Part shown: one piece after another, positions 1 through 64,000 of the stretch
How the letters are laid out: each line of letters starts with the position of its first letter
Position numbering within the stretch: position 1 is the stretch's first letter
NCBI GenBank assembly: GCA_964435565.1
Contig: CAYSZR010000001.1
Span: forward strand, 3,288 to 67,287
DNA from: an uncultured Coriobacteriaceae bacterium
GTDB taxonomy: Bacteria > Actinomycetota > Coriobacteriia > Coriobacteriales > QAMH01
Length of the DNA: 64,000 nucleotides
Direction of reading: 5' to 3'
Position numbers and translations under genes: made by a program
Notes under the pieces: model-generated
What the model was told of the DNA's origin: nothing
Seen by the model: the letters and a program-made list of their open reading frames with translations, nothing else
Databases searched by the model: none

Positions 1-1
1 C

Positions 2-562
2 GCGTCGTCAGCGCAAAGCGACATCTCCGAGCATCATGACCATAACGAGATAGGCGCTGATGAAGTCGCCGGTCTTTTGAGAGATGCTAAAAGCGTCGTG
101 GTCTGTCCCGGATACGGCATGGCTGTTGCGCAAGCGCAGTTTCCGGTAGCCGATCTTACACGTAGGCTTATCGAGCGCGGTGTGGACGTCAAGTTTGGCA
201 TTCATCCGGTTGCGGGACGCATGCCCGGTCACATGAATGTGCTTTTGGCTGAAGCCAAGGTGCCTTACGATGCGGTTTATGAGATGGACGAAATCAACGA
301 TGATTTTTCCGATGTCGATGTCGTGCTTGTGATCGGTGCAAATGACACTTGCAATCCTTCAGCCGCAACAGAACCATCGAGCCCTATCGCCGGCATGCCG
401 GTATTGCACGTGTGGGAATCGAGGCGGGTAATAGTTTCCAAGCGCAAAATGGGCTCGACTGGTTATTCGGGTGTGGATAATCCGCTGTTCTACAATCAGA
501 ATACTGACATGCTCTTAGGTGATGCCAAAGAAAGCGTCGAGGCGATTATCGCCGCGCTGTAG
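2..562 (+). CDS. pntB: NAD(P) transhydrogenase subunit beta, C-terminal part (5' end outside window)
   Basis: Frame 2 is open from the window edge. Translation ...[14 protein letters not shown]...[20 protein letters not shown]...[12 protein letters not shown] matches the conserved NADP(H)-binding domain III of PntB. The ORF-track start at 77 (TTG) is a truncation artefact. Confidence 0.85.
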
Positions 563-1718
563 CCTTGTTTTCATAAGGGCCCAAAGCATCGTATTCACCA
601 TATTCGCACCCGATGTTTGCGGCGTCTATTTCATCGATGACGTTCCACAAGCCTGCTTCGAGTTTGCTTAATACCAGGTGTCCTGTTCCGGTGGATCCAT
701 TCCAAAGGCGCGTATGTCTTTTTGTGCCGTTGGGTGCCTCGTATTGCGCGAGCAACATTTCATCTTTTTTGCAGGAGACCGACGTCTGAAGGCGTGCATC
801 GCGCGTGCTCTGATCGACGCGCCACTCAACGGTATCATCTGTTTCCCAGCAGGTGAAATCGGTCGTGCTCTTGGTCCAGGGTTTGGAAAAATTGAACTCG
901 TACGGTCTGCCATCGTAATAGATGCAGCCCAACAGCTTGTGATCGAGGACGATGGGGCCTACTTTCGGTCTGCCGCCGCCTATCTCGAAAGCGCAGTTCC
1001 CAAGCTGCCATCCGGTCCGCGAGCTGGTCAGGTTACACGAGGAAAGCCAGACCCAAGGTGACGTGAAATCGCTTCCCCAGTTTTTATCCGAATAGCCGAA
1101 CGAGGTTTCAGGATCGACAACGTAGGTTTCCCCGTCAAGGACGACGGTGCCGCTATAGGCGGTTTTGATTCCTTCGGCATGCCAATACATTTCGAAGAGT
1201 TGCGCGTTGCGCAGGGGCGCGCTTGCTCCGGGACCGACGTTGTATGCGATACGCTTGTCCACATGCAGGTCCCAAATCATGCTGCCCGCATCACTCATCC
1301 ACTCTGGGTATGCTTTCGCATCGTTGGCAGACACCTCGACGCGTCCGATAAGATCCGTCTCGCAGGCAAGGCAATCATCAGCGCTTACGTAGTAGGGCAC
1401 GTTTTGTCCCACTACGACATCGTTCCAGGCGAAGAACCTGTGTATTTGTCGGGCATCTTTACCCCAGCACCCTGCTTTGACCATGACGTATGACGGACGA
1501 ACGCCCTGCCTCTTGTTTTCGAGAAGCTGTCCGAAGATAGGTGAGTCGCCGCCAAGCGCTGGGTTGATGCAGAAGAATTCGATAAAGAATGGCTTTGCTT
1601 CGCCGGTTATGGCGTGATGGGCAGTGAAGGAGTGCCACCACCAATCATAACCGCACGAGGCAAGGTCGCCCGTTAGCATGAACTTGTCACGTGCGATATC
1701 GTGTGTGTCAGATGCCAT
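546..1718 (-). CDS. Tocopherol-cyclase-like family protein (function unknown)
   Basis: 390-aa ORF without signal peptide. [10 protein letters not shown] and [20 protein letters not shown] resemble the KNWG..FP..W.W.Q.N signature of the tocopherol cyclase-like family as I recall it. Assignment is by motif memory only. Confidence 0.45.
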
Positions 1719-1748
1719 GCTGTCTCCTTAGGTTGGGCCCGGCCGACC

Positions 1749-3245
1749 TTAGCGGTTGACTGGAATTGCATAGAGACGGAATGTCTCTTCCTCTAGAATC
1801 GAATTCGGCTGTTCGCGGATTATGTATGCTTCCATATTTGCAGGACGCTCAACGTGTTGGTCGGCGAGCAGATACATGGTCTGCGCTTCGGGATATGCAG
1901 CTGTATAGCGCGCGAGCATTTCATCTATCCCCAAAACTTCGTTCCACTGTACGATTTCCTCGCGTGTTGTTCCCCAATTGCAATAAGTAAACGTAACGTC
2001 TGCTTTGGGATGCCAGTAGACAAAGTCGGGAGCGTAGACAACGACGCTTTCGGTTGCCGATGCGCAGCCTGAGACTATGACCGTTCCCGGTTCGACCTCA
2101 CTTTCAAGATAACTTCCCATATCGACAGATCCGGAATAGGGCAAACGAACGTCTTGGATTGCGCTGTACCAGGCAACGGGCGCCGTGAAAATAAAGAAAG
2201 CGGTGAATAGCGCAATGTAGGTATTTTTCACAACGCCGCTGTGTTTCATGGGCGCAGCATCATCTAGAACAATCCAGGACGTAAGCAGCAGTATGGCCCA
2301 GAAGAACAACGTGCGTTGGTTTATGGAGTAATACACGAAAACGGAAATAGCAAGCTGTGCCCCTAATCCAAAGAACGCGAGCAAAAAAGCGCGCCAATTG
2401 CGTTTGGGAGCAAAGATAAGCGGTAAGAGCAGCGATGCAAATGTAAGCGCCAGGAGAAGAACGTATTCGAGCCTGCGCCAAGGAGCGGGTAATACGCCAT
2501 AGCTTGCAAGATTGACGGCCAAGTCGCCCATAAGCGTGGTGAACAGACTCAATGGATTTGCAAGAAGCGGGAGGATTTTATCCGCCAAGCTTGAGCTTGC
2601 TGCACCTCCGCTCAGCTCAAGGTACGTTGCAATCATTCCCAAAAGCGCGATAGCTATTCCGGCAACAATCCATGCCCTCCGGCTTGCATTTGATTTCGAG
2701 ATACAGTCCAGCGCCAGGATGACGATCATGCCCAGCGCGAGCCCCATGAGAATGACGTGTGTTTGGAACAGAAGTGCGGCGATGATGCCGAATTGAACAG
2801 GGTGCTCCAAGCGGTGCTTGTAGCAGGCGCTTGCTGCAACGATGAGAAGCAGGGCCAGGGCGTAGCTTCGCGAAATGACAGGCAGGTAGTAAGTGAAGAG
2901 TGCAGACAGGAGAATAAAAACCTGAATGAAATGTGGAAATGGCGAACGCCAGAGCAGGAGCCATGCTGCTATGCCTACGGCCGCACAACTGATCAGACGC
3001 ATCGTGAGCATTGGCGCGCCGAGCTTTGCAAACGGGAACAAGACAAGATACCAGAGCGCAGGATGCCCCTCGACCTTGAGCAGGGAGAATATTTCGGGCA
3101 GGTTGAGATTCTGTACGATAAGCCACGCCTGGGCTTCATCTTGCCAGGATTCGTGTGTGACGGCAAAGAGAACCTGTGCTGCCACGAATACGGCAAGGAT
3201 CGCGATGCGTGCAATGCGCCAAGTCTTTGTTATGTTCTCGTGCAT
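1749..3245 (-). CDS. Polytopic membrane protein, GT-C-type (PMT/ArnT-like) transferase candidate
   Basis: 498 aa with about 11-12 hydrophobic helices followed by a roughly 110-aa soluble C-terminus. There is an acidic DE motif in the first external loop (HESWQDEAQAWLI). It lies 30 nt upstream of 546-1718 on the same strand. Confidence 0.5.
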   Translation of the reverse strand: MHENITKTWRIARIAILAVFVAAQVLFAVTHESWQDEAQAWLIVQNLNLPEIFSLLKVEGHPALWYLVLFPFAKLGAPMLTMRLISCAAVGIAAWLLLWRSPFPHFIQVFILLSALFTYYLPVISRSYALALLLIVAASACYKHRLEHPVQFGIIAALLFQTHVILMGLALGMIVILALDCISKSNASRRAWIVAGIAIALLGMIATYLELSGGAASSSLADKILPLLANPLSLFTTLMGDLAVNLASYGVLPAPWRRLEYVLLLALTFASLLLPLIFAPKRNWRAFLLAFFGLGAQLAISVFVYYSINQRTLFFWAILLLTSWIVLDDAAPMKHSGVVKNTYIALFTAFFIFTAPVAWYSAIQDVRLPYSGSVDMGSYLESEVEPGTVIVSGCASATESVVVYAPDFVYWHPKADVTFTYCNWGTTREEIVQWNEVLGIDEMLARYTAAYPEAQTMYLLADQHVERPANMEAYIIREQPNSILEEETFRLYAIPVNR

Positions 3246-3420
3246 CTAGCTCCGATTCCGGGATACATGCGAGGCGCGCTTGTATCGCGTCTGCAACGAT
3301 TCGTGTATTTTACGCTGTAAAGAAAGCGCGCGAATTATTATACTCATTCTGAATCAGGGCACAGTCTCACCTGCGTACCGTTACAATGAATCCATCTGTA
3401 TGCACATCCAAGGAGATGGC

Positions 3421-4998
3421 ATGACGCGCAAAATCGCTATATTCGACACCACGTTACGCGACGGAGAGCAGTCACCGGGCGCGAGCATGAATGCGCAGGA
3501 AAAAATCGTCATCACACGCCAACTTCTGCGTTTGGGCGTTGATGTGGTAGAAGCCGGGTTTCCTGTTTCGAGCCCCGGCGAGTTTAAATCCGTCCAAGAT
3601 ATTGCGAAAATCGTAGGAGACAAGTGCATCGTATGTGGGCTTACACGTGCGGTTGAACATGACATAGATGTTTGCGCAGAAGCGCTCGCAGTTGCCAAGC
3701 GCCCCCGTATACATACCGGCATCGGCGTCTCTCCTGAGCATCTTGCGTACAAGTTCAAAGGAATCACCCTTGAAGAGGCCATAGATCGTGGTGTCGCGGC
3801 TGTCAGACATGCGAAAAGATACGTTGAAGACGTTGAATTTTATGCAGAAGACGCGGGACGTGCCGCCTACGAGGATCTTGCGAAGATGATGCAAGCGGTA
3901 ATCAAGGCCGGCGCAACCGTGCTGAATATTCCAGATACGACGGGCTATAGCATGCCGCACGAGTTCGGGAAACGTATCGAGTATCTTATGGAGCATGTGG
4001 ACGGCATAGAGGATGTCTGCGTGTCTGTGCACTGTCATAACGATCTTGGCATGGCGACCGCGCTTTCGCTTGCAGGCGTTCGAGCGGGTGCCACCCAAGT
4101 TGAATGCACTGTTAATGGATTGGGTGAGCGTGCGGGCAACGCCGCGATGGAAGAAGTCGTTATGGCCATCAAGATGCATGGCGGCGAGCTGGATGCCCAT
4201 ACAGATATCAATGCGCAGGAGTTGTCACGTGCCAGCCGTCTTGTCTCGTCGATTTCGGGAATGAGCGTCCAGCCCAACAAGGCCATTGTCGGTGCAAACG
4301 CTTTTGCTCACAGTTCTGGTATCCATCAAGACGGTGTTCTCAAGAATCGTTCAACGTATGAAATCGTCTTTCCCGAAGATGTCGGCGCTGCTGGAAGCCA
4401 GATCGTTCTCACGGCTCGTAGCGGGCATGCAGCGTTGCGAAAGCGTTTCGAAGATCTGGGATATACGGATATCCCAGATCAAAAGTTCGAACAGATACAC
4501 GCTGCGTTCCTCGAACTGGCAGACCAGAAGAGCAATATCTACGACGAGGATCTTCTGTCGCTTATAGATGAGCATGACAGAAATGAAAACGCCATATACA
4601 AGCTCGATGCCGTTCAGATATCTTGCGGTCAGACGCTTGTGCCTACAGCAACCGTGACCATGACGGATGCGCAGGGCAATACGCATACGGTGTGCGAGAT
4701 GGGCGTCGGGCCGATCGATGCCATGTATTCGGCGATCAACAAGGTGGTCAAGGCAGAAAATGACCTCATGGAATACTCGGTGCAAAGCGTTACGCGCGGT
4801 ATCGATGCTCTTGGCGAGGTGACGGTTCGTATTATGGCACCCGATGGGTCCATATTCACGGGCCGCGGAAGCGATAATGATATTACCGTGAGTTCGGGCA
4901 GGGCTTACGTCAATGCGATAAACCGCATGCTCGAGCAACAGGCCGCCGAAACCTTAGCGCCCGCAGACGAAAACGGAGATATTCCGCCCCATATCTAG
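3421..4998 (+). CDS. leuA: 2-isopropylmalate synthase
   Basis: MTRKIAIFDTTLRDGEQSPGASM, HCHNDLGMATA, and a C-terminal LeuA regulatory domain. Start moved from ORF-track 3280 to ATG 3421, which is preceded by AAGGAGA. Confidence 0.92.
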   Translation: MTRKIAIFDTTLRDGEQSPGASMNAQEKIVITRQLLRLGVDVVEAGFPVSSPGEFKSVQDIAKIVGDKCIVCGLTRAVEHDIDVCAEALAVAKRPRIHTGIGVSPEHLAYKFKGITLEEAIDRGVAAVRHAKRYVEDVEFYAEDAGRAAYEDLAKMMQAVIKAGATVLNIPDTTGYSMPHEFGKRIEYLMEHVDGIEDVCVSVHCHNDLGMATALSLAGVRAGATQVECTVNGLGERAGNAAMEEVVMAIKMHGGELDAHTDINAQELSRASRLVSSISGMSVQPNKAIVGANAFAHSSGIHQDGVLKNRSTYEIVFPEDVGAAGSQIVLTARSGHAALRKRFEDLGYTDIPDQKFEQIHAAFLELADQKSNIYDEDLLSLIDEHDRNENAIYKLDAVQISCGQTLVPTATVTMTDAQGNTHTVCEMGVGPIDAMYSAINKVVKAENDLMEYSVQSVTRGIDALGEVTVRIMAPDGSIFTGRGSDNDITVSSGRAYVNAINRMLEQQAAETLAPADENGDIPPHI

Positions 4999-5242
4999 AA
5001 GCGTTGTTTTGGGTATGGGAAGGGGAGTCTCAGGAGCTTGCGCATGAGAGCCCCGGGAAAAGCGAATCTCAAAAAAGCTGCAAAATCCGTTTATAAGTGG
5101 AAAACTCAGAATTTCCCCCGTTGGTCGTTTGGGTCTCTCCACACGGGCTGTTGATTTTGAAAACCCTGCAAATCTATGTCGCATCAAACGGGTATGGTAG
5201 TACAGCAGGGGAGAACTGCTAGATAGGGGATAGACCGTACTT

Positions 5243-6634
5243 ATGCCAGAGCTCGCATACACATCGAATCAGAACAGCAATATCGAACGCATCATGCCCC
5301 AGGACATCGACGCGGAAAAGGCGGTACTCGCGGCCATGCTTCTTGGCCTTGATAGCGAGGTCGTCGAAGAAGCGATGATGAAACTCAAGGCAGATGAATT
5401 CTACCGGCCGGCTCATCGTAAGATTTTCGAGGCGATGGAAGAGCTCTATAACAAGGGCGTTCCCATCGATCAGCTTTCGCTTGCCGACAGGCTCAAGAGC
5501 CGCGGCGATCTTGACGCGGTGGGCGGCAAGGCCTATATCGTCGAGCTTGGCAACAACACCTACGCTCTTGCAAACTGGGCTCATCATGCAGAAATCGTTA
5601 AACGCGAAGCTATGCTGCGCGACCTTATCGGCGCCGCGGTGCGAATCACCTCGCTTGGCTACGACGCTCCCGATGACCTTGACGAAGTTGTGGAAACTTC
5701 CGAGAAACTCCTTTTCGAAGTAACCAATCGTCGGGTTGCGACAAATTTCAAACGCATCGATTCGCTTGTTGTCGAGACGTTTAACGAATTGCAAGAACTC
5801 GCTAATACGAAGACCAAATATCGAGGCGTACGTACCGGTTTTAACGATCTGGATGATTTGTTCGGGGGGTTACGCGGTGGCGATCTGGTTATCTTGGCTG
5901 CGCGTCCCTCTGTGGGAAAGACTGCCCTTGCGCTGAATATTGCAAGCCGCGCTGCGCAGCTTGGCACGGCCGTCGCCTTCTTCTCGCTTGAGATGTCGGC
6001 AAATCAGCTTATCCAACGTGTTCTCTCGACAGAGACGCGCATCAATGCGAAGAAGATGCAGACAGGGCAGATGTCGGCACAAGATTGGACGACGCTGGTC
6101 ACGGTTTCGGATACGCTTTCCAAACTCAAACTCTGGGTGGATGATACCCCGAGTGCGTCGATTCTCGAGGTGCGTGCTAAGGCGCGCCGTCAGCTACGCC
6201 ATGTTGAGCCGGGCAAGGGTATGATCATCGTCGACTACCTCCAGCTCATGCAGCCGCAGAATTCGCGAACCGAATCGAGGCAGGTCGAGATTGCCGAGAT
6301 TTCCCGTGGTCTTAAGATTCTTGCCAAGGAAATGGACATGCCCATCATCGCGCTCTCGCAGCTTTCTCGTGCGGTCGAATCGCGTCAGGGCAAGCGTCCC
6401 ATTCTTTCTGATTTGCGTGAATCAGGCGCTATCGAGCAGGATGCCGATATCGTTATGTTCCTCGATCGTTCGTTATCTGAGAAAGAGGCAGATCAAGAAG
6501 AACGTCCGCCTTATGGAACAGCAGATGTCATTGTTGCCAAGCATCGTAATGGCCCCATCGGAACGGTGAGCCTTGCGTTCCAAGGCGATTTCACACGTTT
6601 TGATAATCTCGCCCATTCCGACGACCGCTACTAA
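5243..6634 (+). CDS. dnaB: Replicative DNA helicase
   Basis: N-terminal DnaB domain (PQDIDAEKAVLAAMLL), Walker A ARPSVGKTALALN, and a RecA-like core (IIVDYLQLM, SQLSRAVE, DADIVMFL). Confidence 0.93.
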   Translation: MPELAYTSNQNSNIERIMPQDIDAEKAVLAAMLLGLDSEVVEEAMMKLKADEFYRPAHRKIFEAMEELYNKGVPIDQLSLADRLKSRGDLDAVGGKAYIVELGNNTYALANWAHHAEIVKREAMLRDLIGAAVRITSLGYDAPDDLDEVVETSEKLLFEVTNRRVATNFKRIDSLVVETFNELQELANTKTKYRGVRTGFNDLDDLFGGLRGGDLVILAARPSVGKTALALNIASRAAQLGTAVAFFSLEMSANQLIQRVLSTETRINAKKMQTGQMSAQDWTTLVTVSDTLSKLKLWVDDTPSASILEVRAKARRQLRHVEPGKGMIIVDYLQLMQPQNSRTESRQVEIAEISRGLKILAKEMDMPIIALSQLSRAVESRQGKRPILSDLRESGAIEQDADIVMFLDRSLSEKEADQEERPPYGTADVIVAKHRNGPIGTVSLAFQGDFTRFDNLAHSDDRY

Positions 6635-6722
6635 TGTAACGTTTGGGGCTGTCCCAGATGCCGCGTCTCGATGATTAGCTACAATAGGGCGCGGTCTGCT
6701 CATTTGAAAGTAAGCTTCTTAA

Positions 6723-8015
<1,293 letters not shown>

Positions 8016-8078
8016 CCAGAGCGTCAGGTATGGCGTATGCCATATTGTTGGGCCTTGTTTTCGAGAAAGGGATCTACG

Positions 8079-9362
8079 ATGAACATTCTGCTGTTGGGGT
8101 CTGGTGGACGAGAGTGCGCTATTGCATCTGCGCTCGCCAAATCGCCTAAATGCGATCGGCTTTTTATCGCTCCCGGTAACGGCGGTACCGCAGCACTGGG
8201 AAAAAACATCGAGCTTGAGACTGAAAACGGCGAGGCGGTTGCCGATTTTGCACAGGAAAACGATTGCGAGCTAGTCGTTATCGGTCCAGAGGCCCCGTTG
8301 GTCGCTGGTGTTGCTGATGTCGTGCGTGCCGTCGGTATCGATTGCTTTGGACCAGGTGCCGCCGGCGCCCGGCTCGAAGGGTCGAAGGATTTTTCGAAAC
8401 GGCTCATGATGAAATACAATCTGCCGACTGCCGCTTATGGGACCTTTACCGATTCGAATTCGGCGCTTGCCTATCTGAACGAGCAAGGTGCCCCGATCGT
8501 CATAAAAGCAGATGGCCTTGCTGCCGGAAAAGGGGTGACGGTCGCCCAGACGAAGGATGAGGCAGCAGAGGCGATATGCGAGTGTTTCGATGGCCGTTTC
8601 GGCGAAGCTGGTTCGACGGTTGTCGTCGAAGAGATGCTTACGGGCCCCGAATGCTCGATGCTCGCCTTTACCGATGGCATCACCGTAGTGCCTATGGCGC
8701 CATCACAAGACCACAAACGAGCTTACGAAGGTGACGAAGGCCCCAATACAGGCGGCATGGGCGTCTATTCGCCCGTCCCCATCGTCACTGACGAAGAGCA
8801 TGAGATTATGGTCGATGTCATGGAGCGTGCGGTTGCCGGCCTGCGTGAAGAGGGTATTGATTATCGCGGTGTTCTCTATGGCGGTTTCATGCTTACCCCC
8901 GAAGGCCCCAAACTTCTCGAGTTCAATGCGCGATTCGGCGATCCGGAAACCCAAGTTATCCTACCGCGTCTTAAAACCGATCTTGTCGATGTCATGGTTG
9001 CGACTGCGCAGCAGCGTCTTGACGAGGTCAAGCTCGAATGGAGGCCCGAATGGGCGGTGAGCGTGGTGCTGGCGAGCGCGGGATATCCTGGATCATATAA
9101 GAAGGGCTTCGAAATCACGGGCATTGATGCAGCAAATGCCCTGGAAGGCGTTCGTGTATATCATGCAGGCACGAAGCTTGTAGATGGTCGGGTCGTAACT
9201 AATGGCGGGCGCGTGCTCAACGTGACAGCACTAGGCGACAGTTTCCAGGATGCACGTGATAAAGCCTATGCAGCATGCGATTTGATAGATTGGGATGGAA
9301 AGTTCATGCGTCGTGACATTGGCGCACGCGCCATGAGGGGTCGAAGCGCATGGGAAAGCTGA
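8079..9362 (+). CDS. purD: Phosphoribosylamine--glycine ligase
   Basis: MNILLLGSGGRECAIA.., ATP-grasp core (IVIKADGLAAGKGV, EFNARFGDPE). Start moved to ATG 8079. Confidence 0.92.
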   Translation: MNILLLGSGGRECAIASALAKSPKCDRLFIAPGNGGTAALGKNIELETENGEAVADFAQENDCELVVIGPEAPLVAGVADVVRAVGIDCFGPGAAGARLEGSKDFSKRLMMKYNLPTAAYGTFTDSNSALAYLNEQGAPIVIKADGLAAGKGVTVAQTKDEAAEAICECFDGRFGEAGSTVVVEEMLTGPECSMLAFTDGITVVPMAPSQDHKRAYEGDEGPNTGGMGVYSPVPIVTDEEHEIMVDVMERAVAGLREEGIDYRGVLYGGFMLTPEGPKLLEFNARFGDPETQVILPRLKTDLVDVMVATAQQRLDEVKLEWRPEWAVSVVLASAGYPGSYKKGFEITGIDAANALEGVRVYHAGTKLVDGRVVTNGGRVLNVTALGDSFQDARDKAYAACDLIDWDGKFMRRDIGARAMRGRSAWES

Positions 9363-9919
9363 TCGAGCATTTCGAAGATAGCTCGCTCGAAGAAAAGATC
9401 ATTGGGTCCCAGCGTGTGTTCGATGGTCGGCTCTTAAAGGTCGATACAGTTGATATCGAGCTTCCCAATGGGAACAGGAAAGTCCATGAGGTTATCAGGC
9501 ATCCAGGAGCCGTGTGCGTGATAGCGCTCGACGACGAAGGCCGGATACTTCTTGTCCGTCAGTATAGAACGGCACTCGAGCGCGTGACCATCGAGGTTCC
9601 GGCAGGAAAGCTCGATGCAGGCGAAGACCCAGCGAATGCGGTGCAGCGCGAGCTGTCAGAGGAAACCGGCTATACAGCCGACAACATTCGCCACCTTGCG
9701 TCTTTTGCACCTGCCGCTGGGTATAGCGATGAGATCATCCACATTTATATGGCGACTGACCTGCATGCAGGCAAGGCGCATCCAGATGATGATGAATTTT
9801 TGTCCGTTGAATGGGTAAGCCTCGAATGTCTCATAGATTCTGTCCTCGATGGGCGCATCGAAGATTCGAAAACGATGATTTCGGCACTTATCTGCGACGC
9901 GTTGCGTCATAGGCTATAA
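9350..9919 (+). CDS. NUDIX hydrolase (ADP-ribose pyrophosphatase-like)
   Basis: Nudix box GKLDAGEDPANAVQRELSEETGY. Overlaps the purD stop by 13 nt. Confidence 0.8.
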   Translation: MGKLIEHFEDSSLEEKIIGSQRVFDGRLLKVDTVDIELPNGNRKVHEVIRHPGAVCVIALDDEGRILLVRQYRTALERVTIEVPAGKLDAGEDPANAVQRELSEETGYTADNIRHLASFAPAAGYSDEIIHIYMATDLHAGKAHPDDDEFLSVEWVSLECLIDSVLDGRIEDSKTMISALICDALRHRL

Positions 9920-9931
9920 AGGAGAATTTCC

Positions 9932-10396
9932 ATGTCAGATGCAAAGCCGCTCGTTGGAATTATTCTTGGGTCGAAGTCGGATGCCCCGGCCTTCGATGGG
10001 TGCAAGGAAATGCTCGAAAAATTCGGGGTGCCCTATGAATTCGTTATTCATTCGGCGCATCGTAACCCGGATGACGTGCGCACGTGGGCTCTGAGTGCCG
10101 AGAAACGTGGTCTCAAAGTCATTATTGCCGGTGCCGGCAAGGCGGCAGCCTTGGGCGGCGTCGTTGCTTCCCATACGCCGCTTCCCGTAATCGCGGTTCC
10201 CATGAAGACAAGCGATCTGGGTGGAATGGATTCGCTGCTCTCGACGGTTCAAATGCCAACGGGCGTTCCGCTTGCCTGCGTTGCTATCAATGGGACCAAG
10301 AACGCTGCGATCCTTGCTACTCAGATTCTCGGCGTCTCGATGCCGCAGTATCGAGAAGCGATCTCTGGCTATAAACAAGAGCTTGCTGAGGGCTGA
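9932..10396 (+). CDS. purE: 5-(carboxyamino)imidazole ribonucleotide mutase
   Basis: [12 protein letters not shown]...SAHRNPD...[22 protein letters not shown], typical of PurE. Confidence 0.92.
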
Positions 10397-10424
10397 CGTT
10401 TAAAACAATACTGCACCAAGAATG

Positions 10425-10463
10425 GGCCCGAAACTTCCTTATGCGGTGTTTCGGGCCTTTTTT
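10425..10463 (+). terminator. Rho-independent terminator after purE
   Basis: GGCCCGAAAC (10425-10434) pairs with GTTTCGGGCC (10448-10457), followed by TTTTTT. Confidence 0.7.
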
Positions 10464-10666
10464 CGACAGCCTCCGAGCGGCATTTTCTACACATCCCCTT
10501 CATAATTCGTTCGATTTCAGCTCTGTTCTCCATAAAAAACAAGCAGAAGGCGTATTGACATTCACAAGGCGAACACAATCGCTTGCATGGTCAATTCTCC
10601 TTGGTTAGGGTTTTTAGCCGTTGCAACGCAAACGAAGCGAAAACGAAGAACGAACATGGAAGAGAT

Positions 10667-11188
10667 ATGAATCTAAACGTAGCAAAAACGCTGGCTGTAT
10701 TTGGGATTACAGGTGCACTTGTATTAAGTGCGGGTGCACCTGCCCTTGCGGCCGAATCGGCTTCAGCGGCCGCTAACAGCGCCGGCCCCGTTGCCGGACG
10801 AGTTATTGCCGATGTTATAGCAGGGGTAGTCGACGATGCGACGCTCGCAACAGGCGGCTCGGTCGATGCTGCTGGATACCTGCCTAATCTTGACGAAACC
10901 GTTGAATGGACCACCTGCGGGGCAAGCACATACGGTATCGGTGACGGGCTCATGGGCTCGGGTTGCTCGGATGGCTCGACGGTGACCGAGACGTCTATGG
11001 GCGTCGCGCACAAAACGCTTCCTCTGGGAACGAAGATCCAGATTGTCTATGACGGCACAGTGGTTAACGCTACCGTCTGCGACCGTGGCCCGTATATCGC
11101 TGGCCGCGATATCGATTTGCAGCCTGCCGTTGCCACGGCACTGGGCTTCGATGGCGTTGGGGATTTGCAGTATCGCGTTATAAGCTAA
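10667..11188 (+). CDS. Secreted RlpA-like double-psi beta-barrel (DPBB) protein
   Basis: Signal peptide MNLNVAKTLAVFGITGALVLSAGAPALAAE. C-terminal ASTYG..MGVAHKTLPLGTKIQIVYDGTVVNATVCDRGPYIAGRDIDL resembles the RlpA DPBB domain. Start moved to ATG 10667 after GGAAGAG. Confidence 0.65.
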   Translation: MNLNVAKTLAVFGITGALVLSAGAPALAAESASAAANSAGPVAGRVIADVIAGVVDDATLATGGSVDAAGYLPNLDETVEWTTCGASTYGIGDGLMGSGCSDGSTVTETSMGVAHKTLPLGTKIQIVYDGTVVNATVCDRGPYIAGRDIDLQPAVATALGFDGVGDLQYRVIS

Positions 11189-11197
11189 CATAGGCTT

Positions 11198-11674
11198 ATG
11201 CAATCCATAGTTATCAGACATGTGCGGGTAAGACGCGGGGCTCTCGACCTCGAGGTCGCAGCAGCCGTTGATACGCTTCACGTGACAGGCGAACAAGCGG
11301 ATCGCGTGCTTGGCTTGTTGCCGAATCTCGCTCATCATGTGTGCGTAAATGGGTTTGGGGATGGAAGCTTCGGCGAAGAGCTGGTGGGGACTGAGCTTCC
11401 TCATCTGCTCGAGCACATCATCATCGAGCTCCAAGGTCAGGCATCGAACACTGCCAGACATTTCACGGGGCATACGTCGTGGCTCGAAGAGCTCGATACC
11501 ACCGCTTCCCAAGGATATGCGCTCATGCGCACAACGGTCACGTTTGTAAATGATTTCGTGGCCCTGCAGTCGGCAAGTGATGCGTGCGCGATAATCGCAT
11601 GGATTGTGAATCCTCAGGCATTCGAAAGACCTTGTATCCAGGATCTTGTCTCCAAGCTTGTGAAACTGCGTTGA
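11198..11674 (+). CDS. Stand-alone cyanophycin-synthetase N-terminal-domain-like protein
   Basis: LLPNLAHHVCVNGFGDGSFGEELVGTELPHLLEHIIIELQ parallels the CphA1 N-domain segment (LPSLVEH.C..G..GGF......T..GH..EH.ALELQ) as I recall it. The gene lies 9 nt after the DPBB gene. It has no ATP-grasp or Mur-ligase part. Confidence 0.45.
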   Translation: MQSIVIRHVRVRRGALDLEVAAAVDTLHVTGEQADRVLGLLPNLAHHVCVNGFGDGSFGEELVGTELPHLLEHIIIELQGQASNTARHFTGHTSWLEELDTTASQGYALMRTTVTFVNDFVALQSASDACAIIAWIVNPQAFERPCIQDLVSKLVKLR

Positions 11675-11756
11675 TCGTTAGCCCCTCTTGACTGAAATAG
11701 CGTGTTCAAAGGTGCTATAATCAGCGAACACACATCCCGTGGTCTAAGGAGGGCGC

Positions 11757-13310
11757 ATGCACTGCGAACAAGAGCTGGCAAAGGGCCTGTACTGGATTGG
11801 CGGGGATGATAAACGCCTCGGTATATTTGAGGGCCATCATCCCGTGCCCAAGGGTATGGCATATAATAACTTTCTCCTGCTTGACCAAAAGACCGTTCTG
11901 TTTGACACCATCGACAGGGCGGTAGAAGAACGGTTTTTCGAGACACTCGACTATCTGCTCGACGACCGTGACCTCGATTACATCATCGTCCAGCATATGG
12001 AGCCCGATCACAGTGCGACGCTTGGTACCGTTGCACGACAACATCCAAATGCGAAACTGGTCTGCACCAAGGTCTGCGCACGCCTGATCGGCCAATTCTT
12101 CGGTCCCGATCTTGAAGATCGCACGATTGTGATGGAAGACGGCGACTCGCTTTCCACCGGCATGCATACGCTTGCTTTCGCTCTTGCGCCCATGGTCCAT
12201 TGGCCTGAGGTCATGGTTACCTACGATGTTGAAGACAAGATACTATTCTCTGCAGATGCATTTGGTAGTTTCGGTGCGCTTGACGGCCGCCTTTTCGACG
12301 ATATGTATGATTTCGAGACAGAGTTGCTCGATGAGATGCGTCGTTATTACACGAATATTGTCGGCAAATACGGCACGCAGGTAAATGAGCTCCTTGATAA
12401 GGCCGATACGCTGGATATCAAGATGATCTGCCCGCTGCATGGCCCGATTCTGCGCGATCATATTGGGGACCTGGTCGGAAAGTATCGCAAATGGGCAAGC
12501 TATGAACCAGAAGATGATGCAGTCGTCATTGCATATGCTTCTGTCTATGGTGGAACCAGAGATGTCGCCGAGAAGCTTGCCTTCAAATTAAGTGATGCCG
12601 GTATACACGACCTAGCGCTCTATGATCTTTCGATGACTGATCCAAGCTACGTGCTGTCTGATGCGTTTCGTGTCAGCAATATCGTGCTTGCCTCCGTTAC
12701 CTACAACGCTGGCGTCTTTCCCAAGATGAACGAACTTGTTGATTCCATGGTTGATCACAACCTGCGCAAACGACGTTTTTCGTTTATCCAAAATGGCAGT
12801 TGGGGACCTATCGCCGGTAAAAAGATGATGAAGGCGATCGAAAAGATTCCCGAGGCAGAAACTGTGGGGGATCTGTTCACGATCAAATCTCGCATGACCA
12901 CAGAGCAAGATGCAGAGCTCGATACGCTTGTACGGGCCATAGTCGACTCGATTCGCAACCCGGAAGAGCCTGTCATGGCCGAGCTGCATCAGGTTGCTCC
13001 TCAGCCTGTCCCCATCGTCGGCGCGGTTAAGCCCATTGCTGCTCCGCCTGCTCAAGTCCCCGTGTTTACTGCGGGGGGAGTTCCCATTGCCCCAGGTATG
13101 GAAGATAAGGTTAAACAAGACGCGCCGCCGATCAAACATGACCAAGAACAGAAAAGTGAGAAGATCATCCAAATATGGCGTTGCACGTTTTGTGGATATC
13201 AGGCAGAAGTGCCCAAGGGTACCGATATGGATACGTTTGTGTGCCCTGTCTGCCTTAAAGTCGGGCCGGGCCAGTTTGCGCTTGTGCGCGAGAAAGTTGT
13301 TCCGGTTTAA
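11757..13310 (+). CDS. Flavodiiron protein (FprA-type) with C-terminal rubredoxin-like domain
   Basis: Metallo-beta-lactamase-like diiron site VQHMEPDHS and a flavodoxin-like domain (VVIAYASVYGGTRDVAEKL). A Pro-rich linker leads to WRCTFCGY...FVCPVC (CxxC...CxxC). Confidence 0.85.
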   Translation: MHCEQELAKGLYWIGGDDKRLGIFEGHHPVPKGMAYNNFLLLDQKTVLFDTIDRAVEERFFETLDYLLDDRDLDYIIVQHMEPDHSATLGTVARQHPNAKLVCTKVCARLIGQFFGPDLEDRTIVMEDGDSLSTGMHTLAFALAPMVHWPEVMVTYDVEDKILFSADAFGSFGALDGRLFDDMYDFETELLDEMRRYYTNIVGKYGTQVNELLDKADTLDIKMICPLHGPILRDHIGDLVGKYRKWASYEPEDDAVVIAYASVYGGTRDVAEKLAFKLSDAGIHDLALYDLSMTDPSYVLSDAFRVSNIVLASVTYNAGVFPKMNELVDSMVDHNLRKRRFSFIQNGSWGPIAGKKMMKAIEKIPEAETVGDLFTIKSRMTTEQDAELDTLVRAIVDSIRNPEEPVMAELHQVAPQPVPIVGAVKPIAAPPAQVPVFTAGGVPIAPGMEDKVKQDAPPIKHDQEQKSEKIIQIWRCTFCGYQAEVPKGTDMDTFVCPVCLKVGPGQFALVREKVVPV

Positions 13311-13445
13311 CGGTCGGTCGGTCAACGTATTCGTCGGGAAACGTTGAAAATTGCAAGTTTTCGCTCATGCTCGCGGGTGGTGATGGTACTCTTTAGCAAC
13401 AATGTTCTTGTGGTGGTACAGGCAGAATGAAAACCCAGGAAGGGC

Positions 13446-13796
13446 GTGGATAACATGAACAAACCTTTGGTTTTTGTCAGTGGTGCAGCTGCCGGAGCGC
13501 TCGCCGCTCTGCTTCTCTCGCCAAATTCCGGCGAGCGTAATCGTGAAATCGTTGCTGATAAGATTGATTACTATTCCGCGCATGGCGAGCAGGTTTTCCA
13601 GCAGACGGCTGACAACGTGCGCAGCAAGGTACGCAGTGTCGGTGAAATGCCCAATCCCGGTGCCGATGATATTCGTGAGAAGATTAACGAGGCTCGCGAT
13701 CGTATTGCCGAACAGATTACGCGCAACAGTGCAGCTCAAGATGTTGCTGCTGATGTGTCCGACGTAGTCGAAGAGGCAGAAACGCCTGCCGAATAG
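13446..13796 (+). CDS. YtxH-domain protein
   Basis: N-terminal GAAAGALAALLLSPNSGERNRE is typical of YtxH (G..AG.L.AP.SG.E.R), followed by an amphipathic helical tail. Confidence 0.6.
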   Translation: MDNMNKPLVFVSGAAAGALAALLLSPNSGERNREIVADKIDYYSAHGEQVFQQTADNVRSKVRSVGEMPNPGADDIREKINEARDRIAEQITRNSAAQDVAADVSDVVEEAETPAE

Positions 13797-13826
13797 ATTT
13801 GGGCGAGTAGAGACTGTTAATCGCAT

Positions 13827-14651
13827 ATGCTCTCTTCTGACGAAGCACATAAACTGCGTGTCTATACACGCGATAAAAAGGGACGATTAAGAAAATGCGG
13901 GCGTATACGGGCCGTTGTCTTTCATCCTACAAAGCCCACTGTTGTGGGCTTTGTAATAAAACGCCCTGACCTGCTTCTTATGATCAAACGCAAAGATCGC
14001 TTTGTTGCATTTGATCGTCTCGAGCGGGTAGAGGGCGGTTTTTGTGCGAGTAGCGCTGCGGATTCATGGGACCGAGAGTTCTGCAAGCGTATCGGTGTTG
14101 ATTATGACCGATGCATTATGTGGGAAAATATGCCGGTTAAAACCACGGCAGGCAGAGATTTGGGGTCTGTGAGTAACGTGGTTTTCGATGATGAGACAGG
14201 CGAGCTCGACCACATAGATATATCCGCAGGTGTATCGAATCGGATTATACTCGGCAGTTCTGATATCTCTGCATCAAAGATCTTGGGCTACAGCGATGGC
14301 TGCATCGTTGTCGAAGACAGTGTCGGAGAAGTCGAGGAATCGGGCGGAGCTGCTGCCAAGGCGGGTGTTGCATGGGCAAAGACCAAGCACGTCGCATCTG
14401 ATACCACCAAAAAAGCGGAAGAGGCTATAAACGGCGGCGCCTATAAAGCGGGCGAGGCGCTTGGAGACGTTCGCGAGAAGGTTAACGACGCTGCTGCAAA
14501 GCATGAAGAGAAAAAACGTGAAGCCGAGGCGCAGGGCGAATACATCGGCGTCGACAAGGCGGCAAATCTCTTTGGCCAGCAGATAGGCAAAGCTTCGGGG
14601 ATGTTCAAGAGCTTCAAAGACGAATTCGACAAAGCCTCGCATGATGAATAG
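13827..14651 (+). CDS. PRC-barrel-like protein with Lys/Ala/Glu-rich C-terminal tail
   Basis: Two beta-rich segments (VVGFVIKRPDLLL...; GRDLGSVSNVVFDDETGELDHIDI) look like PRC-barrel halves. The tail resembles general-stress helical repeats. The start codon is uncertain. Confidence 0.45.
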   Translation: MLSSDEAHKLRVYTRDKKGRLRKCGRIRAVVFHPTKPTVVGFVIKRPDLLLMIKRKDRFVAFDRLERVEGGFCASSAADSWDREFCKRIGVDYDRCIMWENMPVKTTAGRDLGSVSNVVFDDETGELDHIDISAGVSNRIILGSSDISASKILGYSDGCIVVEDSVGEVEESGGAAAKAGVAWAKTKHVASDTTKKAEEAINGGAYKAGEALGDVREKVNDAAAKHEEKKREAEAQGEYIGVDKAANLFGQQIGKASGMFKSFKDEFDKASHDE

Positions 14652-14654
14652 CGG

Positions 14655-16592
14655 ATGGTGACCAGCATGGCACAGCGCGTCAGGCGGGGAAGGAAACGCC
14701 GGCACGGCAAGTCTGCATCGCGGCCCTGCGTGGGCCCCGTCGGGCCCATTGAGATTAACGCGCATGGCTATGCATTCTGCGATACGGACGAGGGCAGTTT
14801 CTTTATTCCAAAAGGACGCTTGGGTGGTGCTATGCCCGGTGACAGGGTCGAGCTCCGAATAAGCTCCCACGATCTGAGCGGTTCGGATAGGAGGACTGCC
14901 TCCGTTTCCCAGGTCATCAGCCGCGCTACGGAATATATAACGGGCATCCTTGAGGTCAATGACCCGATTGCGGTTGTCGTGGCTCAAGATCCCCGTGTAC
15001 GACATGATTTGTTCGTTACTTCTGGCCAAATCGGGAACGCACGTGATGGCGATGTGGTTTTGGCGCGTATTACGGCATATCCTGCGCGGCATGCTCCCAT
15101 GGAAGGTTACGTTGTTGAGGTTCTTGGTCAGGCAGATCAGCCCGGCATAGACGTTGATATCATCATCCACAATCTTGGCTTGTCTACCGAATTCAGCGCT
15201 CAGGCACTTGAACAGTCCAGGACAATCTCGCTTGATGTCGATAGAGCTCTTGCTGAACCTGACCGACGCGATTTGCGCACCCGCAATATATTCACTATCG
15301 ATCCTATCGATGCCAAAGATTATGATGATGCGATTTCGTTAGATGAGATTGGGGGAATGCTTCGTCTGGGCGTTCACATAGCCGACGTGTCGAGCTATGT
15401 AGCATGGGATAGCCCCATTGATATCAACGCGCGTAATCGGGCTACCAGTGTCTATCTTGTCGATCGCGTGTTGCCCATGCTTCCAGAAGCGCTTAGCAAC
15501 GATATTTGCTCGCTCAAACCCGGACAAGACCGTCTTGCTATGACGTGTGACATATTTCTAGATGCATCGGCGCATGTCGTGCGTTACGAAATATACCCAA
15601 GCGTGATTTGCAGCGGCAGGCGTTTCAATTACGACGAGGTTCAAACGATTCTAGACGGGGCTGCCGATGAGCCGCACGCGGCGAAGCTGCGCCAGCTCGA
15701 TGCCCTTGCGAAGAAGCTTGAGAAAATACGCGAGAATCGAGGGGCGCTTGATTTCGATTCGGTCGAGGCAAAGCCCGTTCTTGATGATGACGGGCAGGTT
15801 ACACGTGTCGACTTGCGCCGTAAGACTGATGCGACATCGATGATCGAAGAGGCGATGATACTTGCCAATGAGGTCGTTGCAACGCATATGTTCAAACTTG
15901 CAGGCCCGTTTGTCTATCGTGTCCATGAAGCTCCGCAAGCTCAGGCCCTTGAAGCGCTGCTGCTTCAGCTTAAGGAACTTGGTTATCAAATCAGCGGTCT
16001 TGCATCGGGGGATCCAGGAGCGTTTCAACAGGTTTTGGGGGATGCTCGGGAAAAGCCCGAAGAGCCCCTCATCAATTACATGGTTTTGCGTTCGATGGAA
16101 CGTGCTGTATACAGCACGGAGCCCAAAGCGCATTTTGGGCTCGCTTCGAAACATTACTGTCACTTCACGAGCCCCATACGGCGCTATCCCGATTTGATGG
16201 TGCATCGTCTATTAAAAGATCCGCACGCCATGGAAGATCAACTCGAGTGGCTTGCACGACATTCCTCGAAAATGGAGCGTCTTGCGCAGGAGGCGGAGCG
16301 CGATAGCGTCGAACTCAAGCTCTGCGAGCATCTACAGGGCAATATCGGGAAAGATTATATAGGGACGATATCGACGGTTACCGCACGTGGGCTGTATGTC
16401 CGCCTGGAAACCACGCTCGAAGGATTTGTCCGATTCGATTTCTTGCATGACGAGAAGTTCATGTTCGACTCGAAGTCGCAGGTGCTCGTGGGCGAGGAAA
16501 CGGGGCGAACGTACCGTTTGGGACAGCAGCTGCGCGTGCGAGTTGATTTCGTCGATGTACGCGAACGCTCGGTCAGTTTTTCCATCGCATGA
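14655..16592 (+). CDS. rnr: Ribonuclease R (RNB family 3'-5' exoribonuclease)
   Basis: RNB catalytic motifs (IFTIDPIDAKDYDDAIS, HIADVSSYV, SVYLVDRVLPMLPEALSNDICSL, HFGL...YCHFTSPIRRYPDL) and a C-terminal S1 domain. Confidence 0.9.
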   Translation: MVTSMAQRVRRGRKRRHGKSASRPCVGPVGPIEINAHGYAFCDTDEGSFFIPKGRLGGAMPGDRVELRISSHDLSGSDRRTASVSQVISRATEYITGILEVNDPIAVVVAQDPRVRHDLFVTSGQIGNARDGDVVLARITAYPARHAPMEGYVVEVLGQADQPGIDVDIIIHNLGLSTEFSAQALEQSRTISLDVDRALAEPDRRDLRTRNIFTIDPIDAKDYDDAISLDEIGGMLRLGVHIADVSSYVAWDSPIDINARNRATSVYLVDRVLPMLPEALSNDICSLKPGQDRLAMTCDIFLDASAHVVRYEIYPSVICSGRRFNYDEVQTILDGAADEPHAAKLRQLDALAKKLEKIRENRGALDFDSVEAKPVLDDDGQVTRVDLRRKTDATSMIEEAMILANEVVATHMFKLAGPFVYRVHEAPQAQALEALLLQLKELGYQISGLASGDPGAFQQVLGDAREKPEEPLINYMVLRSMERAVYSTEPKAHFGLASKHYCHFTSPIRRYPDLMVHRLLKDPHAMEDQLEWLARHSSKMERLAQEAERDSVELKLCEHLQGNIGKDYIGTISTVTARGLYVRLETTLEGFVRFDFLHDEKFMFDSKSQVLVGEETGRTYRLGQQLRVRVDFVDVRERSVSFSIA

Positions 16593-16730
16593 GGCTCTTT
16601 TGTCGCACGAGACAAATCTTCGCGTGAAAAGCACAGTGTTTGCACGACTTAGGTGTTAATCTATAAGGGTTCTGCCCAATTAGTGCATGACCGTTGCCTC
16701 GTGTGACGGTTTTGAGGAGAGACATCTCAT

Positions 16731-17981
16731 ATGAACTTGAACCCAGCCATTGTTATTCCGACCTTTTGGTGCGGGCGTCGTTCAGGACGTTCGGTTAACC
16801 GGGACGTGGCCTATGACCACATGACGTCAATCGACCAAAACGGTGAGCTTCCACGTTGCCTCGAATCGCTTCGCAAAGTCGTCGGCGTAGACCGAATCAT
16901 CTTGCTCGTGGCTGCAGAATCAGGCGTAGAAAACCAGGCGGTCGAGCGTGTGCGCGGTATTGTCGATCACTTTAGCGACATGAACATCATCGTTATAGGC
17001 GAGTCCGAGATGCGTCATATCCACCGTCGGTTTGAGCAGATTGGTGCAGGCGAATATAAAGAAGCGGCGTGTCTTACGGGGTACGGAGCGATTCGTAACC
17101 TTGGTCTTATCGTTGCTTCCATCTTCGGGCACGATACGGTTGTCTTCATCGATGATGATGAAGTGGTCCCGGATCCGGATTTTCTTGAGCGTGCGGTTCA
17201 CGGCATTGCCTGCAAGACGCCGTCAGGATCAATCATCACCGCGAAAACGGGCTATTTTTATGACAGCTATGATAGCCCCAAGGCGCATGAGGATCTTCCC
17301 TGGTATGACCGCTATTGGAACAAGGCGGCAGATTTCAATGACTACATAGGCGGAGCTTTGCGTGGGCCGCGATTTACTCGCTCGAATGTCTGCTGCGGAG
17401 GCTGCATGGTATTGCATGCCGATGCATACGGCAGTGTTGCGTTTGATCCGTGGATTGCCCGAGGCGAGGACCTCGACTATCTCATCAATGCGCGCATGTA
17501 TGGCAGCGATGTCTGGTTTGACAACCAGTTGAGCCTCAGGCATCTTCCGCCAGAGGATGCCCAGCAATCGACACGTTTCGAACAAGATGTTTATCGTTGG
17601 TTTTACGAGGTTCGCAAAATCGAGTTTGCAAAGACTCAGATAGACCTCATGCAGATCGTCCCATCTGCGCTTGATCCGTATCCCGGTCCCTGGCTCGACC
17701 CGTCGATTCATCGACGTGCCCGCTTCACGTCGTATCTACGTGCCATTGGGCATGAAGAGCACTCAGAATACTGGCATATCGGAAACAAGGCGATTAAGGA
17801 CGCGAGCATATTCGCCCGCGATAACTGTGCGAATTACTTCGAGTTTCAACACCAGTGGCCCAACATCGTTCGCGGTATGTGGTCGAATTCCCCGCTTGCG
17901 GCGCAGCTTGGTAGCGATCGCACGGTCCAGAGTTCGGGAGCTGGATTCACTGGAAGGTTTTCTGCCGTAAAGGCCGAATAG
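16731..17981 (+). CDS. GT-A-fold glycosyltransferase-like protein (family not recognised)
   Basis: N-terminal beta-strand AIVIPTFW and an acidic DxD-type motif VVFIDDDEVV after a Rossmann-like segment. No TM helices. Confidence 0.4.
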   Translation: MNLNPAIVIPTFWCGRRSGRSVNRDVAYDHMTSIDQNGELPRCLESLRKVVGVDRIILLVAAESGVENQAVERVRGIVDHFSDMNIIVIGESEMRHIHRRFEQIGAGEYKEAACLTGYGAIRNLGLIVASIFGHDTVVFIDDDEVVPDPDFLERAVHGIACKTPSGSIITAKTGYFYDSYDSPKAHEDLPWYDRYWNKAADFNDYIGGALRGPRFTRSNVCCGGCMVLHADAYGSVAFDPWIARGEDLDYLINARMYGSDVWFDNQLSLRHLPPEDAQQSTRFEQDVYRWFYEVRKIEFAKTQIDLMQIVPSALDPYPGPWLDPSIHRRARFTSYLRAIGHEEHSEYWHIGNKAIKDASIFARDNCANYFEFQHQWPNIVRGMWSNSPLAAQLGSDRTVQSSGAGFTGRFSAVKAE

Positions 17982-17996
17982 GCGGGAGCAGCAGAT

Positions 17997-19349
17997 ATGG
18001 ATATGCAGAGGACGATGAGCATCGTCATGCTCACTATCTGCTACGTCCTGTTCAGCATCTTTGCGGTGCTGGGTGTGGTGTATTACGACACGATATCTCC
18101 AGCTATCTCGCTCTTCGCTATTATCGGCATGTTCGTCTTGACCTTCGTCGCCTTGCGCGTCGCCGGCATATCAGATCATGCGCGAGCGCGGCAGTCCAAC
18201 CAGACGCTGGACCTTGCAAGCAAGACGGTGACATTCATGCGTGAGGGTCTTGATGCCCATTCTGCGCAGGCAGTATGCGATTTGCTATTGCCTGCAGCAT
18301 TGGCAGACGCCGTTGCAATTACCAATCGCGAGAAAATCCTCGGTTTTTCCGGTCTCGACAAGGGCAACCATAATTTAAATTCCGCTATTCAGACGGAGAG
18401 TACGCGTGAAACGCTCGAAGACGGCATTACGCGCATTATGGAATCGTCCAAAGAAGTCGGCTTCTCAAAGGATTCTGGCAAACTCAGGGCTGGAATCGTT
18501 GTAGCACTTGTCGTCAATAAGCGGATCGTGGGGACTATTAAGTTTTATTATCGTTCCCCACGTAAGCTTGGAGAAAATCAAAAAGCGATTGCAGAGGGAT
18601 TTGCCCAATTGCTTTCAACGCAGCTTTCGCTTTCGTATCTGCAACAGCAGACAGAACTTGCGGCACGCATGGAATTAAAGGCCCTGCAGGCACAGATCAA
18701 TCCTCACTTTCTCTTCAATACGATCAATACCATTGCCGCGATCACGCGCACCGATCCAGTAAAGGCGCGTACCATGCTTCGCGAATTTGCCATCTACTAT
18801 CGCCGCCTGCTTGAGAATTCCGAGGACCTGATTCCGCTTTCAAAAGAAATCGAGCAGACCGAGCGCTACCTGATGTTTCAGAAAGCTCGGTTTGGCGAGG
18901 ATGCGATTCGCCTGCATATCGATATGGAGCCAGGTCTTGATCAGTTGCAAGTCCCGTCTTTTGTGCTGCAACCCATCGTGGAAAATGCGGTTGGACATGG
19001 AAGAAGGGATGATGGAAGCGCCCTGTACATCAATGTCAAGGTAATTCGAGCTGCCGATAGCGTCATAATCTCGATTGCGGATGACGGTGTCGGTATTTCG
19101 CCCGACAAACTCGAAAATCTTGTTGAAGGTGGCTCGAAGACGGGCATGGGTATTGCGCTGAAGAATGTAAACGCAAGGCTCAAGGCATATTTTGGTGCTA
19201 TTTCCGGACTGTATGTCGATTCGAAGCTGGGAGAAGGCACCACTGTGTACCTGAGCCTTTACGATGCCCTGCTTGAACAAGGTGTTTCGGTTGAGAACGA
19301 AGAACTACTCTATGGTGGAAGCTGTGATGATTTGGCATTATCTGAATAA
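17997..19349 (+). CDS. Sensor histidine kinase, LytS/YehU (His_kinase) family
   Basis: Two N-terminal TM helices, a GAF-like middle region, the H-box QINPHFLFNTINTI, and HATPase_c (GMGIALKNV, GEGTTV). Confidence 0.8.
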   Translation: MDMQRTMSIVMLTICYVLFSIFAVLGVVYYDTISPAISLFAIIGMFVLTFVALRVAGISDHARARQSNQTLDLASKTVTFMREGLDAHSAQAVCDLLLPAALADAVAITNREKILGFSGLDKGNHNLNSAIQTESTRETLEDGITRIMESSKEVGFSKDSGKLRAGIVVALVVNKRIVGTIKFYYRSPRKLGENQKAIAEGFAQLLSTQLSLSYLQQQTELAARMELKALQAQINPHFLFNTINTIAAITRTDPVKARTMLREFAIYYRRLLENSEDLIPLSKEIEQTERYLMFQKARFGEDAIRLHIDMEPGLDQLQVPSFVLQPIVENAVGHGRRDDGSALYINVKVIRAADSVIISIADDGVGISPDKLENLVEGGSKTGMGIALKNVNARLKAYFGAISGLYVDSKLGEGTTVYLSLYDALLEQGVSVENEELLYGGSCDDLALSE

Positions 19350-19434
19350 TTGCCAGATGCGAAACTCAATGTTCACTCTACGTTTTGGTGTTTGATGATA
19401 GAATCTGGACGTTGTAGCAAGAAGGAGACAGTCT

Positions 19435-20148
19435 ATGCTCAAGGCGATTATTGTTGATGATGAGGCACCCGCGCGTTCCGAGCTGCGGTTTCTTCTCGAT
19501 GAAACAGGAGAAGTCGAAGTAGCGGCCGAAGCGGCAAATGTCCGCGAGGCTATAGAGAAGCTCAAAGACGTTGGTGCAGACATCATGTTTCTTGATGTGA
19601 ATATGCCGGGTGTCGATGGACTGCAGCTTGCAGAAGCGCTGACCAAGCTCAAGTACCCGCCTTTTGTCATATTCGTTACTGCATACAGCGAGCACGCTGT
19701 TAAGGCGTTCGAGGTCAATGCGACAGACTATCTGGTGAAGCCTGTTGAGACAGACCGCCTGATGATTGCTGTCAATAAGGTTAAACAGCTTATTTCAGCA
19801 CAAGGCCGATCGACGACCAACGAGCGTATTCCTGTTGAAAAGGGCGGCAAAAAGCTGCTCATACCTGCTAGCAAGATTCATTTTGTGATGGCAAAAGACG
19901 ATTATTCCTATTTACATACAGAAAATGATCGTTATTTGTCTACGGTATCGCTTGCCCAGCTTGAAGCCAAGCTCGAGCCACTTGGGTTTTTCCGCGTACA
20001 CCGTCGTTATCTTGTGAACCTATCATGCGTAAGCGAGGTCGATTCAGTCAGCGGCGGAACGCTCTTGCTGACGCTTAATGGGGAAGACGAGCAGATCCCT
20101 GTTTCCCGAAGGCGTGTATCGTCTCTTAAAAAAGCCCTGGGTCTTTAA
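19435..20148 (+). CDS. LytTR-family response regulator
   Basis: Receiver domain (IVDDE...DIMFLDVNMPGVDG...TAY) plus a LytTR DNA-binding domain (FFRVHRRYLVNL). Confidence 0.88.
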   Translation: MLKAIIVDDEAPARSELRFLLDETGEVEVAAEAANVREAIEKLKDVGADIMFLDVNMPGVDGLQLAEALTKLKYPPFVIFVTAYSEHAVKAFEVNATDYLVKPVETDRLMIAVNKVKQLISAQGRSTTNERIPVEKGGKKLLIPASKIHFVMAKDDYSYLHTENDRYLSTVSLAQLEAKLEPLGFFRVHRRYLVNLSCVSEVDSVSGGTLLLTLNGEDEQIPVSRRRVSSLKKALGL

Positions 20149-20162
20149 GAGGCATTATTACC

Positions 20163-21767
20163 GTGGATGCCGCAATTCAGCAAGATCAAGCCGCCGGGTG
20201 CTTTTCAGAAGAATTCGAAGATGACCACCTGCATGACGAGTGCGCCGTTTTTGGCATATACGATGAAAACAAAGATGTGGGGAGACTCGCGTATTTTGGC
20301 TTACAGGCTCTGCAGCATCGTGGCCAGGAGTCCGCGGGTATCGCCGTAGGTGATGGCGACACCGTCGTCGTCAATAAAGACCTCGGCTTAGTTACACAGG
20401 TTTTCAAAGAGAGTGATTTTGCGGCTCTGACCGGCAAGATCGCTATAGGCCATGCTCGTTATTCGACAAGCGGCGGAGCGGGGTCCTGGGAGGCTGCCCA
20501 GCCGCATCTTTCTGCAATTGGAGACGAGATCATCGCCTTGGCTCATAACGGGACGCTCGTCAATACCGACAGCTTGCGCATAGAGCTTTTAGAGCGGGGC
20601 ATTGGGTTTAGGTCGGCGACGGATTCCGAAGTCGCTGCAAAGCTCATTGGCTATTTTACCCAGGAAAGCCATCATATGCGTCAGGGCATCCGTCAGACTA
20701 TGGAGCTTATCGAAGGCGCCTACGCCATGGTGCTCATCACGTCGACAGCCCTTTACGCGTTTCGAGACCCTAACGGAATCAGGCCATTGGTTTTGGGGAA
20801 ATTTGACGATGGCGGCTATGTGGTCTCGAGCGAAACATGCGGTCTCGATATCGTGGGCGCCACATATGTTCGCGATGTGAAACCCGGCGAGGTACTACGC
20901 GTCAATCACGAAGGGCTTGTCTGCGAACAGGCGGTTCCAGCCCGAAGATATACAGCATGCATATTCGAGCATGTGTATTTCGCACGCCCAGACAGCGTTT
21001 TCGAGGGGGCGACGATCTATCAGTCGCGCGTTTGGATGGGGCGTGTACTGGCACAGGAAGCCCCGGCTGATGCAGATATATGCATAGGCGTGCCGGATAG
21101 TGGCATTCCCGGCGCGATAGGCTATGCGCATGAAAGCGGAATTCCCTATTCAGAGGCGATTGTCAAAAACCGCTATGTTGGACGTACGTTTATCCAGCCC
21201 ACGCAGGAGCTGCGTCGTATGGGTATACGCCTAAAGCTCAATCCCATGCGCGCTTCTATAGAAGGTAGGCGCATTGTCGTTATAGACGACAGCATCGTAC
21301 GCGGCAATACGTCCAAGCAGCTGGTACAGATGCTGCGTGATGCGGGTGCGGTCGAGGTGCATATGCGCATCGTATCTCCTGAAGTCAAATGGCCGTGTTT
21401 CTATGGCATCGATACCGATACGCAGAGCCAGCTTATTTCCGCGAACAAATCCGTTGAGGAGATATGCGAGTTCATTGGCGCTGATTCGCTCGCGTTCTTA
21501 AGCCTTCCAGGCTTGATTTCCACTATAGGTATGGAAGGCGAGCAGAAAGGGCATGCGCCCGATCCGAGCATGCATGGGGTGCCGGTGCGCACAACGAGTT
21601 GCGAGGATTGTTCGGATGCGGGGTTTTGCACGGCATGTTTTAACGGTGTGTACGCGGTGCATATTCCGCATAAATACTCTTCGGGTAGCTTTCTTGACGG
21701 TATCTACCCGCTGGTCAATGGTGACGAGGGAACAACGCAGATGAACCTCGACAGCCTGATTCGCTAG
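20163..21767 (+). CDS. purF: Amidophosphoribosyltransferase
   Basis: Propeptide followed by the catalytic CAVFGIY, GHARYSTSG, and the PRTase motif IVVIDDSIVRGNTS. The C-terminal Cys-rich tail is consistent with the Fe-S type. GTG start. Confidence 0.92.
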   Translation: MDAAIQQDQAAGCFSEEFEDDHLHDECAVFGIYDENKDVGRLAYFGLQALQHRGQESAGIAVGDGDTVVVNKDLGLVTQVFKESDFAALTGKIAIGHARYSTSGGAGSWEAAQPHLSAIGDEIIALAHNGTLVNTDSLRIELLERGIGFRSATDSEVAAKLIGYFTQESHHMRQGIRQTMELIEGAYAMVLITSTALYAFRDPNGIRPLVLGKFDDGGYVVSSETCGLDIVGATYVRDVKPGEVLRVNHEGLVCEQAVPARRYTACIFEHVYFARPDSVFEGATIYQSRVWMGRVLAQEAPADADICIGVPDSGIPGAIGYAHESGIPYSEAIVKNRYVGRTFIQPTQELRRMGIRLKLNPMRASIEGRRIVVIDDSIVRGNTSKQLVQMLRDAGAVEVHMRIVSPEVKWPCFYGIDTDTQSQLISANKSVEEICEFIGADSLAFLSLPGLISTIGMEGEQKGHAPDPSMHGVPVRTTSCEDCSDAGFCTACFNGVYAVHIPHKYSSGSFLDGIYPLVNGDEGTTQMNLDSLIR

Positions 21768-21814
21768 GCGGTTGCAGCTGGAATGGCTCTAGCCATGCAA
21801 TAGATTGGAATATT

Positions 21815-22864
21815 ATGACTGAGCAAATCACATATAAGGATGCCGGTGTCGATATCGATGAGGGCGCACGTGCCGTCGACGCGATACGAGCAAGCGTGAA
21901 ATCGACCTACCGCCCCGAGGTCATTGGTGATATCGGTGGCTTTGGCGGTCTCTTTTCCGCAGCCGCGTTCAAGGATATGGATGATCCGATACTTGTGAGC
22001 GGTACAGATGGTGTTGGTACCAAGCTCGCGCTTGCGATGATGGCCGATAAACACGACACGGTGGGCATCGATCTTGTCGCCATGTGTGTAAACGACGTGC
22101 TTGCCTGCGGCGCCGAGCCATTGTTCTTTTTGGATTATGTCGCTATCGGCAAACTGGAAAGTTCTCATGTCGCGCAGGTCGTGGGCGGTATCGCTGAGGG
22201 CTGTCGCCAGGCTGGGTGTGCCCTCGTCGGTGGTGAGATGGCAGAGCATCCCGGCATCATGGATCCAGGAGATTATGATCTATCTGGTTTCTGCGTCGGG
22301 GTCGTCGATCGTCCGAAGATGCTCGATCCCGCTGACGTTGCAGAAGGTGATGTCATTTTGGGTTTGGCATCGACGGGCATACACTCAAATGGCTATTCGC
22401 TCGTGCGTCGTGCAGTTACCGATCAGATGACGAAAGACGAGCTCAATGCATCAAACGATCGACTTGAAGGAAAGTCCGTTCTCGAAGCGTTGCTTACGCC
22501 GACGCGTATCTATGTGAAATCGATTCTCGAACTCAGGCGCGCGATTCCTCAGGTTCACGCCGTTGCACATATTACCGGCGGCGGTATTACGGAGAATCTC
22601 AACAGGGCTCTTCACGGTGATGTTGATGCGCAGATTGAGCTGGGTAGCTGGGATCATGTGCCCATCATAGATTACGTGGTCGAAAAGGCGGGCCTTTCAC
22701 GTGAAGAGGCGCTTAAGACGTTCAATTGCGGTATCGGCATGTGCGTCATCTGCCCGCCAGAGTTCGCGGATGCCACAGTGAAGCAACTTGAGACAACGGG
22801 AGAACGTGTCTTTAGCATCGGAACCGTTGTCAAGGGGACAGGGAAGGTCATCTACCATGGCTGA
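21815..22864 (+). CDS. purM: Phosphoribosylformylglycinamidine cyclo-ligase (AIR synthase)
   Basis: YKDAGVDIDEG, GGFGGLF, GTDGVGTKL, DLVAMCVNDV, GGEMAEHPG. Confidence 0.93.
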   Translation: MTEQITYKDAGVDIDEGARAVDAIRASVKSTYRPEVIGDIGGFGGLFSAAAFKDMDDPILVSGTDGVGTKLALAMMADKHDTVGIDLVAMCVNDVLACGAEPLFFLDYVAIGKLESSHVAQVVGGIAEGCRQAGCALVGGEMAEHPGIMDPGDYDLSGFCVGVVDRPKMLDPADVAEGDVILGLASTGIHSNGYSLVRRAVTDQMTKDELNASNDRLEGKSVLEALLTPTRIYVKSILELRRAIPQVHAVAHITGGGITENLNRALHGDVDAQIELGSWDHVPIIDYVVEKAGLSREEALKTFNCGIGMCVICPPEFADATVKQLETTGERVFSIGTVVKGTGKVIYHG

Positions 22865-23495
22865 AACGCAAGGATACGTTCCTGCTCGGCCAATGAGGAT
22901 CGCTATTCTTATATCGGGTACGGGCACGAACATGGTCGCCATTATCGATGCGATCAAATCCCAAGACCTTGACGCTGAAATCGCATGCGTCGTTTCGTCG
23001 AATGAAGCAGCGAAGGGAATCGAAAAGGCCCGTTCAGAAGGACTCGAAGTCATCGTTTTCAAGCCTGCTGACTATGCCGATCCCGAATCGGTCGATGCGA
23101 AACTGGTCTCGCTCTTTGCCTCGCTTGGCGTGGACTACGTCGTTATGGCCGGTTATATGCGAAAAGTTACATCCGTTTTGCTTAACGCATATCCCAATCG
23201 AGTGGTTAATTTGCATCCGGCCCTGCTTCCCAAGCATCGTGGTGCTCATGCCATCCAGGATGCCTTCGATGCTGGTGATGAGGTGACGGGCATTACCATT
23301 CATTTTGCCAATGAAGAATATGACAAGGGTCCCATAGTGTTCCAGCATACGGTACCCATTATTCCCGGAGAGACGCTCGACAAACTTGAGACGCGTATAC
23401 ATGATGCCGAACATGCATATTATCCCAGGGTCTTACAGATGCTTGCTCAAGGACGCGTGCGCGTACAAGGCGCGGACTGCATAATCGACGAATAA
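22857..23495 (+). CDS. purN: Phosphoribosylglycinamide formyltransferase
   Basis: RIAILISGTGTNM, VVMAGYMR, NLHPALLPKHRGAHA. The ATG at 22857 overlaps the purM stop (ATGGCTGA). The ORF-track start at 22788 is rejected. Confidence 0.9.
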   Translation: MAETQGYVPARPMRIAILISGTGTNMVAIIDAIKSQDLDAEIACVVSSNEAAKGIEKARSEGLEVIVFKPADYADPESVDAKLVSLFASLGVDYVVMAGYMRKVTSVLLNAYPNRVVNLHPALLPKHRGAHAIQDAFDAGDEVTGITIHFANEEYDKGPIVFQHTVPIIPGETLDKLETRIHDAEHAYYPRVLQMLAQGRVRVQGADCIIDE

Positions 23496-23855
23496 TTTCA
23501 AAAGCGTTTTTGCATACGCTAACGATTGCTCCATGCCTCTGGTTATCCACAACGGGGCGTGGGGCTGTCTTATCTGGCATCACAATAATCATGCGCATGC
23601 AGTCTTCGATAGGGGTTTTGTCATCCGATAAGACGCTCTTTAATGCGTTGTACATTGACGCATAATCCAATGACCGGCAAAAACGCAGCTATGTTCCTGC
23701 CCGATTCTGTCCGGATTCCATTTTGGTTCAAGTCCAATTTGTATCGGATATGATCCGGAAAATCTTAGAAAACCACCCGAATCCATTCATCGATTTTGAT
23801 AGGTCTGCAGTGCATCATGGTTTGCGGAAAGCCGAGGTGGAAGGAGGTTGTCATC

Positions 23856-24992
23856 ATGAACATATACAGCATTGCCCTGTCGGTCCACGAAACTAGACGT
23901 TTGTCATATGGGGGTTGCGCCAGCCGGGATCTGGGTTCCTTCTCTCCCCTTCAAAGGCTGGTTGCACTTGCTTTCGTTTGTGTATTCGTGGAATTAATCT
24001 CCCTATGCAGCCCATTTGTGACACAGCCTGCCTATGCGGTCACTTCGCCCGTATCCACCTCGCCGCTTTCCGCGACAGTTATGTTTCATCAGACGTACTC
24101 GGCCGGTTGCAGAAGCTATGTACATAGCGGTATAGATATCCCCGCGTCTGCCGGTATGCAGATATCATCCCCACTTGCTGGAACGGTGCGCTTCACCGGC
24201 AGCGTGCCGTCCGGCGATTCAAGATGGGATGATAGCGTGCAGGTTCAGACCATGAACGCCGTTTCCATAGAAGTTGAAAACAATCGGGTTATAACGCTCA
24301 TGCCCTTTTCGACGATAGATGTTACAGAAGGGCAAAGCGTTTCAGAGGGAATGGCTCTGGGCATATTGGCCCCCTCTGGAGATTGCTCGTCCTCCTCGTC
24401 TCATCTCCATCTTGGCTACAAGCATGGTCGGACGTATTTAGATCCCATGACGCTTTTTGGTTTGACAGGCAAATCTGAACCTGCAGAGCATTCAAATCAA
24501 AGTGTCGATGTACCTGCGCAGGAATCCACCCCGGGCGCCTATGCTGGCGAAGATGAGATAGCCAAACAGTCTATCGCGGAGCAGGGCGCTCCGGCAGAAA
24601 GCTTTGGGATGATCGAATCGGGGGCTTTTGATTGGAAGCCGCGCACTCAGGAAGCAGCTTCTCCCTTTACTGCTTTTTCATCTGGTCTAGAGCCTCTTTT
24701 CTCCGCTTGCCAAGAACAGCTCGACTCACTTGTCGATTCCATAAATGTTCTTTCAAATGGAATCGGCATTCCTTCGCAAACGCTGCTTGCAGCTATGTTC
24801 TCTCTTGTGGTCTTTGCCCTGGCTCTATTTGTCTTTGCTGGCATCCGCCTATTTTTTTCCTATGCAAGAAAAATACGCGATATTGAAATTCAGTCCTTGT
24901 CTAGCGGCAGAGGAGGTGATAGTATGCATAAGTTATTTCCTGCTCCGGGTACAGCCTTCATGTCCCGGGGCCGCATAGCCCGAGGGAGGTGA
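23856..24992 (+). CDS. M23 (LytM-type) metallopeptidase, membrane anchored
   Basis: HSGIDIPASAG ... SSHLHLGY (HxxxD / HxH zinc motifs), an N-terminal hydrophobic segment and a C-terminal TM (LLAAMFSLVVFALALFVFAGI). Start at ATG 23856 after GGAAGGAGG. Confidence 0.75.
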   Translation: MNIYSIALSVHETRRLSYGGCASRDLGSFSPLQRLVALAFVCVFVELISLCSPFVTQPAYAVTSPVSTSPLSATVMFHQTYSAGCRSYVHSGIDIPASAGMQISSPLAGTVRFTGSVPSGDSRWDDSVQVQTMNAVSIEVENNRVITLMPFSTIDVTEGQSVSEGMALGILAPSGDCSSSSSHLHLGYKHGRTYLDPMTLFGLTGKSEPAEHSNQSVDVPAQESTPGAYAGEDEIAKQSIAEQGAPAESFGMIESGAFDWKPRTQEAASPFTAFSSGLEPLFSACQEQLDSLVDSINVLSNGIGIPSQTLLAAMFSLVVFALALFVFAGIRLFFSYARKIRDIEIQSLSSGRGGDSMHKLFPAPGTAFMSRGRIARGR

Positions 24993-24996
24993 CCAC

Positions 24997-25308
24997 ATGA
25001 AGGCTTATGAACTGTTGTTTTTTGTCGATCCGTCTATTGACGAGGAGACACGTATCGCCACAAGCAAACGTATCGACACTACGATCACGGAACAGGGTGG
25101 CAAAGTCAACAACGTTGAGGAATGGGGCAAGCGCAAGCTCGCTTTTGAAATCAACGGCCTCGCCGAAGGCGACTACACTCTTATCGATTTTGAAGCTGAT
25201 CCCACTGCAATTGCAGAGCTCGACCGCGTGCTCCATATTATGGACGCCGTCGTGCGTTATATGATCACGCGTCGAAACAATGCAGAGACTTCGGTTAAGA
25301 GCGCATAA
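24997..25308 (+). CDS. rpsF: 30S ribosomal protein S6
   Basis: MKAYELLFFVDPS...WGKRKLAFEI is typical of S6. Gene order is rpsF-ssb-rpsR. Confidence 0.93.
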   Translation: MKAYELLFFVDPSIDEETRIATSKRIDTTITEQGGKVNNVEEWGKRKLAFEINGLAEGDYTLIDFEADPTAIAELDRVLHIMDAVVRYMITRRNNAETSVKSA

Positions 25309-25347
25309 CGCGACCCCGTTACGCTCAGCTGAAAGGAACGAATGTAA

Positions 25348-25848
25348 ATGAGCATCAATAGAGTAATGATTTCCGGCAACCTCACACGCGACGCTGAGTT
25401 AAGGACGACGCCATCGGGCACGTCCATCTTGAGTTTCGGCGTTGCTGTCAACGACCGACGTCGCACTGCTGATGGCAACTGGGAAGACTACGCAAACTTC
25501 ATTGACTGCACGATGTTCGGTCGTCGCGCCTCTGCAGTGGCCCAGTATCTTAAGAAGGGGTTGAAGGTGGCTATTGAAGGACGGCTGCACTACAGCTCTT
25601 GGGAAGATCGCAATTCGGGTCAGAGACGAAGCAAAGTCGATGTTACAGTCGATGAGCTTGAGTTTATGTCTTCGCGCAATGGCGCGAACCAGAGTTATGA
25701 CGATGGTGGCAACAACTATGGCGGTCAGGGTGGCTCTTATGATGCCGGCCGTTCTTACGGTGACGTTCCCGCTCAGCAATCACCGGTAGGCAATATGCCG
25801 GAGCCTGCGGCTCCAAATGCATATGACGATAGTGACATCCCCTTTTAA
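25348..25848 (+). CDS. ssb: Single-stranded DNA-binding protein
   Basis: OB fold (MSINRVMISGNLTRDAELRTTPSG), a Gly-rich tail, and the acidic C-terminus DDSDIPF. Confidence 0.93.
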   Translation: MSINRVMISGNLTRDAELRTTPSGTSILSFGVAVNDRRRTADGNWEDYANFIDCTMFGRRASAVAQYLKKGLKVAIEGRLHYSSWEDRNSGQRRSKVDVTVDELEFMSSRNGANQSYDDGGNNYGGQGGSYDAGRSYGDVPAQQSPVGNMPEPAAPNAYDDSDIPF

Positions 25849-25885
25849 GGTGTTTTCGTATCTAGATAATTTGTGAGGAGGAATA

Positions 25886-26146
25886 ATGGCTGATTATGCT
25901 CGCCAACCGCGTCGTAAGTACTGCCCCTTTTGCAAGGACAAGGTCAATTACATTGATTACAAAGATGTGCAGTCGCTGCGCCGTTATATAACTGATCGTG
26001 GCAAAATCAAGTCTCGTCGCGTGACGGGTGTTTGCACCCAGCATCAGCACGAGCTTGCTGCTGCAATCAAGCGCGCGCGCGAAATGGCGCTGCTGCCCTA
26101 TACCGTGAAAATCGTTTCCGGTAGCGGTGGCCGCAGAAACCGATAG
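25886..26146 (+). CDS. rpsR: 30S ribosomal protein S18
   Basis: RRKYCPFC...IDYKD...[19 protein letters not shown]. Confidence 0.93.
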
Positions 26147-26149
26147 CGC

Positions 26150-26881
26150 ATGCTTGACGCGGTGGCGCTTGCCGTTGATCTTGCGCTTTTTATTGTGACC
26201 GTGGTTGTTGTGGGTCAAAAGCCCACTGTGGCCAAAGTGGTAGCAATGATATGCCTCGTCGCGGTAGTCGATTATGGATATTTGGCGCTTGTCGCAATGC
26301 AAGCGCAGGAAAATCCTATCGAGTGGTATCAACAGCTGCTTGGAGAGACCATGAAAGCGTATAACGGCGCTTTCTCCAATCAGTCCGCTGACTACGATTC
26401 TGTGATCGCTGTTGTCGCTGGCATCTCGCCGGCACTTTATGTGGTGCAATCGTCCGTATATGTTTTCATTGGACTGTGCATACGCTGGGTCATAGATCGT
26501 GTTCGTAGTAAGAGCGAGTGGTCGCCGTTTTCTCAAGTCGATCTTTCGGTTTGGTGGCTTATGCCTCTTTTGTTCGGTATTTGCTGCTATACCGCATCGC
26601 TTTTTCTGCAAAATGACGCGGCGCGAATCGTGTGGCTTGTTGCTATGAACGTGCTTGTGGTATCTGTCGTTGTGCTGTTTGCCCAAGGCGCAGCGGCTGG
26701 CAAGGGCATCATGAACCGAATGGGCTTGAGCATGACGTGGCAGATTGTCTTAGGCGTGCTCGGGATTATCTCGTGGATGTTGTTCCTTGTCGTGCCTTTC
26801 ATGGGGCTCGTTGATTTTTGGGCGAATTTTCGCAAGATTGCGCGTGACGACTCTAAGTCGTCTAGCGCAGGCGCGAATTAG
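26150..26881 (+). CDS. DUF2232/YybS-like polytopic membrane protein
   Basis: About 6-7 TM helices. It occupies the position between rpsR and rplI where yybS sits in Firmicutes. Confidence 0.55.
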   Translation: MLDAVALAVDLALFIVTVVVVGQKPTVAKVVAMICLVAVVDYGYLALVAMQAQENPIEWYQQLLGETMKAYNGAFSNQSADYDSVIAVVAGISPALYVVQSSVYVFIGLCIRWVIDRVRSKSEWSPFSQVDLSVWWLMPLLFGICCYTASLFLQNDAARIVWLVAMNVLVVSVVVLFAQGAAAGKGIMNRMGLSMTWQIVLGVLGIISWMLFLVVPFMGLVDFWANFRKIARDDSKSSSAGAN

Positions 26882-26940
26882 GCGCGTACATATATGTAAG
26901 CAGTCCTGTGCCATAGCGGGACATGGAAGAAAGAAAAATA

Positions 26941-27501
26941 ATGAAAGTAATTCTGTTGAAAGAACTCAAGGGGCGCGGCGGCGAAGGCGATGTCGTAGAT
27001 GTTGCACAGGGTTTTGCCGTAAACTACCTGCTCCCCCAGGGCATTGCAATCGAGGCGACCAAAGGCGAGCTTAAACAGCTCGAGCAGCGTCGTCACAACA
27101 TCGAAAAGCGTGAGCTCGCTCGCACTACCGATGCTGGCACTATTAAAGATGCCCTTGACGGCAAGACCCTCAAGGTCTTTGCTAAGGTTGGTGAAGAGGG
27201 TCAGCTCTTCGGCTCTATCACGACCACAATGCTTGCAGATGCCATTCTCGATCAGCTTGGCGTTACGGTCGAGCGTAAGAAAATCGACTTAGGCAAAGCC
27301 ATTAAGACTGCGGGCAAGCATGAAATCACGGTTTCTGTTTATCGTGACATCAAGGCGACGCTTGAAGTCAGCGTCATGAGTGACGATGCAGACCTCGAGA
27401 TTCTTGAAACGCTTGACGAGCAGACCGCAGAAGAGACAGCCGAGGCTGAGACTGCTGCCGAGCCTGCAGAAGAAGCGGTAGAAGAAGAGACTGCTGAATA
27501 A
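26941..27501 (+). CDS. rplI: 50S ribosomal protein L9 (with acidic C-terminal extension)
   Basis: MKVILLKELKGRGGEGDVVDVAQGFAVNYL is typical of the L9 N-terminus. Start moved to ATG 26941. Confidence 0.9.
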   Translation: MKVILLKELKGRGGEGDVVDVAQGFAVNYLLPQGIAIEATKGELKQLEQRRHNIEKRELARTTDAGTIKDALDGKTLKVFAKVGEEGQLFGSITTTMLADAILDQLGVTVERKKIDLGKAIKTAGKHEITVSVYRDIKATLEVSVMSDDADLEILETLDEQTAEETAEAETAAEPAEEAVEEETAE

Positions 27502-27514
27502 GCAGCGAACGGAT

Positions 27515-27555
27515 AAAATGGGCCATCGGGAATTTCCCGGTGGCCCATTTTCTAT
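27515..27555 (+). terminator. Rho-independent terminator after rplI
   Basis: AAAATGGGCCATCGGG / CCCGGTGGCCCATTTT inverted repeat followed by a T-rich tract. Confidence 0.7.
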
Positions 27556-27578
27556 ATTCGCACAAAGGAGCGGCATAG

Positions 27579-28247
27579 GTGAAAATCGGATTACACGACG
27601 TCGATGCTATCATTTTCGACTTCGATGGCACGCTTGCGGACTCAATGTGGGTTTGGGATAACGTTGACAGGATGTTTCTGGCAAAACGAGGCATCCCTTT
27701 TGCCAAAGAATATGGTGAGAAGATAGCCGTATTGGGCTTCGAGTTGGGCGCACAGTACTCTATAGAGCGTTTCGGTCTTGATGAGGACCCCGAAGACATC
27801 ATTGCGGAATGGAAATCCGGTGCTGAAGACGGCTACGCGACACAGGTCGCGTTGAAGCCTGGAGCGCGCGAATATCTAAGCTACTGCAAGTCACAAGGAA
27901 CCCCTCTGGCTATTGCGACTTCTTTGCAGCGACATCTTCTGGAGCCTGCGCTGAAAAATAACGGGGTACTGGGTATGTTTGACGCAATATGTATCTGCGA
28001 TGAATTGCAATGCGGCGGCAAATCGAACCCTACGATCTATAGAGAGGCGGCTCGCAGATTGGGCGTCCCGGCTCAACGATGTGCAATCTTTGAGGATGTG
28101 GTTATTCCAGCAGAGTCGGCCAAGCAGACGGGTGCATATGTAATCGGCGTCTATGACGAGCACAAGCAACAGGCCACTGATAAGCTTAAAGGAGTGGTCG
28201 ACCGCTTTATCATGGATTTTTCCGAGCTTCTAGATGAGGTTAGATGA
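27579..28247 (+). CDS. HAD-superfamily hydrolase (beta-phosphoglucomutase-like subfamily)
   Basis: Motif I IIFDFDGTLADS, a cap domain, and the motif III/IV region (K....IFEDV). GTG start after AGGAG. Confidence 0.8.
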   Translation: MKIGLHDVDAIIFDFDGTLADSMWVWDNVDRMFLAKRGIPFAKEYGEKIAVLGFELGAQYSIERFGLDEDPEDIIAEWKSGAEDGYATQVALKPGAREYLSYCKSQGTPLAIATSLQRHLLEPALKNNGVLGMFDAICICDELQCGGKSNPTIYREAARRLGVPAQRCAIFEDVVIPAESAKQTGAYVIGVYDEHKQQATDKLKGVVDRFIMDFSELLDEVR

Positions 28248-28486
28248 AGCAGTGGGTCTATATCGCACGGTGCAGTGACGATAGCCTGTATACGGGGATG
28301 GCTTCTGATGTTGATCGTCGTATCGGTGAACATAATGCCGGGACTGGTGCAAAATATACGCGAAGTCGACGCCCTGTAGAGGCTGTATATCGTGAAGAAT
28401 GCCTCGACAAATCTACCGCGCTTAAGCGAGAGGCGGCCATCAAGCGGATGACGCGTGCTCAAAAGCTTGAGCTTATAGACGAATGA
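28244..28486 (+). CDS. GIY-YIG domain protein (UPF0213/YhbQ-like)
   Basis: WVYIARCSDDSLYTGMASDVDRRIGEHNAG.GAKYTRSRRPV. There is a 4-nt ATGA overlap with the HAD gene. Confidence 0.8.
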   Translation: MKQWVYIARCSDDSLYTGMASDVDRRIGEHNAGTGAKYTRSRRPVEAVYREECLDKSTALKREAAIKRMTRAQKLELIDE

Positions 28487-28504
28487 TCTTTGGCGAGGGA
28501 GCTT

Positions 28505-28645
28505 AAGACAAAAAGGGGCCTCGGCGGAAAAAGGGGAGGGAGAAACCGCCGAGGCACGTATGTTCGGGTTGGCGGCTGATGTGGGTGGGATAGCAGGGAA
28601 GGGGAGGGAGGCCCCTAGATTTGCGTACCGCCGAACCTGATAGTT
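28505..28645 (-). ncRNA. Candidate small RNA with C-rich hairpin loops (6C-like), 5' end uncertain
   Basis: On the minus strand, the terminal hairpin GCCUCGGCGG-UUUCUCCCUCCCCUUUUU-CCGCCGAGGC is followed by CCCCUUUUUGUCUU, which forms an intrinsic terminator. An upstream helix GUUCGGCGG...CCGCCAACCCGAAC encloses AGGGGCCUCCCUCCCCUUCCCUG. A TATAGT -10-like hexamer sits at 28648-28653. The 66-aa ORF here looks non-coding. Confidence 0.4.
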
Positions 28646-28776
28646 GCACTATAGAGGGAGAACCTGAAGGAACCCTGAACTGTTTGACTGCTTTCAGACT
28701 CACTTAAGATTTGAAGCCGGGCTTACGAGTAAGTAGAATGCATATAGCTGGGATTATAAATAAAGGAAGTGCAGTA

Positions 28777-29802
28777 ATGGTTTGTCCAGATTGCGGTAAC
28801 GATAACGAAGACGGCAGTCCGTTTTGCTCTTCTTGTGGCAAGGATCTTCAAGACGGCAATAGTGCGGGAACTGCAGCGGATCAAACAGAGCACGAAGCGC
28901 AGCAGGAAACTACACAACAGCCTCGTAAAACGGCGGGAAAGCACGGCGCCCACAGCATCGAAAAACCGGGCGATGGCAAGGCGACTGCATCGTTTATTTG
29001 TGGAATAGCCGCCATCGTTTTGTCTCCCACTATAGTTCTTGGCATCATCTTGGGCTGCGCTGCTTTCATCTTGGGGGGCCTTGCGGTAAAAGACGGGCCG
29101 AATAGGATGGCGCGCCGGGGTGCCATCTGCAGCGTTGTCGGTGTGGCGTTATCTGTAGCCATACTTGTTGTGAGTCTTGTGTTTGGCGTGTGGGTGTTTG
29201 GCGGAGCTGCCAGTAATCCTGATGAGGTTAGCAGTTCGTCAAACACATCTTCGACCTCTGGAGGGTCGTCGGTTTCATCGACATCGGTTTATTCCAGCAC
29301 GGCCTCGAGCGGTTCTTCGCAGCAGTCGTCTGCTGGCGGTACGTCGACTTCCTCTGCTGCATCCAGTGCAAGTTCGAATGCGGTACAACTCAATAATTCG
29401 TATATGAACGATCGTTTTGGTTTTTCAGTGGGTATTCCAGACGGATTTGTACAAGGCACAGAATCTCAGAATGGCGATGATGTAACGTTCACCGACACCG
29501 CTTTGAATATGACTGTGCGCGTATATGGGTATAACAATACCGACAACCTCAGTGAAGACGCGGTTATGAAGACAGTTTGGAATGGGTCGACAGATTCGAT
29601 AAAACAGACCGGCGATGGTCACGTCTTTATTTATCAATATGACAGCTCAAAAGAATACTTCTACTGGATCTATCTTGGAGCAGGCTCTATCAATCGGATG
29701 GAGATATCCTACCCTCTGCAGGATGATAATGGCGACGAAATGGCGATGGCGGAAGCCTTCATGGGAAGCTTCGTACCAGGCGATCTGACTAAAACGCATT
29801 AA
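28777..29802 (+). CDS. Zinc-ribbon / DUF4190-like membrane protein with Ser-rich linker and unknown extracytoplasmic domain
   Basis: MVCPDCGNDNEDGSPFCSSCG zinc ribbon and three to four TM helices. A long S/T/A low-complexity linker follows, then a roughly 140-aa C-terminal domain. Start at ATG 28777 after AAGGAAG. Confidence 0.6.
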   Translation: MVCPDCGNDNEDGSPFCSSCGKDLQDGNSAGTAADQTEHEAQQETTQQPRKTAGKHGAHSIEKPGDGKATASFICGIAAIVLSPTIVLGIILGCAAFILGGLAVKDGPNRMARRGAICSVVGVALSVAILVVSLVFGVWVFGGAASNPDEVSSSSNTSSTSGGSSVSSTSVYSSTASSGSSQQSSAGGTSTSSAASSASSNAVQLNNSYMNDRFGFSVGIPDGFVQGTESQNGDDVTFTDTALNMTVRVYGYNNTDNLSEDAVMKTVWNGSTDSIKQTGDGHVFIYQYDSSKEYFYWIYLGAGSINRMEISYPLQDDNGDEMAMAEAFMGSFVPGDLTKTH

Positions 29803-30057
29803 GCTTTACGTGTCTTCGGTATATAAAATGGAGAGGCCCCAACGGAGATAAAACCGTCAGGGCGCATTGGCTTTGGATTCGCCAGTTTAAATCAGGAGGG
29901 ATGCAAGGAGGGGATGCCTTGCAGTGCATACCGTCGAACCCGATAGCCAAACTATATGTGGCCTGCCTGAAGTAATTCTGAAGAGGGCTTTCCTTTTTCA
30001 GTTTTACTTCAGGCCGTCATTTGCAACGTGTTTAGGCTTGTGTGCAGAATCGCGAAT

Positions 30058-30684
30058 TTATGAACGAACGACGCTCACGCGCTCGCCGATATGGTCGCCA
30101 GATTCCGCGAGGTCGACCATCGCTATTGCATAATCGGCGTATGAGATCACCGGGCCTTCAGAGCCAACCATGAGCTCTTCTCCTCCAAGCTGATAACTGC
30201 CGGTCCTTTCTCCGTCAGCCTGAAAATCTGCTGCAGGTGAAAGATAAGTCCACTTTACATCCGTACGCTTGCGTAAATCGTCTAAGGCTGTTTGCATAGC
30301 AGCCGCAAGCGGTTGAAATGCGTCGGGAAAATCGGGTGTTTGGTTGAGCGTCATCGTGTGCTCTGGATTAACGAAGAGGCTCCCTGCGCCGCCGACAATC
30401 AAAAGTCGTGTATCGGTATTGCTCAAGATGTTGCACAGATGTTCCAGACTTGAAGAATGCTTGGGAAGGTCTTCGGGTGCCCAGGCGCCGAAGGCATCTA
30501 ATACCGCATCAAAGCCGGCCAGGTCTTCTGCGGTAAGCTCGAACAGGTCTTTAACGATTGCCGTTTGCGAAGCGCTCTTATTCTCGGAACGTACGATAGC
30601 CGTGACTTCGTGTCCTCGCCTGACCGCCTCTTCGGCGATGAGCCTGCCTTCTTTGCCGTTTGCTGCCACAAGTGCGATTTTCAT
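30058..30684 (-). CDS. NAD(P)H-binding (NmrA/atypical SDR-like) protein
   Basis: MKIALVAANGKEGRLIAEEAVRRGHEVTAIVR Rossmann motif. About 208 aa, typical of this family. Confidence 0.78.
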   Translation of the reverse strand: MKIALVAANGKEGRLIAEEAVRRGHEVTAIVRSENKSASQTAIVKDLFELTAEDLAGFDAVLDAFGAWAPEDLPKHSSSLEHLCNILSNTDTRLLIVGGAGSLFVNPEHTMTLNQTPDFPDAFQPLAAAMQTALDDLRKRTDVKWTYLSPAADFQADGERTGSYQLGGEELMVGSEGPVISYADYAIAMVDLAESGDHIGERVSVVRS

Positions 30685-30923
30685 AATGGTGTCCTTTCTC
30701 TTGGAACGGGGTTATCCCGTACCGCTTCTTTCGACAGTAAGCACTCTATAATCAATAGGGTCATAAAGAAAGTAAGCACAAAATAGTGCTATAGGAACCA
30801 TAAGGTATGTATATCCTTTCGTAGGAGGGTAATCCGCTTGCGGAGTGGGGGGCAAAAAACATATTGCGGCAAGGTATCATTCTTGTTGTAGGTACGGAAA
30901 AAGAGAAGGACAAGGAGAGTCGC

Positions 30924-31700
30924 ATGGCTAAGAATTACTTCGATTTGACCGATCAGGTTGCTGTTGTCACTGGCGCTTCCGGTGGTTTGGGCGTTCAGAT
31001 GGCAAAGGCGCTTGCAAACCAGGGTGCCAAGATTGTCGTCATGGCGCGACGCCAGGAGAAGATCGACGCTGTCGCGAAGGAAATCGCCGACGAGTTTGGC
31101 GTTGAGACTGCTGCAATCCGTTGCGACATTACCGACACCGCAAATGTCGACGCTGCCGTCGATGAGGCACTTGCCAAGTTCGGCCGTATCGACATTGTTA
31201 TCAACAACGCTGGAACTGGCGCTGTTGCTCCTGCCGAAGACATCACGGACGAACAGTTCGACAATGAGATGCAGATCGATCTTTTCGGCACTTTCAAAGT
31301 CGCTCGCGCAGTTGCGAAAAAAGCGATGATTCCTGCTAAATATGGTCGCGTTATCAATATCGCCTCTATGTATGGCCTGGTTGGCAATAAAGTCGCCGGT
31401 TCTGCTCCGTATCATGCGGCAAAGGGCGGCGTCGTGAACCTTACCCGCGCGCTTGCAGCCGAATGGGGTAAATACAACATCACCGTCAACGCTATTTGCC
31501 CGGGCTATTTCTACACCCCGCTTACCCAGGAAACGCTCGATACGGAATTCTTCCAGCAGAATGCCAAGACGATGATTCCGATGGAGCGTTATGGCAACGA
31601 AGGCGAGCTCGATAGCACGGCTTGCTTCCTTGCAGCGCCTGCTTCAACCTATGTTACAGGTGTTATGGTTCCTGTTGATGGTGGCTATACCTGCATGTAA
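30924..31700 (+). CDS. Classical SDR-family oxidoreductase
   Basis: VAVVTGASGGLG, NNAG, catalytic Y...K (APYHAAKGG), PG motif. Start at ATG 30924 after AAGGAGA. Confidence 0.85.
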   Translation: MAKNYFDLTDQVAVVTGASGGLGVQMAKALANQGAKIVVMARRQEKIDAVAKEIADEFGVETAAIRCDITDTANVDAAVDEALAKFGRIDIVINNAGTGAVAPAEDITDEQFDNEMQIDLFGTFKVARAVAKKAMIPAKYGRVINIASMYGLVGNKVAGSAPYHAAKGGVVNLTRALAAEWGKYNITVNAICPGYFYTPLTQETLDTEFFQQNAKTMIPMERYGNEGELDSTACFLAAPASTYVTGVMVPVDGGYTCM

Positions 31701-31756
31701 GGGCTGTAGTTTTATTCTGACCTTAGGTTGGATGTGCAAGATTTTTAATTGACGAT

Positions 31757-31797
31757 AAGAAGCGGGTTCGGAACATCTCCGGGCCTGCTTCTTTGTA
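31757..31797 (+). terminator. Rho-independent terminator after SDR gene
   Basis: AAGAAGCGGG...CCTGCTTCTT stem with an inner UCGGA/UCCGG extension, followed by TTTGT. Confidence 0.55.
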
Positions 31798-31830
31798 TAG
31801 GATGCTGATCTCGAGTAGGCTGTGGTAGCG

Positions 31831-31864
31831 AAAAAACAAAGGCCACGAGCATTTGCTCGCGACC
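31831..31864 (-). terminator. Rho-independent terminator of tRNA-Arg transcript
   Basis: The minus-strand RNA GGUCGCGAGC-AAAU-GCUCGUGGCC forms a 10-bp stem (two G-U pairs, which would be C-A mismatches on the plus strand). It is followed by UUUGUUUUUU. Confidence 0.7.
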
Positions 31865-31876
31865 TTTTTGTTTTAA

Positions 31877-31953
31877 TGGTGCGGCATGAGGGATTCGAAC
31901 CCCCGACGTACTGATTCGTAGTCAGTCCCTCTATCCAGCTGAGGTAATGCCGC
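31877..31953 (-). tRNA. tRNA-Arg (anticodon ACG)
   Basis: The reverse complement folds as a cloverleaf. Elements are acceptor GCGGCAT/ATGCCGC, anticodon stem ACTGA/TCAGT with loop CTACGAA, T-loop GGGGGTTCGAATCCCTC, and an encoded CCA. Confidence 0.93.
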
Positions 31954-31968
31954 ATTTGAAGCTTGACC

Positions 31969-31996
31969 ATAATAACACCGACAAGAAGCGTGTCAA
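31969..31996 (-). promoter_or_regulatory. Sigma-70-type promoter for tRNA-Arg
   Basis: The minus strand reads TTGACA (31996-31991), a 16-nt spacer, then TATTAT (31974-31969). It is preceded by the A/T-rich UP-like tract TTTTTTAAAAATC. Confidence 0.5.
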
Positions 31997-32148
31997 CGTG
32001 ATTTTTAAAAAACCGCATGATAGGCGGAGGATAGTTTGCCCGCCGTTTGCGACAAGTTGCTGCATCTATGTGAAAATGGTGGTAGGCTGATTTTGTAAGC
32101 ATGAGTAATACTATTTCATAATACGTATGAAAATACTGGAGGAATACT

Positions 32149-32400
32149 ATGTGCGCGAATGGCGTGAACACACAGCAACTTAAAGATACCGTGACTCAGA
32201 TTGATGAAACGATTGCGCTTACGCGTCGTTGGACGCATCGTATGTACCATCTTGCTGACGGAGGTCAGATGGAGCGTGCGGCGCAGAAGCTTCAGGCGGT
32301 GCAGGGTATGCTTGACGAGGTCCGTTCAATTTTGGATGAGACACAGGACGCCATCGATAAAGATGATGCGGATAATGGCGTAACGGTGACTGCGGTCTAG
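32149..32400 (+). CDS. Small hypothetical protein (predicted helical)
   Basis: 83-aa ORF with the good RBS CTGGAGGAATACT-ATG. Helix-forming, acidic C-terminus. No recognisable family. Confidence 0.45.
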   Translation: MCANGVNTQQLKDTVTQIDETIALTRRWTHRMYHLADGGQMERAAQKLQAVQGMLDEVRSILDETQDAIDKDDADNGVTVTAV

Positions 32401-32410
32401 CCAGGCCGGC

Positions 32411-32803
32411 ATGATCAATGCACAAGAGACAACGCTTGTTGTATTAACTGCAGACACGCTGGATGCCCGCGTTGCATCTGCGCTGCAATCTGCAGCGCGG
32501 GCGCTCGGCCACGCAGATGGTTGCCGCATCGTCTTGCTTCCCAGTACGGGTGATTTACGTAAATTCGTCTATGAGAGTGATCCATGGAGCGTTATTGCCA
32601 TAGATGACGCTTCTGTCGATGCGCTGCGTACGTCGTTTGGCATGGACTCTTCTCAATTTGCTCATGATGTTCCGGCGCAGGCTGCTGGCTACATATTTGT
32701 TGCAGTTCCGGATTTCGCTTCCTGCCTTGATGATGAGGATGCCAAGCGTGTTGCCTGGCATCGTATGAAGGCGGCGGCGCATCCTGGCAATCCGCTCGGC
32801 TAG
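32411..32803 (+). CDS. Hypothetical protein
   Basis: 130-aa ORF 11 nt after the previous gene, with a weak RBS. There is faint resemblance to the C-terminal half of the UDG-fold, but no catalytic motifs. Confidence 0.4.
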   Translation: MINAQETTLVVLTADTLDARVASALQSAARALGHADGCRIVLLPSTGDLRKFVYESDPWSVIAIDDASVDALRTSFGMDSSQFAHDVPAQAAGYIFVAVPDFASCLDDEDAKRVAWHRMKAAAHPGNPLG

Positions 32804-32887
32804 CCCGGGCATCTCCCGGGGAGCAAAATATCCTCGACGCACTTCAAGTGGCAGTATGCTATCATTTCGATTTGCGTCGAATGGTAC

Positions 32888-32982
32888 GGAGAGATGGCCG
32901 AGTTGGCTGAAGGCGCTCGCCTGCTAAGCGAGTATAGGGTTAAATAGCTCTATCTGGGGTTCGAATCCCCATCTCTCCGCCA
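32888..32982 (+). tRNA. tRNA-Ser (anticodon GCU), class II with long variable arm
   Basis: Acceptor GGAGAGA/TCTCTCC, anticodon stem CTCGC/GCGAG with loop CTGCTAA. The variable arm is AUAGGG-UUAAAUAG-CUCUAU and the T-arm is TGGGGTTCGAATCCCCA. CCA is encoded. Confidence 0.9.
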
Positions 32983-33110
32983 GACGCATTTCATGCCGTC
33001 CAGAAGAAAGGAACTCTGTGAAACCCCGACCTCACAGTAGCTAGCCTTCTCCGGACCTCTTTTATGGTGGCCCGGGAGGGTCGTATCCATTTAAAGAGGA
33101 GTTCTCTTGC

Positions 33111-34448
33111 ATGATTTATCTGCGTCAGATTCTCAAACAGCCTGTCTATGACCAGACAGGGGAACAAATAGGTGTTATCAGCGATCTTGCCATTGCCACG
33201 GGCGAAGTGTTTCCGCGTGTCACGTCATTAGCTTTCGTCGGTCCGCGCAAGACGCCGTTTATGATTTCGTGGAGAAAGTACGTTGCATCCTATGATGGCA
33301 GCAGCGTGCATCTCAACGTGCCTTCTTCAGATATCCGTTTTTCATATCTGCAGCCAAACGAGGTCTTGCTTGCGCGTGATCTGCTTGATAAACAGATCGT
33401 CGACACGCAGGGCATGAAGGTCGTGCGCGTAAACGACCTTAAGCTTTCCGATAGCATAAAAGGTTTGCGTTTGCTGGGTGCTGAAACAGGTATTCGCGGC
33501 TTGCTGTGGGGCATTGCGCCGTTTTTGGAAAAGGCGGTCAACGGCATTGCGACTTTATTCGGACACCCGCTGAAAGAACGTCTTATTGCGTGGAACTATA
33601 TGGAACTGCTTGAACGCGACATGTCGCAGATTAAGCTTTCTATCAGCCATAAGCGCCTGCATGACATGCATCCGGCGGATATCGCCGATATTATCGAGCA
33701 ACTCGATCCGCAGCAGCGTCAGGCGGTTTTCGATCAGCTTGATACTGAGGCTGCAGCAGATGCAGTGGCTGAGCTGGAAGACGAATTTCAGGCAGACGTT
33801 ATCGATGACATGCCCGAAGGACGCGGCGCCGAGCTGCTCAACGAAATGGATCCAGATGACGCAGCCGATATTATTGGTGACCTTCCCTACGACAAGGCAG
33901 AAAAGCTTCTCAAGCTTATGGGTATGGAAGAAGAAGCGAGCGTACGCGCGCTTCTAGGATACAAAGAAGAGACCGCCGGTGGCATCATGACGCCCGATTT
34001 CGTCTCCGTTAACGACGACCTCACTGTTTCTGATGCGGTCGATGCCATTCGTTCGATGGATGAGGATCAGGAAAGCATCCATTATCTGTATCTTGTCTCT
34101 CCCGATGGCGTGCTGACCGGTGTCTTGAGTTTGCGCGAGCTTGTTATTTCCAAACCCGAAACGCCGCTTGATGATATATCGACCAGAGAGCTCATAACGG
34201 CTCCTCCTGAAATGGATCAGGAAGAATGCGCCCAGATGATTGCCAAATACGATCTTCTCGCACTGCCTGTCGTTGACGAGAGAGGCATCATGCTCGGCGT
34301 CGTTACTGTTGATGATGCCATGGACGTTATGGAAGAAGAACATGAAGAGGACCTGCAGCAACGATCGATTACCAGCCCATGGGTTATCGGAATCGTCGTT
34401 TGTCTGCTTTTGATTATCGGCACGCTCGTTTTCATGTTGAATAGCTAG
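33111..34448 (+). CDS. PRC-barrel / MgtE-N / CBS-pair protein with single C-terminal TM helix (MgtE sensor module without MgtE pore)
   Basis: MgtE-N-like helical domain (MHPADIADIIEQLDPQQRQAVFDQLD, AADIIGDLPYDKAEKLL) and a CBS pair (GGIMTPDFVSV; LLALPVVDERGIMLGVVTVDD). It ends with WVIGIVVCLLLIIGTLVFMLNS. Confidence 0.8.
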   Translation: MIYLRQILKQPVYDQTGEQIGVISDLAIATGEVFPRVTSLAFVGPRKTPFMISWRKYVASYDGSSVHLNVPSSDIRFSYLQPNEVLLARDLLDKQIVDTQGMKVVRVNDLKLSDSIKGLRLLGAETGIRGLLWGIAPFLEKAVNGIATLFGHPLKERLIAWNYMELLERDMSQIKLSISHKRLHDMHPADIADIIEQLDPQQRQAVFDQLDTEAAADAVAELEDEFQADVIDDMPEGRGAELLNEMDPDDAADIIGDLPYDKAEKLLKLMGMEEEASVRALLGYKEETAGGIMTPDFVSVNDDLTVSDAVDAIRSMDEDQESIHYLYLVSPDGVLTGVLSLRELVISKPETPLDDISTRELITAPPEMDQEECAQMIAKYDLLALPVVDERGIMLGVVTVDDAMDVMEEEHEEDLQQRSITSPWVIGIVVCLLLIIGTLVFMLNS

Positions 34449-34453
34449 GGTCT

Positions 34454-35749
34454 TTGGGTTCGATTATGATGGCGAGAAAACAGTCGATAGAACAAAATGC
34501 GCAGTTGGCCGCATCTCAACCGCGTGGCCGCAATCGTATCATTGTCATACTTGCCGCGCTTGGACCCGGCGTCGTTGCCGCTATGGCGGGAAACGACGCT
34601 GGTGGTATCTCGACGTATTCGACCATCGGCGCTAACTATGGATACGGAACCCTTTGGATCATACCCATCATGGCTGTCATGCTTGCTATCGTGCAAGAAG
34701 GCGTTGCGCGTATGGGGGCGGTTACGGGCAAGGGTTTTGCCTCGTGCATCCGAGAGAGTTTTGGAATACGCCTTACCACGCTTGCCATGGCTGCGCTTCT
34801 GCTTGCCAATACCGCCACAACGCTTTCTGAATTTGCCGGCATCGCTGCTGGTGCTGAGCTTTTTGGGATAAGCAAATACGTTTCTGTCCCGGTTGCCGGA
34901 CTGGTCGTATGGCTGCTTGTTATGGGCGGAAGCTACAAGCGCGTGGAGAAGGTGTTTCTTGCGATAAGCTGCGTTTTCGTCACATATATCATCTCTGCAT
35001 TTCTATCAAATCCCGATTGGGGCGCAGTTGGCGTTTCGACGGTGGTCCCGCATTTTCAAGGTGACGTGAAGTTCGTGAGTCTCATTATTGCGACGGTCGG
35101 TACGACCATTGCCCCCTGGATGATGTTTCTTACACAAAACAATGTCGTGGACAAAGGCGTGACACCGGAAGAGCTGGGCGAAGAACGTGTGGATGCGATT
35201 GGCGGCGCCGTAGTTGCCTGTGCAGTTGCGTGGTTTATTATCATAACAACCGGTACAGTGCTGTTTCCGCAGGGCATTGCCATTGATAGCGCCGCTGATG
35301 CTGCCAATGCGCTGGCGCCCATAGCCGGACAATATGCTTCGATCCTGTTCGCCGTCGGTTTGATCGCAGCGAGTTTTCTAGCGGCATGTGTATTGCCGCT
35401 TGTGACTTCGAGCGGCATCTGTGAGGCATTCGGATGGGAGCGCGGTGTCGATTGCACATGGCATGAGGCGCCGGCGTTCAAGGGAATCTATACTGCGATT
35501 ATCGTCATTTCAATCGGGGTGACACTTATTCCCGGCATCGATTTAATGGGGGTTATGCTCACTGCGCAGGTAATCAGCGGCGTGCTTCTGCCCGTGCTCC
35601 TTATCTTCATGATGCTGATACTCTCTGACAAACACATTATGCGCTCCTATACAAATCACCGTGTGCTCACTATTCTTGTCTGGGCGCTCATCGTGGTGGT
35701 TTTTGCCTTGACCATTGGCTATTTGATCATGACCATTCTTGGAATCTGA
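34454..35749 (+). CDS. NRAMP-related Mg2+ transporter (NRMT subfamily of SLC11)
   Basis: About 11 TM helices on an NRAMP fold. TM1 reads DAGG instead of DPGN (nt 34595-34606). TM6 reads GTTIAPW instead of GA.VMPH (nt 35099-35119). The ORF-track start is TTG 34454; ATG 34466 or 34469 are alternatives. Confidence 0.78.
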   Translation: MGSIMMARKQSIEQNAQLAASQPRGRNRIIVILAALGPGVVAAMAGNDAGGISTYSTIGANYGYGTLWIIPIMAVMLAIVQEGVARMGAVTGKGFASCIRESFGIRLTTLAMAALLLANTATTLSEFAGIAAGAELFGISKYVSVPVAGLVVWLLVMGGSYKRVEKVFLAISCVFVTYIISAFLSNPDWGAVGVSTVVPHFQGDVKFVSLIIATVGTTIAPWMMFLTQNNVVDKGVTPEELGEERVDAIGGAVVACAVAWFIIITTGTVLFPQGIAIDSAADAANALAPIAGQYASILFAVGLIAASFLAACVLPLVTSSGICEAFGWERGVDCTWHEAPAFKGIYTAIIVISIGVTLIPGIDLMGVMLTAQVISGVLLPVLLIFMMLILSDKHIMRSYTNHRVLTILVWALIVVVFALTIGYLIMTILGI

Positions 35750-35761
35750 GCGAGGTTATCT

Positions 35762-35995
35762 ATGCGTTGTTGGGAAGAGAGAGGCTGCGGAGGGTCGATG
35801 TCGGCTGACTGCCCGCATGATGCGACGGGGATCTGTCCGCGTACCTGTATGAACACGCTTTGTGACCGCCCGTGGTATACACGTGCAAGCGGCATGGAGA
35901 TGTTCGATGCCTACGATGTCGATTTTGGCGTTGCGCGCAAGGAAAATTGCCATAACTGCAAATTCTTCCTTGAGCGGGCTCCGCGTATCGCGTAA
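35762..35995 (+). CDS. Small Cys-rich protein (8 Cys; possible two-CW-like metal/Fe-S binding domain)
   Basis: 77 aa, MRCWEERGCGGSMSADCPHDATGICPRTCMNTLC...KENCHNCKFF. RBS GAGG lies 7 nt upstream. The gene is 12 nt after the NRMT stop. Confidence 0.55.
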   Translation: MRCWEERGCGGSMSADCPHDATGICPRTCMNTLCDRPWYTRASGMEMFDAYDVDFGVARKENCHNCKFFLERAPRIA

Positions 35996-35998
35996 ACG

Positions 35999-36580
35999 CT
36001 ATTTGTTGAATACGAGTTCTATAGCACGCATGTTCAGGGCATGGTAGCTGGGCTTCACGCGTTCGCGAACAGCGGTTTCAATCTCTTCGCGCGTCATGCC
36101 CAGTGCACCGCTTTTGACCGCAGCGGCAAGCAGGACGATGTTGAGTACTTTCGCCGAATCCACTTGCGCGCAAATTTCCGCCCCGTCCACTTCGATGATA
36201 TGGGCATTTGGAAGCTCCCTCAGGTATGCGAGCGCTTCTTTGCCGTCGTATTCGATGCCTTGCAGTGCGGCTGTAGGGGGTTGCGAGGGCTGTGTGTTGA
36301 CGATTACGGTCCCTCCAGGGGCGAGAAAGTCAATGCAGCGAACGGCCTCTCCCGGTTCGAATGCGATGATCACGTCGGCATGTCCTTTGGGCACAAGCGG
36401 CGATTGCGGTCTTCCTCCGCGTACGTGACTTGCAACGGATCCACCGCGTTGCGCCATACCGATGGTCTCAGCTGTCTTCACGTGTTCGTTTCTGCTTAGA
36501 AGCACGTGTGCGATAAGGCGCGAGGCAAGGACATTGCCCTGACCGCCAACGCCGCAGATAACACAGTTCAAGCTACTCAT
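35999..36580 (-). CDS. iorB: Indolepyruvate:ferredoxin oxidoreductase subunit beta
   Basis: MSSLNCVICGVGGQGNVLASRLIA is typical of IorB. The ATG at 36580 overlaps the iorA stop (cATGAGTAG). The ORF-track start at 36667 is rejected. Confidence 0.85.
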   Translation of the reverse strand: MSSLNCVICGVGGQGNVLASRLIAHVLLSRNEHVKTAETIGMAQRGGSVASHVRGGRPQSPLVPKGHADVIIAFEPGEAVRCIDFLAPGGTVIVNTQPSQPPTAALQGIEYDGKEALAYLRELPNAHIIEVDGAEICAQVDSAKVLNIVLLAAAVKSGALGMTREEIETAVRERVKPSYHALNMRAIELVFNK

Positions 36581-38507
36581 GATCGCCCCCTCTGTGTAAT
36601 GCACCTGTGGGACAGATCTGGCAACAGAGCTCGCAGCCAAAGCAAAGCGCGGTATCGACCGCAACATGTCCGTCCTCGATTGTTAACGCAGGACATCCGA
36701 TCTGATTGATACATGCACGACAATCAGTGCAGGTATCAAGATTGATGCGTACTGGCGGGTTCACAGGAGGCGCAACATAGATGCAGGGCGACTTGAAGAT
36801 GATGGCGCGGACGCCTGTCTTTGCAACAGCGTCCTTGACAGCTGTTTTCGTAGCCTCGAGATCGAGAGGGTCAACGGTGACGCAATCTACATCAAGCGCT
36901 TCGAGAATGCGCGGGATGCTCATCGCCGCACCATCGATACCCATCATTGTGCGGCCTGTGCCGGGATGTGGCTGATGCCCTGTCATGGCCGTTGTCGAAT
37001 TATCGAGGATGCAGATTATAATGTCGTGTTTGTTGTAAACAGCGTTGATGACACCGGTAATGCCGCTTGCAAAGAATGTCGAATCACCGATGAAGCTGAA
37101 TGCAAGGGTATCCGGTTCGATGGTTTGGATACCCTGCGCGACGGTTATGTCGGCACCCATGCACAGACAGGTGTCGACCATGTCGAGCGGCGCTGCATTG
37201 CCAAGCGTATAGCAGCCGATGTCGCCGCAGAATACGGCCTTGCGGTTTCCCACGGCTTTTTTCACGGCGTAGAAACTCGCACGATGCGGGCATCCTGCGC
37301 AGAGCACGGGCGGGCGAGGGGGAAGTTTGGGAGTTGGCTTTGCGGCTTGCATATCTTGGCCTTGCGCGCTTGACGCGTCGGGAAGGAGGCCGAACTGCGC
37401 AAGCGCGTCGCATATTGCCTCGACGCTTTGTTCCCCTGCATAGCTGAAATATCCATCAAGCTTACCGTGAATGGTGTTGGCGCGGCACTCGAAGCCGCAC
37501 TGGAATGTGAGCTCGCGTTCGATATATGGATCGAGTTCCTCTACGCAGATAATCTCATCGACTACATCAAGAAATTCGCCTGCAAGTTTCGCGGGGAAAG
37601 GATAGGGCGTCCCTATTTTCAGTACGGGCAATTCGAGGCCCCACATCTGAAGCGCTTCCATCACATAGTGGTATGAGACACCACCGCAGGCTATTCCAAG
37701 CGGGAAACGCAGATCGTCTTGGCTGTTCAAGGCAAGATTCTGATCTTGATGGGGAGTGCCGCTGATCTCGATACGATTGGGGCGATAGCCGCTCGAAAGG
37801 TCTTCGGCGATCTGCGCGGCTCTGCGTTCGACTTTGCCGTGGTTCAGGAAACTCGTGCGGGGAAAGACGACCCAGCGTTGCGTGTCTTTGATAAAACCTG
37901 TTGGTGTGTGATGGTCCCAGGCTGTATCGTCGTCAGAGCGCTGCGCGTTTTTGTAATCTGCCCCGCAATCTGCAATTCCGCCACGTGTTTTGATCGTGCC
38001 GCAAGCATGACTTACGCGTGTGGTGGGACGAACGAACACAGGCGTCTGATATTTTTCAGAAAGTTCGAAGGCATCCTGAATCATGGCATATGCTTCGCCC
38101 GGGCTTGCTGGGTCTAAGACGGGTACTTTGGCAAACTGGGCGAAAGTGCGCGTGTCTTGTTCGGTTTGGCTGGAAATGGGGCCTGGGTCGTCTGCCACGA
38201 CGATGACAAGGCCGCCTTCGACGCCGATATAGGAAAGAGTCATAAGGGGGTCACTGGCGACGTTTAGGCCTACTTGTTTCATCGTGACCATTGCTCGGGC
38301 GCCTGCATACGCTGCTCCGGCAGCAGCTTCAAGCGCCGCTTTTTCGTTTGTGGACCATTCGACGTGGATATTTCCGTCATTGTTCTTCGCGACTGTTTCA
38401 AGAATCTCGGTTGAGGGCGTGCCTGGATAGCCGCTTACGAAATTGACGCCTGCGTGAATAGCGCCCAATCCGATCGCCTCGTTGCCCATCAATAGCTTGA
38501 CTGGCAT
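36573..38507 (-). CDS. iorA: Indolepyruvate:ferredoxin oxidoreductase subunit alpha
   Basis: N-terminal KLLMGNEAIGLGAIHAGV..SGYPGTPS, a TPP-binding region (GDSTFF..G), and C-terminal 2x[4Fe-4S] motifs CTDCRACINQIGC / CFGCELCCQICP. Start at ATG 38507 after GGAGAG. Confidence 0.9.
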   Translation of the reverse strand: MPVKLLMGNEAIGLGAIHAGVNFVSGYPGTPSTEILETVAKNNDGNIHVEWSTNEKAALEAAAGAAYAGARAMVTMKQVGLNVASDPLMTLSYIGVEGGLVIVVADDPGPISSQTEQDTRTFAQFAKVPVLDPASPGEAYAMIQDAFELSEKYQTPVFVRPTTRVSHACGTIKTRGGIADCGADYKNAQRSDDDTAWDHHTPTGFIKDTQRWVVFPRTSFLNHGKVERRAAQIAEDLSSGYRPNRIEISGTPHQDQNLALNSQDDLRFPLGIACGGVSYHYVMEALQMWGLELPVLKIGTPYPFPAKLAGEFLDVVDEIICVEELDPYIERELTFQCGFECRANTIHGKLDGYFSYAGEQSVEAICDALAQFGLLPDASSAQGQDMQAAKPTPKLPPRPPVLCAGCPHRASFYAVKKAVGNRKAVFCGDIGCYTLGNAAPLDMVDTCLCMGADITVAQGIQTIEPDTLAFSFIGDSTFFASGITGVINAVYNKHDIIICILDNSTTAMTGHQPHPGTGRTMMGIDGAAMSIPRILEALDVDCVTVDPLDLEATKTAVKDAVAKTGVRAIIFKSPCIYVAPPVNPPVRINLDTCTDCRACINQIGCPALTIEDGHVAVDTALCFGCELCCQICPTGALHRGGDHE

Positions 38508-38667
38508 ATTTATACCTCTCCATCTCACGAGAAAAGCAGAACAAGATCCTAATGGCTGCTTGCCCCTTAATGTCTAGAAAAAGCGCAGGCGTCTGTCCGC
38601 GACGCCGAATTTATTCAGTCATAAATGGTACCATCTATCGCACGTTCGTCTAACCTTGGAGCAGATT

Positions 38668-40206
38668 ATGGAAATCCGCTATATCGACACACGTGGCAAC
38701 ACGACAGAGCCACTTGCATTTACCCAGGCGCTTCTCAAAGGCATTGCCCCGGGCGGCGGGCTGTTCGTCCCCGAACAGATTCCAAGGATGACTTTAGATG
38801 AAATCGTGGAACTTGCGGATATGACATATGCCCAGCGTGCTGCATTTGTCTATAAGCGCTTCGGTATAGATTTTGACGAAGCCCAGATCGACAGCCTCAT
38901 GCAGCGTATCTATGGCTCGAATTTTGACACGCCGGATATATGCCCGATTGTGCCTGTTGGCGACGGCATGCATGTCCTAGAGCTATGGCATGGTCCCACA
39001 AGCGCCTTTAAGGATATGGCATTGCAGTGTCTGCCCGTGTTCTTTTCAGCGAGCGTTGAGAAGCAGCGAAATGCGGGCGGCGAGGGCAACGACTATCTCA
39101 TTGCTGTTGCAACAAGCGGCGATACGGGAAAAGCAGCACTCGAAGGTTTTGCCGATCGCGACCATATCTCAATCATCGTCTTCTATCCAGATGGCGGCGT
39201 GAGCGATATCCAGTATAAGCAGATGGCAACGCAGAGGGGGGCTAACGTATGCGTATGCGGCGTGCGGGGCAATTTCGATGATTGCCAAACGAGCGTCAAG
39301 CACATGTTTGGTGACGACGCATTCAACGCGCGATTGTTGGCAGATCGCAACATAGCGCTTTCTTCGGCAAATTCCATTAACTGGGGCAGACTTTTGCCGC
39401 AAATCGTCTATTACATCAGCTCGTATGCCGTTATGGTTAAAGACGGGTCGGTTGTGGCGGGCAACTCCATCGATGTCACGGTTCCTACAGGGAATTTTGG
39501 AAACATTCTCGCATGCTGGTATGCAAAACAGATCGGTGTCCCCATTGACCGTATCGTGTGTGCAAGCAATACGAATCGCGTGCTTGCCGATTTCATCGAG
39601 ACGGGTGTATACGATATTGCAGACCGTCCCTTTGTCCTTACTCCGTCTCCTTCGATGGATATCCTGGTTTCGAGCAATCTTGAGCGGCAGCTCTTCGAGC
39701 TAACCGGCCGTGATCCGGAAATGATACGGACATGGATGTCAGACTTGCGTGATAAGGGACGCTTCGAAGTAGATGAGGAAACATTTGCGGCGCTTCAGTC
39801 CAACTATCGCGCGGGGTCTGTAGATAACGAGGCATGCCTGGAAACGATTCGGGAAGTTTTCGAAGACTATTCGTATCTGCTTGACCCGCATTCCGCTGTC
39901 GCCTGGAAGGTTGCGGTTGCGAACAAGAGCGACAATCCGATGCTTGTCGTCTCGACGGCGAATTGGGCGAAGTTTGGTGCGAACGTCTATCGGGGTCTTA
40001 CGGGAATCGACCCTGAAGCCCCACTTCCTGCAGAACTCGATGGCCTTACCGATGTCCAAATCAATCGTAAGATATACAGCATGACGCATGCCTGCCCCGT
40101 GCCACCGGCCCTCGATGAACTTGATGATAAACAAATACGATTTACGCAGGTCATCAATAGTGATGTGAAAGCAATTGAAGAGGCCGCCTTGGGTTTTGTC
40201 AAATAG
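38668..40206 (+). CDS. thrC: Threonine synthase (long form)
   Basis: MEIRYIDTRGN, PLP-lysine motif GPTSAFKDMALQ, ATSGDTGKAA. Start at ATG 38668 after GGAG. Confidence 0.9.
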   Translation: MEIRYIDTRGNTTEPLAFTQALLKGIAPGGGLFVPEQIPRMTLDEIVELADMTYAQRAAFVYKRFGIDFDEAQIDSLMQRIYGSNFDTPDICPIVPVGDGMHVLELWHGPTSAFKDMALQCLPVFFSASVEKQRNAGGEGNDYLIAVATSGDTGKAALEGFADRDHISIIVFYPDGGVSDIQYKQMATQRGANVCVCGVRGNFDDCQTSVKHMFGDDAFNARLLADRNIALSSANSINWGRLLPQIVYYISSYAVMVKDGSVVAGNSIDVTVPTGNFGNILACWYAKQIGVPIDRIVCASNTNRVLADFIETGVYDIADRPFVLTPSPSMDILVSSNLERQLFELTGRDPEMIRTWMSDLRDKGRFEVDEETFAALQSNYRAGSVDNEACLETIREVFEDYSYLLDPHSAVAWKVAVANKSDNPMLVVSTANWAKFGANVYRGLTGIDPEAPLPAELDGLTDVQINRKIYSMTHACPVPPALDELDDKQIRFTQVINSDVKAIEEAALGFVK

Positions 40207-40333
40207 GCCGGGGGAGTGGTTCATTCCGTTGGATTCCTGCGTTTTTTCATAGCTTAATCTTGCTAAATGATAAAGAATTTGCTATTTCTATTGCGAGGGA
40301 TTTTATAAGGCAACACTGACGGAGGAACTTGCT

Positions 40334-40684
40334 ATGGTAGATAGGAAGAATCTCCATGCGCAGGTAAAACTTATGGTCACTGCATCTGAAGACCGTAAGG
40401 GCCCAACCTTTGGTAAAGGCGCGGCAACCTTGCTTCATGGTATCGAAGACAATGGTTCATTGAACAAGACCGCCAAGAACCTGCACATGGCCTATAGCAA
40501 GGCATGGAGCATGATCAAGAAGGTTGAAGAGGGTCTTGGATTTCAGCTTATCGATCGCTATGGGGCACGCGGTTCCAAGCTTACCGATGACGGACGTGAG
40601 TTTTTGAAACTCTATGATGCCTATGAAAAGAAGATTGAAACCTATGCGGAAAAATCCTTTAGGGAGATTTTCAAAGATTTCTAG
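40334..40684 (+). CDS. ModE-N-terminal-like winged-helix (LysR-type HTH) regulator
   Basis: LLHGIEDNGSLNKTAKNLHMAYSKAWSMIKKVEEGLGFQLIDR..GARGSKLTDDG resembles the ModE N-domain. No Mop domains are present. Confidence 0.68.
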   Translation: MVDRKNLHAQVKLMVTASEDRKGPTFGKGAATLLHGIEDNGSLNKTAKNLHMAYSKAWSMIKKVEEGLGFQLIDRYGARGSKLTDDGREFLKLYDAYEKKIETYAEKSFREIFKDF

Positions 40685-40705
40685 CGTTTCATATACACTA
40701 GTGCC

Positions 40706-40745
40706 AAATGGGGCCTGCTTCTTTTTGAAGATGCAGGCCCCATTT
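40706..40745. terminator. Bidirectional terminator between convergent modE-like and pknB genes
   Basis: Perfect inverted repeat AAATGGGGCCTGC ... GCAGGCCCCATTT with A/T runs on both sides. Confidence 0.75.
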
Positions 40746-40762
40746 ACTATCTCTTGCCGACT

Positions 40763-42664
40763 TTAGTTCGACTTGCTCGAGCTCGATCCAGATCCCGTGC
40801 CGACAACAATGGTAATGGTGTCGCCCTTGTACGCGGAAGACGGGTAATAGCTGATGACTTCGTTTTTAGTGCCTGAACCAGACTCAACGTTGACGCTGAA
40901 TCCGCTCGATCTAAGCGTGCTCGTTGCTTCTGATTCCGAGTAGCCGACAACGTTGGGCACTGTTACCTGCGAAGGAGAGCTCGCAATGCTCAAGACGATC
41001 GTGGTTCCTTGAGCGACTTGAGTGCCGGAGGCGATACTTTGTGCGCACACCGAACCAGCTCCGACCTCTTGGCTTTCTGCAGTTTTCGTCTGAACGACTA
41101 AGCCGAGTTTTTCAAGAGTGGCAACAGCGTCGTCCTCATCGATACCAACCATGTTGGGAACCTGAACGTTTTGCGTTTTCTTGCCTGTCGACACAGTGTA
41201 GGTGATTGTGCTGCCGGCAGCCACTTGCGTGTTCGCGCTTGGATCTTGTGCGAAAATCTTGCCAGATTCATAGCTGTCACTGCTGTCTTGCTTTGAAGAG
41301 CCCTTGAGCCCGACGGCAGAAAGCTGCTGTTCGGCTTCAGAGGCCGTCAACCCCATGAGGTTTGGTACAGAAACCTTCTCGCCGTTCGTTTTTCCGGTTG
41401 AGACAACAAGATTAACCGACGCTCCTGATGAGGCAGAAGAGTTTGCCTCGGGATCCTGGCTAATGACATTGCCCTTATCTACGGAATCGCTTGTGTTGTA
41501 TTGGAGCTTGCCGACTTTGAGGCCGGATTGCTGTAGAGTCGCACGCGCCTGTGTCTCGGTTTGTCCTACAACGTTTGGAACAGTTACCTTAGAGCCGATG
41601 AGTCCAGTGCTCGATGCGACGAAATATCCGATGCCGATGAGAGCGATTATCAAGACGATCGCAATAATCACGTTTTTGGTCTTGCGCTTTTTCTGAGGCT
41701 GGGGCCTGGAAGCCTCTTGAGGATTGTTGAGCACGGTTGTTTGCCCAGATGCCGGCATAACGGTTGTTTGGCCAGCGCCGTTGCCGTATGCTGCGGTTGC
41801 TCCGGCAGCCGCATAATTACGATTGATGACCTGCGTCTCTGCAGCAGCGCGTCCTTGCAGGTAGTCATCGATGGCACGCTGCATTTCCTTTGCCGTCGAA
41901 TAGCGGTCTTCGGGGTTTTTCTCGAGCGCACGCATGATGATTGCTTCGAAAGCAGGATCGATATTGGGATTGATCTGACGTGGAGCAACAGGGTATTCGC
42001 TCACTTGCTTCATGGCAACGGAGACAACATCGGGACCATCGAAGGGAAGCTGGCCGGTTGCCGCTTCATAGAGCACGACGCCCAATGAATACAGATCGCT
42101 TGCCGGCGTGAGCCTTCTGCCCTGCGCCTGCTCGGGGCTCACGTAATGAGCGGTTCCCAGTACGGACGAATCCTGCGTCATGCCGGGGCGGCCCGCTTGC
42201 GCAATGCCAAAGTCCATGACTTTCACATTGCCATCGCCTTGTACCATGATGTTTGCGGACTTGATATCGCGGTGAATGATGTCGTATCCATGGGCGACTG
42301 AAAGCGCAGAGCAGACCTGTGAGCCTATTTCGGCCACCTTGCGTGGATGAATACCGCCACGTTGTTGGATGGCCGTCTTCAGATCGGTGCCACGCACGTA
42401 TTCCATGACGATGTAATACGAATCGCCATCTTTACCCCAATCGTAGATATTCACGATATAGGGGCTGCTTAGGTTAGCGGCTGCTTGTGCCTCTTGGCGA
42501 AAACGCGCTGCAAAATTTGGATCACGTGCGTACTGCGGCAGCATGACTTTGACGGCAACGGTCCTGCCAAGCGTGGAATCGGTGGCCTTATAGACTTCAG
42601 CCATGCCGCCCATGCCGATTCTTTCTGTGACCTGGTAGCGGTTTCCGAATGTGCGATTAGCCAC
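40763..42664 (-). CDS. pknB: Ser/Thr protein kinase with four PASTA domains
   Basis: Hanks kinase motifs (GMGGMAEVY, VAVK, HRDIKSANIM, DFGIA, SPEQ), one TM, then four roughly 65-aa PASTA repeats (V.VPN..G). GTG start after AGGAG. Confidence 0.9.
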   Translation of the reverse strand: MANRTFGNRYQVTERIGMGGMAEVYKATDSTLGRTVAVKVMLPQYARDPNFAARFRQEAQAAANLSSPYIVNIYDWGKDGDSYYIVMEYVRGTDLKTAIQQRGGIHPRKVAEIGSQVCSALSVAHGYDIIHRDIKSANIMVQGDGNVKVMDFGIAQAGRPGMTQDSSVLGTAHYVSPEQAQGRRLTPASDLYSLGVVLYEAATGQLPFDGPDVVSVAMKQVSEYPVAPRQINPNIDPAFEAIIMRALEKNPEDRYSTAKEMQRAIDDYLQGRAAAETQVINRNYAAAGATAAYGNGAGQTTVMPASGQTTVLNNPQEASRPQPQKKRKTKNVIIAIVLIIALIGIGYFVASSTGLIGSKVTVPNVVGQTETQARATLQQSGLKVGKLQYNTSDSVDKGNVISQDPEANSSASSGASVNLVVSTGKTNGEKVSVPNLMGLTASEAEQQLSAVGLKGSSKQDSSDSYESGKIFAQDPSANTQVAAGSTITYTVSTGKKTQNVQVPNMVGIDEDDAVATLEKLGLVVQTKTAESQEVGAGSVCAQSIASGTQVAQGTTIVLSIASSPSQVTVPNVVGYSESEATSTLRSSGFSVNVESGSGTKNEVISYYPSSAYKGDTITIVVGTGSGSSSSKSN

Positions 42665-42781
42665 GTTTATACTCCTGTCGCTTATGATACGAAATTGTGC
42701 ATCCGTATCTATCAGGCAATTTTACCAATGTAAGACGCTCAATGCGTACATCATGTAGAAAAAGTATGCCCGTTCTCATAT

Positions 42782-45547
42782 TTACAGCGCCCCTAATCTA
42801 CTTAAGGCGGCATTGAATACGTTTGATGCTTTGGGTGCGGCAACGTCACCGCCGCTGTCACCTTGTTCGATGATGATGGCGACGGTTACACTTTTGCCAT
42901 TTGCTTCCGCCGTGCCCACAAACCAAGCATCGGAATTTGCTTTTCCAGTTTCAGCCGTTCCTGTTTTGCCGATAACGTTTGCGCCGTCGACTTGTGCTTG
43001 TGTACCCGTGCCACTTGTAACGACGGTCGAAAGGATCTCTCGTTCGGTCTGGGCGGTTTTCTCAGAAATGACCTGTCCAAGAATCTGAGGTTGCGTCTGG
43101 TACGTGGTTGCCCCAGAAGCGGAAACGACTTTTTGGATTATGTAGGGATGCACGGCGACCCCGTTATTTGCAATGGCTGACATGCAGACTGCCATCTGCA
43201 TGACCGTTGCTTGGGGACCTGCGGGGCTTTGATGCTCTCCGACGGGCTGTCCAACGCCGGCCCAGGCGGTTTCCCATTGGGTCATTTCGGCTGGATCGGG
43301 CATGAGCGAGGTGCTGAGGCTGAAGTCCAGCGCTAGCGAGCTGTTGTTAAAGCCGAATTTCTTGGCATACGAGACAAGAGCCTCAGAGCCAAGATCATCG
43401 GCTATCTGCGCGAATGCGGTATTCGAAGAAAGCGCGGTCGCTTCTTCGACTGTGGTATTGCCGTATGCGTGGCTATGGTAGTTGGTGATACTGGCGTTGC
43501 CTATGCTTATGGAGCTGGGCGACGAATAGACGGTACTGGCTTTGACCGTGCCCGTGTCGAGCGCCCCTGCCAGGGTGACTATCTTAAAAGTCGAGCCAGG
43601 GGCGTATAGGGTTTGGGTTGCACGATTGACCAGATCACCGTCAGAGTTGCTGTTTTTGATGACGCTTTCCACATTGTTGTTGTCATAGGTGGGCGAAGAG
43701 GCTTCGGCAAGCACTGCTCCCGTCGAGGTATCGAGCACTACACAGGCGCCTTTTTGTCCGGCGATCGACGCTTCTGCTGCCTGTTGTATCTGAGAGTCCA
43801 ACGTTACGACAACATCGTTGCCTTGAGGTTTTTCTCCCGCATATGAGCGAATCGCATCGCCAATCGTTTCGAAATGCTCTTGACCGACAAGTGTCGTGCC
43901 CATCGAGTTTTCGACTCCGGTGCTCCCATAACGCTGGGACGAGTAGCCAATGGCATGTGATGCAAGCGTGCCCTGAGGGTACGTGCGCTTGTATGTGCCG
44001 TCTGATTGCAGGACGGATTGGGCGAGCACGACATTGTCTGATGTGAGAATTGCCCCGCGTTGTTGTTGGGCGATGCGCTGCAGCGTATGGTTATTGCCGT
44101 TCATGTCTTGAATCTCGTTGGCGCGTACGGCCTGGATGAACGTGAGGTTGGCAATAAGTCCTGCAAATAACAAGGCGAAAATGGCAATAAGCCAGGTCAG
44201 GCGTTTTCCAAGGGCGCTACGTCCCAAAACTCCGGTTTCCCCGGGTTTTTTAAAGGAGGTGGTGCTCGTCATTTCGGTTTGCAGGCCAGTTCCCTCGTTG
44301 CCGGCGCACAAGAGCAAGCCGACGATGATGAAACTCGAAAGCAAAGATGAGCCGCCTTGGCTCATGAAGGGCAGTGTCAGCCCCGTCAGGGGGATAAAAC
44401 CCGTTACGCCACCAATGATGATGAAGGCCTGCAGGCATATAGATGTGGTAAGACCAACTGCAGTAAATGCAGCCATGTCGCTTTTTGCCCGAGCTGCGAT
44501 AAGAAAGCCACGGACAGCAAAGAGCATGAAGAGGAATATGACGCCTGATGCTCCGAGCAAGCCAAGCTCTTCGCCTATGGCCGAAAAGATAAAGTCACTT
44601 TGGACTTCGGGGATGTACGTGGGCATTCCTCGGCCGATTCCCGTGCCGAAAAGTCCGCCGTCAGCAAGCGAGTAAAGGGATTGGACGAGCTGGTATCCAG
44701 AACCGCTTGGGTCCGAAAAAGGACTGAGCCAGATTGCGATACGCGTTTGAACGTGTGAGAAGACCTTGTAGAGTCCAAAACCGCCCAATGCGACAAGGCC
44801 GACACCGATTATCACGTACGAAAGACGGCCCGTGCATACATAGATCATCACAAGGAATATGCCAAAGAACAGCAAGGCGCTGCCAAGGTCACGTTCGAAG
44901 ACGACGATGAGCATGGCGATAACCCACATGGCGATAAGAGGAATGAGCGCTCGGAAATCGGGATACTTAAGGCCGATGCGGCTGCGTCGCATGACACTGA
45001 GCAGCTCACGGTTATCCGTCAGATATGCAGCGAGAAATAAGACAATAAGGATTTTGGCGATCTCACCAGGCTGAAATGACATACCGGCTATGGAGAGCCA
45101 GATGCGCGATCCGTTGTACTCGACACCAATGAATGGCGTGATGGGCAGCAGAAGAAGAAGCAGGCCGAAAAGAAGGCATGTGTATTTGTAGCGCCCAAGT
45201 CGCTCGACGCTCGGTACAAGGATAATCGTTGCGATCATGAGGGCGATTCCGGCAAAGAGCCAGACAATCTGCCGGCCTGCGGTGTCGGGTGCAAGTCTTA
45301 GGACGAAGCAGATGCCAATCCCACATAGTAAAAACGCGATGGGCAGCAGGGCGGGATCTGCGTTGGGGGCAAATTTCCTCAACGCGATATGTGCAATGAC
45401 AAAACTAGCGACTAGGGCGATGGGTACTGCGAATGAGTTGAACGTCAGTGGGGTATTGGCATTGACGAGCAGCATTAAGAACAGCAATAACAGCACGGGC
45501 GTTGCCGCTATGAGGAGCCATAATTCTGTTGCACGGCGTGAGCGCAT
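42782..45547 (-). CDS. Fused SEDS glycosyltransferase (RodA/FtsW) - class B penicillin-binding protein
   Basis: Residues about 1-425 form a SEDS polytopic domain (FQPGEIAKILIVLFLAAYL; LPFMSQGGSSLLSSF). Next comes a TM anchor, LTWLIAIFALLFAGLIANLTFI. The transpeptidase carries STFK, SSN and KTGTA. It is a single uninterrupted 921-codon ORF. Confidence 0.85.
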   Translation of the reverse strand: MRSRRATELWLLIAATPVLLLLFLMLLVNANTPLTFNSFAVPIALVASFVIAHIALRKFAPNADPALLPIAFLLCGIGICFVLRLAPDTAGRQIVWLFAGIALMIATIILVPSVERLGRYKYTCLLFGLLLLLLPITPFIGVEYNGSRIWLSIAGMSFQPGEIAKILIVLFLAAYLTDNRELLSVMRRSRIGLKYPDFRALIPLIAMWVIAMLIVVFERDLGSALLFFGIFLVMIYVCTGRLSYVIIGVGLVALGGFGLYKVFSHVQTRIAIWLSPFSDPSGSGYQLVQSLYSLADGGLFGTGIGRGMPTYIPEVQSDFIFSAIGEELGLLGASGVIFLFMLFAVRGFLIAARAKSDMAAFTAVGLTTSICLQAFIIIGGVTGFIPLTGLTLPFMSQGGSSLLSSFIIVGLLLCAGNEGTGLQTEMTSTTSFKKPGETGVLGRSALGKRLTWLIAIFALLFAGLIANLTFIQAVRANEIQDMNGNNHTLQRIAQQQRGAILTSDNVVLAQSVLQSDGTYKRTYPQGTLASHAIGYSSQRYGSTGVENSMGTTLVGQEHFETIGDAIRSYAGEKPQGNDVVVTLDSQIQQAAEASIAGQKGACVVLDTSTGAVLAEASSPTYDNNNVESVIKNSNSDGDLVNRATQTLYAPGSTFKIVTLAGALDTGTVKASTVYSSPSSISIGNASITNYHSHAYGNTTVEEATALSSNTAFAQIADDLGSEALVSYAKKFGFNNSSLALDFSLSTSLMPDPAEMTQWETAWAGVGQPVGEHQSPAGPQATVMQMAVCMSAIANNGVAVHPYIIQKVVSASGATTYQTQPQILGQVISEKTAQTEREILSTVVTSGTGTQAQVDGANVIGKTGTAETGKANSDAWFVGTAEANGKSVTVAIIIEQGDSGGDVAAPKASNVFNAALSRLGAL

Positions 45548-45551
45548 CTGT

Positions 45552-46823
45552 TTAGTTCTGCCCGCTTTCCTGGTTGATTGTTATGCCTGTGGATGAAGAT
45601 GTTGCTTTTTGGCTGGCTGAAGCAGCTGCAGAGCTATTCACGTTGTTTTGCACTGTTCGGGCATCGCCAGTTGTCTGGCGGTATTCAGAAAGCAGCGAAT
45701 TGGCTTCATCTATCGAGTTGACTGAAATACCGTTTGCCAGGCGATTTTGGGTGGTCGGGCTCAGCTTGCTCACATCTATATCGGACGCTTCTTCTTCAAG
45801 CCACGAGACGGAAAGTGTGCCTATATGTCCGGGCAAGCCGCGATAGACGTTGACCACGCCGTTTTCAACGATGAGGTAATACGAGTTTTGGGCGTACGTG
45901 TAAAAGCCAAATCCGGCAGCAGCCAAAATCAATACGAATGCAACCGCCCAGATAAGAGGGGCAAAACGTCCCTTTCGTTTTCTTTTTTTGATGACGGGCA
46001 AAGGAGTGCCCGAATCGGGTTTGCTCACCGGTTTGCCGACGACGCGTTCTTCAACAAAATCGCCTTTGTCTATGACGGCTTCTTCAGGTGGTTCGCCCAA
46101 CGGGTCTATGACGATGACGGAGACATTATCAAGGCCGCCCGCGGCAAGGGCCTCGTCAACAAGGGCATCACACGCCTGTGCGGGTTCTGGATTTGCCACT
46201 AGGAGCGTTTCAATAGTTGCATCTGTGATCATCGAGCTTAGGCCGTCTGAACAAAGCAGAAGGCGGTCGCCCATTTCGACATTGATGGTATAGAGGTCTG
46301 GCTGCATCTGTGAATCGCTTCCCAATGCGCGCGTGATTACAGAGCGCTGGGGGTGGAAGCGAGCTTCAGCTTCGGTCAAGCGGCCTTGTTCGATAAGGTC
46401 TGCTACGAGCGAATGATCTCGGGTTATGCGATGGAGCGTGTTGTCATGTAGCAAGTACGCCCGCGAGTCGCCGACCTGAGCGACGATCACCTCATGGTCG
46501 AAGATGAGTGCCGAAGTCAGCGTTGTTCCCATGCCCGGCTTGCCCGTGCCGTCTTCAGCGCCGCGCAATACCGCTGCGTTTGCTTCGATTACGGCTGACA
46601 TAAGCTCTTCTGCATTGGGGCCCTTCGGGATGAGGGAATCCATGGTGTCGATGGCGATCTTGCTCGCCACTTCTCCCGCCTCATGTCCACCCATGCCGTC
46701 TGCAATGACAAAGAGGGGGGATTTTGCCAGATAGCTATCTTCATTGTGTTCGCGTACGCTGCCGACGTCAGTGCGTGCGGCATACGAACGAGGCGTATGC
46801 GCCTTGGTAAAGTTGAAGCTCAT
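45552..46823 (-). CDS. pstP: PP2C-family Ser/Thr phosphatase (PstP-like), membrane anchored
   Basis: RTDVGSVREHNEDS, ADGMGGHEAGEVAS, SDGL, DNVSVIV. One TM (FAPLIWAVAFVLILAAAGFGFY) plus an extracellular tail. Confidence 0.9.
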   Translation of the reverse strand: MSFNFTKAHTPRSYAARTDVGSVREHNEDSYLAKSPLFVIADGMGGHEAGEVASKIAIDTMDSLIPKGPNAEELMSAVIEANAAVLRGAEDGTGKPGMGTTLTSALIFDHEVIVAQVGDSRAYLLHDNTLHRITRDHSLVADLIEQGRLTEAEARFHPQRSVITRALGSDSQMQPDLYTINVEMGDRLLLCSDGLSSMITDATIETLLVANPEPAQACDALVDEALAAGGLDNVSVIVIDPLGEPPEEAVIDKGDFVEERVVGKPVSKPDSGTPLPVIKKRKRKGRFAPLIWAVAFVLILAAAGFGFYTYAQNSYYLIVENGVVNVYRGLPGHIGTLSVSWLEEEASDIDVSKLSPTTQNRLANGISVNSIDEANSLLSEYRQTTGDARTVQNNVNSSAAASASQKATSSSTGITINQESGQN

Positions 46824-47233
46824 TGACGACCAATCTTAATATCGACGTTGCCGATGGTTACTATGTCGCCTGCTGAGCAAGCGACTTGGTTCGTGACAGG
46901 GTGCCCGTTGAGCAATGTGCCATTGGTGGAATTCAAGTCCTCGACCATAAGACTTGTTCCTTCTAGAGTGAAACGCGCGTGACGGGCCGAAACATAGTCG
47001 GTTGGTATGACAATGTCGGCGCCAGGCGCACGCCCGATAACAATGGGCCCCGCAATGGTGAGACGGACTCCTTTGAGTGCTCGAGGCCCTTTCTCAACAT
47101 TCAAGGTCCACGTTTTTTCCTTTTTGTTCTGGCCACGCACAAGCCCGACGCCTGTTCTGACAACGAAGAAAAGAAACAGGTACAGCAGCGCGACAAGAAG
47201 CAGACGACCGGCTAGCAGCAGAAGATCAACCAT
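46820..47233 (-). CDS. fhaB: FHA-domain protein FhaB/FipA-like
   Basis: N-terminal TM and a C-terminal FHA domain (IVIGRAPGADIVIPTDYVSARHARF...DLNSTNGTLLNG). Confidence 0.8.
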   Translation of the reverse strand: MVDLLLLAGRLLLVALLYLFLFFVVRTGVGLVRGQNKKEKTWTLNVEKGPRALKGVRLTIAGPIVIGRAPGADIVIPTDYVSARHARFTLEGTSLMVEDLNSTNGTLLNGHPVTNQVACSAGDIVTIGNVDIKIGRQ

Positions 47234-47239
47234 GCTCGC

Positions 47240-48199
47240 CTAGCCCTCCTGAAACTCGAGTTGCGTTGTTCCAAGATCGATGATGTCGCCATCGTAGATG
47301 CGGGATTGTGTTGTGACGACCCCGTTTATCACCAGGCCATTCGTGGAGCCTGTGTCGCGGATAAGCCAGCCGGAGTCGTTGTGCAGAATTTCTGCATGAC
47401 GTCTCGAAACGCTCGGGTCGGGAATGACGACATCACAGTTAGTCTCACGTCCGATGATGGTGCGGTCGTTGCGCATCTGATAATGCTTTTTTGTCTGGAA
47501 GCTATAAAGAACGGCTTGGGGCTGCTCGATTATAGCGTCATTGAGCATAACTGTTCGTTCAGCGGCGGGCTGAGGGATAGGCTCGAGCTCGCTTTCTTCA
47601 AATGGAGTCGCCTCGGGCTGTGCGGGCGGCATTTCCTCGGGAGGATATGCGCGGGGCGCCTGCTGTTGCGCGCGAGGATTCAAACGCGGGCCGGGTTCGT
47701 GGCGAAAAACGGGTTCTGGCTCTGGTTCGGGTTCAGGCTCGTCATAATATCCAAAATCATCGGCACCGTCGTTGAAATCGCCTTCGATACCGTAGCGGAT
47801 CATCTCCTCATGGCGCAGCTCGCTGATAATCGCAGGACTGACGCTTTCTGCAATGACATCGAACTTGCCACGTTTGAGACCGTCATCGACTATGAAACGA
47901 ACTAGCGGTGGACAATCGAACACCAGCCCACCTTGAGAGCCCTGACCGCTCAAGTAGGTCTCAACTTCGCCAGCAAGCGATGGGTAATAGCCGCTCATCG
48001 CAGCATCGTCTTCGGGTGAAACAAGAATGTTATAGAGTGTCGGCGCGTATTCATGGCCTACGCCAACCATTTTCTCGCGCTCCATTTCCTTACAGGCGCG
48101 TTTTGCGAGCTTTACGGGCTCGATGCCACCGCGCCCCCGGCCTCCGGAGCCTTCGATGACGTCTTCGGCTTTATTTTCGAATCGTGAAAACATGCCCAT
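47240..48199 (-). CDS. fhaA: FhaA-like protein (DUF3662 N-domain + FHA)
   Basis: N-terminal MGMFSRFENKAEDVIEG...PVKLAKR, a Pro/Glu-rich linker, and a C-terminal FHA domain (TIIGRETNCDVVIPDPSVSRRHAEI...DTGSTNGLVINGV). Confidence 0.82.
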   Translation of the reverse strand: MGMFSRFENKAEDVIEGSGGRGRGGIEPVKLAKRACKEMEREKMVGVGHEYAPTLYNILVSPEDDAAMSGYYPSLAGEVETYLSGQGSQGGLVFDCPPLVRFIVDDGLKRGKFDVIAESVSPAIISELRHEEMIRYGIEGDFNDGADDFGYYDEPEPEPEPEPVFRHEPGPRLNPRAQQQAPRAYPPEEMPPAQPEATPFEESELEPIPQPAAERTVMLNDAIIEQPQAVLYSFQTKKHYQMRNDRTIIGRETNCDVVIPDPSVSRRHAEILHNDSGWLIRDTGSTNGLVINGVVTTQSRIYDGDIIDLGTTQLEFQEG

Positions 48200-48201
48200 T
48201 A

Positions 48202-49866
48202 TTACTCTTCTCCTTTATGACGAACCGGTGCACCCAGAGCGGTGATGACACATAAAACAACGCAAGCGAGCACTGTCGATACAGTCCATGTGATATTTGG
48301 GGCTGTCCAGATGCCCATAACAAGCCACATGGAAAAACACTTTGCCGCAAGCAAGATGCATGCCGCAAGAATCGATCCAAGAACAGATAATAAACGAGTC
48401 TCGCGCGCGCAGAACAACGACATCAAAATTGCGGACAAAACCCAAGCTATCATGATAGTCCAGGTTTGCACGCTTGTAACGATGCCAAGTGGTGATTCCA
48501 CACTTGTAATACTAATAGGCACAAGCATGAGTGCAACCTGAACCATCGCCGCGCCAAGCGCGCGCTTGGGTGGCAGGCAAAAACCAGCAATCATGGGCGC
48601 AAACGGGGTAAAGGCGAATATTTCAAGCGGCGCGACGATAAGTGCGCAATTGGCATCTGTGGTTCCTTCTTTTCCAAAGAGGGCAACCCATATTATGGCG
48701 GCAGCTAAGAGAATGGCTCCAATCAGAGGCGAGGCGCCCGGATTGGCAAGTACCGAGATCGCGCACACCACCAGTGCTATGAAAGTGCCGAAAGGCGGTT
48801 TGACGGCACCGGCCAATGCGGGCAGCAGTGCAATAAGGGCTGCGGTTGTGGCAGAAACGCCAGGTATCCCGGGCAAAACGGAAGCCGCAACCCACCAGCA
48901 TAATCCGGCCGATGCAGCACGTCCTGCGAACTTGACGAGCCATGTGGGTATGCGACCCCACAGCTCAGCGTCAAGACTTGCGTCTTGTTCCTCTTCATCT
49001 TCGTATTCTTCTGCAGAGGCAATTTCATGTAGACGCTTTGCGCCTTGGGCTGGGTTTCCAAGGTAGGGTATGAGTGCATCGAGAAAAGAATCGACATCGT
49101 CATAGCGATCTTCACGTCGCGGAGAAAGTGCAGCAAAGAGAACGCTGTCTATTCCAGGTTCAAGATCACCGCGCAGGTCAGAGGGAGCGGGTATAGTTGA
49201 TTTCTCGATGAGTTTTGTGCTCGCGTCAAGCGATTTTGCTGCAAAGGGGCATGCGCCGACAAGAATTTCATAAGCAACGACTGCAAAGGAGAATTCGTCG
49301 CATCGTTCGTCTAGGGCTTCGTGGTGCATTTGTTCGGGGGGCATGTAACCGATTGTGCCACCGCTGGCTTCGCCAAAACCGGCGGCGCCGGCGAGCTCCG
49401 CGACGCCAAAATCGCTGACTTTGCAGGCTCCGCTGCGCGTGATGAGAATATTATCCGGTTTTATATCAAGATGCAGGACCTGGTTTTCGTGTGCAAAGCA
49501 TATGGCGTCTCCGACTGCTGCAAGAATTGCCGCTGCGATATCGAGATCGAAGGTCGCCGGCGGGGTTTCGCGTATGAGTTGCGAGAGGGCCGGGCCTTCT
49601 ATAGCCTCCATGATGAGAAAAGCTTCGGTTTCAGTGGCATCGAAATCATAGACGCTTACGATGGAGGGCCGATTGAGCATTGCCCCTGTACGTGCTTCTG
49701 CCAGGCCAGGGACGGCTCCGCTTGAGTCGACGGCTGAAATGGGCATGCGCTTGATGGCCACGCGTCTTTGAATACGCGTGTCCCAGCACAGTTCAACCGT
49801 GCCACTTCCGCCTTCGCCCTTGATTTCTATGGGACGATAACGGTCCAGAATCAACGGACCTTGCAC
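48202..49866 (-). CDS. Ser/Thr protein kinase with polytopic (about 8 TM) C-terminal membrane domain
   Basis: Kinase motifs GEGGSGTV, VAIKRM, HLDIKPDNILI, DFGVA, PPEQ in residues 1-280. The roughly 250 residues after position 300 are almost entirely hydrophobic helices. GTG start after AAGAGG. Confidence 0.8.
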   Translation of the reverse strand: MQGPLILDRYRPIEIKGEGGSGTVELCWDTRIQRRVAIKRMPISAVDSSGAVPGLAEARTGAMLNRPSIVSVYDFDATETEAFLIMEAIEGPALSQLIRETPPATFDLDIAAAILAAVGDAICFAHENQVLHLDIKPDNILITRSGACKVSDFGVAELAGAAGFGEASGGTIGYMPPEQMHHEALDERCDEFSFAVVAYEILVGACPFAAKSLDASTKLIEKSTIPAPSDLRGDLEPGIDSVLFAALSPRREDRYDDVDSFLDALIPYLGNPAQGAKRLHEIASAEEYEDEEEQDASLDAELWGRIPTWLVKFAGRAASAGLCWWVAASVLPGIPGVSATTAALIALLPALAGAVKPPFGTFIALVVCAISVLANPGASPLIGAILLAAAIIWVALFGKEGTTDANCALIVAPLEIFAFTPFAPMIAGFCLPPKRALGAAMVQVALMLVPISITSVESPLGIVTSVQTWTIMIAWVLSAILMSLFCARETRLLSVLGSILAACILLAAKCFSMWLVMGIWTAPNITWTVSTVLACVVLCVITALGAPVRHKGEE

Positions 49867-49915
49867 CCAAGCCTCTTTTCATATTTGCGCTACGTTTGTT
49901 AGATGCCTATAAGAC

Positions 49916-49944
49916 ATTATAGATAAACGACAGATAAGGTTTAA
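49916..49944 (-). promoter_or_regulatory. Candidate promoter of the kinase-fhaA-fhaB-pstP-SEDS/PBP operon
   Basis: The minus strand reads TTAAAC, a 17-nt spacer, then TATAAT, about 45 nt upstream of the GTG start. Confidence 0.4.
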
Positions 49945-49954
49945 CCGCAATGAT

Positions 49955-49983
49955 TAAAAAAGGTCGGCTCGAAAGAGCCGACC
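49955..49983 (-). terminator. Rho-independent terminator of tRNA-Leu
   Basis: The minus strand reads GGTCGGCTC-TTTC-GAGCCGACC followed by TTTTTTAAT. Confidence 0.7.
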
Positions 49984-49995
49984 CAGATGTGCTGT

Positions 49996-50081
49996 TGGTG
50001 CGGGCGAGAGGAGTTGAACCTCCACGGGCTAATGCCCACATGGACCTGAACCATGCGCGTCTGCCATTCCGCCACGCCCGC
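49996..50081 (-). tRNA. tRNA-Leu (anticodon CAG), class II
   Basis: The reverse complement reads GCGGGCGTGGCGGAATGGCAGACGCGCATGGTTCAGGTCCATG... The anticodon loop is TTCAGGT, there is a long variable arm, the T-loop is GGAGGTTCAACTCCTCT, and CCA is encoded. Confidence 0.92.
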
Positions 50082-50265
50082 ATGCTGCGCTTTCGCGCGA
50101 GAACGTATACTAGCACAAAAGGTCATACAGGGACAGAACGAAAATCAAAAGCCTCCCGTTTGCTTGCGCTGTGGAATGGAAATGCTTGATCGTCCATGAA
50201 ACAGTGCGAGAAAAACAGAGTGTTTTCATATAGAGGGAGCTTTCTGCAGTCATATTCTGATACGA

Positions 50266-50329
50266 CTCGTGCCAGTTTCACCACTGCTCGTGCCAGCACT
50301 CTTGTTCGGCGCAATTTGGCAAACTAGTC
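50266..50329 (+). promoter_or_regulatory. Exact 10-bp direct repeat (21-bp spacing) abutting a candidate promoter of the lipoprotein gene; LytTR-type operator candidate
   Basis: CTCGTGCCAG occurs at 50266-50275 and again at 50287-50296. Then come TTGTTC (50302-50307), 17 nt, and TAGTCT (50325-50330). Confidence 0.35.
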
Positions 50330-50387
50330 TATGACTGATTGCGCAGGCGCTAAAGAGGAATGTGCCTGCATCGCACAAGGAGGAGAT

Positions 50388-50957
50388 ATGCAACGTGTAA
50401 AAACCAAGAAGATGCTCATCGTCTTTGCCGCAGCCCTTGCTGTAGTGGCGATGCTTGCCCTTGCGGCTTGTGGCGGCGGCTCAAGCAGCTCAAGCGCCAA
50501 GGCAAGTTCAGCGAGTTCTAGCGCGGCGGCTTCGACGAGTGCGTCGGCATCTGCCAGCGCTAAAACCAGCAGCAGTGGCGACGTTTTCGATCAGGCCATC
50601 GCCAAGATGACCGAGTATTACATGGGTGTAACCGAAGCTGGCGAGACCGTTTACTATGCAGGCAATGACACCGAGGCTATTCTTTGCTTTCTGGACCCGG
50701 CTTCTGCCAAGAGTGCAAGCTTTGTCGGCTCTGTTACCAGTGCAGGTACCGATTCTGCAGGTGCGCCTATGCTGACTGTAACCGACAGCACCACGGGCAA
50801 CACGCTGACTTTCAGTGTTGCGCAGGGCACTGATGGCACGGTCGTTCTTGATATGGGCAGCAGCCTGGGCAAGGCAACCATCGCCGCTTGTACTGCCGAT
50901 GAGATTGCTACTGCGTTCAAGCAGATCAACGCGGGTGCAACCGAAGTCAATAAGTAA
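50388..50957 (+). CDS. Lipoprotein of unknown function
   Basis: Signal peptide with lipobox MLALAACGGG, a Ser/Ala-rich linker, and a roughly 120-aa domain. Start at ATG 50388 after AAGGAGGAG. Confidence 0.65.
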   Translation: MQRVKTKKMLIVFAAALAVVAMLALAACGGGSSSSSAKASSASSSAAASTSASASASAKTSSSGDVFDQAIAKMTEYYMGVTEAGETVYYAGNDTEAILCFLDPASAKSASFVGSVTSAGTDSAGAPMLTVTDSTTGNTLTFSVAQGTDGTVVLDMGSSLGKATIAACTADEIATAFKQINAGATEVNK

Positions 50958-51030
50958 GATTCGCTGTCATCTTTGGTGATGCGAATTATTATCTAGTTAG
51001 GGCCGGTCATGACGAAAAGCGTGATCGGCC

Positions 51031-52396
51031 CTAACTGTTTCGAGGCGAAGCGAGCATTACCGATGCGCGAAATACGCCTTCGTCGCATTCGAAACGGGCT
51101 ATTCCGCCATGTTTTTCTGCAATAGCGCGCACTGATTCGGTGCCGATGCCGACTGCATCTCGCTTGCTCGACATGATCGATCCATCGTCGAGAAATATCG
51201 GATTATCCAAGCACGTGTTGTCGATGGTAATCACAAAAGGCAGAAACGAACTATATGTTGTGCGCATTCGCAACTTCAGCTGCTTTGGATCTGCGCCTGA
51301 TTTGATCGAACGACTTAGCTCGTCAAGAGCGTTTTCCATGAGATTGCCAAACAGCGCTGTCAAATCGGCACTTGGGTAGGAAATATTCGCGGGGACATTT
51401 ATGCGGATATCGGGGTTGATACCGATTTGCCTGGCAAGGTCACAGTAATAGAGCACGACTATATTTACAGCAGTATTTTCGCAGTACACGAGCGCTTCTG
51501 TATCGGGTGCTTCCTCGAGAAGCTTTCCTGCGTATTCTCTAAATCCTTCTAAATCATCTCTTTTTGCAAAATCGTTGAGGACTTGGATGAACTGTCGATT
51601 GTCATGATTGGCTCGACGGGCGGCTGCGATGTGGTCGTCAAGGTGCTCTATAAACATCGTTTGAACGGACCTGCGCCGTATTCGTTCGATTTCGACGATG
51701 TTCTTGTCCGCCGAGTACATGAGATTCGCGACTATGACATAGAACAGAACGATAATCACGAATAGCGCGACAAGAATAACCCCGTAAGCCTCGCCTACGC
51801 GCGCGAAGAGCAGCGTTAGGGTTTGCTGCGGTCTGATGTAGAGAAGCGTTACGCAAACGACCGTGGGTGAAATCCACGCGATATTCCAAAACGAGCGTTT
51901 CTCGCTCGATGCTGCGCGGCTTTCAAGCAGATGCGGGAGCAGATGACGCGCTGGCCACTGGAGCAGCAGCACGAATAAGATTGAAAGCCCCCCATTGAAC
52001 TTCCATACCGGGCCAGGCAAGAAAGACGCTGGAAAGCGTATCGCCCACGACTATGGCATCGACGAGGACCGCCCATGATGCGATATATACGCTGACAACG
52101 AAGGCGCTGGCGCAGATGAAGATAGTTCGTGCCCAGTCAAACTTTGCGAAATGTTTGTATGCGATAACGCAGGCTATGGCAACGGGGATGTCGACATGAT
52201 TGCCGGGCAGGCCGATTCTGGCGCACAGGCAACCGAGTAGGACGGATAATGCAACGACGACGCATGCGCCTATGATAATTTGACGTGCAGTCATGCCGCG
52301 CATGTCCATAAGTGGCATGACTGCAAGCAGGTAAGGCACCAGAAAAAGGAGCTGTTCGGAGATAGCGAACAGATATTCGACGGGAAATGGCTGCAC
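51031..52396 (-). pseudogene. GHKL/AgrC-type sensor histidine kinase interrupted by a +1 frameshift in a G6 run
   Basis: The N-terminal polytopic part (52396-51923) and the C-terminal part (52020-51031) lie in frames offset by one. The C-terminal part has a further TM region, H-box-like HDNRQF, N-box FGNLMENALDE and G-box GIGTESV. Removing one G from the run at 51988-51993 gives ...EVQWGLSILFVLLL... in one frame. The span is 1366 nt, which is 3n+1. Confidence 0.6.
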
Positions 52397-52397
52397 G

Positions 52398-53111
52398 CTA
52401 GCTGTTCCTTGCCTGGGCAAAGACGTGATCGAGCCAGGCTTTGCGAATAGTTGGGAGACTATCTCTGCTGATAGGCACCCTGTCTCCGTTTATAAGCACG
52501 AGATTGTATCCATCGATTTCGGATACCAAGTCGAGATTTGCCAAATAGCCACGCGCGGATGCGACAAAATTCCCATGCATGCAAAGAGCCTCTTGTGCAC
52601 TGCGAAGGGTTCCGCGAACACGTCGCGACCCCTGTTTGGCGTGCAACTCGATATAGTGTCCGTCGGCGCGACACCAGATGATATCTCGAATAGGTATGTC
52701 AAGTTCAACGCCTGCAATGCGCACAAGCGGCGCAGGCAAGGAAACACCATCAAGAGCTGACATAAGCTGCTCTGCGGAAAAAGGCTTTACTAGATACGCA
52801 ACCGCCTGAACCGAGTACCCCTCAACAGCGAAGTCCGAGCTGGTGGTTGTAAAAATCACGGGCGTGCTGTCTCCAGCATCACGTATATGCCGGGCAAGAT
52901 CCATGCCTGTCGTAGCATTTTCGTCTTTGGAGAGAATGCAGTCGAGTAGCACGAGCGAGAATTGATTGGGGGACCACGCCTCAAGAAAAGCGCCTGCTGA
53001 GGAAAAGCCCTGAACAGTGCCGACAAGATGACGGGAATCAAGCCAGTCAGCTGCAACCCCAGCGGTTTGCGCGCATATCTTCGGATCGTCTTCTACAACA
53101 GCGATACGCAC
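52398..53111 (-). CDS. LytTR-family response regulator
   Basis: Receiver domain (MRIAVVEDD...LVLLDCIL...TTTS...K) plus a LytTR domain (YIELH...RGTLRSAQE). Its stop lies 1 nt before the GTG start of the kinase. Confidence 0.85.
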   Translation of the reverse strand: MRIAVVEDDPKICAQTAGVAADWLDSRHLVGTVQGFSSAGAFLEAWSPNQFSLVLLDCILSKDENATTGMDLARHIRDAGDSTPVIFTTTSSDFAVEGYSVQAVAYLVKPFSAEQLMSALDGVSLPAPLVRIAGVELDIPIRDIIWCRADGHYIELHAKQGSRRVRGTLRSAQEALCMHGNFVASARGYLANLDLVSEIDGYNLVLINGDRVPISRDSLPTIRKAWLDHVFAQARNS

Positions 53112-53202
53112 GAATTCCTCACTTTCGGATGGGCCGCTGTCAGTTTGGGTGATGGGAATCCAGCCTTTCTTACTGCCTGCCCGCTCGTCAGGTAACGGAT
53201 GG

Positions 53203-53517
53203 CTAACCTTCGATGCGCACGGCGGTGCCGTAAGCGGTGATTTCTATGGTCCCTTCCATAACGGTATCTTGGCAATAGCGCATGCAATATATGGCATTGG
53301 CTCCCATTGCCTGTGCTTCCGCGCACATACGCTCTTCGGCAGTGTCGCGCGCTTCGCTCGTCATCTGCGTGTAGCTTTTGATTTCTCCGCCGGCTATTGA
53401 TTTCAAGCCTGCCATCATATCGCGACCGATGTGCTTGGAGAAAACGAGGTTGCCTCGTACCATTCCCAGAATCTGAGCATTTACATTGGCTGGAACATCG
53501 CATGTCGAGATAAGCAT
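53203..53517 (-). CDS. YbjQ/UPF0145 family protein
   Basis: 104 aa. GMVRGN.V.SKHIGRD..AGLKSIAGGEI.SYT.M...R..A..RM...A.A.GANAI is typical of YbjQ_1. Confidence 0.8.
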   Translation of the reverse strand: MLISTCDVPANVNAQILGMVRGNLVFSKHIGRDMMAGLKSIAGGEIKSYTQMTSEARDTAEERMCAEAQAMGANAIYCMRYCQDTVMEGTIEITAYGTAVRIEG

Positions 53518-53807
53518 CTTGGTTCTCCTTTGCTGCCTGTGGTTTTACCGCACATGCATTCATTATAAATTCTCTGCTTGTACCTTGCTGCCAGAAACCC
53601 AAGACAATGATGATTGTTCGCTCGTGAAGAGTTTTGCTCGATTGGAGCTTCTCTTTAATAACCTGAATAATTCGACCTTGTGAAATCGCGAAAAGGGGAA
53701 TCTCCCGTTTCCAATTGTGGTGAAATTGTGAATGCGTCGTGCTAAAATTAGCGTGTCAGTAATTTTTGGGGAAATGTTCTATTGGGTAGCGAACAAGGAG
53801 GTTCATC

Positions 53808-54307
53808 ATGAGCAGCTCTACGACTGTGGCATTGACCAATGCTCAGGCAGAAAGCTTGGTCACTCTTATTCTCGCATCTCTTGCACTGGTGGTTGTACTT
53901 TCGCTTGCTTTTTACGTCCTGCATGTCATTGCGTACTGGAAGATGTTCACAAAGGCGGGGAAAAGGGCTGGAAGTCAATTATTCCCATCTATAACATGTA
54001 CATTGCGTTCAAAATTGCGTGGAAAGACGGGAAAGCCTTCTGGATTTATCTCATCGCCACGTTCGCGACTGGTATCGTGTCTAGCTTTGTTGTCAACGCC
54101 GATGGATCGTCGAATATTATTGCCGCTCTCCTGGCTACGGTTGTTAGCATCGTTGCTTTGGTTTGGGCAATTCGTTTTTCCATTAAGCAAGCTCATGCGT
54201 ACAGCAAAGGAACGGGTTGCGGCATCTTGGCAATATTCTTTCCCAATATTATGACGCTCTATTACGCTTTCGCATCGTCTGCTGTTTATGCAGGGCCGCA
54301 AGACTAA
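53808..54307 (+). pseudogene. DUF5684-family small membrane protein interrupted by a -1 frameshift in a G4A4 run
   Basis: Frame A reads MSSST...HVIAYWKMFTKAG. Frame B continues EKGWKSIIPIYNMYIAFKIAWKDGKAFWIYL... Together they match the family signature YWK.F.KAG..GW..IIPIYN. One extra G at 53957-53960 restores a single frame. The span is 500 nt, which is 3n+2. Confidence 0.6.
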
Positions 54308-54339
54308 AAGTTCTACTGATCGCCTGTTCTCAGATGATC

Positions 54340-54383
54340 AGAGGGCCGAACCGGAATTTTATCCTGGTTCGGCCCTCTTTTTG
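54340..54383. terminator. Bidirectional terminator between DUF5684 gene and ppx
   Basis: AGAGGGCCGAACCGG ... CCTGGTTCGGCCCTCT inverted repeat followed by TTTTTGTT. Confidence 0.75.
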
Positions 54384-54396
54384 TTCTCTATGTGCT

Positions 54397-55308
54397 CTAA
54401 GAGTGTGTATATAAAAGCCCTTCGCGAATGCTCGTATCGGCTACTGCTATAGCTTGTATATTAAAAAAGCGGGCGAGTTCTTGGATGATAAGTTCTCCAG
54501 GTACGATTGTGTGGATGCGATCGGGGCACGTCTTGAGAATAAGATCTCTGCTTGCTTTTTTGTCACTGCAGACATAGTCGACTATTGAATCAATTTCACT
54601 TTGAGCGAAATACGACCTGTCGTCACACGTTCTTTTTCTTAGAAGCTTGCCCATCGCGCGTGCAGAGCCGCCTATGCAGTACATTGTTTTTGTCTCGGGC
54701 CAGTTCGCGGCCGCGCTGCGTTCGATTTCATTTCTTACGTGCTCTTGAATCCGTTTACGTTCTTTCGACGTGGGCAATATGCCGCTTACGTGCCGTTTAA
54801 AAAGTCCGAGGGAACCAATACTCAGGCTCAATGCGTCTAAAGCAAAATCACGTTCGAACAAAACAATCTCGGTTGAGCCACCGCCTATATCCGCGACTAT
54901 CCCGCAATCTGACGAAATGATATTTTTAATTCCTTCATATGCAAGCAACGCTTCCTCCTGTTTCGAGAGAAGTGAAATCGGAAGATTTGTTGCTTGCCGA
55001 AGTTGCGCCAACGCATTTGCACTGTTGTGAATATCGCGAAGCGATGCTGTGGCAAATATGCGTTCTTCTTTTATGCCAAGACGGACGCTGATAGCGTGCA
55101 AATTTGTGAGCGCCCAGATTGCAACATCGATTCCCTCATCTGACATGATGCCGTTTTCAATATAGGCGGCAAGTCCCGCCATGATTTTTTTTGAAAGAAG
55201 CGGCGAGGTACGCGTATGACCGTTTCTGTCGGCGGTTTTGCTCTGGTCATATATGCTGAGTCGTATGCTGTTGCTCCCTATATCGATAATCGATATTAGA
55301 TCGTCCAT
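54397..55308 (-). CDS. ppx: Ppx/GppA-family phosphatase (short form)
   Basis: IIDIGSNSIRLSIY, DIGGGSTE and ASKHA-fold motifs. It is the last gene of the pst-phoU operon. Confidence 0.8.
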   Translation of the reverse strand: MDDLISIIDIGSNSIRLSIYDQSKTADRNGHTRTSPLLSKKIMAGLAAYIENGIMSDEGIDVAIWALTNLHAISVRLGIKEERIFATASLRDIHNSANALAQLRQATNLPISLLSKQEEALLAYEGIKNIISSDCGIVADIGGGSTEIVLFERDFALDALSLSIGSLGLFKRHVSGILPTSKERKRIQEHVRNEIERSAAANWPETKTMYCIGGSARAMGKLLRKRTCDDRSYFAQSEIDSIVDYVCSDKKASRDLILKTCPDRIHTIVPGELIIQELARFFNIQAIAVADTSIREGLLYTHS

Positions 55309-55319
55309 GTTGGCCTCGT

Positions 55320-55970
55320 TTATTTCATGGTCTTGTCGCTAACAAGATATTCGGTCCATGAAGAAAGGCTTTCGGCGTGGTCTCCTATCCGTTCAAGGTA
55401 TTTCGCGATCATAAGAAGATCAACGCCATTTTCTGCATCTATTTCGCGATTGAATATCCTGGCGATCGTTTCTTCGCGTAAATCGACCAAGAACGCGTCG
55501 AGCTCATCGTCTTCGGATGCTGCCGTCCGGGCCTTTTCAACGTCATGTTCCAAGTACGATTCAATAGCGGTGATGACCATGTGCTTTGTCGCTTGAGACA
55601 TTGTCGCAAGCTTTTCATCGCGTGCGTCGCAGAAGCTCTCGCCCATAAGATCTGCCACACGGCACACCTCAAGCGACAGTTCCCCGATGCGTCTAAAATC
55701 AGTCACGGACTTAAGGGCGCCTGAAACATCGCGCAGGTCGCTTGCCACCGGTTGCTGGCACAAGAGGATTCGCAGACACTGCGTCTCAATGTTGCGCTCG
55801 TGTTGGCTCAAGTCAGATTCGTATGTGCGAAACGGCCAAGTCGAATCAATCGTTCCGCGGGTAACGATATCGCACGCATGCGTCATGCACATCCGCGCAA
55901 TATGCGCTATGCCGTGCATTTCATTGGTAAGGTCATTTAATTGCTTTTCAAATGCGGGGCGTGGGCTCAT
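55320..55970 (-). CDS. phoU: Phosphate signalling complex protein PhoU
   Basis: Two PhoU repeats. The C-terminal motif is AKYLERIGDHAESL. Confidence 0.88.
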   Translation of the reverse strand: MSPRPAFEKQLNDLTNEMHGIAHIARMCMTHACDIVTRGTIDSTWPFRTYESDLSQHERNIETQCLRILLCQQPVASDLRDVSGALKSVTDFRRIGELSLEVCRVADLMGESFCDARDEKLATMSQATKHMVITAIESYLEHDVEKARTAASEDDELDAFLVDLREETIARIFNREIDAENGVDLLMIAKYLERIGDHAESLSSWTEYLVSDKTMK

Positions 55971-56737
55971 CAGCCAAACCTCCCAGTCAGATAGTCTTCA
56001 GTACGTCGGTCGCGTGGGCGGGAAAAAACCTGTTCGGTTCGATCCCATTCGATGCAATCGCCCAGTAGAAAATAGGCGGTATTTTTCGAAATGCGTGCAG
56101 CTTGCTCGATGTTGTGAGTGACGACGATGACACAAACGCCTTCACCGGAAATCTGAGCAATCGTGTTCTCTATTGCAAAGCTTGCAATAGGGTCGAGAGC
56201 GGAGCATGGTTCATCCATAAGAATTACGCGTGGTGTCATTGCAAGCGTGCGAGCAATGCAGAGTCTTTGCTGCTGGCCACCGGAAAGCGCCAGCGCATTT
56301 GTGTGTAGTTTGTCTTTCACTTCGTCCCAGAGTGCGGCTCGCTGTAGGGAGCCCTCGACGGCTTCGTCGATTTTGCCCTTGTCTTTTATCCCATGCCGGC
56401 GCAGCGCGAAGGCGATGTTTTCGTAGATGGACTTACGGAATGGGTTGGGTTTTTGAAAAACCATACCGATATGCCGGCGCAGCTCATAGATGTTTTCATT
56501 TTTTGTATTAATGTTATGTCCGTCGAAATGAACTTCCCCATCGATATGGCAGCGCGGTATTTCGCGGTTCATCAGGTTCAGGCAGCGTAGAAATGTTGAC
56601 TTCCCACAGCCCGATGGCCCAATGAGCGCTGTTATCTCCCCGACGTGAAATGCAAGATTTGTTTTTCTTAATGCGCCGCATGTGTCGTTATAGCGAACGC
56701 CCAAGTCTTTGGTGTATAGCAGCGCAGTGTCGTTCAT
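55970..56737 (-). CDS. pstB: Phosphate ABC transporter ATP-binding protein
   Basis: GPSGCGKSTFLRCLN, LSGGQQQRLCIAR, LMDEPCSALDP, and the C-terminal EDYLTGRFG typical of PstB. Confidence 0.93.
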   Translation of the reverse strand: MNDTALLYTKDLGVRYNDTCGALRKTNLAFHVGEITALIGPSGCGKSTFLRCLNLMNREIPRCHIDGEVHFDGHNINTKNENIYELRRHIGMVFQKPNPFRKSIYENIAFALRRHGIKDKGKIDEAVEGSLQRAALWDEVKDKLHTNALALSGGQQQRLCIARTLAMTPRVILMDEPCSALDPIASFAIENTIAQISGEGVCVIVVTHNIEQAARISKNTAYFLLGDCIEWDRTEQVFSRPRDRRTEDYLTGRFG

Positions 56738-57648
56738 TCTGCCACCAGTTTCTTTCCGAGTTTTCTTCCAAGGACGCGCGCTGTAAGGTTAAATATCAAA
56801 ACGCATATCATCAGAACTGCAGCTGAGCCATTTGAGACAGCGTCAAGATCGGGTACAACACCTTCAGAATTTATCTTCCATATATGTACGGCAAGGGTTT
56901 CGGCAGGTCGCCAGATATTAAGTGGGCAGCTTGGATTTGTTAGATCGAGGCAGGTGAAGTCGAGCAAGGGCGCTGACTGGCCTGCCGTATATATGAGCGC
57001 CGCCGCTTCGCCGAAGACTCTTCCTGCGGACAGGATGACGCCCGTGACTATGGCAGGCATAGCGCAGGGCAGCAGAATGTGGACGGTCGTTTCCCAGCGG
57101 GTGAGTCCGAGCGCGAGTGCCGCGTCGCGTTGCGTTTGCGGAACGGATTCAAGCGCCTGTTGTATCACGCGCACGAGAAGAGGGATATTGAATATAGTGA
57201 GCGTGAGCGATCCCGAAAGTATCGAGAACCCCCACCCGAAATAGATTACGAAGAGAAGGAATCCGAAAAGCCCAACGACGATGGATGGAAGAGAGCTCAG
57301 GACCTCGATAATGGTCTTTATTGCATGCGTCAGGGTGTTTTCTGGCGCGTATTCTGTCAGAAAGATTGCGGCTCCAAGTGACAGAGGCAGTGAAATGACA
57401 AGTGTGAGTACGAGCATGTAAAAGGAATTGAAGAGCTCGGGGCCGATGCCGCCGCCTTCCTTGAACTGTTCGGGCTTTCCTGTTAAAAACGCTGGATCGA
57501 AGGCTTTAGCGGCACCGCTTATGATGATATAGGCGATGATGGAGACCAATAATATAAAGATAACCACGACGGCTGCCGTCAGTGCAGCTGTTGCTAGATG
57601 GTCACGTCGACGCGCAACAATAACCTGTTCAGCGATATTCTTAGACAT
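56734..57648 (-). CDS. pstA: Phosphate ABC transporter permease PstA
   Basis: Six TM helices and the EAA-type loop ALGLTRWETTVHILLP. ATG start after GGAGG. Confidence 0.9.
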   Translation of the reverse strand: MSKNIAEQVIVARRRDHLATAALTAAVVVIFILLVSIIAYIIISGAAKAFDPAFLTGKPEQFKEGGGIGPELFNSFYMLVLTLVISLPLSLGAAIFLTEYAPENTLTHAIKTIIEVLSSLPSIVVGLFGFLLFVIYFGWGFSILSGSLTLTIFNIPLLVRVIQQALESVPQTQRDAALALGLTRWETTVHILLPCAMPAIVTGVILSAGRVFGEAAALIYTAGQSAPLLDFTCLDLTNPSCPLNIWRPAETLAVHIWKINSEGVVPDLDAVSNGSAAVLMICVLIFNLTARVLGRKLGKKLVAE

Positions 57649-58496
57649 GCTTCACCTCCGTGTTGGTTTTCATCGGCGCCCAGCACTTTCACCGCTTCGT
57701 TACCCATGCTCATGGTGAGGATTGAGGTGAGTGTCGAGGCTGCCTGAGTGAGTGAAGAGGGAATGATTGGCGCGTTGCCGATGACCATCTGCACTGCAAG
57801 GGCTTCGCCGAATGCACGAGCCATGCCCAAGATGATTCCCGTGAGGATGCCTGGGGTTGCGGCCCTGAGAACGATATGCCATATGTTTTGCCAGCGCGTG
57901 CCTCCGAGCGCAGCCGATGACATGCGATAGGAGGCGGGGATAGCTTCAAGTGCATCGATGATGAGTGATGTGACTGTGGGCAAAATCATTATTGCGAGGA
58001 CGAGGGATCCCGCGAGTATGCCGTACCCGGTCGAATCAGACCACGATCTGATCCAAGGAACGAGTAGAGTGAGTCCCGCTAAGCCAAAGACAACTGAAGG
58101 GATGCCTACAAGAAGTTCGAGAGTCGGGCGAAAGAAACGTTTTCCGAATTTCGGATTGATTTCTACAGTAAAAATAGCAGAGCTGATGGCAAGTGGTACC
58201 ACGAATAGGCATGACAGAATCGTGATGGAAAACGAACCGAAGATCATCGGCAATGACCCCATGGCGGGAGCGCCGTTAGCATCCGTCATATGGGGATTCC
58301 AGGTATCGCTTGTGAGAAACGCAACTGGATCGATGCCGTCAACCATGAAGGTTGCGAGGCCCCTTTGCGCGACCATCATCACGAGGGCGATGACGATGGT
58401 AATGACAATCGCCACGCAAGCCCCCGTGATGCCTTTGCCGATGTGTTCAAGCTTGCTCTTTGCAAGATGATTGGCGCTAGATTCATTCATGGTCAT
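57594..58496 (-). CDS. pstC: Phosphate ABC transporter permease PstC (apparently lacking the last TM helix)
   Basis: ELLVGIPSVVFGL, ALGGTRWQNIWHIVL, MARAFGEALAVQMVIGN. After MSMGNEA the sequence is hydrophilic, and the ORF runs 55 nt into pstA. Confidence 0.8.
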   Translation of the reverse strand: MTMNESSANHLAKSKLEHIGKGITGACVAIVITIVIALVMMVAQRGLATFMVDGIDPVAFLTSDTWNPHMTDANGAPAMGSLPMIFGSFSITILSCLFVVPLAISSAIFTVEINPKFGKRFFRPTLELLVGIPSVVFGLAGLTLLVPWIRSWSDSTGYGILAGSLVLAIMILPTVTSLIIDALEAIPASYRMSSAALGGTRWQNIWHIVLRAATPGILTGIILGMARAFGEALAVQMVIGNAPIIPSSLTQAASTLTSILTMSMGNEAVKVLGADENQHGGEACLRISLNRLLLRVDVTI

Positions 58497-58499
58497 GTT

Positions 58500-59435
58500 T
58501 TATAGATTCTTGATCGCGCCGCTTGCGTCCTTCTCGACCTTCATCGACTTGATGGCGATGTAGCCGTTTTTGGAAACAAGGGAACCCTGTACGTCATCAC
58601 TCATCATGTAGTCGATGAAAGACTGGGTTGCTGTATCGGGGCTTGCCGAGGTGTACATATGCTCGTAGGACCAGATCTTCCAGCTGTTGGTTTCAACGTT
58701 TTCTGCCGAAGGTTTTATATTATCGACGGAAAGCGTCTTGAACTTTGAGTTGTCGAAGTACGAAAACGCAAGGTAGGATATAGAGCCAGGGGTTTCTGCC
58801 ACCATCTTGGCGACGGTTCCCGAAGAATCCTGTTCCTGCGGTTTGAAAGTCGACGGTGCCTGTTCGCCGCCAAGTACTGCGCTTTCGAATGTCGCTCGAG
58901 TGCCTGAACCAGCTGCTCGATTGATGACGGTTATTGGTTCATCGGCGCCGCCGATTTCCTTCCAGTTCGTGATCTTACCGGTGAATATGCCTTTTAGGTT
59001 TTCCATCGAGATGTTGTCGATGGCTACACTGCTGTTTACGACAGGACCCATGCCAACGACAGCGACGCGGTTATCTTTTATCTTTGACAGTGCAGATGTG
59101 TCTTTGAGTTTTGTTTCTGCAAAAACATCTGAGTTGCCGATTTGGACTGAACCGGCTGCTATCTGCGTGATGCCTTGGCCTGATCCGCCACCTTGGACGG
59201 TGATTTGCACGTTCTTGTTCTGTTGTCCATATTGCTCGCCTGCAGCTTCGACTAAGGGCTGAAGTGCGGTAGAACCAACTATCGTGACAGATCCGCTTAT
59301 ATCTTTTTTCGCGCTCGATGACGCGCTCGAACCGCCGCATCCTGAAAGCCCGAGTGCGACTAGCATGCCAGTTGCTACGGCACCGATAACGAGCACTCTA
59401 AGTAATTGTTTCACAGTCTTTCTTTCCAAGTTCAT
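58500..59435 (-). CDS. pstS: Phosphate-binding lipoprotein PstS
   Basis: Lipobox LGLSGCGG. GSTALQPL, GGGSGQG and NRAAGSGTR motifs of the PstS/PBP fold. Confidence 0.9.
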   Translation of the reverse strand: MNLERKTVKQLLRVLVIGAVATGMLVALGLSGCGGSSASSSAKKDISGSVTIVGSTALQPLVEAAGEQYGQQNKNVQITVQGGGSGQGITQIAAGSVQIGNSDVFAETKLKDTSALSKIKDNRVAVVGMGPVVNSSVAIDNISMENLKGIFTGKITNWKEIGGADEPITVINRAAGSGTRATFESAVLGGEQAPSTFKPQEQDSSGTVAKMVAETPGSISYLAFSYFDNSKFKTLSVDNIKPSAENVETNSWKIWSYEHMYTSASPDTATQSFIDYMMSDDVQGSLVSKNGYIAIKSMKVEKDASGAIKNL

Positions 59436-59494
59436 TTTTTCTCCCTGAATTAGTTCCCTATTTTTTATATACAGGCCATACCGAATATGCTGGT

Positions 59495-60268
59495 CTAGCC
59501 GAATCTCCCTGTGATGTAGTCCTCGGTGCGCTTGTCTTTTGGATTTGAGAAGAGCTCCTCGGTTTGTCCGTGTTCGATTAGGGTGGCGGGAGCCTCCATG
59601 GACTCACGGAGCATGAATATCGTTTCGTCAGAAATACGCGTAGCCTGCTGCATGTTGTGTGTGACGACAACGATGGTCATGTGCTTCTTGAGTTGGCTCA
59701 CGGTCTCTTCGATTTGATTGGTTGAGATAGGGTCAAGGGCGGAGCAGGGCTCGTCCATAAGCAACACTTCGGGATTGGTTGCAAGAGCGCGGGCAATACA
59801 GAGCCTTTGCTGTTGGCCGCCAGAAAGTCCGCATGCTGGCTTTTTCAGATCATCTTTAACTTCACTCCAAAGGGCAGCGCGACCTAAGCATCGGGCAACG
59901 AGCGCGTCAAGTTCGCTTCCGCGCAGATTGCCGCGAAGTCGTGGTCCATAGGCAACGTTATCATAAATGGATAAGGGGAAAACGGCCGGTTGTTGAAAAA
60001 CCATGCCTACGCGCATGCGCAGTTCGATTGGATCGGTCTCCCCGTTGTAGATGGACTCATCGTCAAGCTTGATATCCCCGCCTACCGTAACGCCCTCAAT
60101 CATGTCGTTCATTCGGTTGAGGCAGCGTAGAAGTGTGGACTTTCCACATCCCGAAGGCCCGATGAGTGATGTCACCTTATGGGGGGCGATATTTACGCGC
60201 ACGCCAGCAACGGCCGTTTCGCCCGAATAGGCAACCGATACATCCTCTAAGTGAAAACTTCCCTGCAC
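59495..60268 (-). CDS. pstB: Second PstB-type phosphate ABC ATP-binding protein
   Basis: GPSGCGKSTLLRCLN, LSGGQQQRLCIAR, LMDEPCSALDP, and EDYITGRFG at the C-terminus. It is clearly diverged from the 55970-56737 copy. GTG start after AAGGAGA. Confidence 0.9.
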   Translation of the reverse strand: MQGSFHLEDVSVAYSGETAVAGVRVNIAPHKVTSLIGPSGCGKSTLLRCLNRMNDMIEGVTVGGDIKLDDESIYNGETDPIELRMRVGMVFQQPAVFPLSIYDNVAYGPRLRGNLRGSELDALVARCLGRAALWSEVKDDLKKPACGLSGGQQQRLCIARALATNPEVLLMDEPCSALDPISTNQIEETVSQLKKHMTIVVVTHNMQQATRISDETIFMLRESMEAPATLIEHGQTEELFSNPKDKRTEDYITGRFG

Positions 60269-60329
60269 GTGCTCTCCTTATTCGATCTGTCATTTGAGGC
60301 AAATCGTAGGAGTGCGAGGAGGACGAGTG

Positions 60330-60385
60330 GTTACATCGATGAAAACTCATGTGTCATCAATGTGAAAAGAAAATACCCGATAGAG
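60330..60385. promoter_or_regulatory. Pho-box-like array (hexamers in 11-bp phase) in the pstB2/pit divergent region
   Basis: The minus strand reads TTCACA-n5-GACACA-n5-TTTCAT-n5-TAACCA. The plus strand contains TGTCATCAATGTGAAAA, which resembles TGTTAACTAATTGTGAAA upstream of the phoB-like gene. Confidence 0.3.
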
Positions 60386-60533
60386 AGGGTTTGCAAAAAG
60401 TTTACATATGCGCTGACGATGTTACGCGGAGTTCACCACTGGCGCATCGCAACACAATATCGTAGATGCGGGAACCCGCTCTCCTGGTGTGCGGGTTTCC
60501 GCCCCGAAACCAGGGATGCCAGGGTAGTCGGAG

Positions 60534-61592
60534 ATGTGGATACAGATGATCAGCTTCAGCATGTTTTTGGGAGCGCTGCTCACCAACCCCGTTCTGTTTA
60601 TTATTACGCTGCTTGTCGTAGGGACCATCTTCGTCAATGGGGCCACAGACGCTTCAAACGCTATCGCGACTGCCATAGGGACGCGATCCATCAATGCGAA
60701 TCTTGCTATCGCGATGGGGGCGGTATGCAATTTCGTCGGTCTTATAGTCATGACCTATCTTTCAACAGCCGTAGCAGATACGATTTCGAAGATGGTGAAC
60801 TTCAATGGCGACAGTCATATGGCTTTGCTCGCTTTGGCTGCAGCTATGGTCTCCATCATTGTATGGGGTGTGGTCGCCTGGGCGTTTGGCATCCCGACGA
60901 GTCAAAGCCATTCTCTTATCGCTGGGCTTACCGGGGCCGCCATCGCCGTCCAAGGCGGTCTTGGCGGTATCAACTTCTCCGAGTGGGTCAAGGTCATCTA
61001 CGGTCTTGCGCTTTCGACGTTTCTCGGCTTTGGCCTTGGATGGGGAATCTCCAAGTTTATTCCGTATCTGTTTGGGAGGGTGAAACGCTCGACAGCGCAA
61101 AAGGTGTTCGGTCCAGCCAATGTTGTGGCGGCCGTGTTCTTGGCATTTATGCATGGCGCGCAAGATGGACAGAAGTTCCTTTCCATAGCCATGCTTGGCG
61201 TTGCGCTTGCCTTAGGGATGGATGGTGCGTACGGCGATTATCCGCTCTGGATCATGGCGCTTTGCGCGGTTGCAATGGCGGTGGGGTCTGCTGCCGGCGG
61301 AAAACGCATTATCAAGTCAGTTGCCATGGACATGGTCAAGCTTGAGAAGTATCAGGGCTTTTCGGCATCGCTTGCTGCAGGGGTATGTTTGCTGCTCGCT
61401 ACTCTTACGGGCATTCCGGTGTCGACGACCCATACGAAAACGACTGCCATCATGGGGGTGGGGGCAGCCAAGCACCTGCGTGCCGTGAAATGGAACCTTG
61501 CCGGCAACATGGTGCTCACCTGGGTATTTACCTTTCCGTGCTGTGGGGCGATTGGCTATCTTCTTGCCGTTCTCTTCATGGCGTTTCTCTGA
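60534..61592 (+). CDS. pit: Inorganic phosphate transporter, PiT family
   Basis: FVNGATDASNAIATAIGTR and FMHGAQDGQK signatures of PHO4/PiT, with about 10 TM helices. The overlapping 364-aa ORF (60251-61345) is spurious. Confidence 0.88.
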   Translation: MWIQMISFSMFLGALLTNPVLFIITLLVVGTIFVNGATDASNAIATAIGTRSINANLAIAMGAVCNFVGLIVMTYLSTAVADTISKMVNFNGDSHMALLALAAAMVSIIVWGVVAWAFGIPTSQSHSLIAGLTGAAIAVQGGLGGINFSEWVKVIYGLALSTFLGFGLGWGISKFIPYLFGRVKRSTAQKVFGPANVVAAVFLAFMHGAQDGQKFLSIAMLGVALALGMDGAYGDYPLWIMALCAVAMAVGSAAGGKRIIKSVAMDMVKLEKYQGFSASLAAGVCLLLATLTGIPVSTTHTKTTAIMGVGAAKHLRAVKWNLAGNMVLTWVFTFPCCGAIGYLLAVLFMAFL

Positions 61593-61615
61593 TACGCGAA
61601 AATATGACCGAGGTT

Positions 61616-61646
61616 TGTTAACTAATTGTGAAATAGGACATATAGA
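61616..61646 (+). promoter_or_regulatory. Candidate autoregulated promoter/operator of the phoB-like operon
   Basis: TGTTAACTAATTGTGAAA (61616-61633) covers a TTAACT -35-like hexamer. TATAGA follows at 61641-61646 with 17-nt spacing. Confidence 0.3.
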
Positions 61647-61688
61647 TGCAAAATCGGTGCATGATGGAAAAATCAGGAGGGATGGACC

Positions 61689-62384
61689 ATGCCCAGCATC
61701 TTGTTGGTTGAAGATGATCAGACCATTCGGTTGACCGTAGAATTTGCGCTCACCAAAGCAGGCTATGCCGTCACCGCAGTAGAAGATGGCGTCAAGGCGC
61801 TTCAGGCTGCGCGCCAGATATCTCCCGATCTGATTGTCCTTGACTTGATGCTGCCGGGAAAATCTGGTCTCGAAGTGGCGCGTGATCTGCGTGACCAAGG
61901 GGATGACGTTCCTATTATCATGGTGACCGCCCTCGATCGCGAACAGGACAAGATCGCAGGTCTCGATGCAGGCGCAGACGATTACGTCACCAAGCCGTTT
62001 TCAACTGAAGAGCTGCTTGCTCGGATACGTGCGAATATACGGCGTGCGGGAGGATCGGGATCGCATATTGGCAGTGTTGAGGCTGGCGAGCTCACTATTG
62101 ATATCAACGCAATGCGCGTGTTGATTAATGGAGAGCCGGTTGATTTGCGCAGCAAGGAATATGCCCTGCTTGCCGCTATGGCAATGCGTCCTGGCGCGTT
62201 ATGCACGCGGCAATGGCTTGCACATGAAGTATGGGGCGAAGAGTTTCTTTCAACCTCGCGGACTATTGATACTCATGTGCGCCGTATCCGCAAGGCGATA
62301 GATCAAGATGGATGGACCTATATACAGACGGCACATGGCATGGGTTATCGTTTTGAGGCACAAAGGTCGGGAGACGAGCAATGA
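61689..62384 (+). CDS. phoB: OmpR/PhoB-family response regulator
   Basis: Receiver domain (ILLVEDD..DLIVLDLMLPG..TA..K) plus a winged-helix domain (LT.KEYALL...RTIDTHV.R.R.K). The symbol is by context, next to pst/pit and a PhoR-like kinase. Confidence 0.85.
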   Translation: MPSILLVEDDQTIRLTVEFALTKAGYAVTAVEDGVKALQAARQISPDLIVLDLMLPGKSGLEVARDLRDQGDDVPIIMVTALDREQDKIAGLDAGADDYVTKPFSTEELLARIRANIRRAGGSGSHIGSVEAGELTIDINAMRVLINGEPVDLRSKEYALLAAMAMRPGALCTRQWLAHEVWGEEFLSTSRTIDTHVRRIRKAIDQDGWTYIQTAHGMGYRFEAQRSGDEQ

Positions 62385-63673
62385 GGCCTAGAAAGGCGGG
62401 CAACTGGCGCGCATGGCTCATTGGTGGTTATGTCATCATCGTCGTCCTGCTTGCGGCATTATGGGGATGGTCGCTCTTTTCCCCTATAGACGAAGCCGAA
62501 AAGGACCAGCAATTCGAAAACCTCACCGCGTTGGCGCATGTCGATTCAGTCGCACTTAAGAATATGGAATGCGATGCAAAAAGCGCGGTGGCCGAACTTG
62601 CCACTGGAGACGATATGCGCGTTACGCTTATCGGCATGGATGGCATCGTGTTGGCGGATAGTATCACCGAATCCTCGAGCATGGAAAACCACTCCGAACG
62701 CCCAGAGGTCCAAGCGGCGCTTGTCGGACAGATCGGGTATGACCAGCGCCATTCAAGTACGGAAGGCGTTGACTATCTCTATGTCGCCATGCCTGCTAGT
62801 TTTGGCGGGAATGCCGTGGTCTTGCGTGTTTCGATGCCGCTTTCAGAGGTGCATACCCTGGCCAAGGATTTTCGTAATACGGGGCTTGTGCTGCTTGCCG
62901 CCGCTGTTCTGCTCTCGCTGCTTATAGCATGGCGTGTTTTCTCGAAGGCATCCGAACCGGTGAATCAACTTGAGACAGTACGTACCGATTTCGTCGCAAA
63001 CGCAAGCCATGAACTCAAGACGCCTGTGGCGGGCATTAAGTTGCTCTCCGAATCAATCAGTCAGGCACACCGTGATGGGGATGGAGAGGCCGTTAAGCTT
63101 TTTTCTGATAGGCTCGGCAAGGAATCGGCGCGCCTTGAACATCTGGTTTACAGCCTTCTTGATCTTTCGAGGCTTGAAGACGAGCATCGCAAGGGACTGA
63201 CAGATGAAACATGCGATATGCGTTCGGCTGTTGCCACATCGTTCGAGGGATATGTATCCAAGGCGGGCGAGAAGGGACTCTTCTACGAGCTGCATGATGA
63301 TATGCCCGCGGATGCCGAATGCCGCGTGAACTTGTCGCCTGCTGATGCTTCGCTTATCGTCGACAATCTTATCGAAAACGCTATCAGCTATACCGAAAGC
63401 GGGGGTGTGACTGTGGCGTTGCGCATGAAGGGCAGAGAGGCGCTTCTCTCGGTTGCGGACACTGGTATCGGTATAGCTCAAGGCGAACAAGAACGTATTT
63501 TCGAGCGCTTTTATCGTATCGATAAAGCTCGATCGCGTGACATGGGCGGCACGGGGCTGGGGCTTTCGCTCGTCCGACACGCTGTCGATAGGGGATGGGG
63601 CACGATCAGGATCGAAAGTGGTCTTGGTGAGGGAACAACCTTTACAGTCTTATTGCCGCTCGCGGGAGATTAG
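62381..63673 (+). CDS. phoR: PhoR-like sensor histidine kinase
   Basis: Two TM helices flank a roughly 130-aa external domain. H-box FVANASHELKTPV; N, G1 and G2 boxes (DNLIENAISYT, DTGIGI, GGTGLGLS). There is a 4-nt overlap with the regulator gene. Confidence 0.83.
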   Translation: MRPRKAGNWRAWLIGGYVIIVVLLAALWGWSLFSPIDEAEKDQQFENLTALAHVDSVALKNMECDAKSAVAELATGDDMRVTLIGMDGIVLADSITESSSMENHSERPEVQAALVGQIGYDQRHSSTEGVDYLYVAMPASFGGNAVVLRVSMPLSEVHTLAKDFRNTGLVLLAAAVLLSLLIAWRVFSKASEPVNQLETVRTDFVANASHELKTPVAGIKLLSESISQAHRDGDGEAVKLFSDRLGKESARLEHLVYSLLDLSRLEDEHRKGLTDETCDMRSAVATSFEGYVSKAGEKGLFYELHDDMPADAECRVNLSPADASLIVDNLIENAISYTESGGVTVALRMKGREALLSVADTGIGIAQGEQERIFERFYRIDKARSRDMGGTGLGLSLVRHAVDRGWGTIRIESGLGEGTTFTVLLPLAGD

Positions 63674-63780
63674 TGAGGCGAAGGATCGGGAAACTCCGGG
63701 TGCCCATATACGCGCAGCCAGGTCTATAATGTCTACTTAAACAGTCGGCATTAAATTACGAAGACCGGAGGCATACGATA

Positions 63781-64000
63781 TGCAGGTGTCCACGAAAGGG
63801 CGTTATGCCCTGCGCTTCCTGCTCGACCTTGCCCGACATGCGAGTGACGGTGACATTCCGCTTAAGGATGTCGCGGCACGACAGGATATTTCGAAGAAGT
63901 ATCTGGAACGCATCGCTGCATTGCTTGCGCCGTCTGGCATGATGCGCGTGACGAGGGGCGCATATGGGGGATACCGGCTCGCAAAGGATCCTACTGACAT
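63781..64000 (+). CDS. Rrf2-family transcriptional regulator (3' end outside window)
   Basis: My own translation from ATG 63781 gives MQVSTKGRYALRFLLDLARHASDGDIPLKDVAARQDISKKYLERIAALL..., the typical Rrf2 wHTH N-terminus. It is absent from the ORF track because there is no stop in the window. Confidence 0.8.

Follow-up and report, generated by a model that had tools for sequence, protein, structure and literature searches.

A putative pair of C-rich small RNA genes with a four-site operator, distinct from the 6C family, in an uncultured Coriobacteriales-like lineage

The 290-nt gap between two plus-strand genes of an uncultured member of the Actinomycetota raises the question of whether it is an ordinary spacer or a gene in its own right. 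The gap lies in the window, by which the entire 64-kb stretch of DNA analysed in this study is meant, and its length as given in an earlier note on this DNA agrees with the coordinates 28487-28776. It is bordered by the stop side of a GIY-YIG gene (28244-28486) and by the start of a Zn-ribbon membrane-protein gene (28777-29802, start according to public assemblies). The gene order is rpsF-ssb-rpsR-DUF2232-rplI-HAD-GIY-YIG, the gap, the Zn-ribbon gene, a second gap, and NAD_binding_10 on the minus strand. Metagenomic relatives of the L9 protein are numerous, and one of them, 78% identical and from a MAG, is named 'Coriobacteriales bacterium'. Coriobacteriales are placed in the class Coriobacteriia of the phylum Actinomycetota, and on this basis the host is probably a Coriobacteriales-like actinobacterium; Coriobacteriia are common in animal guts. 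The GC content of the window is 48-55%, and about 52% overall.

The earlier note had proposed a minus-strand small RNA resembling the actinobacterial 6C family. The first part of this proposal fits the sequence data: the element has its own -10 box, a terminator, and unpaired C-rich tracts, and conservation, paralogy, compensatory changes, and a frameshifted open reading frame (ORF) all point to a minus-strand small RNA gene. It is probable, overall, that the gap holds a genuine, independently transcribed gene, termed sRNA A, with a paralogue, sRNA B, 1.3 kb away; transcription, transcript ends, regulator, and targets are predicted from the sequence. The likeness to 6C did not hold, as discussed below.

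Synteny around the gap is unchanged in the sister species L023/L024, whose L9 protein is 89% identical. In a global alignment of the entire HAD-to-Zn-ribbon stretch with L023, a block of 137 nt (28518-28654) is 96.4% identical, as compared with 77% for HAD, 75% for GIY-YIG, and 64% for the Zn-ribbon gene. The spacer is 48% identical over the 31 nt on the 3' side of the block and 63% identical over the 122 nt on its 5' side. Judged by these identities, the block is a sharp island under purifying selection, which extends from the TATAGT box to the last base of the terminator stem. Eight contigs with an identical GIY-YIG protein have an identical spacer too and are hence uninformative on conservation, and a protein search of genome contigs with GIY-YIG returned only proteins of 46-63% identity from unrelated phyla and no orthologous locus. 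The 66-aa ORF at 28503-28703, the composition of which had seemed implausible, is present, but a 1-nt indel in the conserved block shifts its frame between the window and L023, so that the block is judged to be non-coding, and a six-frame pseudo-protein query for mis-called ORFs over the homologues gave no match.

sRNA A is located at 28647..28505 on the minus strand (130.8 bits with the covariance model R1, see below), and the transcribed part is predicted to be about 28641..28505, roughly 135 nt, from a putative start site. The TATAGT hexamer at 28653..28648, which had been pointed out before, is its -10 box and is conserved in the family, with TATA-T invariant in all six family promoters. 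In the MFE fold, a helix P1 (28567..28637) is formed between GGUUCGGCGGU (28637..28627) and GCCGCC-AACC (28576..28567), and it surrounds a hairpin P2 and a single-stranded tract. A helix GUUCGGCGG...CCGCC-AACC-CGAAC had been proposed here; it does exist (GGUUCGGCGG ... CCGCC-AACC-CGAAC, 28637..28562 of the minus strand), but both the MFE fold and the relatives prefer the register GGUU/AACC plus GGCGGU/GCCGCC. Hairpin P2 (28593..28624) consists of GCA...UGC plus GGGG/CCCC and exposes CCUCCCUCCCC, and its C/U tract has a mean P(unpaired) of 0.65 in partition-function folding. The single-stranded C-rich tract UAUCCCACCCACAUCA (28577..28592) has a P(unpaired) of about 0.9-1.0, and a motif like AUCCCNCC within this tract is present in five of the six family members.

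The minus-strand intrinsic terminator with a 10-bp GC stem and an 18-nt loop was found as claimed. This hairpin, P3 (28518..28555), is composed of GCCUCGGCGG (28555..28546), the loop UUUCUCCCUCCCCUUUUU (28545..28528; P(unpaired) 0.9), and CCGCCGAGGC (28527..28518). The tail described after it is also present, at 28505..28517, but reads CCCUUUUUGUCUU, the noted version having one C too many; a U-rich tail is found in all six homologues and on this strand only. The consensus terminator scanner did not list the hairpin, since it accepts loops of 3-8 nt. A 161-nt stretch at sRNA A has an MFE of -44.5 kcal/mol (z = -3.43), and none of 200 dinucleotide shuffles was as stable. The earlier picture of two hairpins presenting runs of C is thus replaced by one C-rich hairpin and a single-stranded tract within a long-range helix, followed by a terminator with a C-rich loop.

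An nhmmer search with the sRNA A element revealed a second, weaker match just past the Zn-ribbon gene, on the strand of sRNA A, and the equivalent place in L023 has one too. This diverged paralogue, sRNA B, lies at 29950..29823 on the minus strand (R1 126.3 bits), with a predicted transcript of about 29944..29823 and a -10 box, TATAGT at 29951..29956, that matches the family promoters. Its P2 hairpin (29902..29923) is UGCAAGG-CAUCCCCU-CCUUGCA, and its terminator hairpin (29835..29862), GCCCUGACGG/CCGUUGGGGC, is followed by a tail ending in CAUUUUAUAU. The C-rich motif of the terminator loop is lost in this copy, whereas the loop is C-rich in the other five of the six members. A seed candidate, CAUCCCUCCUGAUUU, occupies 29889..29903 of the minus strand, with 13 of its 15 nt within an unpaired tract and a P(unpaired) of 0.84 for its core UCCCUCCU. 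The folding z-score of sRNA B is -3.40, and those of the tested copies range from -3.1 to -3.4.

In the window, A and B form a direct repeat with a distance of 1303 bp and are 48% identical; together with the two L023 copies they align over their full length. sRNA B is 66% identical to its L023 orthologue (63-66%, near the neutral spacer rate in the 3' half). The covariance model R1 was built from four sequences, A and B of the window and A and B of L023, and scores 126-135 bits on these four sources. Two further copies were recovered, one at 3782..3631 of L154 (74 bits) and one at 3473..3327 of L157 (83 bits), so that R1 recovers six copies from four species, with scores of 74-135 bits; the rest of the window and about 140 kb of related loci contained no further match. 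Both additional copies are of the A type: they are 64-72% identical to A, a level similar to that of HAD and rplI, which are 68-81% identical between the same genomes. A pattern search of metagenome contigs with CTCCCTCCCC-N43-73-CTCCCTCCCC gave 120 low-complexity chance loci, none of them homologous by blastn or nhmmer. Viral contigs searched with the conserved 5' 18-mer gave eight matches, which were weak by the covariance model (about 10 bits), and the two inspected were unrelated sequence.

At L154 and L157 the genes beside the sRNA have no relation to the Zn-ribbon protein, and L157 has no GIY-YIG gene. Since the neighbours change, the RNA gene is associated with the variable region that follows rplI-HAD rather than with one neighbour; a link between the sRNA and the Zn-ribbon gene was ruled out on the same grounds. 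Loci with L9 relatives of 80-87% identity (L025-L031, L155, L158) have other genes downstream of rplI-HAD and no sRNA. Homologues of the Zn-ribbon protein led to one further, more distant locus (L152), whose C-rich element differs and is not detected by R1. Every copy runs convergently towards the downstream gene; none is a leader or lies ahead of a gene on its own strand. The -10 box, the operator described below, and the U-tails show conservation in the minus-strand orientation only. On the sequence comparisons, A and B are likely to represent an sRNA family that has not been described before and stands apart from 6C, in an uncultured Coriobacteriales-like lineage of the Actinomycetota.

A consensus structure was derived from the six sequences, which come from four closely related species and were aligned to a model that four of them had served to build. 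P1 appears as a long-range helix to which the conserved 5' segment GGUUCGRCGG gives rise, with 93% of cells paired across the six sequences; some of its substitutions are one-sided and one is two-sided. P2 is an inner hairpin, GCA..AGG / CCU..UGC, with a loop of CCUCCCC-type sequence, and the single-stranded tract sits between P2 and the 3' strand of P1. P3 is the 10-bp terminator, which is 100% paired in all six sequences and has three pairs changed on both sides (UC/GA to CU/AG, G-C to A-U); conserved hairpins and compensatory changes are thus found in the relatives, in line with the earlier proposal. Canonical pairs fill 95% of pair cells, as compared with 36-54% after a shift of the 3' partners by 1-3 columns, and the observed covariation score was reached by one of 500 column shuffles. 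Covariation support for the fold is real but thin, given six sequences in which P1 and P2 are mostly invariant or changed on one side. In all six RNAs, the C/U-rich tracts of the P2 loop, the single-stranded stretch, and the terminator loop have mean P(unpaired) values of 0.6-1.0. The most conserved part is a 5' segment that is not C-rich, AUCRGGUUCGRCGGUAYGCA, which is strictly conserved.

The region upstream of the -10 box is organized in a characteristic way. The earlier note had seen no good -35 element, and indeed there is none; the position is taken by conserved TTCAG direct repeats that resemble an activator site, which explains its absence. At sRNA A, the proximal arm of this putative operator, TTCAG-N5-CTTCAGG (28663..28679, minus strand), takes the place of the -35 and lies 9-10 nt upstream of the -10 box, and the distal arm, CTTAAG-N5-CTGAA (28693..28709, minus strand), is inverted relative to it. 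The operator of sRNA B (29966..30013, minus strand) has its proximal arm at 29982..29966 and its inverted distal arm at 30013..29997. All six copies share CTKAA-N6-CTKAA-N13/14-TTCAG-N6-TTCAG-N10-TATAST, which can be written in a longer form, also common to the six, as CTKAAR-N5-CTKAA - N13/14 - TTCAG-N5-YTTCAG - N10 - TATAST. The four pentamers are invariant in the six promoters and the spacers vary freely; the -10 box is TATAGT in five of them and TATACT in L157. The arrangement TTCAG-N4-7-TTCAGG-N8-12-TATAGT occurs twice in the 64-kb window, both times at the sRNA genes, with 0 occurrences expected from shuffles.

The proximal repeats are phased at 11 bp, and repeats with this phasing at the -35 position are the geometry of activator-dependent promoters of the OmpR/PhoB type. 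This suggests that transcription of the sRNAs may be activator-dependent. At sRNA B the operator coincides with an inverted repeat (I1) with 23-nt arms that are 83% complementary. Since conservation is confined to the cores and, B of the window excepted, does not extend to the complementarity of the arms, the operator is read as a putative protein-binding site; an RNA hairpin or terminator was ruled out, as only the pentamer cores are kept outside that copy. The sequences do not support a PHO box as the identity of the operator. PHO-box-like repeats are present upstream of a PhoB-like regulator gene (TTGTTAA-N4-TTGTGAA, 61615-61632) and upstream of pitA (TGTGTCA-N4-TGTGAAA, 60350-60367), and they are of the TGTGAA type, with more than two mismatches from the sRNA operator. 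This difference from the CTGAA-type sRNA operator lends no support to the PhoB-like regulator as the protein that drives the sRNAs. The window also encodes two LytTR regulators; LytTR binding repeats are usually phased at about 21 bp, which does not fit, and a LytTR regulator was therefore rejected as the operator binder.

Whether A and B are divergent true members of the 6C family was considered first of the alternatives, as the host lineage appears to belong to the Actinomycetota and the unpaired C-rich loops probably act in the same way. It appears highly improbable. Rfam 15 at the gathering score matched three tRNAs only in the whole window, with no 6C or sRNA family; at E<=0.5, again over the whole window, there was no match to 6C, RsaE, or any other sRNA family, and the Rfam search extended to E<=10 at 28400-28850 and 29780-30060, the 6C model (RF01066) included, remained without a match to 6C, RsaE, or another sRNA family at either locus. 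The sub-threshold matches at E<=10 (SAM_alpha, miRNA hairpins on the operator palindrome, and sar) were judged spurious. 6C is defined by stem-loops with conserved runs of six cytosines (PMC6486639), and its C-rich loops L2 and L3 need no chaperone to bind G-rich ribosome-binding sites (PMC6486639). The tracts of A and B, in contrast, are mixed C/U (e.g. CCUCCCUCCCC), with no six-C runs: the longest C run is four in A and B of the window and five in B of L023. What A and B share with 6C (B11/ncRv13660c of M. tuberculosis, scr3558 of S. coelicolor) is an apparently actinobacterial origin, several unpaired C-rich loops, and presumably the same action, while they differ in lacking a covariance-model match at the thresholds tried and in architecture. 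An RNA of about 135 nt, with a hairpin enclosed by the long-range helix P1, a single-stranded tract, and a C-rich terminator loop, is found in place of two adjacent C-loop hairpins, and the best conserved part is the non-C-rich 5' segment, which 6C is without; two paralogues and a dedicated four-site operator are further differences.

If the elements served mainly in cis, as convergent or divergent antisense transcripts, bidirectional terminators, or insulators for the plus-strand neighbours GIY-YIG and Zn-ribbon, their position would be accounted for: both copies flank an opposite-strand Zn-ribbon gene in two species, the sRNA terminators abut convergent stop codons (19 nt away in the window, 0 nt in L157), and the scanner found no separate plus-strand terminator for either gene. 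Such a role is nevertheless unlikely, since the sRNA is retained in L154 and L157 despite unrelated neighbours, with GIY-YIG missing from L157, the plus-strand hairpins are without U-tails, and a terminator needs neither conserved internal C-rich tracts nor a dedicated operator. It is quite unlikely that the RNAs are protein-binding or sponge RNAs that titrate a C-rich-RNA-binding protein or G-rich RNAs. The three unpaired C-rich tracts per molecule would suit such a function, and the conserved non-C-rich 5' segment may serve as a protein handle; however, the locus shows no co-conserved protein that could be the partner, and the experimentally dissected analogues, 6C and RoxS/RsaE, work by base pairing. 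That there is no RNA gene at all, but a plus-strand G-quadruplex, a decayed mobile-element repeat beside the Zn-ribbon gene, or a small protein gene, is very unlikely. The plus strand of A does contain at least four G-tracts (GGGTGGGATAGCAGGGAAGGGGAGGG), the copies are direct repeats, and ORFs overlap the sRNA region. Against this, the G-tract pattern is not maintained in B, the copies are about 50% identical with helices preserved through compensatory changes, single copies occur in other contexts (L154, L157), and the ORF is frameshifted between species, with an empty six-frame pseudo-protein search.

A trans-acting sRNA thus appears as the favoured reading, and its mode of action can be potentially described as follows. 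A regulator would bind the four-site operator, the proximal pair of which stands in place of a -35 element, and would activate transcription from TATAGT. The conserved 5' segment of the RNA would fold into P1, which encloses the hairpin with the C-rich loop and the single-stranded C-rich tract, and the GC-rich intrinsic terminator, whose large loop is C-rich in five of the six members, would end the transcript. The exposed CCUCCC-type tracts may then mimic the anti-Shine-Dalgarno sequence, pair with GGAGG-type ribosome-binding sites, and block translation, in the manner demonstrated by experiment for 6C and also known from RoxS/RsaE. Pairing of the anti-Shine-Dalgarno type is the most plausible mode of action on the present analysis. 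The target specificity of C-rich seeds is uncertain, as such seeds match almost any strong Shine-Dalgarno sequence.

Candidate targets were scored by comparing the C-rich tracts with positions -35 to +15 of 60 crude gene starts in the window. The tract CAUCCCUCCUGAUUU of sRNA B (29903..29889) is perfectly complementary over 15 nt to AAAUCAGGAGGGAUG at 61670-61684 on the plus strand. This candidate site covers the Shine-Dalgarno sequence of the gene for the PhoB-like response regulator, a Response_reg + Trans_reg_C protein, and ends 5 nt upstream of its ATG (61689). The duplex, at -27.3 kcal/mol, is the best of the 60 translation-initiation regions, and in full-length cofolding the ddG of B with the regulator is -25.7 kcal/mol, as compared with -15.0 kcal/mol for the next best of 56 translation-initiation regions. 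Apart from this site and the DNA of sRNA B itself, the window has no copy of GGAGGGAT. When sRNA B was shuffled, 1% of trials gave a match of 15 nt or longer to some part of the window (p about 0.01), a value that is weakened by a second 15-nt match of B, at 36254-36268 on the plus strand, as the shuffle null may be optimistic. That second match is antisense to a real iorB-like gene, is not a possible target, and looks like chance. B of L023 has complementarity to the Shine-Dalgarno core only, the extended pairing with the regulator site of the window being absent. For sRNA A, no target in the window was outstanding; the best was the purN translation-initiation region at -24.3 kcal/mol, little below the -23.4 kcal/mol minimum of the controls, and the 10-mer complement GGGGAGGGAG has its only exact occurrence within the locus of sRNA A itself and so points to no A target in the window. 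Overall, the mRNA of the PhoB-like regulator is predicted to be the best candidate target in the window, for sRNA B.

The best NCBIfam match of the regulator is PhoB (220 bits, below the equivalog cut-off), the partner kinase best matches PnpS/PhoR, and the pair adjoins pitA, pstB-pstSCAB-phoU, and ppx. On these matches and neighbours, the regulator and kinase are very probably a phosphate two-component system. A two-component circuit could be imagined, with the paralogous sRNAs as its RNA arm, in which an OmpR/PhoB-type regulator activates the sRNAs through the 11-bp-phased TTCAG repeats and B represses the PhoB-like regulator by the 15-nt duplex at the Shine-Dalgarno sequence. It is a rather doubtful scheme; if true, it would amount to a feedback or cross-talk loop of the OmrA/B kind acting on the Pho regulon of Coriobacteriia, a class from which no characterised sRNA is known. 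OmrA/OmrB of Enterobacteria are two neighbouring sRNA paralogues whose ends are conserved and whose middles diverge; an activator of the OmpR family acts at their -35 region, and they in turn repress the mRNA of this activator at its translation-initiation region. A and B resemble them as a paralogue pair, and the feedback, only predicted here for B and the PhoB-like regulator, would be a functional analogy; sequence and structure are unrelated, and the PHO-box-like repeats near the Pho genes are of another type than the sRNA operator.

Another likeness is to RoxS/RsaE and the UCCC-motif sRNAs of the Bacillota, in which multiple C-rich regions pair with Shine-Dalgarno sequences and a response regulator controls transcription. 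C-rich regions in loops and single-stranded stretches are common to these RNAs and to A and B; however, the phylum is another, there is no Rfam match here, and fold and sequence differ. A full-text search gave no paper on C-rich sRNAs in Coriobacteriia, and the literature searches of this analysis turned up no regulatory RNA described for the class. What is new is the putative sRNA family, the underlying principle being already known. The analysis yields a well-delimited family with a seed for a covariance model, a conserved four-site operator that can be used to seek its regulator and regulon, and, in the PhoB-like response regulator, a concrete and testable target hypothesis. It appears as if the anti-Shine-Dalgarno-mimic design, found in 6C of Actinomycetes and in RoxS/RsaE of Bacillota, arose in a further lineage or diverged there beyond recognition, and in the A/B family a putative seed is carried even in the terminator loop.

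sRNA B, the second, diverged paralogue of the predicted minus-strand small RNA gene sRNA A, occupies 29823-30013 on the minus strand of the window (operator included), flanked by the Zn-ribbon gene on one side and the NAD_binding_10 gene on the other. It falls outside the coordinates covered by the earlier note. With sRNA A it shares the operator and the -10 box as well as the 5' segment and the terminator.

The PhoB-like response regulator, the best predicted pairing partner of sRNA B, belongs to a complete phosphate cluster spanning both strands at 54397-63673. The minus strand carries ppx/gppA, phoU, pstB, pstA, pstC, pstS, and a second pstB, and these are followed on the plus strand by pitA, the PhoB-like regulator, and a PhoR/PnpS-like kinase. 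Two direct repeats with 11-bp phasing, TTGTTAA-N4-TTGTGAA (61615-61632) and TGTGTCA-N4-TGTGAAA (60350-60367), stand 5' of TATAGA/GATAGA -10-like hexamers and look like PHO boxes.

Other stretches of the window also show complementarity to sRNA B. The plus strand at 36254-36268 is a perfect complement of the region of its inner hairpin P2, equal in length to the regulator match (15 nt). The minus strand there is accordingly identical to sRNA B over these 15 nt. The site is within a minus-strand ORF (35999-36667) immediately 3' of a large putative ferredoxin-type oxidoreductase ORF; the match is probably due to chance. The translation-initiation regions of the regulators of two LytTR-type two-component systems (17997-20148, plus strand; 51031-53111, minus strand) ranked third and fourth in predicted pairing, with cofolding gains (ddG) of -15.0 and -14.3, both far weaker than for the PhoB-like regulator.

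A DUF2232 membrane-protein gene (26150-26881, plus strand) is located between rpsR and rplI. Within the genome collection, the GIY-YIG gene has its nearest relatives among Bacillota (~62% identity), a hint that it was acquired horizontally. In relatives lacking sRNA A in the slot 3' of the HAD or GIY-YIG gene, the slot is filled by a plus-strand ORF of 66-67 aa (MPLNIYANQ...), present in L025 (7630-7830), L029 (2104-2304), L154 (1948-2151), and L155 (4505-4705). It has no Pfam matches, and the two copies that were read, those of L025 and L154, are alike.

In the more distant locus L152, an sRNA-like element differing from sRNA A and sRNA B (4698-4830, minus strand) sits 3' of a distant homologue of the Zn-ribbon protein (35% identity). 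A TATACT box is present, as are two hairpins whose loops (CCCUCCCUCCCAUCC and CACCAACUCCCUC) are rich in C; the terminator is GC-rich (z = -4.2). The element was not found by R1, the covariance model built from the sRNA A and sRNA B copies of the window and its sister species, and against Rfam it gave no 6C match, just weak sub-threshold matches to unrelated families. Adjoining this element, a plus-strand match to 6S RNA at 4986-5153 (31.8 bits, E = 1.4e-4) falls short of the gathering score of 46.4; it may represent a divergent 6S RNA of Coriobacteriia.

Follow-up and report, generated by a model that had tools for sequence, protein, structure and literature searches.

The window analysed here is a stretch of 64,000 nt from an uncultured Coriobacteriaceae bacterium (assembly GCA_964435565.1, contig CAYSZR010000001.1). 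Three ORFs lie together on its forward strand (Table 1): ORF1, with the cytosolic domains of the Mg2+ channel MgtE, ORF2, an NRAMP-related Mg2+ transporter (NRMT), and ORF3, a small Cys-rich protein. All three lie at the coordinates given in the first-pass annotation, with spacers of 5 nt (34449–34453) and 12 nt (35750–35761). In the gene calls made on identical public contigs, ORF2 begins at the ATG at 34466; the gap is then 17 nt and the protein 427 aa long. The 128-nt leader between the tRNA-Ser gene and ORF1 (32983–33110) has no match to an Rfam family at gathering thresholds, and an M-box riboswitch is found upstream of ORF1 neither at these thresholds nor at E≤10. No sigma-70-like site was called in the leader, and a simple scan for promoters and terminators gave no signal over the shuffled background. 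The dN/dS ratios relative to the nearest relative are 0.05 for ORF1, 0.09 for ORF2 and 0.05–0.10 for ORF3, values that are only rough because dS is saturated. The arrangement of the three ORFs at 33111–35995 is not a product of chance.

Table 1. Features of the locus, in window coordinates
Feature	Coordinates	Strand	Basis or remark
tRNA-Ser(GCT)	32888..32982	+	ARAGORN and Rfam; upstream boundary of the ORF1-ORF2 cassette
Leader, 128 nt, Shine-Dalgarno-like AAAGAGGAG	32983..33110	+	Sequence read
ORF1, 445 aa: PRC, PRC-like unit, MgtE_N, two CBS, plug helix, one TM helix	33111..34448	+	
ORF1 first PRC-barrel unit (aa 1-75)	33111..33335	+	Pfam PF05239
ORF1 second PRC-like half barrel (aa 85-130)	33363..33500	+	hhalign repeat match
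ORF1 MgtE_N helical domain (aa 186-287)	33666..33971	+	Pfam; alignment to 2yvx
ORF1 CBS pair (aa 290-410)	33978..34340	+	Pfam; alignment to 2yvx
ORF1 single C-terminal hydrophobic helix (aa 423-444)	34377..34442	+	Hydropathy, AF2, membrane-domain alignment
ORF2, NRMT-type SLC11 transporter, 431 aa (TTG 34454) or 427 aa (ATG 34466)	34454..35749	+	
ORF2 TM1 motif D-A-G-G	34595..34606	+	Alignment to EleNRMT
ORF2 TM6 motif T-T-I-A-P-W	35102..35119	+	Alignment to EleNRMT
ORF3, 77 aa, 8 conserved Cys	35762..35995	+	Neighbour of the transporter module, not a component

ORF1 and the variant forms of its family

ORF1 begins with a PRC barrel (Pfam PF05239, aa 1–55, 38.8 bits against a cut-off of 21.2) and continues with a further PRC-like half barrel at aa 90–130. 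The Pfam PRC profile alone matches this second unit weakly (E=0.2), while a profile-profile comparison with aa 6–46 of the same protein gives an hhalign probability of 79% (E=1.6e-5), and in a Chloroflexota homologue the PRC match here reaches 21.3 bits. The segment from aa 76 to 127, in which this unit falls, is the most conserved part of the protein (mean column identity 0.90); it has no confident structure in the AF2 monomer model, where pLDDT falls below 40 for the second PRC-like unit. Further along, Pfam recognises MgtE_N (PF03448, aa 186–287, E=2e-29) and two copies of CBS (PF00571). Among solved structures ORF1 is matched best, both in sequence and in fold, by MgtE (2yvx, at E=8e-44, and 5x9h, with 2zy9 also found by fold).

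What ORF1 does not carry is the MgtE pore. Pfam finds no match to the five-helix membrane domain PF01769, and the mgtE equivalog TIGR00400 aligns over profile positions 19–263 of 450 with a score of 211.7 against a cut-off of 232.75; because this match is both partial and below the cut-off, the membrane domain is absent. Hydropathy, AF2 and the membrane-domain alignment all give only one hydrophobic helix after the CBS pair. In the AF2 model aa 400–444 form two nearly continuous helices, 400–421 and 423–444, the latter containing the hydrophobic stretch quoted in the first-pass annotation. This last helix is the counterpart of TM1 in five-helix relatives, according to the membrane-domain alignment, and is a predicted tail anchor. 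Since PF01769 is missing, TIGR00400 is partial and a single helix follows the CBS pair, ORF1 is not an MgtE channel, and neither Pfam nor NCBIfam detects a DNA-binding or enzymatic output domain. The architecture first proposed for it, with PRC-like repeats, MgtE_N, a CBS pair and a single helix in place of the five-helix pore, is borne out by Pfam, hhalign, TIGR00400 and AF2. By its domain content, ORF1 is a predicted sensor, an MgtE-derived cytosolic module without the pore.

The residues that bind Mg2+ in the cytosolic part of Thermus thermophilus MgtE (TtMgtE) are E59, D91, D95, D226, D247, D250, E258 and D259 (PMC5882242). In the alignment to 2yvx the first three correspond to D217, D249 and D253 in the MgtE_N domain of ORF1, the next three to D381, D402 and D405 in its CBS pair, and the last two to E413 and D414 in the plug helix, so that all eight positions are acidic. 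ORF1 therefore has in common with TtMgtE (2yvx/2zy9) the N domain, the CBS pair, the plug helix and the full set of acidic ligand positions, but differs in lacking the five-helix pore with Asp432 and the G-N-x-G-x-Q motif, and in having an additional double PRC-like module at the N-terminus. It also differs at two ATP-binding residues of the MgtE CBS domains (N203 to T, F227 to L), and because of these changes the sensor may respond unlike MgtE.

Three forms of the C-terminus occur within the sensor family: soluble, one-helix, and an MgtE-like domain of five helices that lacks the pore signature. Close relatives of ORF1 (60–66% identical) bear an extra five-helix domain, whose homology to the MgtE membrane domain is seen in a full-length phmmer alignment and a multiple alignment; only one of the five five-helix tails of long relatives reaches PF01769 in Pfam. 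In those five-helix relatives that are paired with an NRMT, the part that aligns with the membrane domain of MgtE lacks the G-N-x-G-x-Q motif and Asp432, and the channel role has, on this account, been lost. The soluble relatives are devoid of the plug-helix acidic residues, so the route of transmission must differ between some of the forms. A further variant occurs in two assemblies (L092/L093, differing by 1 nt in 3945), where PRC-PRC-MgtE_N-CBS is fused in frame to a P-type ATPase of the MgtA type. The architecture of ORF1 itself recurs in several phyla, and across Eggerthellaceae genera the length of the sensor is 445–470 aa.

ORF2 and its pairing with the sensor

ORF2 is a member of the SLC11/NRAMP family (Pfam PF01566, E=1.4e-86, profile positions 1–356 of 357). 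It aligns to EleNRMT (PDB 7qia; Ramanadane et al. 2022, PMC8806188) with E=9e-168 and 64% identity over 410 ungapped residues. The TM1 motif DAGG occupies aa 48–51, D48 and G51 corresponding to D55 and G58 of EleNRMT, with Gly in place of the Asn of canonical DPGN. In TM6, T217 corresponds to T224 (Thr for Ala), A220 replaces Met, and W222 is, as in EleNRMT, a Trp replacing the first His on helix 6b. E126 and Q372 match E133 and Q379, both kept, so that D55, G58, E133, T224 and Q379 are common to the two proteins. Both motifs and their NRMT-type substitutions, as noted from the letters of the DNA, were confirmed against EleNRMT, and the key residues are those of NRMTs. By these residues ORF2 is classified as an NRMT and not as a canonical Mn/Fe NRAMP. 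Transport of Mg2+ and Mn2+ by EleNRMT is not coupled to H+ (PMC8806188), and ORF2, judged by its orthology at 64% identity, would likewise import Mg2+ (and Mn2+) with no proton coupling. Transporters of the NRMT type have no sensor domain of their own.

With ORF2 as query, 80 species-level Coriobacteriia loci were collected. An ORF1 homologue lies directly upstream of the NRMT gene on the same strand in 79 of them, while the contig of the 80th is too short to tell; the two genes often overlap or have only a short gap between them. In related Eggerthellaceae, including Eggerthella sinensis (L028), the sensor gene likewise stands upstream. The pairing is also found in Chloroflexota (L088, L090-L091), in MAGs of Armatimonadota (L094) and Bacillota (L099), and in a probable Nitrospirota genome (L087, placed by a 420-aa group, the named members of which belong to Nitrospirota), and the partner transporters examined from L087, L088 and L090 have NRMT-type motifs. 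Adjacency is thus kept well beyond close relatives, in 79 of 79 informative Coriobacteriia loci and in other phyla. Two loci depart from this pattern: a one-helix sensor has no Nramp gene adjoining in L100, and in L095 a PRC-MgtE protein with a Pfam-detectable membrane domain stands alone. One genome (L085) is syntenic with the window except that exactly ORF1 and ORF2 are missing, homology ending at the 3' end of the tRNA-Ser gene and restarting at the start codon of ORF3. As a conserved unit, ORF1 and ORF2 are shared among phyla, and the two are present or absent together.

Proposed regulation and its alternatives

This adjacency agrees with Shin et al. [quoted passage not shown] The pairing of an MgtE fragment with NrmT is accordingly widespread and has been known since 2014; the novelty implied for it in the first-pass annotation falls away, and the window adds no new kind of system. 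In the mgtE-nramp operons described there (C. acetobutylicum Ca_c0685 NrmT; A. capsulatum ACP2976/2977), as at ORF1-ORF2, the gene for the MgtE-cytoplasmic homologue is directly upstream of an NrmT-clade gene, and ORF1 resembles that partner class in having its homology confined to the cytoplasmic part of MgtE and in its orientation. Going by the description in that paper, ORF1 differs in possessing a C-terminal membrane helix and in the lack of an M-box, an element that precedes many but not all members and does not define them. The PRC-like module, the anchored and five-helix forms and the ATPase fusion go unmentioned in the available part of Shin et al. 2014, and the main text of the EleNRMT paper (PMC8806188) never mentions a partner gene, an operon or an accessory protein. 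Literature searches returned no paper in which PRC-barrel and MgtE occur together and, for subsequent studies of what the NrmT partner does, only the 2014 paper. The eight acidic ligand positions, the three forms of the C-terminus, the ATPase fusion and the cassette-free syntenic relative were not found described.

ORF1 and ORF2 most likely constitute a two-gene magnesium-uptake cassette, and the most economical reading of ORF1 is a Mg2+-responsive regulator acting in trans. Of the earlier claim that a sensor detached from its pore acts in trans on an NRMT, the pore-less module and the conserved pair are upheld; the regulatory mechanism, including physical contact between ORF1 and the NRMT and the sign of regulation, is one that we infer. 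ORF1 would descend from an MgtE channel that lost its pore and kept the sensing N and CBS domains, the plug helix and one membrane helix. Probably dimeric like MgtE, it would lie against the cytoplasmic side of the membrane, beside the NRMT. At high cytosolic Mg2+ its N and CBS domains would be clamped together, as they are in MgtE, and the rigid protein would restrain the NRMT by way of the PRC module, the tail helix or both; when Mg2+ drops, the clamp would open and uptake resume. That ORF1 is such a tail-anchored sensor, restraining NRMT uptake when cytosolic Mg2+ is high, is probable, if only by a little. In its favour are the retained ligand residues, the adjacency in several phyla, purifying selection on ORF1, the behaviour of the two genes as a cassette and the natural fusion of the module to the MgtA-type ATPase. 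Against it stand the low-confidence AF2 model of aa 76–127, the one-helix sensor of L100 that has no Nramp gene beside it, the soluble relatives without plug-helix acidic residues, the two altered ATP-binding residues and a result of Shin et al. 2014 (PMC4072509), in which co-expression of the A. capsulatum pair rescued a Mg2+-transport mutant no better. Such a rescue assay would not reveal a negative regulator; in MgtE mutants, loss of gating had shown itself as metal hypersensitivity (PMC5529423).

It is unlikely that ORF1 is instead a positive accessory factor for the folding, membrane insertion, stability or metal hand-off of the NRMT. Conserved adjacency and overlapping genes also fit such a helper, and PRC barrels are protein-binding modules in other systems. 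A chaperone is also the alternative named by Shin et al. (PMC4072509), but there the C. acetobutylicum NrmT restored growth without its partner, and the EleNRMT study (PMC8806188), both functional and structural, speaks of no partner in its main text; nor would a pure assembly role explain why all eight Mg2+-ligand positions are kept. It is rather improbable that ORF1 senses Mg2+, or an adenine nucleotide via its CBS pair, on behalf of some other target and shares the operon for co-expression only. The sensor without an adjoining Nramp gene and the solitary PRC-MgtE would suit this idea, as would the fold matches that mark CBS pairs as general ligand-sensing modules; against it are the adjacency in every informative Coriobacteriia locus and in other phyla, the joint occurrence or joint loss of the two genes, the fusion of the module to another Mg2+ transporter, and the lack of an output domain in ORF1. 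Because close relatives bear the five-helix MgtE-like domain, ORF1 also looks truncated, and it could be taken for a functionless, decaying remnant of mgtE. This is scarcely credible for a gene with dN/dS of about 0.05, no frame disruptions, a mean column identity of 0.72–0.90 across its domains, steady length among Eggerthellaceae and the same architecture in several phyla.

The first-pass annotation had also counted the 8-Cys protein ORF3 as a third subunit of a sensor-transporter complex, which is very unlikely. ORF3 is under purifying selection, its eight Cys are all kept in 14 homologues, and in the window, L001 and L002 its start lies on the strand of ORF2, 12–15 nt beyond the stop of that gene. 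However, an ORF3 homologue is missing at 78 of the 80 related Coriobacteriia loci, and a search of 5.8 billion clusters found 20 homologous proteins, all in one narrow lineage. In L082/L084 a TOBE gene on the opposite strand lies between the homologue and the Nramp gene, and TetR and MMPL genes come after the homologue; in L085/L086 the homologue remains beside iorB, iorA and thrC, neither a sensor gene nor an NRMT gene precedes it, and it has its own spacer of 198 nt. Because ORF3 remains with the ior locus even in genomes that lack the cassette, it is no subunit, and no other conserved third gene follows the NRMT in the 80 loci. Pfam and NCBIfam give no match to ORF3 at E≤0.1, and its AF2 model, built from 14 sequences, is too poor for a fold search (mean pLDDT 50.7). 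At a Bacillota locus the NRMT gene is followed by a Cys-rich DUF1540 gene unrelated in sequence to ORF3.

Magnesium uptake and the spread of the sensor module

Among bacterial Mg2+ importers NRMTs make up the fourth class, and a sensor encoded beside one bears on how an uncoupled Mg2+ uniporter avoids overloading the cell. For the regulatory reading of ORF1, the alignment pinpoints candidate residues for mutation (D249/D402, D381/D405 and E413/D414), and aa 76–127 would be the likeliest part of the protein to make up the interface. Natural controls are supplied by the soluble, one-helix, dead-pore and ATPase-fused forms, together with the cassette-free genomes, and natural pairs of sensor and NRMT number in the hundreds. 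A broader proposal, tentative and somewhat short of an even chance, is that PRC-PRC-MgtE_N-CBS is a portable Mg2+-sensing gate, employed on the MgtE pore, in trans on NRMTs and by fusion on an MgtA-type ATPase. If so, the three uptake machines concerned would be structurally unrelated, the NRMT with its LeuT fold would be regulated by soluble, tail-anchored or dead-pore forms, and the proteins of the Coriobacteriia would record the passage from a channel through a pseudo-channel to a tail-anchored regulator.

The gene pair and its surroundings

ORF1, an MgtE-derived Mg2+-sensor gene without the pore, and ORF2, the gene for an NRAMP-related transporter (NRMT), are followed by the small ORF3, the intergenic spacing being 5 nt and 12 nt, respectively. 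The first-pass annotation had described these three ORFs, their spacing, motifs and domains, and all are confirmed here. In gene calls on identical public contigs, ORF2 starts at the ATG at 34466 (427 aa), and ORF3 at Met13, shortening its product to 65 aa; the 77-aa reading of ORF3 is right, since an N-terminal CWE..GC motif is kept in nearly all of 14 aligned homologues. The leader between tRNA-Ser(GCT) and ORF1 is 128 nt long and contains no riboswitch; with gathering thresholds applied, Rfam has no match in it, and even at E≤10 there is none to the M-box. Convergent iorB- and iorA-like genes start 3 nt past ORF3. The window carries dnaB, purA and purD; it is chromosomal, from an uncultured member of the Coriobacteriia, and the nearest genomes are human-gut MAGs, with proteins 75–84% identical to those of the window. 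Two small ORFs before the tRNA-Ser gene have no Pfam match, and are conserved both in the comparison locus L085 and in those public contigs.

Positions of features in the window and in comparison loci (L numbers)
Feature	Position	Strand	Remark
Small ORF	32149-32400	+	83 aa
Small ORF	32411-32803	+	130 aa
tRNA-Ser(GCT)	32888-32982		upstream of ORF1
ORF1-ORF2 cassette	32983-35761		2.78 kb, absent from L085:4803-5000
ORF1	33111-34448	+	445 aa
ORF1 aa 76-127	33336-33491		most conserved segment
ORF2	34454-35749	+	431 aa counted from TTG
ORF3	35762-35995	+	77 aa
ATPase fusion	L092:1940-5884; L093:462-4406		1314 aa
DUF1540 gene	L099:6224-6424		66 aa
Sensor gene	L100:3501-4835		one-helix form

ORF3 is a real gene under purifying selection (dN/dS 0.05–0.10), and its eight Cys are invariant or nearly so (C-W-E..G-C, C-P-H, C-P-R.C, C..C). 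It has no family match, and AF2 gives no confident fold (pLDDT 51). Its earlier casting as the third subunit of a complex is contradicted by the data. Only 20 homologues were found, all at least 61% identical and lineage-restricted, and one is present at just 2 of 80 Coriobacteriia loci. In L082/L084 a TOBE gene on the opposite strand comes between it and the Nramp gene, and in L085/L086 it occurs without the ORF1-ORF2 cassette; it is therefore a resident neighbour which the cassette abuts. In a Bacillota MAG, the gene after the sensor-NRMT pair encodes a Cys-rich DUF1540 protein; as this is unrelated in sequence to ORF3, its presence there is probably a coincidence.

L085 is syntenic with the window from 31.9 to 40.5 kb (tRNA-Arg, the 83-aa and 130-aa genes, tRNA-Ser, ORF3, iorB, iorA, thrC), with exactly ORF1 and ORF2 missing. 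Homology stops at the 3' end of the tRNA-Ser gene and restarts at the ORF3 start codon. ORF1 and ORF2 are either both there or both missing, and the difference between the two loci is an insertion or deletion beside a tRNA gene.

Transporter and sensor module

ORF2 matches Pfam Nramp with E=1e-86. Its closest solved relative is the Eggerthella lenta Mg2+ transporter EleNRMT (7qia; E=9e-168, 64% identity over 410 ungapped residues), while E-values against canonical MntH structures are only around 1e-29. The Mg2+-type site of EleNRMT described by Ramanadane et al. (D55, G58, T224, Q379, E133 and a Trp in place of a His) is retained throughout, as D48, G51, T217, Q372, E126 and W222, and the TM1 and TM6 motifs lie exactly where the first-pass annotation had placed them. 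By its sequence ORF2 is an NRMT. EleNRMT is reported to take up Mg2+ and Mn2+ uncoupled from protons (PMC8806188), and by homology ORF2 probably does as well.

ORF1 contains the Pfam domains PRC (aa 1–55), MgtE_N (aa 186–287) and two CBS; the mgtE equivalog model matches over its cytoplasmic half only, scoring below the cut-off. A second PRC-like half barrel at aa 90–130 matches the first in an hhalign comparison (probability 79%, E=1.6e-5), and passes the Pfam threshold in one Chloroflexota homologue. Phmmer aligns aa 145–418 with Thermus thermophilus MgtE, and all eight cytosolic Mg2+-ligand positions (site list from PMC5882242) are acidic in ORF1: E258/E413 (Mg2), D259/D414 (Mg3), D91/D249 and D247/D402 (Mg4), D226/D381 and D250/D405 (Mg5), D95/D253 (Mg6) and E59/D217 (Mg7). 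Across 57 relatives, most of these positions vary little or not at all. The ATP contacts of MgtE are partly retained (Y170 to Y325, R187 to R342, D188 to E343), whereas N203 is replaced by T358 and the stacking F227 by L382.

An AF2 model of ORF1 built from 57 sequences has a mean pLDDT of 69; MgtE_N, both CBS domains and the near-continuous helices 400–421 and 423–444 are predicted with confidence, and its top Foldseek matches are MgtE structures. As helix 423–444 is the sole hydrophobic segment, the protein is tail-anchored. The segment aa 76–127 is unmodelled (pLDDT 26–38) yet has a mean column identity of 0.90, against 0.72–0.78 for the CBS pair and MgtE_N; this suggests a region that becomes ordered by packing onto a partner, and the segment may be an interface. 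A pseudogene reading of ORF1 is contradicted by its dN/dS of about 0.05 (about 0.09 for ORF2); both genes are under strong purifying selection.

Distribution and forms of the sensor

Scanning with ORF2, one genome per species, gave 80 loci, every one from Coriobacteriia. At 79 of them the gene immediately upstream, in the same orientation, is an ORF1 homologue, the 80th contig being too short to tell. One-helix sensors (445–500 aa where complete) occur at 33 loci, in genera including Slackia, Eggerthella, Gordonibacter, Adlercreutzia, Raoultibacter, Ellagibacter and Senegalimassilia, and sensors of 614–631 aa with four or five helices at 47, Collinsella and Atopobium among them. When 1.84 billion cluster representatives were searched exhaustively with HMMER, nearly all N-terminally complete members of the best 150 matches have the PRC-PRC-MgtE_N-CBS layout, with three C-terminal types: soluble (~405–435 aa), one helix (~445 aa) and five helices (~600–650 aa). 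Nramp adjoins the soluble sensor in a 420-aa group whose named members are Nitrospirota (L087, 4-nt gene overlap), in Chloroflexota (L088, L090, L091) and in Bacillota (L099), and a 598-aa five-helix sensor in Armatimonadota (L094). In the partners checked at L087, L088 and L090 the motifs read DAGG or DASG and TTI(A/T)P(W/Y). Another Chloroflexota locus (L089), also with a soluble sensor, has only a shortened 255-aa Nramp, past a small opposite-strand ORF. The adjacency extends beyond close relatives. No Nramp adjoins a 656-aa sensor with the Pfam MgtE membrane domain (L095), nor the sensor of L100, ~40% identical to ORF1; the genes after the latter are those after Nramp in L081, an arrangement suggesting that L100 lost its transporter but kept the sensor.

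The five-helix domain of the long sensors aligns over its whole length with the MgtE membrane domain, of which ORF1 retains the first helix only. In NRMT-linked long forms the TM2 motif GGNTGNQ and TM5 Asp432 of MgtE are replaced (e.g. RTGEESSSRA, ASMLFA), and only one of five tails matches Pfam MgtE. The forms can be read as a series from channel to dead pore, tail anchor and soluble protein. Several soluble sensors of Alignment A3 (P0171, P0188, P0237, P0278, P0261) end either in Trp and a polybasic tail, e.g. LPTAWKKRLPRL, or in such a tail lacking Trp; it may serve as a motif for peripheral binding to the membrane, and at its position ORF1 has instead the plug-helix acidic residues and the TM helix. 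The long forms P0156, P0167 and P0194 (749–771 aa) have an extra C-terminal tail highly enriched in Asp, Glu and Trp, e.g. DWDDWGEGDWDDWGDEHWGEGDWDEGYW.

A putative Mg2+-responsive restraint

ORF1-ORF2 belongs to a known, functionally uncharacterised gene pair, some family features of which are undescribed. [quoted passage not shown] The regulator idea of the first-pass annotation seems reasonable but was already published. Our literature search found no later functional study of the pair and no paper naming both PRC-barrel and MgtE, and the main text of the EleNRMT structure paper mentions no partner gene, operon or accessory protein.

The best-supported reading is that ORF1 acts as a Mg2+ sensor restraining the NRMT; we infer the contact, its stoichiometry and the sign of regulation. 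ORF1 might alternatively assist NRMT assembly or act as its chaperone. When the A. capsulatum pair was co-expressed, rescue is reported to have improved no further (PMC4072509); this 2014 result does not bear on a brake, since rescue was measured at limiting Mg2+. ORF1 might also sense for another target. Against this, a 1314-aa ORF, intact in two assemblies (1 nt difference in 3945), joins a PRC-PRC-MgtE_N-CBS sensor module 52% identical to ORF1 in frame to an MgtA-type P-type ATPase (DKTGTLT, LTPEMLPMIV), and the module therefore also serves a different Mg2+ transporter. Downstream of this fusion lie a 621-aa long-form sensor, its five-helix domain degenerate, and then an NRMT gene.

As a restraining sensor, ORF1 would form with ORF2 a two-component Mg2+ uptake system, sensing cytosolic Mg2+ through the MgtE apparatus and holding back the NRMT once Mg2+ is sufficient. 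Both classical Mg2+ channels are described as gated by cytosolic Mg2+ sensor domains (PMC4072509), whereas NRMT has neither a cytosolic domain nor H+ coupling. An in-trans sensor would close this gap.
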